DNA of 63,917 nucleotides, counting the filler, from Collodictyon triciliatum (taxonomy: Eukaryota), in assembly GCA_043381765.1 (NCBI GenBank). It is 8 parts of 8 records of this genome, joined end to end, with 100 filler letters (N's around TTAATTAATTAA, not from the genome) between each part and the next. Parts side by side here need not be neighbours in the genome. Positions count along the whole stretch, not along the records: positions 1 to 7,912 come from JBHJMP010003676.1; 7 more parts are not named here. One strand, 5' to 3'. Below, piece after piece: positions 1 to 63,917 of this stretch. Position 1 is the first letter of the stretch, and each line of letters starts with the position of its first letter. The notes below the pieces were generated by a model. That model worked only from the letters and a program-made list of their open reading frames with translations, had not been told where the DNA came from and searched no databases. A program made the translations under genes and the position numbers.

Positions 1-2099
1 AAAATTTTTTTGTACGCTTAAAAAACAGTCGGAGTAGTTTCACAAGATACACCCGCAAGATTAAAAAAAAAAAAAAGACCAGATATGAGTATTGATATGA
101 TTACTTTTTATCTCAATGATTTTCGATTCTTTTAGTCCCGAGAAGAACGCTTTCCATTTGGTTGACTGTCTCATGTATTACCGTACTTGGCGAAGCAAAT
201 GTTAGCAGCTTATTATAATAACATTGGGGTGCATTTTGTAAAGAGGTTATTGCGCTTTATAAACCAAACAGTTCTTAAAGATGAGAATATGAAGAATGCT
301 ATTAAAAAGACAGAGTTACGAAAGTTAAAAAAAGAAACCATCTTCAAGACACTCGAAATATCGGAGCAATATAAAGAATGGGCTGCAACACATTTGCGCC
401 ATATCATTACCAACAATATTTTAAATGGTATCGAATATGACGTCAAAGTCAATCCAAATAATTACACGCCATACCTGATTTACATGAATCGCATTTTTGA
501 GGACATAGGAACCAAACTGTTTCAACCAATCTCTATAAGAACTACCAATATTTCATGTCATATTAGTCTAGATACTGCATGTTTGATGGGTCTATTAGTA
601 TTATCTGGAATGACATTATTGCTGAACAATATATAAGGATGCAAAGGGACACTATGGGATGAGTTCTTTGAAATGAAGAAGAGAGTCTTCCATCAAAGAG
701 ACCAGAATTTTAAATACATGATACAAACAGACGGCTTGGTGGTGTCATTATTGTTTGGAAACAAAGGTATTTCAAATTCAAAATTCAAAATTCAAAATTC
801 AAATATAATAAAAACCCCAAGAATATGTTTATATATATGAACTTCCCAAAGAGCGGTTATCTTTATTAGCCAAAAAAAAAAAAGCAGTTAGACTGGATGC
901 AGGCAAGTTTAATTTGGTTTACATGGTGGACGAGGCAGGTAAGAAATTACGTTACACGTCACACCAAAAATGACATGATAGCATATCTCTTAAAAACCAC
1001 AAAATACTCTTGCGCGAGAATGAAAAGTATAATGCTTCAGGGGGCATAAATGGAAACAGATTTACAAAGTGCTGTTTCTTTTAGTCCCATGACTGTTGAA
1101 GGGAATCAGCGGTTTGAGACATCAAGAGTATCTTAAATCGATTTAGAAACAGAACTGAGTAAACATAATCATGATGGTCGACTATGAAAATTTCGAAAAT
1201 ATGCATCTATGAAATCAAGATTCCAGATAGAATTATCCAGATTTTATTTTTTTTTTTCCTTTATTCGATTCAAAGTGTAGCGAGGTTATGCCATACAAAG
1301 GGGCGGGACGGGAGCGCATGGGAGAGAGCAAACGCGAGTAGGAGAAGACACTACCGTGGAGAGGGTAGCACTGGAAAGTAGTCAGTGATAGCGAGCTGGT
1401 CAGGTGGGCGACCCAACTGGTTGATTGATTGCGTGGGTAGCATGGGTTGGATATGTTGTGGGAGATATCTTACGACACATTCCCACATATCTCTTCGCTT
1501 GCGGTCAGAGTAGCGAAGAATGCGGCCGTGTTTCAGCAGGTTGTTCAGGAAGCTGTATTGCACGAGGCTCTCAAGCCTGGGTACATTGATTTCTCGTTCG
1601 GGTGAATCATTGGAGCGAGAGAATGCACGCACACTCCATAAGGACCACATCAATTATCCAGATTTTGTGAACAAGTAACTTTTCGAAAGATGATATGGAG
1701 ACAGTATGTTAATACAAAAAGAAGTGAAGAATTGTTTATGGAACGTATCGAAAAGACATTTGGCCAGGATGTTATACTAGCGTATGGAGACTGGAGCACA
1801 AAATGTCTGATGAACCATTTTATGCTAACAATCGGAAGAGGATTACGAAAAATACTATCCAAACGTTTTCAAACAGTGTAGATGAATTAAGAACCTCCAA
1901 TATGTGCTGCAACTGCGAAAAAGAAAAACTAAGATATATGTAACCGAAAGGAAATACATAATAGTTGTATAGATGTCTCATGTGTAAAGAAAGCAATCGC
2001 TCAGAAAGCAAACAAAGTGAATTCTTGACAAGAGACTTTAACAGCGCTAAAAGTATACTCAAGAAAGTTCTTTTAATCCTTCAAAATATGCCTACACCT

Positions 2100-2110
<11 letters not shown>
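1..2110 (+). pseudogene. Fanzor1/TnpB-like RuvC nuclease pseudogene (frameshifts, stops, LINE insertion)
   Basis: Fragments read: MIQTDGLVVSLLF; RuvC-I LDAGKFNLVYMVDEAGKKLRYT (D 896-898); IEKTFGQDVILAYGDWS...GRGLRKILSKRF; RuvC-II VDELRTSNMCCNC (E 1884-1886); zinc finger RCLMC; RuvC-III TRDFNSAKSIL (D 2034-2036). Confidence 0.85.
1246..1651 (-). mobile_element. 5'-truncated non-LTR retrotransposon (L1/Tx1-like LINE, family A) inserted in Fanzor copy 1
   Basis: Perfect 15-bp TSD AATTATCCAGATTTT (1231-1245 and 1652-1666). 3' end reads CTACACTTTGAATCGAATAAAGG plus poly(A). ORF 1351-1653 aligns with the C-terminus of the zf-RVT ORF at 22019-22819. Copy 2 has the empty site. Confidence 0.9.
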
Positions 2111-2156
<46 letters not shown>

Positions 2157-2280
2157 AGGCTGTTGGGTCTTTTCTGGCAGCCTTCACCACTACACGACCT
2201 TTGCGAAAAAAGTGGCGAGACCTTGGATACTGGCGCACTAGGTTTACGATTCGAAAGATTGGTATACCCCTTCTAGTATA
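2157..2280 (+). ncRNA. Candidate Fanzor omegaRNA scaffold, copy 1
   Basis: Non-coding block just 3' of the Fanzor ORF, conserved with 19361-19484(-). Stems AGGCTGTTGG/CTGGCAGCCT, GGTCT/AGACC and ATACTGG/CTAGTAT; GAAA loop. Confidence 0.65.
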
Positions 2281-2432
2281 CCCAAACTATTCTTCAAGCA
2301 CAGAGGGAAAAAAATTATTTTATCGGCACAGCCACAAGTATGGCGTGCATCACAGGGAACAGCGAAAGGTCGTTCGTCCAAGAAAGAACCCCAGCAAGCC
2401 GAGCACAGCGGAAAAGGGGCTTCTTTTTCTTT

Positions 2433-2468
<36 letters not shown>

Positions 2469-3290
2469 CGTCCAAAATGAAAAGAAACATGAGAAAAAAT
2501 GATTTTGAGAAAGAAACCATAATACCGTGCCCCGACCTGCGAGTCGGCCTCCAGTCATCACTGCGTGCCTGGCCATCTCGTGACTTGGGTGACTAGTCTT
2601 TGCGCAAGCCTCTCTTCCTGATTCGACAAGAATCGAGCATCCTATCACCAGAGGCCGCGGTCCTTTGCGCCCTGCACTTCCATCACAAACAAGTGCATGT
2701 GAAAAGGAAAAAGGGGTTTTTTTTCTTGTCGATTAATTATACAAATCTGGAGCGTTTTGGGCAGTCCAATAATCTGGATTCAAATCTGATGTTGAAATTC
2801 GGCCATGAAAAACAAACAGACGCAAACGTTGGTGCGGTCGGCCGCCCATCGTGGAGCCGCGCTGGGTTCTGCAGTGTCTGGGGGAGTTGTGGATCGGCGT
2901 CGGATTTCAGATCGGCATGATTCTCTTGTACTTTGGGCCTTCTGACTTGCAGAGAGCTCCTCTTTTTTTCTTCTTTTTTTTCTAAAAAAAAAAAACTGAA
3001 AAGAGTGAATGTTCTTTGATTTTCATCTTTGCTCTGAGATGTTTTTCGTGCGCTACGCTTTTGTATTTTATTTATGCTATTTTACTTCATGTCATGTGCA
3101 TTATGTGCTGAAATGTTGATCGAAAACTTGGGCAATATGTCCGTGTGTGGAGTGGTAGTTTAATGTAACCTGGCAGATTTGTCTTCTTTTTCGCCGGTTG
3201 GATTTCGCAGTATTCAAATTGAACTTCTAGATTCAATGCCATTGTTTGTATCCCCTCAAAGTTTAGAGAAAGAGGGACAGAAAGAACGGT

Positions 3291-6200
3291 ATGCACGGAA
3301 TCCGTTCCTTGGTCAGCAAAAAGAAGCGAAGATTCCAGGACTCTGGTTTCGACTTGGATCTCTCCTGTCTGATTTTGATCAATATTTTTCTCTTTTTCTT
3401 TTCTCTTTTTCTTTTCTCTTTTTCTTTTCTCTTTTTCTTTTCTCTTTTTCTTTTCTCTTTTTCTTTTCTCTTTTTCTTTTCTCTTTTTCTTTTCTCTTTT
3501 TCTCTTTTTCTCTTTTTCTCTTTTTCTCTTTTTCTCTTTTTCTCTTTTTCTCTTTTTTCTCCTTTTTCTCCTTTTTTTTCCTTTATTCGAATTCTCTTTT
3601 TTCTCCTTAATATTTATCTTTTGAAATTATTTTCTTAAAGGTGTACCCTTTTCCTAAATATCTGTTTAATACTATTCTCCACTCTTTCTTGGTCTAAATA
3701 TTTGCTCATGCATAGATGTTACTGAACGCATCATCGCCATGGGATTCCCAGCAGAAAAGTTAGAGGGTATGTACCGAAATCACCGAGACGAAGTCCTTAG
3801 GTACGCACTTATTTGCTCTACTTCAATGTTGTTTTTTGTCTTTTTAGAATCATGATATTTGCTTACTGTGGCAACATTCCACTAATCGCAGGTTCTTGGA
3901 GGAAAGGCACAAAGACCACTACAAGCTATATAATTTGTATGTATGATTATTTGAGAATGAGAAAGGAAAGCTTGGTAGAGTGAGAGACGGGTTGTTTGCT
4001 CTTGGTTTCATTCTACCCAATATTTGTTTCTGCCTCATCTAATTTCATCATGTACCTACTTATCTATATTGCTCTGCACTAGATGTTCAGAGAGGCATTA
4101 CGATACTTCAAAATTTCAAAATCGAGGTAAGTGGGTTATGTCATTATGTCGAGATGCTCTCATATATCCACATACATACATGTGTGTCACAAAATGAGGA
4201 CACTTTTGCTTAAAATGCATTCATTACAGTCGTTCGTTTCCCATTTGACGACCACAACGCCCCACCGTTTACACTAATATCTGAATTTTGTCAAGATATG
4301 GTAAATTTGACATCCCTACATAGTCATTGATAAAAGAAAAATACAAATTAATCCTGTATTTACTTGATTTTTTTAACTCATCCCATGTGTTAGTCCTTTC
4401 CTTTACTGTCAATTTTATATTAGTGCGATGGTTGGATTTACATAAGCTTACCTTGAGATATAAAAATTGATTGCCTGTTGTGTGGCATTTATATGTTCAA
4501 TGTAATCTGATCAGTAGGACTACTCAACTGCTCGATTGTATTTTTTGTAGGATACTTTCCTCACGGAGAGCTCAGAAAATGTTGCTGTTGTTCATTGCAA
4601 AGCTGGTAAAGGCCGTACGGGGGTGATGATCAGCTGCTATCTTCTATACTGTCAAATGTGGCCAACTGCTACCGAGGCTCTTAAGTTCTTCGCGGCCAGT
4701 CGTACAGAAGACCTCAAGGTAGCTTTTATCAAATAACCTCATGGCTTACTTAAATCCCTTGGAACAAAATGTCAATGAAACAAACTATTTCACATGATGG
4801 AATACAAATACTATACCATCAAATTACACTCTAATGCTGATATGTGTTGATTATTTACTATTTAATTCGACCATAATAACAGGGCGTGACGATACCAAGT
4901 CAGAATCGATACGTGCATTATTTTGACCAATATCTGAAAGAAGGGGATAAAAAGACTCCCATATTTGAGTTGAAGGCAATTCGGTTTCATACTATCCCAG
5001 ACTATGGCTCCAGTGGGGGTTGTGGTACGGTTGTATATTTCATAGTTTTTACACTGTTTTTATTGTTATGTGCGATTGGTGGTCAGAGTTGGCCAAAACA
5101 GTATATTGCTCTTCATAATTAAGCAATTCATGTCTCTCTTTTAGATCCAAGACTCCGGATCTTTGTTGGAAAACAACCCGTTTTTCATTCTAAAACTTAT
5201 GTAATTGCACTGCGTAACATAATTACCAATACTCATAACATTTGGTCGATGTATTATTTTTATTTTATTTTTATTTTATTTTTATTTTATTTATTTTTAT
5301 TTTATTTTTATTTTATTTTTATTTTATTTTTATTTTATTTTTATTTTATTTTTATTTTATTTTTATTCGTGCGTATGACCATCAATTTTGATTTGTTGTA
5401 AAAAAAAATACATTTTTAGAATATAAAAAATGAGGGCTACGATATCATGGAGTTTCCTATCGATGGGATAAATGTCAGCGGAGACGTGAAGATAGAATTC
5501 CACCACAAGGAGACCTTCTCTGCTGTAATTTTCAGACAAAAAAATTGAGAAAAAACGAAGTGAAGAAAAATAAGAGAATCTTGGATTTACACTCACTTTT
5601 TTTACTTGTACAGGTTGAGATGTTTCATTTTTGGTTTAATACCATGTTTGTTGACCCCGAAAATGCGTTCTTTACCAGAACTGAATTGGACAAAGCCCAT
5701 AAGGAAAAGAGAAAGAAGTATTTCGACGTATGTCTTTCCTCTTCATACAACTAATGACGTATATTCCGCTTTTAAGAGTGATTTGGAAATGAAACTAAGT
5801 ATCATTTGAATGCACAGCCTAACTTCAAGCTTGAGCTAGTACTCATCCCAAAAGGATTCGAGGATGAACAAAGTCGACCTCGCTTGTGCGTCAAATATCT
5901 ATCTAATTTTGATTTAATTAGTATGACCATATATTTATGTTGAACTTTTTCTTTTTCTTTTTCTTTTTCTTTTTCTTTTTCTTTTTCTTTTTCTTTTTCT
6001 TTTTCTTTTTATTAACGCCTATAATTACGGTCGATTTGCAATAATTAATAACAATCAGGGCCAACCCACGATTTTCTACACTGGAGCCTCGTCCCACGCA
6101 AAGATCAGGCACAGTAGAAGAACACCGCGTTGTGATGCCCATCGCCCATCTTGGTGAAGCCATGACAGAGCTCAAGTTGACAGAACCCTTGCCCATCGAA

Positions 6201-7562
6201 GAAGCTGTGCGAATCTCGCAGACTGAAACTGCTGACGTAATTTTCTATCAGTATTATCTACTTTACGTTCTCTTTTTTCTTCTGATTTTGTTCTTGTTTT
6301 TTGTTTTTGTTTTTGTTTTTGTTTTTGTTTTTGTTTGCTTGTTTGCTTGTTTGCTTGTTTGTTTCAGTTTATTTTGTGTTCGTTGATTACTTGGTTGTTT
6401 TCAATCTTTCGGTGTTTTGTGTGCAAGAGTTTAACCCTTATAATTTCTTGTCGGTCTTTTATTATAGAGTCTGGACCCAAAGCTTGGGTCAAAGTCGTTT
6501 GATTCGGCGCTTTCTAAACTTGAGGCCACATTTGAGATTCTGAAGGAATCTGTGAGGCAGTCTTCCACCTCCGACATTGAGCAGATCCAAAAGGTTCGTG
6601 ATTCCTTATTTATAGTTTTATATCGTTTATATGCAATGCTGTTCTTAGTACCAATTACTGATAGACCATAATATCCCCTTTGATGCGATTTATTTTTTAC
6701 TAGTCCTAGCGCATACTTCTTTCGAATAAATTGAAGAATCGATTTATTTATTCCGTCTTGTGCGAATAAAACTAAAAAAAAAAAAAATTAGACTTTTGAC
6801 TATGTGTACAAGTTATTCAATACGTGTTTAAAATCGGAACGTAAACAGGAACTTGAGAATATCAAAATTGAAGATGAAAAACATCAATTAAGTCCCCAAG
6901 AGGAAGTTCAGACCAAAATCGGCGACATTTTATCCAAAGCACGAACCAATCGATCTGTGACGTTGCTCAGAGGAGCGTCTGGTATCTTGGCACATGTTGC
7001 TGTGGTACCTTTTTACTTGAAAATTACTCCCTTTTTTTTATTGTTGTTTTCTTATCGATGCATTTTAAGCTTGAAGATTTATTCCTAGAAAAAAAATCAT
7101 AGGATTTCGACCTATATAAATGAAGGCACCAATTATAAGCCCAAAATTAATTCTAATTAATTTATTATATAGCATTTCCAAATCATCGACCCATTGTTAT
7201 CATCTCAATTGAAGAACATGGAATCTTCATTGGTTGATTGTTCGTCGGATGAACACAGACTTGCTGAAGTACGCTCTACTGCCAATCAACAGATAGAGCA
7301 AATCCGGTGAAATATATTTTCTATATTGCATCAAAAAGTACTTAGGCACGGCTTTTACTCATTAATATTCTTCGTATATCTTTTATCTCGTTTTTATCTC
7401 TTTTTTTTTTCTAATGGCATTTGTTATCTTGTCACTATATATCCCGCTTGCTGCCGCTTTTCTAGTTCTACAATTGCACAACCAACAGCCGATGGGCTCT
7501 CTGCATCCGATAGGCTGGCTTTAATTCGTCTGTGGTGCAATATTTTATCAAAGCATACAGAG
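3291..7562 (+). CDS. PTEN: PTEN-like phosphoinositide phosphatase with long C-terminal extension, multi-exon, 3' end cut by contig end
   Basis: Spliced exons give LVSKKKRRFQDSGFDLDLSY, RIIAMGFPAEKLEGMYRN, YKLYNLCSERHY, FPFDDHNAP, VHCKAGKGRTG, GVTIPSQNRYVHYF, and C2-domain VSGDVKIEF / MFHFWFNTMF / ELDKAHKEK. Confidence 0.92.
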
Positions 7563-7720
7563 GTAACCCATATACCAATCACACGATCCATTACATTACC
7601 ATCAAAAAAAAAATCATTGGATTGATATACATCAAACCTATAGTGATATTTCGAAATCTATGATACGTGAACTGTATTTCCCCGCCATACCATCATATTC
7701 CTCCATCTTTTGCGTTCTGT

Positions 7721-7912
7721 TGGTTATTATTGTTATTATTGTTATTATTGTTATTATTGTTATTATTGTTGTTATTGTTGTTGTTATTGTTGTTGTTATT
7801 GTTGTTGTTATTGTTGTTGTTGTTATTATTGTTGTTGTTATTATTGTTGTTGTTATTATTGTTGTTGTTATTATTGTTGTTGTTATTATTGTTGTTGTTA
7901 TTATTGTTGTTG
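7721..7912. repeat. (GTT/ATT)n microsatellite at contig end
   Basis: Visible directly in the sequence. Confidence 0.9.
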
Positions 7913-8012
7913 NNNNNNNNNNNNNNNNNNNNNNNNNNNNNNNNNNNNNNNNNNNNTTAATTAATTAANNNNNNNNNNNNNNNNNNNNNNNNNNNNNNNN
8001 NNNNNNNNNNNN
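7913..8012. other. Artificial contig linker N44-TTAATTAATTAA-N44 (also at 15921-16020, 23929-24028, 31936-32035, 39932-40031, 47928-48027, 55923-56022)
   Basis: Identical 100-bp spacer with stop codons in all six frames. Contig lengths never increase along the window. Confidence 0.97.
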
Positions 8013-8110
8013 TTTTTGGTTTTTGGTTTTTGGTTTTTGGTTTTTGGTTTTTGGTTTTTGGTTTTTGGTTTTTGGTTTTTGGTTTTTGGTTTTTGGTTTT
8101 TGGTTTTTGG
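8013..8110. repeat. (TTTTTGG)n heptamer array; reverse-complement array (AAAAACC)n at 48028-48130
   Basis: Visible directly in the sequence. Confidence 0.9.
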
Positions 8111-8515
8111 TAGAAAAAGGTTCTGTAGAAAATGATTAGTGAGCAGAATAAATGAGCAGAAAATATATTCGATGTACCAGAGAAGGTGAGAGTGATGAAT
8201 GATGCGATTGCTAATGCGTTATGGCGTTCATCATAATCCTATTGCTATATAAATTTATAGGAGAGCGAAAAGAGAATGGGAATCTTAAGGATGATAAGAT
8301 AAATAAATAAATAAAAATTATATCTCTGTGCGTTAAAAGGGAAAGAATGAAAGAAACCGTATAGATGGATAAGGTCATATACATTGTTTGTTTATTTGAT
8401 TGCTGATAGTGCATTCTGTTTGTTTGTTATTCAGGGTTTGAATAAGGAGCGAAGAGGTGGGGTAGAGAGGTGGGAAAAGAAGGAAAAAAGAAAGAAAGAA
8501 AAAAAGGATACTTCC

Positions 8516-10558
8516 TCAATCATCGCCAAACAAAGAAGTGCGAAGGACATTCTTTTTCCTGACGTTCACATTGCGTGCCGTACCGGCGACGGCGTCAGGC
8601 AAAGGCCCATCGTCATCATCGGCAAAAGGGTCGGAGGGTTTTGCTTGGGACAGAGGAGCAGCAGCAGGTTTTGGCTTCGGCATCGGGAGGAAGCCGTTGT
8701 CATCGTCGTCATCGTCGCCAAAGAGATTTGTCTTGCGGGGGACCTTTTCCGAAGACGGCTGGGGCAGAGACCCTGTTTGGGTATGCACGCGAGCCGCCGG
8801 CTTTGCCTCAAACAAATCGAGAGGAGTCGCCGCGGGGTCCTGCTTCTGGCTGGAGGACGAGAAGAGCGAGAGGCTGAATTTGGAAAATGAGGAGGAGGAA
8901 TTGCGGTTGCGGTTGGGGTTGTGGCTATCCTCAGGTGCGGCTGTGAGCGGTGATGGTGATGATGATGTCGACAACGGCTGCTGTTTTTGGACGTGTGGCT
9001 GTGCTTGTGGCTGTGGCTGTGCTTGTGGCTGCGGTGCGGCGGTGTGGCTGCGGCTTGTGGCGGGTCTGCTGGGGAAAAGCTCGACAATGGAGTCGGAGTG
9101 GCGCGGGGGCTGGAAGAGCGGGTCTGCGTAGAGGGGAGAGTCAGCGTGCGGGGCAGGGGGGAGGGCCGGGACGACCGGGGCGTCGCTGTGGGGAATAGTC
9201 TGCGGCGGGGCAGACTTTTCCGGGCACGGGGGCGCCGAGGCGGGCAGGATTCTGTCCCAGGGGATGGCGTACGGGTCGATGCTCTGGAGGGGCGCGATGT
9301 CTGCGGGGAGGTCGGGGAGGGGCTGGGCAAAGGCTGCGACGAGTTCGGAGCGCAGGGTGGAGAGGAGGGCGGGGTCTGCGGCGACGTGTGCGGCGTGGCG
9401 GCGGAGGGCGGCGGGGGCGTCGAGGGTGTGGTCGGTGTGGTCATTGTGGCCGGTGTGGCCGGTGTGGGGCAGGGTGAGGCGGGGGTCCGCGGCGGCGGGC
9501 AGGGCGGGCGGCAGGGGCGGGGCGCACAGGGCGGGCAGTGCGGCGCGCAGCAGCGGGGCGGCCACAAGCAGCGGCGTGTAGTTGCGGTGGGAGGCGGCGC
9601 GCACGAGCGGCGGCAGGGCGGCGAGGCTGCGGGCACGTGCGGCGAGGCGGGCGGTGTGGCGCGTGCGCACGTGCAGCAGGTGGGTGTGGCGGGCGTGTGC
9701 GGCGGCGTGCAGGGTCCTGGCGGCGGCACACAGGGTGCGGAGCGCGTGGGCGTACTGGGCGTGCAGCAGGTGCAGCGCGGCATCGAGGGCGGGCGGGGCG
9801 GCAGCGGGGCGGGGCAGGTGCTGGACCAGGTGCTGGGCCGCGTGGGCAAGGGGCGCCACCCGCCCGCCACAGGACCCCCCCGGGTGGCACAGCGGGGCGC
9901 ACGCCGGGCACAGCAGCGCGTCGCACTCCATGCACACGTGCGTCGGGGCGGCGGTGGCGGCGGGGCAGGCGCGGCGCTGGCAGGCGGGCGGCGGGGCGGG
10001 CGGCAGGTGCAGCAGCGCGGCGGGCGTGACGGGCACCACGGTGTGCCGCTGCGTGCGGCGGGCGCGCGTGTGCTGCGTCTGGCACTCGGCACACAGCAGC
10101 TCGCCGCAGTCCATGCACGCCCCGCTCGCCTCGCCGCCCCCCACGCACACCTCGCACCCCACGCGCTCGCCTCGCCCCACGCGCTCCACCTGCCGCAGCC
10201 GCCCCACCACCCCGTGTGGCCGCACGCGCAGCCGCTCGCCCCCCGCCTCCGCCTCCGGCACCCACCCGCCCCCTGTCCGCTCGCACAGCCCGCAGCCCCC
10301 GCCGCCTCCCTCCGCATCCGCGCACGCTCCGCACACAAGGTGCAGGCACCCCAGCAGCGCGCTGTCCTCCCCGCACTCCCCGCCGCACCCCGCACACTCC
10401 AGGCTCCACTCCGCCTCCGCCTCTGCCTCTGCCTCCAGTGTCCGCTCCCCTCTCGTCTCAGCTTCTCTGCTTTCCATCTCACGGGCGCTGCGGTCTCCCG
10501 TTTCCGTCTCTTCTCTCTTCTTTCTGTCTGTGCAAATGGGGTTTGGCGTTTGTGACAA
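8516..10558 (-). CDS. RING / B-box / B-box / coiled-coil (TRIM-like) protein, intronless, very GC-rich
   Basis: RING CAGC...CLHLVCGAC...CGLC; B-box CEVC...ACMDCGELLCAECQTQH...H; second B-box VCMECDALLCPAC...H; acidic C-terminal LFGDD motifs. Confidence 0.8.
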   Translation of the reverse strand: MSQTPNPICTDRKKREETETGDRSAREMESREAETRGERTLEAEAEAEAEWSLECAGCGGECGEDSALLGCLHLVCGACADAEGGGGGCGLCERTGGGWVPEAEAGGERLRVRPHGVVGRLRQVERVGRGERVGCEVCVGGGEASGACMDCGELLCAECQTQHTRARRTQRHTVVPVTPAALLHLPPAPPPACQRRACPAATAAPTHVCMECDALLCPACAPLCHPGGSCGGRVAPLAHAAQHLVQHLPRPAAAPPALDAALHLLHAQYAHALRTLCAAARTLHAAAHARHTHLLHVRTRHTARLAARARSLAALPPLVRAASHRNYTPLLVAAPLLRAALPALCAPPLPPALPAAADPRLTLPHTGHTGHNDHTDHTLDAPAALRRHAAHVAADPALLSTLRSELVAAFAQPLPDLPADIAPLQSIDPYAIPWDRILPASAPPCPEKSAPPQTIPHSDAPVVPALPPAPHADSPLYADPLFQPPRHSDSIVELFPSRPATSRSHTAAPQPQAQPQPQAQPHVQKQQPLSTSSSPSPLTAAPEDSHNPNRNRNSSSSFSKFSLSLFSSSSQKQDPAATPLDLFEAKPAARVHTQTGSLPQPSSEKVPRKTNLFGDDDDDDNGFLPMPKPKPAAAPLSQAKPSDPFADDDDGPLPDAVAGTARNVNVRKKNVLRTSLFGDD

Positions 10559-12324
10559 CAGAGAGAAGAAGCGTGAACAAGAAGGTTGTGTGCAAAGTTT
10601 TCTTTTTTTTTTCTTTTTTTCTTCGTTAGGAGGTGTGTATGGGACGTGGGGGTAGGCTTGGTTGTTAGGCTTTGCTTTGTGGATCGGAGGTTAGAAATAA
10701 TTTGAAGGAATTTGGATGTCTTTAGACTCTCCCCCTCTGGCATCGGCCGATCGCGCATACGCTCTCGACCTTCTTCGCTGGCGATTTATGACGGGGGTTG
10801 ATTGATCGAGAATACAAACGAAAAGGCTTTTAATCAAATGTGGAATCTATATATCAATACAATAAAACACACTTATTTACAATATCAAAATATTAAAATA
10901 ATCTTAATTGAGGATAAATTGATTTGAATCATATGTACACGTTATTAGCACAATAGGGATGCGTTTCTCCTTCTAGTTTACCGATGTATGAATTCTCTTC
11001 CACAAGTCCGTTGCGCGAACGAAAATCAAAATAGGATGTCCAAGAATAGATATTCGTTGAACGGATGTGGAGAGAAAACGGTGGAATTTTCATAGATTCT
11101 GTACATTTAAGGAAATTACATATTCAACCAGAATATCCTAAGTCTGGAATATAACATCTTAATATAGAATGTTGACATTAACGGAAAACTTGAAGACACC
11201 ATTTTTTTACGAAACCATCACTGGCTGCGAAATGAAAGAAAAGCAAGAAGGAAAGGCATCTCTCAATAAGGATACAAATGGATCATCCAAAACTGGATTT
11301 GTATCCAAACACACCAGAAAAGGCAAATCCGCTATTCAGAATCTTTCTGCACATTTTCCTTTTTTCTCCCACTTTCCTCGTATTAAATTTTAAAATTTTT
11401 TTTCTCTTCGTCATCCTATGACGCAAAATCAAATTAGAAAAACACAAAATTAATGTGTCTTTCGTCTGTCGTTGTTTTTCAGATGTCCAATGGCCTTCCT
11501 TTCTTTTTTTTGCACAAATAAAATACAATGAAACTCCCCCTCAATTTTTTTCCAATAATGACGAATAGTTGGTTTTTTTTCCCTTTCGTAAAAGCATTGC
11601 GAATAAAGCCAACATTCAAAAAATTCGGTACCAAAAAGCTCTTTTCGCAGACTTTCTGGTCTCTCCCACAAGCTCTTCAGCGACCTGTGTCTGTTTATTT
11701 CAATTGAAAATGAGCAAAGAGGCTGAGATTGCATTCTTTTTCTTGATTGTTTGAATTTCATCATTAACAGTTCACGACCTGTTTTTTTTTTTCATATTTT
11801 CATTTTTCATGATTTATTGAAAGGGAGATCTTGTTTAAAAAAAAACAAAAATCGAAGAGAAAAGAGCAGATCCATCTCAGCAACTATTTTTTTTTTCGTT
11901 CTCTCCTCGCCAAACCAGATCAAATGGCGTAGCGATCTAAGAAATGGCCTCAACCACCCTCAAACATTTCATCGTGCCTGCTTGAATCATCGGTAGTGAA
12001 GAGAACCGTCGCAATCAAAAAACAAATCAAACATATTAACAAATCGCTCACACCCGCAAGCTCACCTCTCCCTGCCCCTCCTCTTCATACCACGCCAATT
12101 ACAGAAGAAAAGCACAAAAAGAAAAAGAAGACGAAAAGGAGAGGCAAACATATTGCCACACCAATGACAAAAGCAAAAGCAAAAGCAAAAGCAAAAGATA
12201 AAGCAAAAGCAAAAGCTAAAGAAGTGAAAGAGAACACGCAGAGCTCACAACAGCACCCAAGAAAACACCCACACAGCGCATTCCGCAGCACGGGACTAAT
12301 CACAGGCGACAGCCACACACAGGA

Positions 12325-13638
12325 ATGCGCACGAAAGCCCAGCCACAACAGAGCCAGCGAAGAGAGCCCAACACCGCGCCGCCTGTGGTCTTTGCACTGC
12401 AGTTCCCCGCGTCCCGCCACAACTCTCCTGATGCTGTAGCCACAACCACAACCACAGCCACACATGCCCACCCGCTCCCCTGCGATCTCTCGTTTGTCTT
12501 CAAGCTCGCTTGCAGCCACACTCCGGCACCAAAGCGACTGCGCCCCCTGGCCGCACCATATACAGCCACAGCCACAGCCACAGCCACAGCCACAGCCACA
12601 ACCACAGGTGCGGGGTGCGGACTCGATCGCGTTGGGGCGGTGGGCCGAGGGCGAGGCCGGGGAAGAGGCCGGGGAAGAGGCAAAGGCCAGAGCAGCCGCA
12701 TTCGGCGCATGGATGTAGTTGTCGGGCAGCGCGATCGGGTGGGGGGCGGGCACAGGCAGCAGCGAGATAGCGACGACGAAGCAGAGATCGATGCGGCCGA
12801 GCGAAGCGAAGGGGAGAGCGAGGAGGATGTTGAAAAAGACGAAGTGGAGGACGAGGAAGACGAGGTAGAGGAGGAGGAAGAGGAGGAAGAAGAAGAGGAG
12901 GAGGAGGAAGAAGAAGAGGAAGAGGTGCTGCATGAGAGCCAGGTCTTCTTCGGATCCTTGATTTCGCCCAGCCTATCCCTCTCCCCGACAACCGCAATTG
13001 CAACCACAGCCACAGCCACAGCCACAGCCACAGCCACAGCCACAGCCACAGCACCTCAGCGGGCAAAGGGTCCGCCTGCGCCGTCGGGCCGGAGCAAAGA
13101 GCGCAGCGGGAAGGCGCACAAGCGGTGTCTGTACTGCAACGCAAACGAGACGGTGATGTGGCGACAAGGCCCCGAGGGCAAAGGTACCCTCTGCAATGCC
13201 TGCGGCGTCCGCTGGAAGCGCGGCTCCCTGCACCTGACACCCACGACAACGACGGCATCCATCAACACAGCCACAGCAGTCGCCACAGCCACAGCCACAG
13301 TGGCCGCCACAGGAAACGATGACGTCGTTGTCGCCACGCCCTCGTCGTCGCCACCGCTTCCTGTGGCAAAGGCCCACCACAAACGCGCATCGCCCTCGTC
13401 CCCGTTCTCCGCCCTGTGGCAGACGTCCTCGTATTCATCCCACGCCTCCTCGTCTGCGTCCCCGTCGCCCTCCTCCTCGTCATCCTCGTCTTCAGTCTCA
13501 GCAGCAGCATCGCAGGCGTCCTCAACACCGCCCAAAGCAGCAGCGGCATCGACATCGACATCGACATCGACATCGACATCAGTAACTGTGGTTTCCGCTT
13601 CTGCCACACCCGTTCTTGTGCCTCGTCCTCGTCGATGA
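12325..13638 (+). CDS. GATA-type zinc-finger transcription factor with low-complexity tracts
   Basis: CLYCNANETVMWRQGPEGKGTLCNACGVRW is a C-x2-C-x18-C-x2-C GATA finger. Poly-E and (TA)n tracts. Confidence 0.88.
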   Translation: MRTKAQPQQSQRREPNTAPPVVFALQFPASRHNSPDAVATTTTTATHAHPLPCDLSFVFKLACSHTPAPKRLRPLAAPYTATATATATATATTTGAGCGLDRVGAVGRGRGRGRGRGRGKGQSSRIRRMDVVVGQRDRVGGGHRQQRDSDDEAEIDAAERSEGESEEDVEKDEVEDEEDEVEEEEEEEEEEEEEEEEEEEVLHESQVFFGSLISPSLSLSPTTAIATTATATATATATATATAPQRAKGPPAPSGRSKERSGKAHKRCLYCNANETVMWRQGPEGKGTLCNACGVRWKRGSLHLTPTTTTASINTATAVATATATVAATGNDDVVVATPSSSPPLPVAKAHHKRASPSSPFSALWQTSSYSSHASSSASPSPSSSSSSSSVSAAASQASSTPPKAAAASTSTSTSTSTSVTVVSASATPVLVPRPRR

Positions 13639-14598
13639 GACACTTGCACTATCCATCAACTTATCTTTTGATTTCTCGTTATCATTTATTTTATTTTTCC
13701 CTTGTTTTTTTTCCCTTCCTTATATGCGCCTGAGATTAAGTTATCTGAAACAGCAAATGATGGAGAGATGGTTCTGTCAGGCAGTTTTTTCCCCCATTCG
13801 ATTTCTATTTGCTCCGCCAAGATATCATTTTTAACTTTAATTCTAATATCCGCAGGATATTGTTCCCTTTTTTTTCTTCTTTTTTTTGCTGTTTAATTTT
13901 ATTGTTTTGAAAGGAGATTTTTTTCTCTTCTTTTTTTTTTTCTTTTCTCTTCCCCTTTTCTTTTTTCTTCCTCTTTCTCTTCGGACTATCTCCCTCTCAA
14001 TTTTTAAAAAGACACCTTTTCAGGGTTTGACAAAAGTACCGAAGGTAAATGATTGGGTGAACCATTTCTAGGAACACGTTCAAAACCACTATTTTTTCGT
14101 TTGTTTTTTCCATTCATTCGCATCATAAAGAGAAGTATGACCGCCGCAATATCTCATATTCTGACCATTACCTGGAGAGGCTTTTAGCAAACCAAAATCA
14201 CTTCTTTTTTTCCCTTTCGGGGTTTAGATTGCTGCGTACCCACCCTTGAGTAAACAAGGGAATCGAAAATAAAGCATTCATTTCTTCTCGCATAACAAAT
14301 CCTATTTGCCCCCAGCAGAATTGCTGGGATGATATTTTATTTACATATTACCGATTTACAGCCATATTTCTCTACACCTGAACCCCCTGGTGAACCAGCC
14401 AATATTATTGCACAATTATTGACTCATATGTTGCTAGAAAAAGATAAAATAAGACCCCTAGAAGACTTATATTCCACACATTTTTTTCATTCAATATGAC
14501 TTAGTATATACTACTTTGGTTTATATTTATGTATTTTTGGTAGGTCATGTAATATAACGACAAGACAAGGAGGTAGAAAGAGGTAACAGGTAGGGTAA

Positions 14599-15714
14599 TT
14601 AGCAGATGCAGTTAGACTCTTTTTCGATTGAGCTGAATGACCCAATAGAAAGTGTAATTTCGTCGTTGATACTAGTTACCAAACTAGAAGGGGAGTGAGG
14701 TGCCTGAATAGCCCTGAATACATTCATATGTTGACAAACAGTAAATATTTTTTTCTTGTTTTAAATGGTTTCCTTTCTTTTTTTCTTAACAAAGAGGAAA
14801 ATTACATTGTAGTAATATGATGTTGTCAACTCGATATAATGGGTAAACTTACGTTCGATTCGATAGACATAAATCGATTCCTCGGTGGAAGGCTTCACAG
14901 ACATTAATATTTAACTTTGACGAAATCTCAAAAAATTCTGCTCCTGGCAATGGGGATTCAAAATTTAGATATTGCCATGATTTCCTTTTTTTCAAAACAA
15001 ATGTTTTCCACATATATTTTTGTCGTTCAATACACATATAACTGAAACACAATACGAACCGATGGAGGAGGCGTAAGATCGACCAGCAAGCTCTGATACC
15101 TTCCTTTTTCTTTCATCTTCGTGGACTAAATCAACTAGGTAATAAAAATGATATATCATACATCATCTCTTCAAATTCAAGTACCAAAATCTATATCTAG
15201 CACATGCCATTCTTTTTTAAAAACGTTTCTCAAGAAAGAGTTTTTTTTATATAAAAAATTATGCCGAGATGTAGTTTTATAGTCACCAACCACAGTTTAT
15301 GATATAGGGATTTTTTTCTCCTCTATTCCACGCAATAATTATACGAATAGCTAACTCACGCATAGTACCAACGATGACAACATGGCAGCCATCCGTCATT
15401 TCTAATAATTTCCCGTAGTACTTTTCCAACGTACGAAAGGACTTACTGTTTGTTATGTCTTGGACGAGATTTATCGATAATAATAAAACATATGTCTTAC
15501 GTTAATCCTAATATAATCCATATTTATAATAGTAAAGCCTTGGGTGATATTATCATTGCATATTCATTACCCAGCAGAATGATACACATAATATTCTTTG
15601 GAAACGAAAAGAGGAAAAATATTAGTCACGGTGAAACCAAAAAAAACTTACCATAAACAAGGAGTGCGACATGGGCTCTCCGACAGTAAATTGTTGTGAT
15701 GGCCTCAAATTGGT
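14599..15714 (-). CDS. Rab-family small GTPase (Rab24/Rab20-like), last five exons; 5' part lost at contig end
   Basis: Spliced: DQFEAITTIYCRRAHVALLVYD-ITNSKSF...VVIVGTMLDLVHEDERKRKV...GAEFFEISSKLNINVCEAF...ESNCIC*, ending in a CXC prenylation motif. Confidence 0.82.
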
Positions 15715-15822
15715 CTATTTGTATTATTGTTAACATATGAAGATGAGGGAACACACAACCTTTTCCTCCTTCATTATATAAAAGCCTATGACATACAAGC
15801 GGAGGGAAAAATAAAGGCCACG

Positions 15823-15920
15823 AAGAACAAAGAACAAAGAACAAAGAACAAAGAACAAAGAACAAAGAACAAAGAACAAAGAACAAAGAACAAAGAACAA
15901 AGAACAAAGAACAAAGAACA
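15823..15920. repeat. (AAGAACA)n array at contig end; (ATAATAATACTG)n starts the next contig at 16021-16120
   Basis: Visible directly in the sequence. Confidence 0.9.
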
Positions 15921-16154
15921 NNNNNNNNNNNNNNNNNNNNNNNNNNNNNNNNNNNNNNNNNNNNTTAATTAATTAANNNNNNNNNNNNNNNNNNNNNNNN
16001 NNNNNNNNNNNNNNNNNNNNATAATAATACTGATAATAATACTGATAATAATACTGATAATAATACTGATAATAATACTGATAATAATACTGATAATAAT
16101 ACTGATAATAATACTGATAATATTGATTATAATAAATAAGTAATTAATATATAC

Positions 16155-18819
16155 CTGAGAGTGAGGGCTGTTACGAAATGATTATGTGCTTCGGGTACAA
16201 CCGCAACACATGTAGCGGTGGTCAAATCCCAAACTCTGATACTTTTATCGTCTGATGAACTGTGAATACAAAAGGAATGGCAATTGAAGAATAAGCTTTC
16301 AGAGAAAATCAAAAAATTGCTAAAAAAAAAAAAAAAAAGGTCTACATTTCATAGCGATTGCCTTCGTATCAGTCACCACATAGCAGAGTAATTATCAATT
16401 ATGATGAAAACCTTATTAAATGCCTTCCATTTGGGTGAAAGAGAACAGCACGAACCCAATTATCATGCCCGACCTGAGGAAAAGAGAAAGAAAGAAAAAT
16501 TATACGAGTGAAGCTTTAGATGACTTTGCGTAGTTGAATTGCTATCGCGTAATAATGTCTTATAGAGATGAGAAAATTGTTGGGTAAAAGAAACATTAAT
16601 GAAGGGGGAGTACGTATTATATGGTTACTTGGCAATGTTGGTAATAAAATAACAATACGAACCAAAGAGAACAGACATCTGCCGGTATGTACATCCCATA
16701 TTTTGATCGACTTGTCGCGAGAACCTGAAGCCAAGTATCCTTCTGGAGCGAGGTTTGAGGTGCTCGTACCTCTCTTTGGAGGTATTGATAATCATCATCA
16801 CCATCACCACCACCATCGTAATCATAATCATAATCATAATAATACTAATAATATATGAATTATGAATAGGGATTAAAATAAAAATGCTTATTCGGGAATA
16901 TTGTTTTGTAACTAAAAGATACCTTCGCTGCTATGAGGATTTTGTTAATAGTTTCAGTGGCACTTTGATTTCCAAAAGCGATGCATTCTACAACGTGCTC
17001 ATGCTCGGATAGTGTGCTAAGGTGTAGTAAGTTGTGGTATGATTGAACGTATTTCGTAATTTGTGATTCAAAAGTACATAAAAAGAATCATATGAAAAAT
17101 ACTATATCGTGTCATTTTCAAACAATTATAAATAAATAAAAATATTTCGTGTAACTAGCAATATTAACCTTGTACATGAACCCGTGGAAACGTTCCAAAT
17201 TTTGACCGTCTATGCCGTATTTTAGTTGATGAGGGAATCATAATTTAAAAAGATGCCATTCGGAGTAGGTATATCATTTTCGTATTTCATTGTAATAAAT
17301 ACATGGTCAGAAGAACAGCTTGCGATCAATTTTCCTTCTGGGTGGTAAATAACCTTTCGAACCCATTCTGAGTGGCCGCTTAGCGTTTTTATGCAATACC
17401 TAATCACATTTAGTGAAATTGAAAAATTGTGACCTATAAAACGAAAATAAGGTATACACTTAAAAATAGAAGAAAATAAAAGAAGGTAACCCAGTAGATA
17501 TCTCCCATATTTTGATAGTTTTATCTCTGGATGCTGACGCAAGATACTCGCCTGACGGCGAGAAAGTAACGGACGAAACATTGTGTTCGTGACCAAACAT
17601 TGTTTTTATACAATTGTAATTCCCGGTTTCCCACAATTTTATAGTCAGATCTGCGGATGAAGATGCTGTGTGTAATAATAGGTTACGGTGGGATGGTGAC
17701 TAATTTTGAACTATCTCAATGTGATCGACTTTTGAGATGTTTATTTTAGGATGAGAGACAGATTAAATTTATTTTTTTTTATTAAAAAAATTATCCAACT
17801 ACAGTACCTAATAATTTCCCAGAGGGATCGAAGGCTACTTCTTGAACTGCATTCGTATGTCCTTTCATAGTTCTTTGAATCTCACCAAATTCTGCATCCC
17901 ATATCTTACGATGGAAAAATGGAGGTCGATGTCAAATAATGATACATGAATATGAATAAAATGATAATACCGCAGAACATAAGCACGGAAACATCAACCT
18001 TGATTGTCGCATCTTCAGAACAGGAAGCAAGAAGACTGTATTGTGGATGGAAAGCGATGTTTGTGATTGTGGTTTTGTGCTCAGACAGGGTGTGAACGGG
18101 ACTTGGCCGTGGAATTCCGTCGCCTCGGCCGGCCGCTTTCCCCCTGCCAGACTTTCCATTGCCAAAGTCCTCTTGTAATTGGGAAATTTGTGCCTCCAGA
18201 TTATTTATCTACAAGCAATTTAATTTCATGCTGTTAATAGAAAGTAGAAAAACATTTTACATACATGTAAAAAAAGAAAAAAGTAACAAGGATGGATACT
18301 AAACTATTCTATAAAAGTTTTTTTTCGAATAGTAATGAAGCAAATAATAATAAGGCGAAAATTTAATCATCTTGAGATATGAATGCCAAAGGGTTATAAA
18401 ATAAAGTAATCTTCTTATGTATACACGGCGTTGCAGGGTGATAATTGAGGTCCATTTCCTTTCAAGAAGATTGTCCTTAGAGGCTTCGTGAACTGAGGCT
18501 TCAGACTCGAATTGACTCGCTGTCGACGAGTAACCATTTGCCCTCAAATAACCAAGAATGGACTTATTCCTGCTCGTATATTTTTTGGAAATAGAAAGAA
18601 GAAGGAGGAGAAAGCATAATGTTGTATTACTCGTAGGCCTCTGTATTTAAAGGCTGGATCATTTCAGCCTCGCATTTTATGGTGAAATACTTTGACAATC
18701 GAGATAATATATATATATATATATATTGAAAAAAATAAGGAGAAAGGCCTGCAGTTGCAAAAGGTTGGAGAAAAAGGAGACACTCACAGCTCCTCTTTCT
18801 GGCTTGTTGTCAAAACCAT
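16155..18819 (-). CDS. LIS1: LIS1/NudF dynein regulator (LisH + WD40), last exon lost at contig edge
   Basis: [104 protein letters not shown]. Confidence 0.93.
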
Positions 18820-19360
18820 TGAAGATCTAAAAGCCGTTTCCTCTGGAGATCTAGAGGAGATTCGTCAAAGTTTCTTCTGTTAAAAACACGCGCTTGGATT
18901 CGTTTCGTACGTTCTGGTATTTCTAATTCGTGCTTTGTTTCTGTAGACGTTCTGACAGGAGACTAAAGGTAAGAGTTTTCCCTCTCTACAACTCGAGCAG
19001 CTTTTTGTGCTGGGAAGCGTTATTTTCATTCTAGCTATTTATTTATTCCTCTCCTTGTTTCTTTTTTACTTATTTTTCTTTCTCTTTTCTCCGTATTTGC
19101 TGTGTGATCTGCTTGGGTGATTTGTGGGTCTTATGAAAGTGGTTTTGAATACCACATATGGGACGGAGATGGAGCAAAGACGAAGCAACCATTAAGAACA
19201 CTATTCTGGAATATATACTTCAACATTTTTTCATCTAATTTAAGCGACAGAACCCTCAAAATAACGCATAAATATGTGCAAATGTATAATTTTTTCAAAA
19301 TTAATTTTTAACTGATTGATTGAAGTTATAAAATATATGATTTGCTAATTTTTTAAAACT

Positions 19361-19484
19361 TATACTAGAAGGGGTATACAATCTTTCGATTGGTAAACTT
19401 CGTCCGCTAGTATCCAAGGTCTCAACACTTTTTTTCACAAAGGTTGCGTAGCGGTGAAGGGTGCCAGGAAAGACCCAACAGCCT
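19361..19484 (-). ncRNA. Candidate Fanzor omegaRNA scaffold, copy 2
   Basis: About 14 substitutions and 2 indels versus 2157-2280 by manual alignment. Stems CCGCTA/TAGCGG, CAAC/GTTG, CAATC-GAAA-GATTG and ATACTAG/CTAGTAT. Confidence 0.65.
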
Positions 19485-19489
19485 ATTTT

Positions 19490-21416
19490 TTTTAAAAAGG
19501 AAGGTGAGTGCATATTTTAAAGGGTTAAAAGAACTTTCTTGAGTGTATTATGGGCGCTGTTTAAGTCCTTTGTCAAGAATACACTTTGTTTGCTTTCTTA
19601 GCGATTGCATTATTTACATATGATACATCTGCGAAACTTTTTTGAATTTCCTTTCGGTGTCATATATTCCAGTTCTTTTTCGCGGTTACAACACATATTG
19701 GAGGTTATAAATTCATCTACACTGATTGTTTCAAAACGTTTGGATAGTATTTTTCGTAATCCTCTTCCGATTATTGACGTAAGATGTTTCATCGGGCATT
19801 TTCTGCTCCAGTCTCCATACGCCAGTACAACATCCTTGCCAAATGTCTTTTCGATTCGGTCCATAAACAATTGTCCACTTCTTTTTGTATTATCATATTG
19901 TCTCCATCTCATCTTTCGAAAAGTTACTTGTTTTAAAATCTAGAAAATTCTATTTGGTTTCTTAATTTCATAGATACATATTTTCGAAATATTTATCATA
20001 ATCGACCATGCATGAATTATGTTTACTCAGTTCTGTCTCTAAATCGACTAAAGATAGTCTTGATGTCTCAAACCGCTGATTCTCTTCAAAAGTCAGGGGG
20101 CCAAAAGGAACAGCATTTTGTAAACCTTTTGTCATGCATATCCCTGAAGCATTGTACTTTTTTTCTCGCACAAGAGTATTTTATGATTTTTAAGAGATTT
20201 GCTATCAAGTCTTCTTTTGTGCGCCGTGTAACGTAATTTCTTACCTGTCTCATCCACTATGTAAACCAAATTAAACTTGCCTGCGTCCACTCCATCTTTT
20301 TTTTTTCGCTAATAAAGATAACTGCTCTTCAGAAAGTTCATCTATATAAACATTTTCTTGGTTTTTTTTTGATTATATTTGAATTTTGGATTTTTTTCCT
20401 TTATTCGATTCAAAGTGTAGCGAATTTGGATTTTGTATTTGAAAAACCTTTCTTTTGAAAGAATAATGACACTGCCAATCCGTGTGTTTGTATCATGTAT
20501 TTAAAATGGTAGTCTTTTTGACGAAAGACCCTCTTGTTCATTTCAAAGAAATCATCACATTAAGTCTCTTTGCATCTTGATTTATTCTTCATTAATGATG
20601 TTTTTTTTTCCAGAAAATACTTATCTATCAAACATGCAGTATCTAGAGTAATATGACATGGTATATTGTTAGGTCTTATAGAGATTGGTTGAAATAGTTT
20701 GGCTCCAATGTCCTCAAAAATGCGATTCATGCAAATCAGATATGGAATGTTCTTATTTGGATTTACTTTGACGTCAAATTCGATACCTTTTACAATATCG
20801 TTGGGAATGATATGATTCAAATGCGTTTTAATCCATTCTTTGTCTTGTTCTGGTATGTCGAGATTCTTGGAGATGGCTTTTTTTTTTAACTTTCGTAACT
20901 CTGCCTTTTTAATAGCTCCCGTAACATTCTAATATTTAGGAACTGTTTGATTTATAAAGCGCAGTAATCTCTTTACAAAATGCTCCTTAATGTTATTATG
21001 ATAAGCTGTTGGCATTTGCTTCGCAAAGTACGGTAATACATGAGACCGTCCAACCAACGGAAAGCGTTCTTCTCGGGTCAAAAAACTCGAAAATCATTGA
21101 GATAAAAAGTCATCAGTCTTTATTCATTTCTGGTTTTTAATATTGTGGGTCTATCTTGTGAAACTATTCCGATTGTCTTTAAAGCGTACGAAAAAAACAT
21201 TTCATCGATTGTGGGGAATTGTTGTGATTTCAATATGTAACATCTTGCAGAGGGATAAGTTTCGGAAACCAAGTTATGACACATTAAAACCGTATCGTTG
21301 ATTTTGTCATAGTCATCCGGATTCTTTACAGTCGACTTTAGATATGTTTTTACATTTCGATAGCCTGGTTTTCCAGACTTAAGATTCCTAGACTCAAGAC
21401 GTTTCCTTCTCTTCAT
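19490..21416 (-). pseudogene. Fanzor1/TnpB-like nuclease pseudogene, full length but frameshifted
   Basis: N-terminus YRNVKTYLKSTVK...INDTVLMCHNLVSETY; KLFQPISIRPNNIPCHITLDT; RuvC-I VDAGKFNLVY (D 20285-20287); LAYGDWSRKCPMKH; VDEFITSNMCC; RCIICK; KDLNSA (D 19565-19567). Confidence 0.88.
20395..20421 (-). mobile_element. Ultra-short LINE-A 3'-tail insertion inside Fanzor copy 2
   Basis: TTTCCTTTATTCGATTCAAAGTGTAGC is identical to the tail at 1254-1281. Flanked by GAATTTTGGATTTT and GAATTTGGATTTT. Confidence 0.8.
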
Positions 21417-21626
21417 CTGGAAGTCTTTGTTTTACTTTTTCGTTTAGAAAACTACCAGGTTTTTAGTTTTAATAAATCTTTAGTCAATAAGTCAATTTAA
21501 TACAAACCAAAAATCAACTGCATAATAAATTCAGGTAAAATTAAGCATTTACCGAGACTCTCAAAATATACGCATTGTGGCAAAGAAACACACAAAGTTT
21601 TTTTTGTTAGTGATTTGAGACAAAAC

Positions 21627-23430
21627 TATGAGAGCCGATTCTGTGAGTTCGAAAGGACGGCCATATAGCCATTGCGGCTGAAAGTCATCATATCGGCCCC
21701 AAACAACATGATTACCGCCACAAGTATGGATATAATGCTTTTTTGAAATGCATGTTTGGTGGCAGGTTTATAGACTGGGTTCTGTCTGGGCCAAGGCGAG
21801 GGCTTATTTGTCATTTTTGAATTTTTGAGAATTAATATTACACAAACAGAATAGCTCATACATCACAACGCCAGGCTCCACCGCATTCCACACGCAAGAT
21901 GCACAGCCAACCACAGCCGTCCTGAATAACAAAGGAAAATGGCGTTCACGCAGACCAATCTCATACGACATCCCGTCGCCATTCTTTTTCCGCCTCAAGA
22001 ACGAACGCTCGTCGAACGGTGTGCAGTCTATGCAGTTCTCGATGGCTATGGCCTACTCCAAATTCTTTCGAGACAAAATATCCGCCGCCGATACCTTACA
22101 AAAAGTCAAAACATCAACGATGGGGAGAAACACTAGGCATCACCCACACCCCGCTCACCGCGAGCTGGAGACAAACACGAACCCCGCAAGTCCTTCCAAA
22201 TCACCGCTCTCTAATGCTTAATATCACCAATAGGGTGCTATGGATAAGCACACGCGCGGCAAAAGCTGGCAAAGTCTCCCAACAATGCACACTTTGCAGT
22301 AACGGTGATGAATCCATTGGGCACACATTTGTGCAATGTCCCTTCGCTCAAAACCTGCGCGAAATAGCCGGTGGGTTGCTTCGACTGACACTCAAGACGG
22401 CTGCGGCTGTTGGCCCAATCCAGGCGATATTTGGGCCTCTGCAACAGCTGCGTCCAGATGCGAAAACATTCTGGGCAGTGACGCGAGGCCATTTGCTATG
22501 GACTATGTTGATAGCGCGCTTATACTCACGCAAAGCAAGACTCAACAACCAGCCACCCATTCCTGATAACAGGCTGGATGACATCATACAAATCCCCTTC
22601 CTCAATAGCTTTCTTCGCCACCTGCACGTTCTCTACTACTCAAACCCTGTGAGAAGAGACATGCGGAAAGAGGCTGAGAAAAATATTAAACCTCGCCTTG
22701 TATCTCTCATGCAAGCACAAGACCCAGGCTACAGGCCAAACCGCAGGATGCAATTCCTGATTACGGACTACTTCTCCGCCACCCGGCCATCAAGTAGCGT
22801 CCATGCAAAAAATGGCTAGCGAACCAAAGCCAGAACCTCCACCATTCTGCACAAAATTGAAAGGAGTAATAACAATAATTATTTTTCATGAAATAAGTAT
22901 CTGAGACCAGGAAGCGGAATCTTGCGCCAAATACACAAAATAAATTAAAAAAAAACACGTTCCACAAAAGCGCGAGACTTTTCCACTTAAAGAAACAACG
23001 GACAAACACTCAACATCCTCATAAACTAACTCGATCATTAGAGGTAAAGCGAACAAAAAAATAAATAAACTGAAAATAAAGCAATAAAGCAATAAAGCAA
23101 TAAAGCAATAAAGCAATAAAGCAATAAAGCAATAAAGCAATAAAACAATAAAACAATAAAACAATAAAACAATAAAACAATAAAACAATAAAACAATAAA
23201 ACAATAAAACAATAAAACAATAAAACAATAAAACAATAAAACAATAAAACAATAAAACAATAAAACAATAAAACAATAAAACAATAAAACAATAAACAAT
23301 AAAACAATAAAACAATAAACAATAAAACAATAAAACAATAAAACAATAAAACAATAAAACAATAAAACAATAAAACAATAAAACAATAAAACAATAAAAC
23401 AATAAAACAATAAAACAATAAAACAATAAA
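21627..23430 (+). mobile_element. 5'-truncated, degraded L1/Tx1-like LINE (family B): ORF2 C-terminus, 3' UTR, octamer-repeat tail; 5' boundary approximate
   Basis: zf-RVT knuckle CTLCSNGDESIGHTFVQCPFA followed by LLWTMLIAR. Frameshift near 22070. Followed by (GCAATAAA)n(CAATAAAA)n. Confidence 0.8.
23076..23430. repeat. (GCAATAAA)n/(CAATAAAA)n octamer array
   Basis: Visible directly. The same unit occurs at 63821-63917. Confidence 0.92.
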
Positions 23431-23714
23431 AAGCAAGTTAGAACAACAATAGCGTAGTCGATAAAAGATGACGAAAGCATAGCAAAAAAAAAAAAAAAAA
23501 AAAAGATAAAAAGAAAAAAAAGACCCACCGCAATCACCCCTCTGTTCCATCTCTGCAGTATTTGATTATCCTTGCCACTGCGGCACTTCTCACCTAATAA
23601 CATCCGCGCTCAAAAGCGAGAGTTTCACCCCGGAAAAACATATTCGAGAAACCAGGGTTAAAACCGCACTCATCTTCCCATAGTCAGGAGAATATAAAAG
23701 GGATTTGAGAAAGC

Positions 23715-23814
23715 ATGGACAACGATTATCATTTTGCCTTCAAGATTGTTGTCGTTGGGGATCCTGGTGTTGGGAAGACGTCGCTCGTCGTGCGGCACAC
23801 AACCGAAGAGGATG
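23715..23814 (+). CDS. Rab-like small GTPase, first exon (rest lost at contig end)
   Basis: MDNDYHFAFKIVVVGDPGVGKTSLVVRH carries the P-loop and is followed by a GT donor. Confidence 0.8.
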
Positions 23815-24028
23815 GTTCCACTTTGAATATTTGACTCTGTGCATCATGTTACTTCTGACGTTCTTCATAACTCGGCAATATTTATCTGGCCTCCTGCATT
23901 TAACCCATCTTCCTTATTCCCAACCCCCNNNNNNNNNNNNNNNNNNNNNNNNNNNNNNNNNNNNNNNNNNNNTTAATTAATTAANNNNNNNNNNNNNNNN
24001 NNNNNNNNNNNNNNNNNNNNNNNNNNNN

Positions 24029-24138
24029 TGTATGTATGTATGTATGTATGTATGTATGTATGTATGTATGTATGTATGTATGTATGTATGTATGTATGTA
24101 TGTATGTATGTATGTATGTATGTATGTATGTATGTATG

Positions 24139-24172
<34 letters not shown>

Positions 24173-24280
24173 TGTATGTATGTATGTATGTATGTATGTA
24201 TGTATGTATGTATGTATGTATGTATGTATGTATGTATGTATGTATGTATGTATGTATGTATGTATGTATGTATGTATGTA
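24029..24280. repeat. (TATG)n microsatellite
   Basis: Visible directly in the sequence. Confidence 0.95.
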
Positions 24281-24317
24281 TATTAATATCATAATATACC
24301 ATTACCATTATTTTTAG

Positions 24318-25103
24318 TAAGCATCGCAGGAAGCAAAAAGAAATGTTACTAGAAAAGTATGGCTACGAAATTTTAGAACACTGTAGGTTTTGTTTCTCTG
24401 CGCACAATTTGTTCACATCGAAGGACTTCTTGCTGAATTTTATATATTGAATTACTTATTTTCAAAAGAGAAAAGTTAAACATAAAATGAAAACAAGATT
24501 ACACAAATAACTCAAGTTGAATATATATGTATCCATTTGGAGAACACGCGAGCGTCATTCTTGTTTTAGAAATGCTGTCTTAAAAAAAGGTTTATGAATA
24601 TTTCTCAATACGTATCTAAATTTGTTGCCTTATACAGTCGATGAGGATGGGGAAGTGACGTATGTGGATACTGAAGCAAACGCTGTTGACCCAGGTTGGA
24701 TAGCTCCGTGTCTCCCACCTGTTTTCCTCCTATAGTGTTGTTATATCATGCTCAAATTAGTATAAAATAGTCAGTGTTCATTGTTTTTATGACTTATTTC
24801 CAAAGTATGCTTTCCTAGCTGCTGGACTCGAGCGCCATGATAATGCCGCCATAGTTCAACTTCTCCAGCAGAAGCAAAGAGACGAAGCCAAGGCTAAGCA
24901 TGAAGCTGAACTTGCTAGAAATAAGGAACTTCAAGAAAAACAACAGGTACCGAACAAGAATTCCATATATTTAGATAAAAGAAGAAGAAACTGTGCATAT
25001 TATAAAACTTTGAACCTTAAAAACCTTTGGATAAAATACGCGTTAGAGAGAAAAAGAAAAGGAGCGAAAAAGAACGATGAAAAAGGAACACCGCCGGATG
25101 TAA
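24318..25103 (+). CDS. CCDC43-like coiled-coil protein, last four exons
   Basis: Spliced: KQKEMLLEKYGYE...GLERHDNAAIVQLLQQKQRDEAKAKH...REKEKERKRTMKKEHRRM*, which resembles the CCDC43 C-terminus. Confidence 0.6.
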
Positions 25104-25875
25104 AAGACTTACTGCTGCGAGCTACATATTTTAAAACTTCGATCAAATGATAAACAAAATGAAATAATTTGGGGATATTCCTATCTTGGCTTCTTTTTTT
25201 TTCCCCCCCTAAGAGCTCTTCCGCACTGGCCTCCTTACATACAGTTTAGATTCCTATATAATGCGAACCATAATCCTTGTCAAATACAGTTTACGGAGAA
25301 CCTTACAAGATAATCTCTTCTTATTGGACTAAATGAGGGCTTCTTTTCCGCATTTTGAAGCATATGGAATAATAATAATACGTAGACACAGTTATAGTTA
25401 AAGATAGATGCAGATGTAGATGTAAATGTAAATGTAGATGCCTCTTTATATACGCATATGCAACATCAGATGGATTGCTGGCTGGATTAATAGACTTCTC
25501 TGTGTATATTAATTGCAGGGCAGCAGGAAAGGCATGGTCTGTGGGGTGGGGTTCAATGTGCCCTTGCTACGCCCTTTTCCGCCGGCTCTTATGAGTATCC
25601 ATGGCGTATTTGGACTCAGCTGCATTTCCAACCTGTCGATACAGAAACAGCACCGGCGAGAAAAGCGATCAAGGATGACATGAAGGCAAGCAAGCATAAC
25701 CCACCCTGCATTTTCTCGCTTCATTGTTGCTTCCCTCACGTCCACACTCTTTCTTTTTCCTGTTTTCATCCAACCCAAGCTGTCTTTTATATAATTATTT
25801 ATTTATTTATTAATGTATTTATTATGTCTTTTTTTTTTTTCCTTGATGATCGCGACGTTTCCATAAACATAAACC

Positions 25876-28173
<2,298 letters not shown>

Positions 28174-29338
28174 GGCTGAAAGGCATATTTCGGCGATTGT
28201 TACTCATTGGAGACAAGATGAGTTCTACAGTCAATAGAAATGGAATGTAAAAGACTTTTATTGCTCATTCTTTTATTTCTACAAGAGAATCTAGCCCCTA
28301 AATTTGATTGATACCCTTAAAATGTAAAACTTTTGAATTGATACTGAATTAACACTATGGAATCCAACTCCAATCTCTTGAATCCAATGAGACTTCTTTG
28401 CATAATAAATAAATATTTACCACGCTTGATTGGTTCAAACACACACACACACACACACACACACCATTTAACTTTATCATCGCCCCTTTTCTGAGCCGCA
28501 TAATTAAGGAATCGCATGTGATTGTCCATCTTTTATATTTTCTTTCTTTTTTATTTGCACCTGGAGCTTCTTTTTTTTTTTTTCTTTTTCGGTTAGATAT
28601 TTACATTTCGCTATGCACTCAGTAAATACAATTCATGACCAATCAAGTGTGTTAACTGTTTCGGTGTAGTGGCATGTCTTCTAAATAGTTTTCGTGTCTT
28701 TTCCATAAAGGATAAATTGATACCTTTCTTCCCTATCAACCTACGAAATAAATGCATTTTCATGGGTCAGTCGGATACACTTTTTTTTTTTATATATCTT
28801 TTTGAAGGGAAAAAAAAATCATGCTCCTGAAATTTTTGACACGAATGAAGATATCCTGCCTTCGCTCTCTTGTCTAAAGAAGAACTGCTTTACGATTATC
28901 ATTGTATTCCAAAAATTAGCATTCGTCATAGTCAATGTTCTATCCATCCGCAGCATAAAATCAGGTTGTTTGTTTGTTTGTTTGTTTGTTTGTTTGTTTG
29001 TTTGTTTGTTTGTTTGTTTGTTTGTTTGTTTGTTTGTTTGTTTGTTTGTTTGTTTGTTTGTTTGTTTGCACATGGGAAAGTAATACCAAGGCGCATCACA
29101 TTCAATTTTGATTTCGTTTGGTCGTAGTTTTTTTTCTCTTTTTTTCTTGTCGCTGACTCTGAAAATTCCGTCGCTTCGTCCGCAAACGGACATGCAAGGT
29201 GACAAAGCAACCAAATCAACTCGAAGCGAAGCAAAAACGAGACACAACATACAACATGACAGATTCACCCACTGTGTGGTGTAAAACAAATAACAATAAT
29301 AATAATAATAATAATAGTAGAAATAAAAGGCCGCCAGC

Positions 29339-31800
<2,462 letters not shown>

Positions 31801-32179
31801 TCTTTGGCTTGATGGTATCTTTAGCCAAAAAGTAACCATTATTTACATTCGCACGTCAGGACACTCTGGTTATGTATTCCCTATAAGCACTTTTTTTTTT
31901 TTTAGTCTCACTAGATACTGTGATGACTATACGTCNNNNNNNNNNNNNNNNNNNNNNNNNNNNNNNNNNNNNNNNNNNNTTAATTAATTAANNNNNNNNN
32001 NNNNNNNNNNNNNNNNNNNNNNNNNNNNNNNNNNNCCCCATTTTTTTTTTTTTTTGAAAGCTGCAAGAGCTATACCCCCTTTTTTTTTTTTTAAAAAAAA
32101 AAAAGAAGTGGTGTACCTTTTGGAATATACCTATTACTATTCTATTTGCTTTCTATCTTAATCGAAATAATTTTAATAG

Positions 32180-33172
32180 ATTTTCTTCGGGAGAAATTAG
32201 AAAGAGAGAGACAAGAAGAAAGCGTATTTGAGCCTATGCCCTTTCATTACCTTGAAATAGCCACACAGCTCCTTGAAAAGTAAATGACAAAACTAAACAA
32301 AAAAAAACAAAAAAAACTAGCTTTGTTGTTTCTCCAACCCCTATTATCACAATTGAATACGATAAGAAAGAGGGGATTCTTGGCCCATATCCATTATCAA
32401 TACGGTTTTCATCCATTCTCGAAAAACCAGAGCAATACATAAGGCATGCAATTTAAGATATCGAGTTCCCTCAACCAACAATTTTTTCCCCTAAAAATAA
32501 GAGAGATAAGCAAGCCAAAAAAAAAAAAATACTAATTGTAATTTTTCAGCGCTCCCGATGACATAGAAAGCATGCAAGAAGTAAGACTGCTGCTGGAGGA
32601 CATATGGGAATGCAGATCGGCCAAAGTTCGAAAGGGTCTACAAGGATTAGAGCCACAGACAACTGCCGTGAAAGTGTGTCTTTGATATATATATTCAGTA
32701 ATCCAAGCAACCCAAAATTACACAAGTCTTCATCTGCGTTTAATTTATCCTTTTTTTCCTTTATTCGATTCAAAGTGCGTTTAATTTATCACATTCTGCT
32801 ATCAGTACATCTATCCATCCATCCATCCATCCATCCATCCATCCATCCATCCATCCATCGCTTTTTCTTTTGACAAAGCAGCATCCGCACAGAGCCCTCG
32901 CATAACCATCCAACCCTTATCTGATTGCCTAGCTCAAAAACCTCAGTGCGATGGAGATCAACAGCATCCGCCCGTTTTTCGTAGAGGCCATGAACCAGTT
33001 CTTTTGGCTATCACGAGGCCACCAACGAAGGTCTGCCGCGCAATCGGGGTCTTCGCTGGGGTCGTCCTTTGGGGTTTCTCAGAGTCTCTCACAGACCCAC
33101 TCGCACACTCCATACACATCCGATTCGAGCAGCGGCGCGGGTCCCTCTCGCCCGTCGTCCTCTCGGTCGTAA
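32180..33172 (+). CDS. PSF2: GINS complex subunit PSF2, last three exons
   Basis: [23 protein letters not shown]...[36 protein letters not shown]. Confidence 0.9.
32750..32775 (-). mobile_element. Ultra-short LINE-A 3'-tail insertion in a PSF2 intron
   Basis: CTTTTTTTCCTTTATTCGATTCAAAG between perfect 15-bp repeats TGCGTTTAATTTATC (32735-32749 and 32776-32790). Confidence 0.85.
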
Positions 33173-33838
33173 GACTGAACACGCCCGTGTTGCTTCAGTT
33201 GAAAATACCGGTCTAATATTTTGTTTTCATCATCACCCACACCCACATATATGCACACACGCACCATCCTCGCCTTCGTATTATTGGCTATGTCGCTTCT
33301 GCTACAAATGCTTCTCGTCACACCCCACCGGAAAGAAAATAACCCCAACAAAACATGGAGGAATACCGACTGCGATAGCAACAAGCTGAAGAGAAAGCCA
33401 AACTGTGTTTTTATTCCACCCCCTTTTTCTTCTTTCTTCCCTTCTTTTCTTTCTCCTTTTCTTCGCTTGATTACACTTTGACTTTAACCACTCATAAACC
33501 GCCATTTTTACACACACACACATATATATATATTGCAGAGGAAGAGAATGACTAAAAGATAAAAATAAAGGTAAACAAAAGAAAAGAGTTTTTTTTAAAA
33601 AAAAAAAACCAAAAATCAATCAGAAAACAGTTTGCTGCATGCGCCTTCTTGTGCACCCCAACATGTGGGATGAAGCCCGCTGCCTTTGAAGACAGAGACA
33701 GAAACTGCATTCACGATTTTCGATTTCTGTAGCTGAGCTGCGCGCGTTTGTGAGGTAAAGGAAAGAAGGAAAGAAGGAAAGAGGGAAAGAAGAGAGAAAG
33801 AAAAGGAGAAAGAAAAGGAGAAAAGCAGGAACAGAGAC

Positions 33839-35368
33839 ATGTCGCTGGGGCTGGAACGGGCGATCGAAGGACTCTCCCTGGTCGCGGAGTTGAAGGATGT
33901 TTTCTTGTCGATTCTCGGAGAGGCCAACACGCTGGGGGAGGCGAATCGGCAGGTGGACTCCGCGCGAAGGTATGCAAGAAAGCGTCTCGGGTGGAAGACC
34001 CGCTCCAAGGCCCTCTCGCAGCACACACGAAACACCTCTTGTCGCTCTCTTTCTACCTGCATGGGGTGATCCTGCTGCTGCCATCGTGCAAGTGTCTTGG
34101 CTAGCTCACGGGCCTGCAATTGATATACTCTCTTTCTTTCTTTCTTTCTTTCTTTCCTTTTTCCTATTTCCCTTTTCCTTCCTTTTTCTATCACCATCAC
34201 CATCATCATCATCACCATCATCATCACCATCATCATCACCATCATCACATGCCCCTCTTGCTACCTATCGGGTTTGCGCTATAGTATCAGAGAGGCCAAA
34301 TATAGATGGAGTGAGGTTTCCACAAAGCTTGGACATATTTTAGGACAGATGCAACTGGAGAGGTCACAACATGAGGTATTTTTTATTTGCCTGTTCTCCA
34401 TTCACTCGTATATATACTCTTAATTTCGCTTACTTGGACACAGGAACAATGTATGGTCTATTTTTCCATTTTTTTAAAAAAATCAAGGTGCACTTCGAAA
34501 ACACCCCATTCTCACATATGCTTATTTTAAAACGTGTAATAGTACACAAAAAAGAATATTTATATATATTCTTGTGGAAAAAAGAAGAGAAAATGTACGC
34601 ACACATGAGTTTTTTACAAGATAATATCAGTAAAGGAAATCGATGTTTGCTTACTCTAATTTGGGTGTATTTATCAGAAGATTGAGTTGAATTCAGTTGA
34701 AAAGTCTTCCCTCGAAGAAGAAAGAGAAATGTTGAAAAAGGTAACACTTGGATTGATATAAATACTTACAGCCTATGCATGGACTGTTCTGTTCAATCAC
34801 CAACTTTATTCCTTTATTACTTTGAATCGAATAAAGGAAAAAAAACTTTATTCCTTTATTCCTTTATTCCTATTCCTATTTCTATTCCAATATTTTTGGA
34901 GGCGGGTTATTATCAAACGATTAACTATCAATACATGCATGAAACCCATGAAGTAAGTACTGTTCTTGTTTAATTACCGGCCGTATTAGAAATGGATTGA
35001 ACAAGAGGCTGACATTAAGCAACTGACACTCCTTTTATACGATTTGCATATTAAGCTCAAAGTAATTTATGGTTTATTAGTGAAAATAAAATAAGATACA
35101 AAACGGCCTTGTTTTTTCTCAATAAACTGTTGAAAAGAAACCAAAAAAATACAAAAGAAAAGAAAGTGATAAAGTAGTGGAAATAGAACCTATTGAAGTG
35201 GTTTTTTAGGACATGCATTTTAGCATTCTTACTACGTTTTTGATTATCCATGAACTAATTTGAACAAGAGCACCGAATATCAAGATTATTCTGCTAATGC
35301 CCTTCCAATAATTACCACAGGTCCTGAACACTATCCCCCTCCGAAACCCAACCACGAGCGAGTTATGA
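33839..35368 (+). CDS. Small hypothetical coiled-coil protein, multi-exon
   Basis: Exons MSLGLERAIEGLSLVAELKDVF..., KIELNSVEKSSLEEEREMLKK, KWIEQEADIKQLTLLLYDLHIKLK, VLNTIPLRNPTTSEL*. Early exon structure unresolved. Confidence 0.5.
34819..34843 (+). mobile_element. Ultra-short LINE-A 3'-tail insertion in an intron
   Basis: ACTTTGAATCGAATAAAGG(A)n between 17-bp repeats AACTTTATTCCTTTATT (34802-34818 and 34844-34860). Confidence 0.82.
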
Positions 35369-35445
35369 CCCGTGATAAAGACTGACCCACCGCCATGGAA
35401 TCTTCTCAACCATAAAGAAGCATTTTTCAACATCCTTTCCGAAAT

Positions 35446-35487
35446 CACTTTGAATCGAATAAAGGAAAAAGAAAAAAGAAAAAAAAA
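35446..35487 (+). mobile_element. LINE-A 3'-tail remnant running into a scaffold gap (N 35488-36070)
   Basis: CACTTTGAATCGAATAAAGG plus A-rich tail. The right-hand TSD is hidden by the gap. Confidence 0.7.
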
Positions 35488-37507
35488 NNNNNNNNNNNNN
35501 NNNNNNNNNNNNNNNNNNNNNNNNNNNNNNNNNNNNNNNNNNNNNNNNNNNNNNNNNNNNNNNNNNNNNNNNNNNNNNNNNNNNNNNNNNNNNNNNNNNN
35601 NNNNNNNNNNNNNNNNNNNNNNNNNNNNNNNNNNNNNNNNNNNNNNNNNNNNNNNNNNNNNNNNNNNNNNNNNNNNNNNNNNNNNNNNNNNNNNNNNNNN
35701 NNNNNNNNNNNNNNNNNNNNNNNNNNNNNNNNNNNNNNNNNNNNNNNNNNNNNNNNNNNNNNNNNNNNNNNNNNNNNNNNNNNNNNNNNNNNNNNNNNNN
35801 NNNNNNNNNNNNNNNNNNNNNNNNNNNNNNNNNNNNNNNNNNNNNNNNNNNNNNNNNNNNNNNNNNNNNNNNNNNNNNNNNNNNNNNNNNNNNNNNNNNN
35901 NNNNNNNNNNNNNNNNNNNNNNNNNNNNNNNNNNNNNNNNNNNNNNNNNNNNNNNNNNNNNNNNNNNNNNNNNNNNNNNNNNNNNNNNNNNNNNNNNNNN
36001 NNNNNNNNNNNNNNNNNNNNNNNNNNNNNNNNNNNNNNNNNNNNNNNNNNNNNNNNNNNNNNNNNNNNNNGAAATTGATACAGTTGATGCATAAATACCT
36101 ACATTTCCCCTCCTTATTCCAATCAAATATTAAGAATAAAACTACAAATGCGTCATATTTGCTATGTGCATTTGCAGAAGAGAAAAGTTGCAGTTCAAAT
36201 CTTGGGTGGGTAGATACCGCTGCTGAAAAGAAGCCAATATTGGGTTGAATATGGTGGCTTTATCAGACATCTCTCCATATCTCTGTTTGCTTTTGGTCAG
36301 AACAGCAACCATGGAGGGTTTGGTATGGTGGTAGTCCAACATCAATATTTCCCTTGTTTTTTTTTATTTCGAACCTTAAATTTTATTTATCTTGCACTAT
36401 ATGCCTTTATTATTTGAGACCTTGGAAAGTAACTCATATGACTCATCGATTCTTTGGATTTCCATTGGTTATGGGTGAGATTAATGACAGGGAATGATGC
36501 GGCGCTGAAAAGTTTTGCGTTGATTCTAATATGGAATGATTTTTACCTGTTGAGGCTTTGCAGCAAGTGCATTGTCCTCCTAGCTAAAAGGCAGATAACC
36601 TTCGCGAAGTTCACGGCGCTTTAGAGCAGTTTTAATGAGGGCATCTTTTGGTAAAGGGCTTCTCGAAATGACCTTTGCAAGGACATATAGTGACTTTGTG
36701 AGTGGCTTGTTTTTGTGCACATAAGAGTACAAGTGAATATCAATCATATACACTATGGAAACGAGCTATCTGTGCTCTATCGGCTCACCAGCAATCTCTT
36801 TCATGACGGATATGGGGTTGCCTCGCTGTGCTTATTTGGGCTTTACCCAAGCGCAAATAATAAAAAGTGGCCGTATTCATCAGGTCGAGGTAGTGATAAG
36901 ACACAATGAAATTTTATGCATGGAGCCCATTTACAGGAAACCAAGGATACAAAAAAAAAAAAACATATCATGATCGAGGTGTGATTAAATTAAGCAAACC
37001 TAAACCATTCTCATGGCAGAGGAAAAGATTGGGTCAGATGCAACTTTGGCGTACTCTGTAGAGGGTACATAACTTAACTGAATAGTGCATCGCAGATGAG
37101 AACACAGAACTAGGATTGAGCAGAAATGTGTACAGAGTATGTCAATCATATATGGGACAAGGCGGATATTTTCATAAGTTAGATTGATAGAGTGACTAAA
37201 AGCATGACTTAAGATATTTACAAACCTCTGATAGAAGTATGATAGAAATATTTATTTTCGGATAGGCTCAATGTTCTTGACTTTCTCTATTCTTTTCGAA
37301 GATGATACTCATGGTCATATTAAAGATATAATTAAAACTGAACTTTTATGTACAACCTTGTAATGGTTCATTGGCGCACGAGTTTGTGTTATACTACTGT
37401 AAAAAGAATATCCAGCAAGGCTGCGTCATACATCACGACTGATAAAACCAGATGAAAAACGCTTTGTGTAGAATAAGACTCCAATTCAAATCGTACAGGC
37501 TGCAAAA

Positions 37508-37606
<99 letters not shown>

Positions 37607-37953
37607 ATTAATAAATATAATTAAAAGGAAAAAGGAAAGAAGGAAAGCATAATGCTACTCACAACAGCTTTCTGCACCACTATTATAAAAGCTCGCCCTC
37701 TTGTAAGGATGAATGATTGAGTAAAGTAGAAGTAAAACAACCCTTAATAAGTCAATGAAGCGTGTTCTAAAAACGTCGTCTATTCGCCTTCTTCATAGAC
37801 CGTGAGTCTAAAAAAAAAAAAAGGTTAAGATCCGCTGAACGACCAAACAGTAACGGATGGCGATCAGCGAACTTATGGTCGCACCATTCAGCGCATCGTG
37901 TCCACAATAGGGAGGAAGGCAAACCAGAGGGTGTTGTGGGTCTCGGTTTTCTT

Positions 37954-39718
37954 TTATTTGTCCTCCAACGCCTTCTTGATGGCAGCAAAGACCCTGAACT
38001 CGTCAGGCACATAGACAGGCTCAAAGACAAGAGGGAAGGGTGTGTCATAGCCGCAGACACGCAGGATGGGTGCTTCCAAGTGGTAGAAGCATCGCTCCTG
38101 AATGGAGGCTGCGATTTCGGCACCGAATCCGCTGGTCACGGGGGCTTCGTGGCTGACAATCAGGCGACCTTTGAGGGCATGTCAAGTCATCTCACTGCGT
38201 AAGGAACCATCTCTCATTTTTATACAAATGCGCATCATCTTTTACTCTCTCCTTCTCTTTTCTGTATGCAGAGGAGACATATTCATTTGTTCAAAGAAAA
38301 AAAACCACCACGATATCTTCAAGCGCAAATCGCTACCTGTCTTTTTAACGGAGCTCTCAACCAAGTCCACATCCCACGGAAGAAGCGTACAAAGGTCAAT
38401 AAGTTCACACGAGATACCTACCTCTCTGGCCATGTTGCAAGCCTTCTCTAGGACATGTATCTATGAACAAAGCTACTATTAATGACAGACTCAAAATATA
38501 TACATCCTAAGCAAAAGGGTCTTTTAATTTTTCATCTTTCTGCAGTCCTCGAGGATAGTTGTAGAGAAGCATGGTGGCCTTTTCATCAAATAAATTTTCA
38601 TATTGGTACCTGGGCACCCCATCCAACTATGGTCACATCAGACCCCTCGCGAATGATATCTCCTTTTCCCAGCGGGATTGTGTAGTCGCAAAGGGGCACT
38701 TGTGCGACAGATGACCGGTAAATCCACTTGGGCTCTAAGAACACAACGGGGTCTTGCTCGCGGATGGAAGCCAGCAAGAGACCCTTGGCCATGGCTGGGT
38801 TTCGTGGGACAACCACCTATAACCAGCACGTATATATAACCAAATATATATTTGGGATAAGAGGTTGGTGTTTCCTTTTTCTTCTTCTCCTTTAGGGTAT
38901 TATCTCGTTCATACCTTCAGTCCAGGGGTATGTGTGAAATACGCTTCAGGCGACTGGGAATGATAATGCGCACCATGACCAACAGCACCATAAGGGGCGC
39001 GGAAAGTTAGCTTTCCAACATTAAATTCATTCCCTGAGCGATATCGGTACTTTGCAGCCTCATTTACTATCTAATCCATGAGGAGATAACGAGTATTTGA
39101 AAGTAATTTTAGGTGAAATTGAACGCAAAAGTTACTTGAAATATATCCTTATCTACAAAGATAAAAAAAAAAATACACAACTCCAGGTTTCACCGACATA
39201 AAATTTATCATAAACATTTCGATTGATTCCTAGAAGCATAATATAAAAGATAAATATTGAATCACTTGGTCAAAAGCTGGGAAAATGTAATCGGCAAATT
39301 GTATTTCAGCGATGGCAGTAGCACCTTCAGAGGCCAAACCGATGGCAAATCCAGCGATACCTACGTTATTAAAGCAACTTTTGAGAATAGGAGGAAAAAA
39401 TTGCTCAGAGACACTAAAACCTGCTCACAGACATACAGAGATTGAATATTCAGACAAAATGTAAGGGGGAAAAAAGAGAGGGAATAGTATGTCCATAATG
39501 AAATATTGTTTTTGGATGTTACCTTGTTCGCATAATGGTGTATTGAACACTCTGTGAGCTCCAAACTTTTCTCTCAGATCTACAGTGCAACGAAAGACAC
39601 CACCAAAGGCAACATCCTCACCGAAGATGCAGGCAGTTGGGTCACTTTCAAGAGCGATTCTCATGGCATCATTCACAGCTTGGAAGAGATTCATTTTCTT
39701 TGTGTTGTTTATGTCATC
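37954..39718 (-). CDS. BCKDHB: Branched-chain 2-oxoacid dehydrogenase E1 beta subunit, 5' exon(s) missing
   Basis: [15 protein letters not shown]...[14 protein letters not shown]...[67 protein letters not shown]. Confidence 0.95.
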
Positions 39719-40268
39719 CTTGTATTGAATCAAATAAAGTTGAGTGATTGTGTAGTTACTTAAGCTAAGGTAAAATAGCAGAATTAGGTGATAAAGGAAA
39801 CCAAGACACGCGTGGATTGGTAGAAGAAAAATAAAAATTAAGTTTATAGAGACAAGTTAAATGTATAGATTCATATCCAATGTCATCGATGTCTCACAAT
39901 GTGCTGATATTCATAAAAATATGATAAAATANNNNNNNNNNNNNNNNNNNNNNNNNNNNNNNNNNNNNNNNNNNNTTAATTAATTAANNNNNNNNNNNNN
40001 NNNNNNNNNNNNNNNNNNNNNNNNNNNNNNNTCTGATGTGATAATTGGTATAGGTGATTTGTAAAATTTTCTCTTGGTTATTTTCTTTTACATGTATGCT
40101 TTTTATGGCATTTAACCACAATTTTGGATATTTTGACAACAATCTCATTTATTTAGAAAGTTAGATGAGCAATTTGACTGCATGATAAAAAAGAAAAAAA
40201 GAACTACATTTGAAAAAGTTCGATTCAATATGATAAGATATAAATGATAAAAGATAAGAAAGAAAACC

Positions 40269-41234
40269 TTCAGTATTCGTCCCAGATGATTCATCCAGAA
40301 TATTTGAGGTTTCCTGAAGTTTTCTAGTGTCGGTATGGGTGGAAGTCTTTGTGGAAGTTACCTTTTAGTACATTTAATCATCAATATTCCCATCCATCTC
40401 TACAGTATTGACGCCTCAAATTATAGAGAAATAACTAGGGAATTTTTTTATTATCATTTCAATTTACACATGATAAAATACTAAATTTTTTTCCAAAACA
40501 CATGTTCATTTTAAAAAATGAAATACTTTTGTGCTGAAGATTACTGTTTATGTTGCTATTACCTTTGAAAATATATCACCTTCATCACAGGACTGTGTAT
40601 ATGGCGATTTTCTTCCATGAGTCACATGCTCCATTTTTTCTACATCTTGATATACGCGATTTGTGGTAAAAGCATCACCTTCGGGCAGATATGCCATTCT
40701 ACCAGGTATAAACAGAGCGGCAGGCTTGTTTCCAGAATCATGGTCATCCATTTCCGACTCTGATTTAGAGTCTGCTTCTGTAAAAGATGCGTCGGTATGG
40801 TGGATTGGATAATGTGATAACACCTTTGTGATTCTGTGGTGCCTGTGGGTGCCATTATCCGGAGCGTCATCCAAAACAGAAAAGTCAATACTTTCGCTCT
40901 CCTGAAGATCGCCATTTGTCTCGCCTGGATCATCTTCGTCATCGTCTCGTTGGAGTGAACCGCGTATCTTGTGAGCAAGGGCATTTTGATTGTAGCGGGG
41001 GCTGGCATCGGGACGAGAGACAATTCGCTCTCTGCTTGTAAATCCTCTGAATTTGTCTATTTTCCGTCCCTCCATGTTGCTATTCTGCTGGGTTAAGATT
41101 GCGTCGGTTGATGCATACGTGCTTCGAGATGTAGCTCGCCAATCATTTTCTACCCGCGGAACATATTCCAGGGCATGAAGGCCGATCTCATCTTCGGGTT
41201 CAAAAGCGTCGTCCTCGTCTCTAGAATCATCCAT
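40269..41234 (-). CDS. Hypothetical acidic low-complexity protein, first exons (continues beyond contig edge)
   Basis: ATG 41234 opens a ~224-codon exon ending at a GT donor near 40562. A second exon lies near 40269-40362. Confidence 0.55.
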
Positions 41235-41786
41235 TGTGACTTAACTGCCTCAAGATAAGATTTCTCTTTTCACTTTTTCTGCGATAAAAAAAAAAAGAAA
41301 CAAAATGGTTTTTGAGGTGTATATTTATTGGATTCAAGTGATTAAACAAATCATCGGTAATCCCTCGGATCAATGAACCAGCATTAGTATGTGCTGAATT
41401 ATAAATAGTGTTGGCTGTGGAGCAAGTTTGTTTCTTAAACTTGTAACTGGGGGTAACTGATGGATTCTTTGTGAAGGTTGCGTTGATTGTTGGGGAAAAA
41501 ATAAGTGACAGGAAGGCAGGAAACTCCAACCCCAAAACTTCTGTCCTTGGTAAGCTAATCCGAAACGCTGGAATGATTGCATGTTGTAGGGGTGGAATAT
41601 GGCGAATCGTGCTATCGACTTGGTTAAAAGGTGAGTCTTCTACAACCTTTATGACTGTGTAAAAAGGAACAAGTAATAAATAATTCAACACCATAAATAA
41701 AATTGAAAGACAGGAACTTCCTACGTGCTTGATCGTTGCAGGAATAATGACCTGTGAACCAGAGCCCGCCACAGCAAAAATAAGTC

Positions 41787-41803
41787 CGCTCCCAGGTGGG
41801 CTC

Positions 41804-41840
<37 letters not shown>

Positions 41841-41859
41841 CCGGTTGCGCCATGGAAGC
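41787..41859 (-). tRNA. trnN: tRNA-Asn(GTT)
   Basis: GCTTCCATGGCGCAACCGGTAGCGCGTTCGGCT-GTT-AACCGAAAGGTTGGTGGTTCGAGCCCACCTGGGAGCG folds as a complete cloverleaf with TTCGA T-loop. Confidence 0.96.
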
Positions 41860-43050
41860 TTCTTGTGGGAAATGGTTCAATATATATTATTATTCTCGGA
41901 AATTATATTTAGTAGGTTTTAAAAAACTTTTTCAAATTTGAAACATAAATAAAATTTCGCAAATTCATAATTATTAGAATTCATTTTGCAATCAATGGCA
42001 CAGCGCTTTCAGGTGATACAAGCCAGCAACCAGTGATTCGCCAGTTCGTAGCGGCACAACGGCAACCTTTTATGGCTATTTTCAATGAAAAGTTCACACC
42101 AAAGCCGTTACGTCGTCGCTTGAAACAGGTGTATCAACATATATGTTTAAAAAATAATGTTGTTTTTTCGGCGCAGTGGCCGCCATTAATTTCTCCGTTG
42201 GATGGTGTTGGGCGAAAACAAAGGGGCAAACGAAATGAGATTCAGACAAATTTTTACCTATAAATGCACAATTTTATTGATAGTACGTATTAAAGATCCA
42301 GTTATATCGAAAGACAGTTGTGGTTCAGCCCGAAGAGCTACATTTCCAGTGAAAGTTAATCCAAATATGGTACACCATTATGCCTTTTTGTTGGGAGTAA
42401 AATAATAAAAACAGCCAAGAATAAAAGAAAACCTTGAAAATGTGAGAAAACGAGCACGAGCAAAGAAAGCCGCGCGTTTTGAATTTTTTTTGTCAAATAA
42501 AAAAAACGCGGGCTGTAATACCTTGCGCACAATTTTGAAAGGACAACCCGCTCGGCACAGTATTTATTTATGTTTTGGACAAGAGCTTCTCCCAAGGTCA
42601 CATTTTGTCCCACACGAACACCCCACCATCTGCAAATATATAATGTGGAAATGAAAACGGGTTCTCATAAAATCCTGTCCGTGTGTCCCTGTAATACACT
42701 TTAAACCAACGAGAGAGAAATAAGTTATCGAGGCGCCTAGTTTTCGATTCAGAAAGATATCGCTACCAACGGGATTCTTGCTAGCCCCTAGCAGCCACTG
42801 AGTACATATTCACGTATCCATGTTCGTATATTAACATAACCCGGATGGTAGTCCAATCAACTAGGGAGCAAGTTGACGCTCAAAGCGTTCGCCAGTAAAA
42901 ACACTCTTTAGTTCTTTTGCCCAGAGAAGAGAGGGTACTGTTAAAATGAGAAATGATCATACAAGAGGCCTGAAAAATGGTTAGAATCACCTTGAGGTGG
43001 GATGAAAGCATTAGGCACTTGACAACGCTTAATAACAATAGAGCCATAAA

Positions 43051-46000
43051 ATGAGGAAATCCGACGATACTGCTGGTGTCTACGACAATAAGCCTCGTGA
43101 GATAGAGGAAGAGCGAGACCTGATGCGCATGTCGCTTTCCAGCTCTATCACTGGCGGGTTGGACATCGCCGACCTGTCCTCTGTCTGGAACAGAAACCCT
43201 GGCGCGGGAAACGACGCCTTGGTATCTGATGAGATTAGGGAGAAGTACAAGATGGACAAGTGGCTCTGCTTCGTGGTTTGATATTCCTACATTTTCCTTA
43301 TAGTCCACAAAGTTTGAGGACAGCCATTTTCTTGCATTTTCTTGCTTTTTTTTTTTTTGCTTTTTTAGCTCAAAACACCATCAACCCTGAGTAAACAAAT
43401 ATTTCTGTGCGACAAGATGGGATTTGTTCTTTTTGAAGTATCACCCATTTATCTGAATTCATGTGGGACATATGTTTCGATTCAACGCATTATTTGTATA
43501 TGGAAGTGTACACTGACTCTTCGAGATGTAGAACGAAGAGGTGGAAGAGGACTTCTTTGAAAAGTACTTCTACAACTCCATCAAGACACATCGTGCCTTC
43601 TGCCTGATTGTGCCGTCCATCTACAGTCTCTTCATTCTCATCCAAATATTTGGGTTCAACCTTCCGGTGTTCGTTCTATACTTTATACTTGGGGGTGGTA
43701 CGCTGGGAGTGTATTTCTACCTTAGGACAAAGTACTACACCATGCATTTCTCGAGTTATCCATCCAGCTATCACTACTTTTATGAAATATTCCACTTTCA
43801 TCTTATCTTTAAAGTTTTAATTGGTTGCTACAGCCAGATGCTGCTCGTGAATGTGCTTAGCTAATGATTAACCCAGTGTCTAAAATATGGTGGATTGAAC
43901 TTTTGCCTAATCCTACAGGAATGCCAGAGACTACCAAGTCCACCTAATTTGTGGTCTTGTCTTCTACCATGCGATTGGAGTTGGAATTACAAGAATACTG
44001 AGCTTCAATAAAGAATTATCAGAATACCTACAGCTTAACAATGGTCGTTCATATGCTGTCTTCTACATATTCGTGCTCTACAGTGGGATGATGTCTTTGC
44101 GCATCACCGTCAAAGTAAGGAATTATAAATGTATTTCATTTCAGTATCTTCATCTCCTTTATTTGGAATATGGCATAGGTAAATCATTTCTCCCTTCGTC
44201 ATTTCATGAATGTATTTGCTGGTGCCGAGAATCAAGAAAACAAACAACAAACTGATTCATGACCATAATATTTAGATTATCACAAAGATATGGGTCGCAG
44301 TCATGATTAACTACTATATCATCATTTCCTTGCTGCCACTTATGGAACCCGAGCAGTATTTGGATGGGAGCTTCTTTGTTGTTGCAGTGAGTATCTCGTT
44401 GGGAGTGGCTGCTTACTCTACCGAGCTTGGAAACCGAAACCAAGAGGTATCCTCTCACCCACAAAAACTTATGATGTAAATAGAATGTGTTTGAGTATGC
44501 ATGATACAAGGCGACTATTTTATTATTTTTTTTTTTACGCCTCAACTCCAAGATGGACAGCCAGCATACCTTATAGATGAAGATATGTGATGCAGTATAT
44601 CGCTTCTATTTTTAAAAACTATTTGTGCGAATCGATAACAGATAAGAAGAGCAGCCGTGTTGCGTCACACAGAAGAAGTTGTGAAGGAAAAAACCATCAC
44701 GGTAAGGATTTCTTTGATTGAAGTTTCGTACTACCATAAATGACTTTTTTTTTGGTTTAAACTGATATTATATCCATCAAAGCAAATATATAAATATCAT
44801 CAACAAGATTGGTGGAATATTTATCATTCAAACAAAAACTAAGCTCCGTCACCAAATAGGAAAAGCTGCTTCTCAACATTCTACCAAGGACGATTGCACG
44901 CAGGCTGATGGATGGAGAAGAGGTGAGTCAGACTCGATTGTGTAAGGGCTGAGAATCGGTTGACCAGAAGTCGTGACACATAATGATAAAGCAGCAAGCC
45001 TACATGAAATACAAATTATGTGGGAGTATGATGTATTGTCAAAGATTTCCCCCTTTATTGGATTCAAGGATGGTGTCAATATATTAAAGGGCCGTACGAT
45101 GGCACATAGGTTATTGCAGACCAATATGAGAACGTGACTGTTCTTTTTGCGGACGTGGTGGGATGGACAGACATATCGCGGTCCATGAACCCTGTGGAGA
45201 GCATCGAGCTACTGAATGAGATTGTCTCGAACCTGGACCGTCTGACTATGTTTTACAAAATGGAGAAAATCAAGACCATCGGCGATGGTGAATAATATAC
45301 ATATATAAAATAAAAAAAGCAAAAAAAAAAAAATACTTTTTTTTTAAAAAAATATGCCTGTGCGAAACGGCATGAAAGATATGGGGAGCATCACGATAGA
45401 CATTTTTGATGAAAAGAAATGGTTGGTTAATGATAGGATACTTGGTGGCATGCGGACTACCCGAGCCCATGGAAGCAGCCGCAAGTTGTCGGGCAGTCGC
45501 CAACTTTGCATTGGACGTCCTTGGAATCGTTAGTATTTGAGTCTGAATAATGTGTGATAATCAATGAGAATGGAGAGCTCTTACTGTCGTTGTACGTCTG
45601 TGTACGTCTGTGTATGTATGTATGTATGTATGTATGTATGTATGTATGTATGTATGTATGTATGTATGTATGTATGTATGTATGTATGTATGTATGTATG
45701 TATGTATGTATGTGTGTGTGTGTAATACAATCAAGATAAAATGAGCACTGATGAGGATTTAATACGGCGCTAGCTTGAAAACATCTCCAAGGGAAAGAAG
45801 CACACCTTTGAGATGACGATTGGGATACACACAGGGTCGGTAGTCGCAGGTGTAATCGGTAAGCCGACTTGCAAACAAGATGCACACCTATGTCTGACCT
45901 GTTGTATTTTTCCTGGCTCGAATATATGATTCTTGTAGTAAGTTAGCGAACAAGTTTGGATAGCTGACTGAAATAAACATCCATGAATCAATAGGCAAGA

Positions 46001-47927
46001 CCAAGTTCCTGTACGACCTTTGGGGAGACTCCGTCAACACAGGTCAGCTCATTCAACAGATACCCAGCCAAGCTGGTGCTTTTTTAAGAAGTGCTATAAA
46101 GAAATGAATATGAATGACATCACAGTCTATACTCTCACATCAATCGACGCGTTTGGGTGTGATTACGGCAGATTATCGCATATTTTAATAATGACAATGA
46201 ATGTGCTATCTACAGCAAGCCGCATGCAGTCACACGGCGACTCCAACCGAATCCACGTGTCAGCGCGAGTGTATGAGCTCCTGAGCTCAGAGTATGAGTT
46301 CGAAAAGCGACCAGTGATGCAAATCAAAGGCAAGGGAGAGATGCAAACGTACTTCCTATTAAGGAGGTAGGAGGGAAAAAAATACAACTTTATTACCATT
46401 CTGCTTCGCGGCTGGTGTTTCTACGAAGCACGAAGGGATGTGACTGAATCAGATAGTCCTTGTGACATAGGATTATCATGCTATCTCTGAAATGCTCAAT
46501 ATGAAAGGCCCCCATCAACATCTAATAACAGCATATCACCGACATAAGGAACGCGTCAAGCAAGGTCGAGACCAGGAAGGATGACATTACACTTGTCCAA
46601 CCCCTTAACGGTATGTATTATTTCAGTAAATAACAGCATTTCCATCTCTTGTATTCGATTCATGAGAAGTTGTTTTGTATTTTCTACTGTCCGATAAAGT
46701 TATTACGCCTTGGTTGAACAGTCAATCATAGCATATACACGAAAAATATACATTTACACATTTCCTTATGATACTTCGAGGTGTATAGCATGGTTGTATG
46801 AATGAAAATCCCACTCGATGCCTGGGTCCTTTTCATGAAGGCTAACAAAACTCTTTGATGCAGCGGACGAGGATAAAGAGAAGGTGCCGCAACTGGTGGA
46901 AGTCAAAGACGAAAAGTCTGGTAACAATATGTCACGGAAAGACCGGAAAGCCAGAGAAGCCATCCAGAAAAAGAATCAAGAGCTGGATGCACAGCTGGAC
47001 AGCCAAATCCAATCTAGCTGGAGCATCTTGAGGTTCACGGACACGAGTTTGGAGGAGAAATTCCGCAAGATTCAAGGAACGATTGTGCAGGAGCGCATGG
47101 CGCTGTTTACCGGGTTTCTTATATTTGTGGAGCTGATTGCAGGACTAGACATGTATGCATTCGACTCGGAGCAAATCGACGTGTACTACAAGGTCTTTGG
47201 GCCGTGTGCCTGTGTGCAGGTAATGGGGATGGAGCTAAAGAGCTATGTGTCATGTGTGCATGTTTCCTATCTCTGCCATACATGCTTTATTTAGCGCAGG
47301 TGTTCATTTGGTTCTGATATTTGTTTTGTTCGACATGTGGTGATGAGAATGATAGATCTTAGATGACAACTCACTAGCAAGAAATTGTAACTTTGGAGGT
47401 TCATTATTACTGATATTGTATTTTCTTTCAATTGATAACATGGGCAAAGCTTGTGAATGCAGTTATCAGCCATTTTGCGCGGGACAGCTCGATGGGACTG
47501 AGTACATTCAACATCATACTAAACCGCTTCGCAATAGTAGTGCTGTATGGCTATTACCGGTAGCTTTTTCTTTTTTCTTTTTCTTTTTCTTTTTTCTTTT
47601 CCTTTTTTCTTTTTCTTTTTTCTTTTTTTTATATAACTCTAGGTTCCATGGCTATAATTTTCTGTATGTCGTCACGTCAAATTTTTGTTGTTTACAATTG
47701 TTTTATACGCAAATACTCTGCCTGATTTTATCTGAGTCTTCTCAAGATGGCGCTTTTGTAAAGTGACGAATGATTATTTTCAGGAGTATAGCACATCTTT
47801 GTTCTTTCATTAAAAAAAAACACAAAAAAAATGAAATATAGAAATCAAACATCTACTGGTACACGACTTATTTACCTCTTGAATGCCTTGACTATGGTGA
47901 TGACATACAACTCGTCTCAAGTGCCGT
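43051..47927 (+). CDS. Class III transmembrane adenylyl cyclase (TM cluster - cyclase domain - second TM cluster), 3' end cut by contig end
   Basis: [87 protein letters not shown]. Confidence 0.9.
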
Positions 47928-48221
47928 NNNNNNNNNNNNNNNNNNNNNNNNNNNNNNNNNNNNNNNNNNNNTTAATTAATTAANNNNNNNNNNNNNNNNN
48001 NNNNNNNNNNNNNNNNNNNNNNNNNNNAAAAACCAAAAACCAAAAACCAAAAACCAAAAACCAAAAACCAAAAACCAAAAACCAAAAACCAAAAACCAAA
48101 AACCAAAAACCAAAAACCAAAAACCAAAAACAATTATCTAAGAAACAATTATCTAGAGGCCTACACTCAGTGGCACAATCCGCAATAATTCACAAAACGC
48201 GCGCCGTCTTCGACCATCGCC

Positions 48222-50260
48222 ATGTCCGACGACCCGGTCTATCTCGAAGAGTTACGGAAACTTACACGACATAAGAGTATCAATACTCTCCGAACCTGCT
48301 CGAAACTCAATTTGAAGTCAAAAAAATTGACTTCCATTCCTCTCGGAGTCTATTTACTTACTGGCTTGAAGAACCTTTGTCTCGAATTCAATCAAATATC
48401 GTTCATACATCCCCAGATATCACGCCTAACGAACTTGTTGGAATTTGATGTTGGTTATAATAAGCTGTCGTCTCTTCCAATAGAGATATCATGCCTGACT
48501 AGTGTTACAAAAGTTACCTTTAGCTGCAATAGCATATCCCACCTCCCACAGGAGGTATCATGTTTTGCACGTCTGCTTGTTTTTTCACTTTCTTCCTTTG
48601 GGTCATCGATACTACCTCGAGAAATGTCTTGTCTGACGCGCCTTACGGAACTCGATCTTAGTGGCAATGGAGTGAAGATATTCCCTCCAGTAGTATCCCA
48701 TCTAACTAATCTCTCTATTTTAAATGTAAACAGAAATGGGATTTCCGCATTACTGCCAGAAATATCATGTTTGACGAATCTTTGGTATTTTCATGCTTCA
48801 GAAAATGAGTTGTCATTTTTACCTCCAGAGATATCGTGCTTGACAAATCTGCAGAATCTCGATATAAGCCGCAACAATCTGTCATATCTGCCTCCAGAGA
48901 TTTCGTGCTGGAAAAAGCTATCCATATTAAATATACATGAGAACTGTATCTCCTACCTACAACAAAAAATGACATGTCTAAATGACCTTCACGAACTTAA
49001 TCTCGAAGGAAACCAATTGTCATACTTGCCTTCAGAAATATCATGTCTGACAAATCTGCATCACATATGTTTACGACGCAACATGGTTTGGAATTATATA
49101 ATTTAAAATTCTTAATTATTCTCTTTTTTTTTTAAAAAAAATATTGCGCATTATTGAAATATATCAAACAACGCAGATAGAGGAGCTTCCACCACAAATC
49201 ACAGCTCTTAGTAATTTAAATGTGATTCTGATGGGAGATGAGATATACACGAACATCCAAAGGGCGCCACGGGGAATCACTAATCTTCCTCTCTGGAAGA
49301 AAGCAGAATACATGCCCCACAAGCCAATACTTGCAATAGAGCTATATGACACGGTAACCAGTGTAGAAAATGTCTCTAGAATTCAATATCTAAACAATAC
49401 AAACAGATTGATTCTGTGACGATGGAAAGATGGAGGCCAAGCGAGGTACAAGTCAGATTTTTGTCTTTGAGCCTGCAAGGAATGAAGCTCACATCACTAC
49501 CAGAAGCCATCTCGATTATGCAAAATCTAACTTACTTGTGTCTCGGAAGAAATCAGGTATTTACCGATGTTCCTTTCAAATCTTGCGAGATGATAAGAAA
49601 GAAGTCATTTATTATTTGAATTATTGCTTATTCGTTTGCTTATTATTCATTTTAAACTCAAAAGATGTTATCATAAAACTAATGAGCTATACTTTCATGT
49701 CGCTCTAGCTGACCGAGGTTCCTGAGTCTATCTGCTCTATTTCATCTCTTGTTCACCTTGACATCTCGTACAACCATGTAACGTAAAATTGAGATTATCA
49801 TGAGCTTCTTTTCTTTTCATTTATGGATGTGAGCAGATATCTATTTAAAGTAAGCCTTTTAAAATATATGAAACATCCATCAGATATCAAGGTTACCCAA
49901 TTCTATAAACAGACTTCGCAATCTCGAAATACTCAACGCTGCGCATAACGAGGTGATGAATGAATTAAAATATAGGTTAAAACTGTTGTCTTTGTTAGTC
50001 TTCGTCGCCAATAATTGTTTCCTTCATATTGGACGCATCCTGGTGTTTGAATGATTATTCGTCCTGCATTGAATCCGTTTCATTTATAAATATCTTAGAT
50101 TTCAGAGCTACTTGCCCTTGACTCAGAGTTAAAAGGCACAGCGCATAAACGAGAGCTCGAACTTGAGTCCATTCTACCAGAGTCCAGTAGAAAACACAAA
50201 GGAAGCTTTATTGGATATTTTTGGCCAAGTGATTCATCTGATTCGTATACCAAGATGTAG
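48222..50260 (+). CDS. Leucine-rich repeat protein (23-aa repeats)
   Basis: Repeated LxxLxLxxNxLSxLPxEISC units in exon 1 and later short exons. Confidence 0.9.
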
Positions 50261-51136
50261 AGAACAATGAATTATATGAGCATCGTATGAGTATCTCTGC
50301 GTCCGAAATCTTCTCGCCTTGCATATCCACAAAGAAGAAAAGAAAAAAGGAAATAAAAATATGGGCAATTATGCTTGGTTTTTGATAAATTAGTCAAGAT
50401 AGTCGCGTGTTCACATGCCAAATGGAATGATTGTTAGATAATGATTACAATCAACAAGAAAATGATGAATCGAAAATAAGAGGACTTCGGATGGACGAGA
50501 GACCAAAAAAATATCAAAAATAAATGAATAAAATAAACCATATATCGATACTCAAAATTATGATTAAAAGAAAAACGCAACAGAGGACACTCTCTTTGTA
50601 TCGTTTATTAAATTATTTAAGGTTAAAGAAAGAATCGGCATCTTGGTGTAAATCCTTCAATACTTTACGCAAATCTGGTTGTAAAAATCAAGCTTTAACA
50701 ACTTATATTTGAAATGAATGACAGCCAACCAAAACACTCCTCATGAATTAGGTTATTATTTTTAGTTTGCTTTTTGTATAGAGAAACCTAGTATAACCTT
50801 TAAACTTTACATGGCACGGCTTTATACAGCTGTATAAATTCTTCGGTGTAGCTGTCTCTTTCAGTAATTGTGATATGCGGGTCACTGTGTTGTGTTTTTC
50901 AATCAAACGGAGAAAAGGCTCTAGCTTGGTCAATTTGCTCTTAAGATTATCATAGTTAAGTCGTATTTCCAGTCAGCATCTAGATTTTTGAGACGCTTTT
51001 CATTTTTAAGCGTTCAAAAAAGACGCGCCCTATTTTGTTTGCTTTTGAGCCTTAATTACGCTTGAGTTGGTTAAACTAAGAATGTCCTTGTGGTGATATG
51101 CCTATATCAATATTTTATCTCAGTTATATTTTCTGA

Positions 51137-53408
51137 TTAGCTTGATGTCTCTATATATTCGAGCGTTGAGTAGGTGTTGGTACTAGGATCTCTGGGGTCG
51201 GTCTGCATGTTGACATGTTTATAATCATATGCGTGAGTAGGACCCATAGATAGAAAATTACAACTATAATAATCACAACAAGAACGATGAAAATAATATA
51301 ATAACAATAACAGTATAATGAATGATGTATTCTTAAATCAACATGCTTTCAATAAGTTTTGGATGAAAATTTCACACCGGGAGAAACCAGTACAACGGAT
51401 TAGGTCCCATTACAGACGATACATTCTTAATCCATCCTTGAGAGTATGGAGATGAATTCTAGTGGCAGTAAAGACTGTTTTGTGGCGTGAAAGCTACTTG
51501 TGGACTACCGGTGTATTTTTTTTAACATAAAAACGTTTCTTAAAAAAAAATGAAAATACATGGAATTTTTTCATGAAACGAATTATGTTGCAATCGCGCG
51601 CATGGAAGCAGTTATCAGCCAATTCGATAGTGGTGGTATTAATTATGACCATGTACATATGTACACCACAAAATATGGCGATGATGGTTCCAATTGCGAT
51701 GGAGACTGCAAAAGATATTGTAGCCTGGTGTCCAAATAAAAGGAACAAAATGTGAGTGGTTCATTGTTCTCATTATTCCATTCAAAGTGATAATAAGATT
51801 ATCATTGAAAAATGAAAATGACATATTGCTCATCATAAAATCTGCGAGATGTTGCATATTTTGTAGTAAGGACACAATATTGAAATTCACCATCATTGTA
51901 ACAAAGTCTTCACTCCAAAGGTAGTATCCCAGCATAATGAAATACGAGCTTATGCTCGCATAAAATAAGAATAGTATGAAGTACTTGTGGTTCCAAAGAC
52001 CAACACAATTACAAACCCAAGGACCTTTAGATATGAAAACCCACTTTCTTTTAACAAGTAGAACCTCTCTAAAGGATATTATGAATGTTTTTGGGTCGCT
52101 AATAATCGAATGGATGATATATTTGCAGTTGAACATTACAATGATGATCCATTCGCAAGACGCATCTATTATATCCACGTGGATAATACTAGCTCAGTAA
52201 TAATAACATTTTCATGGCGGTTTTCATATTATATTAATACCTCCCACATAAGGCACAATGATGCGCTCTGGCTGGTCGATATCTAGAGCATCTCTGACAA
52301 AAGGTATCCGAATCGTCTTGGGTGGTTGATTCGTTTGGCCTAAGAGTACAAATTGCATTTAAATGAAAGGACTCTTACATGAGTCATGAGAATTATATAT
52401 TATATGAATAAACCAAAACCGAAGCGTGTCATCCTAGGGTTGAATGCCAAAGTATTAAAGAATGTTATTTTCTTATTGCCAGAAAAACAGATGAAATATT
52501 TCGGTAGAAATAGCACACAAGCATATTATTAGTAGCTATAAACATCCGCAATGCGCCTCAAATATTGTAACATTATGCTTTTAGTCCGATGCAAGAGGTC
52601 ATGCATAATAAATCAAATTATAATAAAATTTTATGTATGTTTGTATAATATCAAGAACATTTCATTTAAATACATGACACAAATAGACAGATATTCACAT
52701 TATTAGTGAAAAGTATATTTTAATTGAGAATAAAATAGGTAAATATCCCTGTATGCCATCAATGAGAATGGGGCGACATATTTGATTCTTATTAATGTTA
52801 ATACATCAAATCGGACGATGCCAGGGTCGCTAAAAATGCATCGGATATAGGAAACCACGGTAAGCAGCATGCTTGTTTGAAACCCCAGAAATATAGACCA
52901 GCCCCTAGCCACATCAAACAGAAATTAAAAGCATGAAATACATAAGTAAGACAGAAAAGGGGCATTTACTTAATTACTTATTATTTATCTATTTATGTAT
53001 CTACTTATTTGCCTATTTATTTGTCCATTTATTCATTTATTTATTCATTTATTTATTCATTTATTTATTTATTTGTCTATTTATTTGTCTATTTATTTGT
53101 CTATTTATTCATTTGTCTATTCATTTATTTATATATTCATTTATTTAAAAAAATGCTCTTTTGAGAGTCAGGGAGAACTAAGAGGCAAAAGAGAAGCTAC
53201 GGAAAGAAGAGGGTTTCAACCGCTTTGAGTCTATGAATCTGTACCGTGGTACTTGCTCTTGTATTTTCTCTGGGAGAACATCGAAGGTGAACCCGTAGTA
53301 GCCAATGAAGATCAGCCCAAAGATCACGATCGAAGGAGAAAACCACAGCGCAGTGTAAATCCCTCTCAACATTCTTGCAGAGAGCAACGTGAGACATCGT
53401 CGAAGCAT
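51137..53408 (-). CDS. DHHC palmitoyl acyltransferase
   Basis: [69 protein letters not shown]. Confidence 0.93.
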
Positions 53409-53724
53409 TTCCTACGGGGAGGAACAAAGGTGGCTTTATTGCCCGTATATATTTATGAAACAAACATTCTGTTGCTCTGGAAAGTCACTTAATCATCAGC
53501 TCCACGGGCACTGTTTTTGACTGCCAGACAGAACTAAAAGTGAAATACAAAGCACGCGAGAATGCCTATGTTTATATCTTATGGGTTTCTGCAAAAACAT
53601 AGCGTTCGGTATGTTTTTTAACTTTCAATTTTGAATTGTTCACTTTTTGAAGCAGTATTTTTTTTTTATGTTATTGCTCTTTATTATTATTTTCTCTTCA
53701 TGAGCCCCACGCCATGGGGTACAA

Positions 53725-55786
53725 CTAAATGTGCATCTCCTCCTCAAGTTTTTTCATGTAATCACGGAGCCCAGCCAAGAACTCTGCTTTGTCTAAGAGT
53801 AGACTTCTCATAGTCGGGGTCAGATACTCATCCGCTTTTTCCCAGCGCTCTCGGGCATAATCAAGAGGCGATATCTAACCACATCATATGTGAGTGATAT
53901 GGTTTATTTTAAAGCTACATTCGAGGGTACTCTTAACAAAATGCCCCTTTAAAATTATGATTCCTTTTTGATATATTAAGTATCCTGCGATAGGGCTTAT
54001 TTCTGTATTGTAGGACATATATAATATAAAGAAAAATATGAATCTTATGTGATCAAATAATAGGGAGGATGCCAGACTCGTATATTGCAAACCTGGTCCT
54101 TCTCGATCAGTTCGTATACCAGGGCAAAGTAGTGATGAGCTTCTTCAAAATGCTCAGAGGGTGAAAAGGCCCGTTTTCCACCATCATATATGACACATTG
54201 TTGGATGAAAGGGAATATGTTGTCTGCATGTTTTGGTATCTTTTAGGAACTCATTATATTGACAAAGTAAATGATTGTCTTAGGAAATAAATTTGGCACA
54301 GCACGATTTAGATAAGTTTTTTTTTCTTCCCATCAAAATACAGGAATTACTTTGTTTCTTTCTTAAGAAATGCAGGAATTCGTCCGATAAGCGAGCATTC
54401 AAGAGCAAAAAGTCTGTCCCAGGTGTTTTGATGTTTACTTTTGTTTCTGTAGATGCCAACGAAAAGATACCTTTTATGTGCAATCAAAAATGAACGAAAA
54501 TAAACTACTACGCAGGAAGTACTATTATGTAATAACCAAACCTAGTTTTTGAATTTATTCATTTGCGTAATATTCATAAAACCATACTTTTTGAAAAAAA
54601 ATATTTTATTTTGACACCTATTTCAATAATGACCCGAACCTTCATAAAAGACACAAACAGAGCCCACATAATCTTCACAAGCATCTTTCATCAACGGATT
54701 ACACTCTTGCAGCATTATCGAGGTAGCGTTTTCACACCCGATTGTTAATAAAATGACGTGACTCACACGATATCGATGTTCTTTGCACTCTTTCGCCAAA
54801 GTATGAATAGCATATCTAAGCGTTGTACCGCTTGCGACGATATCCCCAATTAAAACCACGGATGGGTAAACCTAATATTTGTAAAATAATTCATAGACGG
54901 GAAAAAAATGGGTAATCTTGATGATGTCAAACAAAGTGCCGCTACCAAAAAAAAAATATTTGAGAATCAATATACGTAAAGCAGTTCAGACAAATGTCAC
55001 CAAAGTAGACGCGCAAATAAATTGGCTACTTTCAAAAGGAAAAGACTCCTCTTGGAAGTCGATATAAATGTACTAATATTTAAAATGAATAGGAGGTCAT
55101 AGAAAAAAATTAATTTAAAAAATGACCTTTGACAATGACAGCTTGACATAGTTTGCATCCTCCACACGATAAATCCCTGTGGCCACCTGACTCCGTTGAG
55201 CACTCATAAAGGATGCTCGCGCGCGCGGGAACCCTGCCTTTGCAAGAGCCGTCTGCAACCCAAACGCAAGACTTCCTCGCAGCACCGAAAGCACATTTAT
55301 GTTGCGGTCTGTCACATCGACAATTCGCCCTGCCTTTGCTACTTTTGCGCGGTTGTCAGATGCATCCACATCTTCAAGTGTCGAGACAACTGTGATGGGA
55401 TCTGAGCAGAATCCGAAGCTGCTTGGTCGATGCGGTGAAGCTGGTGGGTTGCTGGTTGCGTGGCTCTGGCTCTGGCTCTGGCTGTATCGAAAAGTGCGTG
55501 GCTCGCTTAGTGCCTCACTCAAACTCGCGTCTGGTATGGGCTCTGTGAGTCGGATACGACGCGGGCACTCCACAAGAACCCGATGCCAATAGCGTGAGCG
55601 GAAAAAGACTGAGGCTGCAGATTCGAGGGAACAAAGGTATTCGTGCCCAGAAACAAAAGGGTCGGTCAGAATGTGCCGTGTTCCGCCGCACGAGACAATG
55701 CAGATGGTCAGGGTATCGTGTTGCAGGTCGCTTGGGGCGTGGATGGACTCAGTCAGGTAGGATGATGTGCGGCTGCGGTGACTCAT
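53725..55786 (-). CDS. Type I phosphoribosyltransferase-like protein (UPRT-like fold), five exons
   Basis: VLSVLRGSLAF; PRPP loop VVLIGDIVASGTTL; VFYEGIFSL...PGTDF; QCVIYDGGKRAF; last exon ...YMKKLEEEMHI*. Confidence 0.65.
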
Positions 55787-56022
55787 TTGCTTCTTTTCGA
55801 GTCTGTTTTGTTTTTGGTGTTTTTTGGTGTTTTTTGGTGTTTTTTGTTTTTTTGTTTTTTTTTGTTTTTTTTTGTTTTTTTTTGTTTTTTTTGTTTTTTT
55901 TGTTTTTTTTTGTTTTTTTTGTNNNNNNNNNNNNNNNNNNNNNNNNNNNNNNNNNNNNNNNNNNNNTTAATTAATTAANNNNNNNNNNNNNNNNNNNNNN
56001 NNNNNNNNNNNNNNNNNNNNNN

Positions 56023-56075
<53 letters not shown>

Positions 56076-56292
56076 AAAAAAAAAAAAAAAAAAAAAAACA
56101 GAGTCAAACGCTTTGTTATATTTATGCTAGCACACACAGTTTTATACAAGAGATAATCTTTGAATAGAAAAAAAAGGAAAAAATAAAAGAAAACATTTCA
56201 TATTAGCGGAATACATAAAGAAAGTGGAGTAATTCTGTAGTTTGCTAACGGATTTCATTATTTTCTTTTCTTTGTTTTCATTTTGTATTTAG

Positions 56293-59416
<3,124 letters not shown>

Positions 59417-60012
59417 ACTACAAGCCGCTTGACTCGGAAACACTTTCAGGAGAAGGCCTAATCTTGTCTGGAGGCCAAAAGCACACGCCATATTGTCATA
59501 GCACCCTACAGGAAGTCACCTAAATAAAATACATCGCTTCCCTTGTGGTGTACTTGTGATGAGATGAATCCCACTTTTGTCCTCTGGATATTTTAATTTA
59601 TTTGTTGGATATATCGTTCCATCAGTTATTATCGTTTTTTCTTGTGCTCGGGAGCTAGGGGTATTGACCACGGAGATGAAGGCGGTTATTGAAGAAAGCA
59701 AAAGGGAAATGTACTTGTGCGTTTTCAATACTCCAAATCATTTTCATTCTTCAGCTCGCAAGGTACACAAGATAGCAACGTTTTCTTTGGCTGATGAATT
59801 CGTTTAATAGTTTCTGTTCCTTCTCTCCTACTTCTGTTGTCTCCGTTTTTTTACTAAAATAAAGATGGCCATCTTGGACATGCTTCGACCTGATAAATGC
59901 CATAATCAGCGGCTAGGAAGCAGAAAGAAAAAATAAGAAGTCAATACACCACACTAAACAAAACGTGGCATAATATAGTAATTGCTCTTCTTTTACTAGA
60001 TAAAATCAGAGC

Positions 60013-60112
<100 letters not shown>

Positions 60113-60143
60113 CTAGATTCTGTGGAGCCATATCAAACCTCTG

Positions 60144-63100
60144 TCACAACGAAAAAGCGTCTAAATCATTCGCACCATCACCGTCTCCAATGTCGGCACC
60201 TCCAACCCTTTCTATGGCCAAGTAATGACCCAACCGCGCAGCCCGCTGATAATACGAATGGTATCTCTTCGGTGCCCTCACACTGAGCTTATTGGCCTCG
60301 CCCAGCTTTGCCAAGAGATAAAGGGCATCGGCATTATCCTGTTCGGCCAAATAGCGCAGCCACGGCTCTATTCCCATGCAAATGTCAGCGGGAGCCTCGG
60401 AAAAGGATGTTAGGATGTTGACGCAAAAAGACCGCGCCTCGTGGTGATGATGAGCAGCCGCATCACACAGCATCCTCAACGCAGCCCAGTTATTTGTTTG
60501 GGGTGCGGACGGATTCAAGATTCTCGCCCCAATCTCAAAGAGCGCCTGGGGGCATTTCAATTCGCATGCGCGCAGCATCCACCTCTGACCTTCTTCGGTG
60601 TCGACACTCATCCCTGTCTTCGGCCTTACAAGCAGATTACTCCCGAGGAAATAGCACGCGTCGGGCTCGTTTCCTGCCGCGGCTAGGCGAAGGTAATTGA
60701 TGCCTTTCTCTATGCGTGGCATGTCTGCACCTACCGATGACCATCTCGCCGTGAGACAGCGGCCCAGGTGTGCCATCGCTGTGAGCTGCATCTCCCTTAG
60801 TCTTTTCATTGCAGTCGACAGGCCTGTGTTTTTGAAATTCTTTGGCAGCAATTCTATCTTTTCAACAACCTGCTGCAGATATTGCTCAGCCTTCGCCTCG
60901 AGTCGGACAGCAACAGGCCCTCTATTATGCAGCAATCTCCCCAAGGTGATGGCACTCGGCGTGCTTCGTCCAATTTCAAAGACAGATCTTACATTCTGGT
61001 CCAGTGGATCACCTCTGTCTATTCCGTCGATTTCCGGCTCTCCGTCATTCCAATCATCACCTGACGTTTCTCCTTGAATCATCTCAGGGTCGGCAGGAAG
61101 GATGTTAGAGGCAGCACGGCTCAAGTGCGATACCAGGAGAGGGGAGATTTTCCCAATCACAGATTCAATTACTTTGCGATGAGTCTGGCAGTGAAGTTCG
61201 GGAACGAAAAGAGCGGATTTCCAGTGCCCAGCAAGGATTGGGCGTCGCAAAAGCTCCACAAAGCGTGTGTACCATTCTCGCGGTTTTTGCCGAGTGTATA
61301 CAAACTTCGCATGCTTCCATTCAGCGAGTATATGTCCGCGGTCAGCAGCAGCGATAAGAGCGTTCGTGGTGCTTGATACATGTTGAGGACTTGTACGACG
61401 TTTGCAAATAATCTTTGCCATTTGGAATTGAGACTCCGCATGGCCGGTGGCTTTTGCAGAGAGTCGAAAGTAATCTTCAGCCGATTTTGTAAATGATTGG
61501 GTGGGTTTTGACGGAGATGTTGAAAGCATACCAAGAAGGAATTTTACTTGTCCTTCGATGAAGCGAAGTTTATAACTTTGTGGCACACTCTGACCAGAAG
61601 TATTTTGCTCAGGTGAGGAAAGGACCGTTTGATAACTTCTGTTCATGGTATCCAGCTGATTCTCCACATCTGAGAGAATGCTAGCTGCTTTCTCGTAATC
61701 TATATAGACAAAGTAGAGACAAAAGCAATGAAACAATTGCGATTGGAGATAGTTTGTGGAATTTGACAGGTCTTTGGAGTGGGACATGGCCCATGCAGAA
61801 AGCATATTCACTTCCTCCTGTGTACTAGGAAATTTTGCGTCTGCCCAGCATTGTCGAAAACAAGAAACGTCTGTGAGGCACAGATTTTCCAGGGGGTCGC
61901 ACACGCGGAGTATGGACCTTATGGATGCAGGAAGGGCTACACGCTTTTCCAGAGCTATGGTTCTATCTTCAAGAAACATCATCAGGCCAAACGCGCATAC
62001 AAGGACTGAGTTTGGATGCGCGACGTGAAGCTGACCAAGCATTCGCCATACGTCAAACTTGGAATCCTCTCGAATATTGTCCCAGCAAGTGTCAAGATAT
62101 GCTAGAATGCTGTTTTGGTTTGTACTTGGGGGACTAGCAGTAATACTATCGCGTCTGCTAGGCGGGATTTGTTCTGTGGATGTACTGTTCTTCTTGCTCT
62201 CTTTGGTCACTTTTTGGGGCTCGAAATGGGAAATGAACTGTCGTCCCGATTGTAAAGATGACTCTTGAATTGCTGGGGAATTATCAGTAGGTCCTGTCTC
62301 TGATATGACAGAAGCTCTTTGCCTCTTTGTTTGTTTATGCATCGACCGCGGTTTCCTAGTTGTACTCACCACCGGTGCTGTAGTTATGGATGATTCCTTG
62401 TCACTGGACTGTGTCCCAGTCTCATCTTCAAACTCAGACTCATCGTTGAGGCTTATTTCAGCAATCACTCGTCTTAGTGACACAGAGCCTTTGCCTATGG
62501 TGGAAATGGCCATTGGAGAATTAAATGAGATTTCTGTGTCGCTGCGGTTGGTCTCTGGTGGGTCCTTGCATCCCTCTGAACCATTTCTCCCATTTGTAAG
62601 AGGCGCCATTGTGGTAAACACGGATGCATCAGACAATCCAATCAGCTCTGATTCGTTGAAGCGTGACATGGATGAAGGCGGCAACTCCACGTCTGATTTA
62701 GAGGTGCGATGAAAGGTGCGATGAAAGAGTGATTCAATCAGTTTGTGTCTATGAAAGCCAGCGTGTGAATGAAGCTCAAATGTTACAGAAGATGATTATA
62801 ATATGTTCACAGATGTGATTCATTATCTGGCCATGTAAGTGAGTCAGTATGTATTACCGAAAGACTTTTCTGGCAGATTGGCGTGTTTGGCGGGGGTTTC
62901 GTCGGAGGGATGTCTGTCCTTTGGCTGATCGTTTGAAGGTCGCATTTATATTGTGTAGGAAGGAAAAGCAAGACAGGTAGAACAAAGGAACGTCATGACA
63001 CGCGCAAGAGTGCAAGTCTGCTTCGCAAGGAATGAATCTCACCTCAACGACCAACCCGTTCCGAATGTCCTGCTGCAGAAGCATTAACCTCCGCACAACA

Positions 63101-63276
63101 ATCGTCGGGATGTCCTTTACATCGCGAAAAAACTCCTCCGGAATCATATCAAGAAACTCGGGGACGGTGATTTGGTGCCTTTGGAAGAACTCCAGCGCTT
63201 CGTACTTGATGTTGCGGGAGACGAAGAGATCAATGAGCGCCTGGCAGGATTCGTCAGCCGCTTTTTGTGTGTCCAT
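60144..63276 (-). CDS. SAM-like domain + disordered linker + Sel1/TPR-like repeat protein (exons 63276-63043, 62924-62858, 62692-60144)
   Basis: Phase-consistent GT-AG introns. Sel1-like motifs YFRLSAKATGHAESQFQMA, YLRLAAAGNEPDACYFLG, WMLRACELKCPQALFEIG, WLRYLAEQDNADALYLLA, YYQRAARLGHYLA. Confidence 0.72.
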
Positions 63277-63820
63277 CTCTTGCGCCTGTCGGTCTCTTTG
63301 CCTGCGCGGTGGATGATTTTGGTTGTCTCGGGTTGGGTGCGTAGTTGCAGAAGGGAAACCCACTTTTTTTTTGTTTGCAGAGTTGCGGCTGATTTGGTGG
63401 CCACGCTCTTGAGATAGTCATCGTTTTTATTCAAAGATTCTTTTGTTCCCGGCTTTGCTGATTTGTGATGTTGTGATGATCGAAACTATCTTTTTTTTTA
63501 TTTGCATTCTTTCTCTTTTTCTTTTTTTTTTTATTAATCATTTCTTTCTGTCCTCGTTTTGATGGCGTGTGTCTATGGCTTGTTGTGCCTTCCGATACAG
63601 CCTGTTTAAATTCCCTGGTGTTGGCTGGAAGTATGTTGATAGATGTATTCATCACTGCGTATATAAATAAACATTGAAAATGCTTGATGGCCGCTTGAAA
63701 TGCTTTCATTTGCAATAAAATATTTAAATTCCAGATGTAAAACCCCGCATTTGGACTCTTCATTCCCATTCTCGTCTGTGGAGTTTTCATCCTTTGTTGA
63801 TAAAAATACCACGCAAAAAA

Positions 63821-63917
63821 CAATAAAACAATAAAACAATAAAACAATAAAACAATAAAACAATAAAACAATAAAACAATAAAACAATAAAACAATAAAA
63901 CAATAAAACAATAAAAC
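63821..63917. repeat. (CAATAAAA)n octamer array at contig end
   Basis: Visible directly in the sequence. Confidence 0.92.

What the first reader, a model, noticed from the sequence alone, without database searches (positions are those of the whole stretch)
1..2280. Multi-copy Fanzor1 (eukaryotic RNA-guided nuclease) element family
Seen: two collinear, independently degraded copies (1-2280 + and 19361-~21500 -) on two of eight unrelated contigs. Both keep the RuvC D-E-D residues (DAGK, VDE, R/KDxNSA) and a Cys zinc finger, and no transposase is present. Known: DxGK...YGDWS...DE..TS.C...RD.N.A is the Fanzor/TnpB layout, and the QTDG and DAGKFNLVY..D..G..LRYT motifs resemble Fanzor1 proteins of giant viruses and protists. 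Inference: this is a high-copy non-autonomous family in this genome. Intact copies may exist elsewhere, and a consensus would give a new programmable nuclease plus its RNA.
Basis: partly seen in the sequence, partly recalled or inferred. Interest (0 to 1): 0.85.

Follow-up and report, generated by a model that had tools for sequence, protein, structure and literature searches.

The report
Two decayed Fanzor1 nuclease gene copies
The window holds two long-dead copies of a mobile element that once encoded a Fanzor1 RNA-guided DNA-cutting enzyme, a well-known kind of element whose closest relatives here sit in giant-virus genomes.

Summary
Window 5-2280 (+) and 21196-19361 (-) align at 80-81% identity. 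Copy B continues to a start codon at 21416. Both copies are collinear with an intact 648-aa public homologue, P0002.

A profile of 30 relatives matches the solved Fanzor1 structures over its full length: SpuFz1 1e-97, PpFz1 1e-96, GtFz1 7e-69. The window's own ORF fragments hit that profile at up to 1.6e-39. The conserved D/E/D aligns with the metal-binding D383/E541/D606 of SpuFz1.

Both copies are pseudogenes. Copy A has 10 stops and 3 frameshifts; copy B has 4 stops and about 11 frameshifts. Thirteen of the 14 stops are private to one copy. Differences between the copies are spread evenly over codon positions. Each copy also carries its own insertion from one retroposon family.

The copies share an exact 19-nt 3' end. 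No inverted terminal repeats, target duplication or transposase were found, and no guide RNA could be shown.

Contigs from an RNA-containing run suggest many further, diverged, transcribed copies. The nearest relatives lie on giant-virus contigs.

Verdict: an ordinary, decayed new member of a known family.

The parts
1..2280 (+). Copy A of the Fanzor1 element. It is cut at its 5' side by the window start. The pseudogene covers homologue residues 77-481 (7-1247) and 476-630 (1651-2114), followed by the 3' tail.
   Evidence: It has 10 in-frame stops and 3 frameshifts.
1246..1650 (-). Retroposon insertion inside copy A. A T-run lies at its left side, which is a poly(A) tail on the minus strand. 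It is flanked by the 15-bp target duplication AATTATCCAGATTTT (1231-1245 and 1651-1665). Copy B lacks it.
2106..2155 (+). Run of 50 A inside the shared sequence. Copy B has 8 A at the same place, so this is an expanded homopolymer and not a retrocopy tail.
2156..2280 (+). 3' tail of copy A up to the shared right end GTATACCCCTTCTAGTATA (2262-2280). It is a candidate guide-RNA (omega RNA) scaffold by analogy only.
   Evidence: The fold z-score is -1.15, which is not significant.
19361..21416 (-). Copy B: a full-length pseudogene from ATG 21416 through homologue residue 642 (19447), plus the 3' tail to the right end at 19361.
   Evidence: 370 of 634 aligned residues are identical to P0002. It has 4 stops and about 11 frameshifts.
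20391..20423 (-). 33-bp fragment identical to the 3' tail of the retroposon that sits in copy A (1251-1283). It is a short, 5'-truncated insertion in copy B.
   Evidence: Loose contig ends at 20389/20391 and 20423.
21417..21797 (-). 5' leader of copy B. Diverged contigs from other copies align up to about 21797, so the left end lies at or beyond that point. The exact terminus is not defined.
   Evidence: records 5 and 6. Giant-virus relatives share up to about 390-450 nt upstream of their ATG.
21854..22872 (+). 3' fragment of a LINE-like retrotransposon next to copy B. It is not part of the Fanzor element. It holds a zf-RVT domain ORF at 21926-22819, and other copies carry an A-rich tail.
   Evidence: PF13966, 1.5e-7. 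(loose ends at 21854 and 22872; very high summed depth).

Best explanation
These are two old, independently decayed insertions of one roughly 2.4-kb mobile element family. Its single gene encoded a Fanzor1 protein, the eukaryotic and giant-virus relative of bacterial TnpB.

In an intact element the protein is about 650 aa. It has an N-terminal basic, NLS-like stretch, REC/WED parts, a RuvC nuclease with the rearranged D...E...D site, and a C4 zinc ribbon. By analogy with studied Fanzors it would bind a guide RNA transcribed from the 3' end of the element. That RNA would read into the flank, and the complex would cut matching DNA next to a short motif, which is thought to help the element persist.

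Neither copy in the window can make the protein. At most they could still give RNA.

Shown here: homology, the aligned catalytic residues, decay, neutral divergence, the shared 3' end, and the giant-virus kinship.

Inferred: the guide RNA, the mode of mobility, non-autonomy, and the copy number in the genome.
For: **Repeat.** The two copies are 80-81% identical over about 1.9 kb. They share an identical 19-nt end, with only 2 matches in the window against 0.02 expected. The flanks differ immediately after it.

**Family.**
- P0002 hits the solved Fanzor1 structures at 2e-28 to 4e-23.
- The profile of 30 relatives hits SpuFz1 at 1e-97 over positions 3-606 of 616.
- 12 of 1467 window ORF fragments hit that profile, from 1.6e-39 to 0.1, and all 12 lie in the two copies.
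- The invariant D364, E555 and D604 align with chain positions 777, 935 and 1000 of the 8gkh fusion. Subtracting the 394-residue offset of the fusion partner gives SpuFz1 D383, E541 and D606. These are the metal ligands named in PMC10432273 (passage read).
- Both copies keep these residues.

**Decay.**
- Copy A has 10 stops and 3 frameshifts; copy B has 4 stops and about 11 frameshifts.
- All three stop codons occur, opposite L, G, E, R, K and S. 13 of 14 are private to one copy.
- Mismatches by codon position are 77, 71 and 81 (chi-square p = 0.73). 154 codons change the amino acid and 41 are synonymous.
- Each copy has its own retroposon insertion.

**More copies.** In run X1 the summed depth is 78-460 over 19325-21684, against 0.16-6.8 in the left flank. 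Between 3 and 20 contigs cover single sites, and at many sites every contig differs from copy B. X1 also holds a spliced contig of the neighbouring gene with 0-1 differences.

**Kin.**
- 309 viral loci encode relatives.
- The nearest representative, P0005, is 88% identical to giant-virus locus L002.
- P0002 groups with L002, L004 and L006 at SH-aLRT 96.
- Atlas look-alike clusters are 92-100% Nucleocytoviricota.
Against: - No terminal inverted repeat or target duplication was found for the element. The left end is not defined. Mobility is therefore inferred from copy multiplicity and from knowledge of the family.
- No support for a structured 3' RNA. Fold z-scores are +0.36, -1.15 and -0.97, and only 1 of 46 predicted pairs is compensatory.
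- The 3' tail is no better conserved than the coding part: 88.5% against 83-90%.
- A sequence model of the giant-virus 3' tails does not match the window tails.
- Summed contig depth is not a copy number, and the run type of X1 is only a guess by the tool.
- The Fanzor1 label rests on a profile of relatives, not on a whole protein from the window.
- The tree is a quick search without an outgroup and contains long branches.
Confidence: 0.9

Rival explanations
1. The copies are fragments of integrated giant-virus DNA, not copies of a cellular mobile element.
For: The nearest relatives are on giant-virus contigs.
Against: Only the roughly 2.4-kb unit is shared. Homology between the copies stops at the 19-nt end. 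A spliced LisH/WD40 host gene starts about 0.7 kb from copy B. The neighbours are retroposons and host exons, and no viral genes were seen.
Confidence: 0.04
2. The copies are processed retrocopies of a host Fanzor-derived gene, because copy A has a long A-run after the reading frame.
For: There is a run of 50 A at 2106-2155.
Against: The A-run is internal. Copy B has 8 A at the same place, and homology continues for 125 nt to a shared end. Other copies also share about 380 nt upstream of the ATG.
Confidence: 0.03
3. The genes are still functional, and the apparent breaks are introns or a variant genetic code.
For: Some Fanzor genes carry introns (PMC10530073, passages read).
Against: Both copies are collinear with the intact protein, with no intervening segments other than the retroposon. 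TAA, TAG and TGA all occur, opposite six different residues. Frameshifts of 1-2 nt are present. Divergence is neutral by codon position.
Confidence: 0.01
4. The dead copies still serve as guide-RNA donors for intact family members, like the ORF-less 'ghost' loci of Spizellomyces. This reading does not exclude the main one.
For: Ghost loci supply working guide RNAs in S. punctatus (PMC10432273, passages read). The last 19 nt of both tails are identical. Family transcripts appear in run X1.
Against: At the listed sites in the tail (19401, 19425) most or all X1 contigs differ from copy B. The tail is not more conserved than the coding part. No structural signal was found.
Confidence: 0.1

Closest known systems
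SpuFz1 and the SPu-1 elements of Spizellomyces punctatus (Fanzor1; PDB 8gkh)
   Same: It is a single-gene element of about 2.1-2.4 kb that encodes a protein of about 630-650 aa. The family profile aligns with SpuFz1 over its full length (1e-97). The D/E/D metal ligands coincide. The family is multi-copy, with both full and partial copies (PMC3627910 and PMC10432273, passages read).
   Different: SPu-1 has 30-33-bp inverted repeats and TA duplications. None were found here. SpuFz1 copies are about 82% identical and many are intact. Both window copies are dead.
GtFz1 of Guillardia theta (Fanzor1; PDB 9cer)
   Same: It is the best single-sequence PDB hit of P0002 (2e-28). Its loci also lack inverted repeats and an associated transposase (PMC10432273, passage read).
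   Different: The similarity is distant. The family profile scores it lower than SpuFz1 and PpFz1 (7e-69).
Fanzor1-type 'transposase' genes of giant viruses (Nucleocytoviricota MAGs; Pfam DUF8286 plus the Cas12f1-like TNB domain)
   Same: These are the closest relatives found. They reach 44-47% identity over residues 1-648 and are sister in the tree. The layout is the same: up to about 390-450 nt of shared leader, the ORF, and about 50-120 nt of tail.
   Different: The viral copies are intact. 63 of 71 carry a conserved terminal motif ...TTTTAAAT(N)GGTGTAA. The window tails do not match this motif.
Bacterial and archaeal TnpB, and Fanzor2
   Same: They share the RuvC plus zinc-ribbon core and the logic of an RNA-guided nuclease.
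   Different: Only the TNB domain gives weak hits. LaTranC and a 'Transposase' chain score 5e-3 to 0.08. Pfam PF07282 stays below its cutoff in P0002. No chain named Fanzor2 is among the PDB hits.

Membership tests
Fanzor1 | Full-length sequence homology to experimentally characterised Fanzor1 proteins | tested here: met
   The profile of 30 relatives hits SpuFz1 at 1e-97 (positions 3-606 of 616), PpFz1 at 1e-96 and GtFz1 at 7e-69. Window fragments hit the same profile at 1.6e-39 to 5e-6.
Fanzor1 | RuvC triad with the relocated RuvC-II glutamate (D...E...D) | tested here: met
   D364, E555 and D604 are invariant in 30 of 30 sequences. They align with SpuFz1 D383, E541 and D606 (PMC10432273). 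The glutamate lies in the DE..TS motif, 34 residues after the YGDWS site. This fits the rearranged site described in PMC10530073. Both copies keep the three residues.
Fanzor1 | The Bao and Jurka motif D-X(125,275)-[TS]-[TS]-X-X-[C4 zinc finger]-X(5,50)-RD | tested here: met
   P0002 has D364, then T558-S559-K-L-C562..C565..C587..C590, then R603-D604. Copy A keeps all of it. Copy B has lost one Cys (CCNR) and reads KD instead of RD.
Fanzor1 | Placement in the Fanzor1 clade rather than with Fanzor2 or TnpB | tested here: inconclusive
   The PDB ranking favours Fanzor1 by more than 60 orders of magnitude. The tree held only family members, with no Fanzor2 or TnpB outgroup.
Fanzor1 | A guide (omega) RNA encoded at the 3' end of the element | tested here: inconclusive
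   A shared 125-nt tail exists, but there is no fold signal (z = +0.36, -1.15, -0.97). Only 1 pair is compensatory. The tail does not match the viral tail model. Small-RNA data are needed.
Fanzor1 | An intact, expressible nuclease gene | tested here: not met
   Copy A has 10 stops and 3 frameshifts. Copy B has 4 stops and about 11 frameshifts. These are relics of members, not working members.
TIR DNA transposon carrying Fanzor1 (Mariner, hAT, Sola, MuDR and similar) | Terminal inverted repeats, target site duplication, and a transposase in cis or in trans | tested here: inconclusive
   No reverse-complement match of the right end was found within 3 mismatches. No long inverted pair links the two ends. 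The left end is undefined. No transposase domain was found in the 20 ORFs scanned.
Fanzor2 / IS607-type | Closer similarity to TnpB and Fanzor2 than to Fanzor1 | tested here: not met
   Only 8 PDB hits have E of 1 or less. Three are Fanzor1 and none is named Fanzor2. The TnpB-like chains match the TNB domain only, at 5e-3 to 0.08.

The most novel reading that the evidence does not exclude
The two relics belong to a still-transcribed cellular branch of a giant-virus Fanzor1 clade. This would mark gene flow between giant viruses and this freshwater eukaryote. The branch has its own right end, and hence its own guide-RNA scaffold, unlike the conserved terminal motif of the viral elements. Naturally intact members elsewhere in the genome would then be a distinct Fanzor1 nuclease and guide-RNA pair.
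Probability: 0.3. Interest if true: 0.5.

Novelty: new member of a known kind. Interest (0 to 1): 0.3.

Why it matters
Fanzors are the eukaryotic RNA-guided nucleases and are candidate compact genome editors. These two copies are dead and add only a data point. They show an old burst of a Fanzor1-only element in a freshwater eukaryote, with about 14% neutral divergence between the copies. They also link a cellular Fanzor1 family to a large giant-virus clade. Value for tool-making would come only from intact family members, which were not seen here.

Tried and rejected
- **Single window fragments against Pfam:** 0 of 8 gave a relevant hit.
- **JGI metagenome scan:** it gave only one distant locus, L001, at 21% identity. 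That locus was not used further.
- **RNA evidence:** no RNA holder was listed for the stretch.
- **Raw-read run X10:** only 29 reads were laid, so it gave no usable depth.
- **blastn of the 3' tails against 80 loci:** only chance-level matches.
- **Giant-virus 3' tails:** RNAalifold found no consensus pairs on my alignments. The resulting sequence-only model gave 93 AT-rich hits in the window with E of 0.016 or higher, and none on the Fanzor tails.
- **Host identification through the ESM Atlas:** the 883-aa Sel1-repeat ORF gave only bacterial repeat clusters, which is uninformative.
- **Second protein search with the 156-aa copy A fragment:** it found only 3 short relatives at 40-76% identity and no self-hit, so there is no copy count from that source.
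- **Not attempted:** a consensus or repaired protein, because two copies cannot resolve one, and a structure prediction, which the sequence hits to solved structures made unnecessary.
- **Not available:** supplementary files of the Fanzor papers were closed. Their locus tables might already list this organism.

Full report
**What is there**

The window is eight pieces of about 7.9 kb joined by N runs. Positions 5-1246 and 1652-2280 on the plus strand align with 21196-19934 and 19949-19361 on the minus strand. Identity is 81.0% and 79.7%.

Copy A is cut by the window start. Copy B continues upstream to an ATG at 21416 that opens with MKRRKR.

Both copies end in the same 19 nt, GTATACCCCTTCTAGTATA. 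This sequence occurs only twice in the window, against 0.02 matches expected by chance. Right after it the two flanks differ. A profile search of 1467 ORF fragments from the whole window found no third copy.

**What it is**

Single fragments gave no Pfam hit. A database search with the 109-aa fragment of copy B found an intact 648-aa protein, P0002. It is 64% identical to the fragment over 98% of that query. Both copies are collinear with it from end to end.

P0002 matches the solved Fanzor1 structures of Guillardia theta, Parasitella parasitica and Spizellomyces punctatus at 2e-28 to 4e-23.

P0002 has 3147 cluster representatives with E of 1e-3 or less among 1.84 billion, so the family is large. 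A profile of 30 of these representatives matches three structures:
- SpuFz1 at 1e-97, over profile positions 3-606 of 616
- PpFz1 at 1e-96
- GtFz1 at 7e-69

TnpB-like chains reach only 5e-3 to 0.08, and only on the zinc-ribbon part. No chain named Fanzor2 appears. The window's own fragments hit this profile at 1.6e-39 to 5e-6.

The invariant D364, E555 and D604 of the family align with D383, E541 and D606 of SpuFz1. Those three residues hold the two magnesium ions in the structure (PMC10432273, passages read). The glutamate sits in the DE..TS motif downstream of YGDWS. This is the relocated RuvC-II glutamate described for Fanzors (PMC10530073, passages read).

Both copies keep D, E and D. Copy A keeps all four zinc-finger cysteines and copy B keeps three.

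**State of the copies**

A frameshift-aware alignment to P0002 gave these counts:

| Copy | In-frame stops | Frameshifts | Homologue residues covered |
|---|---|---|---|
| A | 10 | 3 | 77-630 |
| B | 4 | about 11 | 1-642 (370 of 634 identical) |

All three stop codons occur, opposite L, G, E, R, K and S. At 13 of 14 stops the other copy has a sense codon one change away. This rules out a variant genetic code and shows independent decay.

Mismatches between the copies fall evenly on codon positions: 77, 71 and 81 (p = 0.73). Amino-acid changes outnumber silent ones, 154 to 41. The roughly 14% divergence therefore accumulated without selection.

Copy A carries a 405-bp retroposon at 1246-1650. 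It has a poly(A) tail on the minus strand and a 15-bp target duplication. Copy B carries a 33-bp remnant of the same retroposon's tail at 20391-20423.

The 50-A run at 2106-2155 is an expanded homopolymer inside the shared sequence. It is not a retrocopy tail.

**Element anatomy**

The right end is defined. The left end is not, because copy A is cut. Diverged contigs in a public run align upstream of the ATG of copy B as far as about 21797.

Giant-virus relatives show the same layout. They share up to about 390-450 nt before the ATG and about 50-120 nt after the stop codon.

No terminal inverted repeat, target duplication or transposase was found. This is also reported for GtFz1 loci (PMC10432273, passage read).

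The neighbours are ordinary eukaryotic features:
- a spliced LisH/WD40 gene 0.7 kb from copy B
- a PTEN-C2 exon
- a LINE-like fragment at 21854-22872

**Guide RNA**

By analogy the 125-nt tail should hold the 3' part of the guide-RNA scaffold. I could not show this:
- The folds are not better than shuffled sequence (z = +0.36, -1.15 and -0.97).
- Only one pair is compensatory.
- The tail is no better conserved than the coding part.
- A model of the viral tails does not match it.

**Other copies and expression**

No genome is held for this window. Contigs of four public runs were laid on 16021-23100 at 80% likeness or more.

Run X1 holds a spliced contig of the neighbouring gene with 0-1 differences and three GT..AG introns removed. 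It is therefore RNA-derived and comes from the same or a very close organism.

In X1 the Fanzor region has a summed depth of 78-460, against 0.16-6.8 in the left flank. Between 3 and 20 contigs cover single sites. At many sites every contig differs from copy B.

This points to many diverged copies, some of them transcribed. Copy B itself is not seen at those sites. Summed depth is not a copy number.

**Relatives**

An IMG/VR scan found 309 loci that encode relatives, many on giant-virus MAGs. The best reach 44-47% identity over the full length. Further results point the same way:
- The nearest 50%-identity representative, P0005, is 88% identical to giant-virus locus L002.
- In a quick tree, P0002 groups with the viral L002, L004 and L006 at SH-aLRT 96. 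This tree has no outgroup and some long branches.
- Atlas look-alike clusters are 92-100% Nucleocytoviricota.

**Verdict**

The kind is well known:
- Bao and Jurka described Fanzor1-only multi-copy families in 2013 (PMC3627910, passages read).
- Later surveys list 3655 Fanzors, with up to 122 copies per genome (PMC10530073, passages read).

These two copies are relics. The interest is modest. It rests on the giant-virus kinship and on the hint of transcribed members elsewhere in the genome.

Noticed in passing
window 1246-1650; also 20391-20423, 30604-30630, 32751-32777, 34819-34845, 35446-35482: An abundant retroposon family shares a conserved 3' end (...GCTACACTTTGAATCGAATAAAGGAAAAAAA). One 405-bp copy with a 15-bp target duplication sits in Fanzor copy A. 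Short tail fragments occur in at least four of the eight pieces.
   Followed up: partly
window 21854-22872 (+): A LINE-like 3' fragment with a zf-RVT domain ORF (21926-22819). In run X1 its summed contig depth reaches 428-4928, far above the Fanzor family.
   Followed up: partly
window 17225-18697 (-): A host gene with LisH_PAC1 and WD40 domains, which looks LIS1-like. Three introns (17666-17807, 17905-17998, 18209-18424) are confirmed by a spliced 865-nt contig in run X1.
   Followed up: partly
L002-L080 (IMG/VR loci), 33-120 nt after each Fanzor stop codon: 63 of the 71 giant-virus loci with room after the stop codon end their shared 3' tail in a conserved motif, about (hairpin)-TTTTAAAT-N6-GGTGTAA. 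By eye, the hairpin arms differ between lineages while pairing is kept (GGGA/TCCC, GCCG/CGGC, ATGAT/ATCAT). This looks like the guide-RNA end of this viral Fanzor1 clade. RNAalifold on my alignments found no consensus pairs, so it is untested.
   Followed up: partly
window 8000-14000: GC-rich islands (55-60% GC) lie in an otherwise 33-38% GC window. They hold long ORFs, one with a GATA zinc finger (12220-13638, 3.6e-11) and one with weak B-box hits.
   Followed up: no
window 5434-5751 (+); 41787-41859 (-); 48189-49106 (+): A PTEN C2-domain exon, one tRNA gene (Rfam, 67 bits) and a leucine-rich-repeat ORF. These are ordinary host features.
   Followed up: no
window 23138-23296: A highly repetitive stretch. 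Its short words recur more than 12 times, and it made read laying refuse the full piece.
   Followed up: no

What the first reader, a model, noticed from the sequence alone, without database searches (positions are those of the whole stretch)
2157..2280. Conserved structured 3' non-coding block: candidate omegaRNA scaffold with copy-specific guide
Seen: 124 nt directly after the ORF differ from 19361-19484(-) by only ~14 substitutions and 2 indels, and similarity stops at CCCCTTCTAGTATA. Changes that keep pairing: ATACTAG/CTAGTAT becomes ATACTGG/CTAGTAT (A-U to G-U), and CAAC/GTTG becomes CGAC/GGCG (A-U to G-C at one pair, with a neighbouring mismatch). A GAAA-capped hairpin is intact in copy 2. 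Known: Fanzor and TnpB omegaRNAs come from the element's 3' end and read through into flanking DNA, which forms the guide. Inference: the guides would be CCCAAACTATTCTTCAAGCA (2281-2300) and AGTTTTAAAAAATTAGCAAA (19360-19341).
Basis: partly seen in the sequence, partly recalled or inferred. Interest (0 to 1): 0.85.

Follow-up and report, generated by a model that had tools for sequence, protein, structure and literature searches.

The report
Relic guide-RNA end of dead Fanzor transposons
The 124-base block is the right-hand end of two decayed copies of a Fanzor1 (eukaryotic TnpB-like) transposon and has the position and layout of that family's guide-RNA scaffold, but both nuclease genes are dead, so it is an ordinary relic and not a working system.

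Summary
Window 2157-2280(+) and 19484-19361(-) differ by 14 substitutions and 2 indels, and similarity stops after ...CCCCTTCTAGTATA.

The block is the last 124 nt of a ~2.06-kb Fanzor1 element. Copy 1 is 1-2280(+) and copy 2 is 21416-19361(-). A relative, P0002, matches solved Fanzor1 proteins at E 2e-28 to 4e-23. Both ORFs are broken by frameshifts and stops.

The block is not wholly non-coding. Its first ~50 nt are the C-terminal coding tail, with a likely ancestral TGA stop at 2204-2206. About 74 nt of non-coding sequence follow.

Evidence for selection on these two copies is absent:
- The block is no better conserved than the rest of the element (87.2% vs 83.8%, p=0.38).
- It folds no better than shuffled sequence (z -0.5 to -1.0).

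Support for the omegaRNA reading comes from relatives. In 67 giant-virus loci the same place holds a covarying structure: a 7-bp stem-loop plus a terminal helix ending at the element boundary. Flanks beyond it are random.

The window block can form an analogous 8-bp stem and a 7-bp terminal helix. A covariance model built from the relatives does not find it.

Verdict: a relic omegaRNA scaffold, a new member of a known kind, of low to moderate interest.

The parts
1..2280 (+). Copy 1 of the Fanzor1 element. It is cut at its 5' end by the window start (it begins at about residue 77 of relative P0002). It is a pseudogene and carries a 405-bp foreign insertion at 1247-1651.
   Evidence: tblastn of P0002 gives pieces in frames +1, +2, +3, +1, +3 with in-frame stops. 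blastn against copy 2 gives 82-87% identity in 4 blocks.
2106..2155 (+). Run of 50 A inside the C-terminal ...LFKK(K)n Q region. Copy 2 has 8 A here. This is a homopolymer expansion.
   Evidence: An X3 contig (record 12) spans the same gap with about 34 nt.
2157..2206 (+). Coding part of the block: the C-terminal tail QAVGSFLAAFTTTRPL plus the likely ancestral stop at 2204-2206 (CGA in copy 1, TGA in copy 2 and in other copies). 2157-2183 can form an 11-bp hairpin.
   Evidence: Tail of P0002/P0001...KKQAVGY.... Copy 2 sequence. The 2204 C>T variant occurs on contigs of X1, X3 and X4. Fold.
2184..2218 (+). SL1-like stem: UCACCACU / AGUGGCGA. 7 of 8 pairs form in copy 1 (A30.C60 broken). The loop is 19 nt and holds a 4-bp mini-hairpin at 2193-2205. 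The 5' strand starts at the TTCACC motif shared with the viral relatives.
   Evidence: pairs; the MFE contains this stem. 2216 C>T in other copies restores the A-U pair. Motif comparison.
2227..2279 (+). Terminal domain: 7-bp helix AUACUGG / CUAGUAU closing a 39-nt interior. The interior holds the GAAA-capped hairpin at 2248-2261, which is damaged in copy 1. The 3' strand ends 1 nt before the element boundary.
   Evidence: 2232 G>A in all other copies seen makes the helix perfect.
2281..2300 (+). Flank of copy 1, the putative guide if the block were transcribed through. The guide could start at 2277 instead.
   Evidence: Similarity to copy 2 ends at 2280. A third copy diverges at 2276. An X3 contig identical to 2259-2409 confirms this junction.
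19361..21416 (-). Copy 2 of the Fanzor1 element. It runs full length from the ATG at 21416 and is a pseudogene, with at least 3 frame changes and at least 6 in-frame stops. It carries a 33-nt foreign footprint at 20391-20423.
19361..19484 (-). The block in copy 2. CAG>TAG at its first codon and TGA at block positions 48-50. SL1-like stem at 19457-19422 (7 of 8 pairs). Terminal helix at 19413-19362 (7 of 7 pairs). GAAA hairpin at 19392-19379 (5 of 5 pairs).
19341..19360 (-). Flank of copy 2, the putative guide.
   Evidence: There is no second site within 2 mismatches of either 16-nt flank in the window.

Best explanation
The block is the right end of a Fanzor1 transposon, preserved in two old copies that have been decaying neutrally.

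**Function in the live ancestor (inferred)**
- The last ~50 nt of the ORF plus ~74 nt of non-coding DNA up to the element boundary encoded the omegaRNA scaffold.
- The scaffold had an 8-bp first stem-loop anchored on the TTCACC motif. It then had a second domain closed by a 7-bp helix, AUACUAG/CUAGUAU, whose 3' strand is the transposon terminus.
- Transcription running about 15-20 nt into the flank would supply a copy-specific guide for the Fanzor1 nuclease.

**Present state**
- Both nuclease genes are pseudogenes.
- The scaffold has collected pair-breaking changes at the same rate as the rest of the element.
- The two loci are most likely inert relics.

**Status of each step**
- Shown: family assignment, position, boundary, decay, and a covarying RNA at the same place in relatives.
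- Inferred: that this subfamily's block was itself an omegaRNA, its exact fold, and the guide.
For: **1. Family**
- Fragment 19610-19912(-) finds P0002 at 65% identity (3 proteins at E<=0.001 among 18 candidates).
- P0002 matches the solved Fanzor1 proteins GtFz1 (2.1e-28), PpFz1 (2.7e-24) and SpuFz1 (3.7e-23).
- The D/E/D RuvC motifs GVDAGK, VDEFITS and TKDLNSA can still be read.

**2. Position and boundary**
- The block is the last 124 nt, and identity between the copies stops at TATA.
- A third, diverged copy on an X3 contig has yet another flank.

**3. Literature**
[quoted passage not shown] The GtFz1 omegaRNA overlaps 17 C-terminal codons (PMC10432273, section 7 read).
- Fz1 omegaRNAs are 75-150 nt. 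SL1 is 7 bp, and SpuFz1 and PpFz1 have one further stem-loop before the guide (PMC11423790, passages of section 5 read).
- Here the non-coding part is ~74 nt, and the span from the first stem to the boundary is 97 nt.

**4. Relatives**
- 243 proteins at E<=1e-10. 417 confirmed stretches in IMG/VR, of which 80 loci were kept.
- On 67 of those loci (64 distinct rows) a structure of 26 pairs is 97.3% paired, against 91.2% in shuffles. 12 pairs show changes on both sides (0 of 500 shuffles reach this). Slid controls are 46-56% paired.
- It includes a 7-bp SL1 and a 10-bp helix whose 3' strand is the conserved terminus ...AAAGGTGTAA.
- The last 24 nt before that terminus are 88% identical between loci. 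The next 24 nt are 33% identical, which equals the composition expectation. All 67 flanks are distinct.

**5. Layout in the window**
- The block shows the motifs TTCACC ... GAAAAAGT ... AGACC ... TTG(G)AT in the same order as the relatives, judged by eye.
- Its terminal helix starts at the same motif and also ends 1 nt before the boundary.

**6. Other copies**
- They carry A at 2232 and T at 2216. That makes the terminal helix perfect and restores the A-U pair that copy 1 lacks in the 8-bp stem, so copy 1's departures are derived.
Against: - The covariance model R1 of the relatives' RNA, searched with filters off over the whole window, gives 28 matches at E<=10. None overlaps either block.
- nhmmer with the four closest viral loci, and tblastn with the last 75 aa of 8 relatives, find nothing beyond ~2153 / ~19460. 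Homology of the block to the relatives' RNA therefore rests on short motifs seen by eye.
- The block is not more conserved than the ORF (p = 0.38) and not more stable than shuffles.
- Between the two copies no pair of the homology-guided model changes on both sides while staying paired. 6 of its 35 pairs are broken in one copy or the other: 4 in copy 1 and 2 in copy 2.
- The 3' strand of the window's first stem lies after the A-run, whereas in the relatives it lies before it. The stems are analogous, not strictly homologous.
- No inverted repeat matching the right end was found upstream of copy 2.
Confidence: 0.62

Rival explanations
1. The block is only the C-terminal coding tail plus the transposon's terminal DNA sequence, a site for the transposition machinery or simply the end of the unit. 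In this subfamily it never made a guide RNA. Its apparent helices are chance features of a 124-nt sequence.
For: - Fold energies are indistinguishable from shuffles.
- There is no excess conservation.
- Neither the CM nor nhmmer links the block to the relatives' RNA.
- 50 of the 124 nt are explained by coding.
- Two copies cannot show covariation.
Against: - Every Fanzor1 studied so far makes its omegaRNA from this place (PMC10432273 section 7; PMC11423790 section 5, passages read).
- The relatives of this protein family have a strongly covarying RNA here.
- The window's terminal helix sits at the matching motif and ends 1 nt before the boundary, as in the relatives.
- In other copies the helices are more complete than in copy 1.
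Confidence: 0.2
2. The scaffolds are still in use. Like the ORF-less 'ghost' loci of Spizellomyces punctatus, these dead copies are transcribed, and their RNAs are loaded in trans by a Fanzor1 protein from an intact copy elsewhere in the genome. The two flanks would then still act as guides.
For: - S. punctatus has 134 ORF-less loci that keep the omegaRNA region (PMC10432273, section 7 read).
- Several further diverged copies of this element exist in the same organism or population (X1 record 2; X3 records 12 and 13; X4 records 16-22).
- Copy 2 keeps 33 of 35 modelled pairs.
Against: - The block decays as fast as the dead ORF.
- Copy 1 has 4 broken pairs, 2 of them in the GAAA hairpin.
- No intact copy was seen. 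The genome is not held.
- No expression data were available.
Confidence: 0.1
3. The similarity reflects a segmental duplication of one dead insertion and not two transposition events. The 'boundary' would then be a duplication breakpoint and say nothing about an element end or a guide.
For: Only two copies lie in the window. Copy 1's left end is outside the window, so only one boundary can be seen.
Against: - Further copies with other flanks exist. The X3 record 13 loose end begins at 2276, within 4 nt of the same point.
- The two copies carry different secondary insertions.
- In the relatives, conservation also ends 1 nt after a terminal helix.
Confidence: 0.05

Closest known systems
SpuFz1 (Spizellomyces punctatus Fanzor1) locus and its omegaRNA (Saito et al. 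2023, PMC10432273, section 7 read)
   Same: - ~2.1-kb single-ORF element.
[quoted passage not shown] Here ~74 nt lie between the inferred stop at 2204-2206 and the boundary at 2280.
- The guide is the variable flank.
- Many decayed or ORF-less copies occur in one genome.
   Different: - SpuFz1 loci have 30-nt inverted repeats. None was found here.
- SpuFz1 copies are ~82% identical, and 19 of 42 loci hold full-length genes. Both copies here are dead.
- No RNA or cleavage data exist for this subfamily.
- Protein similarity is remote (E 3.7e-23 to P0002).
GtFz1 and PpFz1 omegaRNAs (Xu et al. 2024, PMC11423790, passages of section 5 read)
   Same: - A first stem-loop of about 7 bp followed by one or more stem-loops before the guide.
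- Total length 75-150 nt.
- The GtFz1 RNA overlaps the last 17 codons (PMC10432273, section 7), as the first stem here overlaps the last ~7 codons.
   Different: - The window's first stem is 8 bp with a 19-nt loop and one mismatch in each copy.
- The fold is predicted, not solved.
- The omegaRNA sequences of the solved complexes are in a supplementary table that I could not open, so no direct alignment was made.
Conserved 3' RNA of the giant-virus relatives of this protein family
   Same: - Same protein family (38-47% identity to P0002).
- The same order of short motifs, TTCACC / GAAAAAGT / AGACC / TTGAT.
- A stem on the TTCACC motif.
- A terminal helix whose 3' strand ends 1 nt before the element boundary.
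   Different: - R1 does not match the window block.
- The viral interior is ~65 nt and the terminus is ...GTTTTAAATGnnnAAAGGTGTAA. The window has a 39-nt interior and ends ...CCCCTTCTAGTATA.
- The 3' strand of the first stem lies on the other side of the A-run.
ISDra2 TnpB omegaRNA (reRNA) of IS200/IS605
   Same: - The guide RNA is made from the 3' end of the nuclease gene and the transposon right end.
- The guide is the flank just past the boundary (as summarised in PMC10432273 and PMC10530073, passages read).
   Different: - It is prokaryotic, with a much longer overlap with the ORF.
- It has a TnpA-dependent transposon with defined left-end and right-end hairpins.

Membership tests
Fanzor1 element (protein side) | Encodes a TnpB-like protein that matches Fanzor1 proteins over WED/REC/RuvC | tested here: met
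   - P0002 (65% identical to window fragment 19610-19912) matches 9cer GtFz1 at 2.1e-28, 9cf0 PpFz1 at 2.7e-24 and 8gkh SpuFz1 at 3.7e-23.
- tblastn of P0002 covers residues 1-630 on copy 2 and 77-627 on copy 1.
Fanzor1 element (protein side) | Intact ORF with RuvC D-E-D and a zinc ribbon | tested here: not met
   - The motifs can be read (GVDAGK, VDEFITS, TKDLNSA, CCN.E...C..C).
- Both ORFs are broken: copy 1 has 4 frame changes, a 405-bp insertion and about 10 in-frame stops. Copy 2 has at least 3 frame changes and at least 6 stops.
Fanzor/TnpB omegaRNA | Lies at the 3' end of the nuclease gene, overlapping or just after the stop codon | tested here: met
   The block spans the last 16 codons, the inferred stop at 2204-2206, and 74 nt beyond.
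Fanzor/TnpB omegaRNA | The conserved scaffold ends at the transposon right boundary, and sequence beyond it differs between copies (the guide) | tested here: met
   - Two copies diverge after 2280 / 19361.
- A third copy diverges at 2276 with a third flank.
- The boundary is uncertain by 4 nt.
Fanzor/TnpB omegaRNA | Conserved secondary structure supported by covariation among copies | tested here: inconclusive
   - Only 2 full copies plus partial variant tables are available.
- No double change keeps a pair in the homology-guided model. 4 changes are wobble-compatible, and 6 pairs are broken in one copy.
- z-scores are -0.5 to -1.0.
- Variants in other copies make the terminal helix perfect and restore the A30-U60 pair of the 8-bp stem.
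Fanzor/TnpB omegaRNA | First stem-loop of about 7 bp (Fz1, Xu et al. 2024) | tested here: inconclusive
   An 8-bp stem, UCACCRCU/AGUGGYGA, is formable with 7 of 8 pairs in each copy. It is predicted only.
Fanzor/TnpB omegaRNA | Expressed as a small RNA reading 14-20 nt into the flank, and bound by the nuclease | not testable with these tools
   Needs small-RNA sequencing of the organism and RNP pull-down. Neither could be done here.
RNA family of the giant-virus relatives (model R1) | Scores against the covariance model built from 67 related loci | tested here: not met
   cmsearch with filters off over the whole window gives 28 matches at E<=10. None lies at 2157-2280 or 19361-19484. The best is 16.8 bits on an A/T-rich tract at 2383-2497(-).
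Any Rfam family | Match to a curated covariance model | tested here: not met
   - No credible match at 1600-2600: all 15 listed are far below gathering scores and lie on homopolymer tracts.
- None at 19200-19800.
- The relatives' 3' RNA also has no Rfam match. Only tRNAs were found in L002.

The most novel reading that the evidence does not exclude
The dead copies still work as 'ghost' guide donors. Their scaffolds are transcribed with the flank and loaded in trans by a Fanzor1 protein from an intact copy elsewhere in the genome. Pseudogenised insertions would then keep marking their own sites for RNA-guided cleavage. In this family, shared between a freshwater eukaryote and giant viruses, the C-terminal tail codons would be kept mainly by the RNA fold.
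Probability: 0.1. Interest if true: 0.5.

Novelty: new member of a known kind. Interest (0 to 1): 0.3.

Why it matters
As it stands this is an annotation result. Two decayed Fanzor1 insertions carry the remains of their guide-RNA end. This fits what has been known since 2023 about Fanzor and TnpB loci.

The useful by-product lies outside the window. The protein family is large: 243 proteins at E<=1e-10 and 417 confirmed stretches in giant-virus contigs. Its 3' RNA shows clean covariation, with a 7-bp first stem-loop, an optional second hairpin and a terminal helix ending at the boundary. It has no Rfam family.

That RNA model could help annotate Fanzor1 guide RNAs in giant-virus and protist genomes. 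It could also help choose compact Fz1/omegaRNA pairs for testing. The window's own subfamily would matter only if intact copies exist and its short scaffold (~97 nt from the first stem to the boundary) proves functional.

Tried and rejected
- **Whole-genome search for more copies:** no genome is held for this window.
- **Earlier findings of the scan:** nothing by place or by sequence.
- **Pfam on five ORF fragments:** no family. The single weak SRI hit (E 0.061) is below its cut-off. P0002 and P0003 also get no family in the local Pfam copy, although the source tables list PF26935.
- **Rfam:** nothing credible. **tRNA scan of 1-22000:** none.
- **Metagenome scan with P0002:** one locus (L001) at 21% identity, too far to align the RNA.
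- **Viral scan with P0002 alone:** none. The alignment query was needed.
- **Terminal inverted repeats in and around copy 2:** none. The 25 longest of 98 pairs are all 70-85% A/T-rich chance pairs, and none joins the right end to the region upstream of the ATG.
- **Links to the relatives' RNA:** CM R1 on the window finds no hit on the blocks. nhmmer with the four closest viral loci and tblastn with 8 relatives' last 75 aa find no significant hit inside the block.
- **Sequencing runs:** no RNA holder listed, so expression could not be examined. The 4 DNA holders are contigs only. Parts of the stretch without cover say nothing.
- **Exact 15-base pattern from the block:** 54 stretches in viral contigs and at least 120 in prokaryote genome contigs. 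blastn of the block against all 174 extends to at most 30 nt, so these are chance matches.
- **Second target sites for the two putative guides in the window:** none within 2 mismatches of 16 nt.
It competes with the 8-bp stem.
- **Rejected reading, significant homology of 'EKSGETLDTG' (window frame b) to the relatives' 'EKVGQSVDFT':** the similarity is seen only by eye and is not supported by tblastn.
- **Left end and TAM of the element:** not determined, because copy 1 lacks its left end. The relatives' upstream regions show about 75 nt of conservation before the ATG with no counterpart upstream of 21416.
- **Supplementary tables of PMC11423790 and PMC10432273:** these hold omegaRNA sequences and locus lists and could not be opened. 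They might allow a direct comparison.

Full report
**1. The observation**

blastn of 2157-2280 against the whole window finds one other copy, 19484-19361 on the minus strand. It is 87.2% identical over 125 columns, with 14 mismatches and 2 gaps. All other hits are 13 nt or shorter.

The MAFFT alignment (A1) shows identity up to ...CCCCTTCTAGTATA. After that, 5 of 20 flank columns agree.

It is, however, only the tail of a much longer repeat.

**2. What the repeat is**

The two blocks end two copies of a ~2.06-kb element. Copy 1 is 1-2280(+), cut by the window start. Copy 2 is 21416-19361(-). The rest of the element is 82.4-85.1% identical between the copies, in three blocks.

- ORF lists show only fragments.
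- Fragment 19610-19912(-) finds three proteins at E<=0.001 among 18 candidates. The best full-length one is P0002, 648 aa and 65% identical.
- P0002 matches the solved Fanzor1 proteins of Guillardia theta (2.1e-28), Parasitella parasitica (2.7e-24) and Spizellomyces punctatus (3.7e-23).
- tblastn of P0002 on the copies shows that both are pseudogenes. Copy 1 changes frame four times, carries a 405-bp insertion (1247-1651) and has about ten in-frame stops. Copy 2 changes frame at least three times and has at least six stops. The RuvC motifs are still readable.
- The surrounding window looks like ordinary eukaryotic nuclear DNA, with GATA zinc-finger, LRR and zf-RVT ORFs.

**3. The block is partly coding**

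Intact relatives do not stop where the decayed ORF of copy 1 seems to stop. P0002 ends ...LFKKQAVGYSSTALTVTHKRMRM* and P0001 reads ...KKQAVGYLP.

In the window the run of A is followed by CAG GCT GTT GGG ..., which reads QAVGSFLAAFTTTRPL. The 50-A run of copy 1 (8 A in copy 2) is thus an expansion inside the Lys codons.

In this frame copy 2 has TGA where copy 1 has CGA (2204-2206). Diverged copies on contigs of three of the four metagenome runs laid (X1, X3, X4) also carry T at 2204. The ancestral stop was therefore most likely at 2204-2206.

This makes about 50 nt of the block coding tail and about 74 nt non-coding. The non-coding length is close to the 75-nt scaffold that lies between stop codon and right end in SpuFz1 (PMC10432273, section 7 read).

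**4. No sign of selection on these two copies**

- The block is 109/125 identical against 1452/1732 for the rest of the element (Fisher p = 0.38).
- Minimum free energies are within one standard deviation of dinucleotide shuffles: z -0.92 and -0.79 for the blocks, -0.96 and -0.51 with 20 nt of flank.
That helix competes with a better stem.
- Rfam has nothing, and there is no tRNA-like gene.

**5. Relatives give the strongest support**

The protein family is large: 243 proteins at E<=1e-10 among 7037 candidates. An alignment of 42 of them (A2) found 417 tblastn-confirmed stretches in IMG/VR. 80 loci were kept (L002-L081), mostly on giant-virus MAG contigs, 38-47% identical to P0002.

Their C-terminal tails are unusually conserved, and the nucleotide conservation runs well past the stop codon.

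I aligned 67 of the 80 loci (A3). Three were dropped for lying at a contig end, seven as exact duplicates, and three (L033, L038, L053) for aberrant 3' ends.

I named a structure of 26 pairs from a column-pair scan and RNAalifold:
- an outer 4-bp helix;
- a 7-bp first stem-loop;
- a 5-bp second hairpin, gapped in 11-16 of the 64 distinct rows and plainly absent from the L012-type loci;
- a 10-bp long-range helix whose 3' strand is the conserved terminus ...AAAGGTGTAA.

The counts are:
- 97.3% of 1580 cells paired, against 91.2% in shuffles.
- 12 pairs with changes on both sides; 0 of 500 shuffles reach this.
- Slid controls 46-56% paired.

The last 24 nt before the terminus are 88% identical between loci. 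The next 24 nt are 33% identical, which is the composition expectation, and all 67 flanks are distinct.

This is what an omegaRNA scaffold followed by a guide should look like. The 7-bp first stem agrees with the 7-bp SL1 reported for three Fz1 structures (PMC11423790, passages of section 5 read). Jiang et al. describe the same kind of 3' conservation extending into the coding region (PMC10530073, passages read). Rfam has no family for this RNA.

**6. Does the window's block belong to that RNA?**

Formally it does not. The covariance model R1 (152 positions), searched with filters off, gives 28 matches at E<=10, and none is on either block. nhmmer and tblastn also fail.

By eye the block shares the motifs TTCACC, GAAAAA(A)GT, AGACC and TTG(G)AT with the relatives, in the same order and at similar spacing.

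Two helices are analogous:
- A stem starts on TTCACC: UCACCRCU/AGUGGYGA, with 7 of 8 pairs in each copy and a different pair broken in each.
- A 7-bp helix AUACURG/CUAGUAU has a 5' strand that starts just after the TTG(G)AT motif and a 3' strand that ends 1 nt before the boundary. This matches the arrangement in the relatives.

Between the strands of the terminal helix lies the GAAA-capped hairpin. It is perfect in copy 2 and has two broken pairs in copy 1.

One difference stands out. The 3' strand of the window's first stem lies after the A-run, not before it.

**7. More copies, from metagenome contigs**

Four coded DNA runs hold 151-nt contigs identical to the unique flank. One of them (X3 record 14, 2259-2409) bridges the right junction of copy 1, so the assembly is sound there.

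The same runs hold diverged pieces of further copies:
- X1 record 2, 2166-2244, 7 differences.
- X3 record 13, 2182-2276, 12 differences and 1 gap.
- X4 record 22, 2166-2258, 14 differences.
- X3 record 12.

Their shared variants (2196 G>A, 2204 C>T, 2216 C>T, 2232 G>A) equal the state of copy 2, so copy 1's states are derived. With A at 2232 the terminal helix is perfect. With T at 2216 the A30-U60 pair that copy 1 lacks in the 8-bp stem is restored.

X3 record 13 continues after 2276 into a third, unrelated flank. The boundary, and with it the first base of any guide, is therefore uncertain by 4 nt (...CTAG| or ...CTAGTATA|).

The variant table was cut (18 rows not shown) and contigs drop rare variants. 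These data are supportive but not a covariation test.

**8. Mechanism**

*Shown:*
- the Fanzor1 identity;
- the position of the block at the right end;
- a copy-specific flank;
- decay of both genes;
- a covarying RNA at the same position in the family.

*Inferred, from the published behaviour of SpuFz1 and GtFz1:*
- In live ancestors the transcript from about 2184 to about 15-20 nt past the boundary folded into stem 1 plus the terminal domain.
- It bound the Fanzor1 protein.
- It guided the protein to DNA matching the flank next to a TAM.

The TAM and left end could not be defined. Copy 1 lacks its left end, and no terminal inverted repeat was found. Neither flank has a second near-match in the window.

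**9. Comparison, novelty and verdict**

The closest known system is the SpuFz1 locus. It has the same size and the same ~75-nt non-coding scaffold after the stop. Its guide is the flank, and many decayed or ORF-less copies sit in one genome.

The block fits the positional criteria of a Fanzor omegaRNA. It fails the one formal RNA-family test available (R1). The covariation and stem-loop criteria were inconclusive, and expression and protein binding could not be tested.

I file it as a relic omegaRNA end of a known kind of element (confidence about 0.6). The main rival is that in this subfamily the segment is only coding tail plus transposon terminus (0.2). Continued use in trans, as with ghost loci, is possible but unsupported (0.1).

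Interest is low to moderate.

Noticed in passing
window 1247-1651; 20391-20423; also near 30604, 32751, 34819, 35446: A 25-33-nt sequence (the end of the 405-bp insertion in copy 1) recurs at six or more places in the window, in both orientations. In copy 2 only a 33-nt piece of it sits inside the Fanzor ORF. It looks like the terminus of another repeat family, or a footprint left by excision.
   Followed up: partly
window 2106-2155, 2435-2468, 31572-31665, 56023-56098, 58935-59028: Very long homopolymer runs: 50 A, 34 T, 32+61 T, 52+23 A, 94 T. The 50-A run is an expansion of an 8-A run present in copy 2.
   Followed up: no
window 7913-8012, 15921-16020, 23929-24028... 55923-56022; 35488-36070: Pairs of 44-N stretches recur about every 8 kb, and there is one 583-N stretch. 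These look like masking or scaffolding, not biology.
   Followed up: no
L002-L081 (giant-virus contigs), about 60 nt before to 85 nt after the Fanzor1 stop: A strongly covarying 3' RNA with no Rfam family. It has a 4-bp outer helix, a 7-bp SL1, a 5-bp second hairpin (gapped in 11-16 of 64 distinct rows) and a 10-bp terminal helix ending at ...AAAGGTGTAA. The stop codon falls at different places within the same conserved nucleotides in different clades, which points to an RNA-level constraint on the tail codons.
   Followed up: yes
L025, L026, L044, L053, L055, L061, L076 and others, ~75 nt upstream of the Fanzor1 ATG: Many viral loci share conserved sequence upstream of the ATG (...TAAAAATAAAATnTTTAGTAAATATATAGA ATG). 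Several also show what looks like the end of another conserved ORF (...GAATATTTAG) just before it, possibly a partner gene of the element.
   Followed up: no
L002:789-1102: Four tandem tRNA genes lie about 1.4 kb upstream of the Fanzor1 gene on a 254-kb giant-virus MAG contig.
   Followed up: no
window 1652-3400: Contigs identical to unique parts of this stretch occur in four coded DNA runs labelled lake water, freshwater and subsurface metagenomes (four studies). Diverged extra copies of the Fanzor element occur with them. The organism or a close strain is therefore present in those samples.
   Followed up: partly
window 8000-14000 and 60000-62700: GC-rich islands (0.46-0.60 against about 0.35 elsewhere) hold long ORFs. 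One has a GATA zinc finger (12325-13638). A 730-aa ORF (8566-10758, minus strand) has no Pfam match. An 841-aa ORF (60144-62669, minus strand) has a weak Sel1 hit.
   Followed up: no
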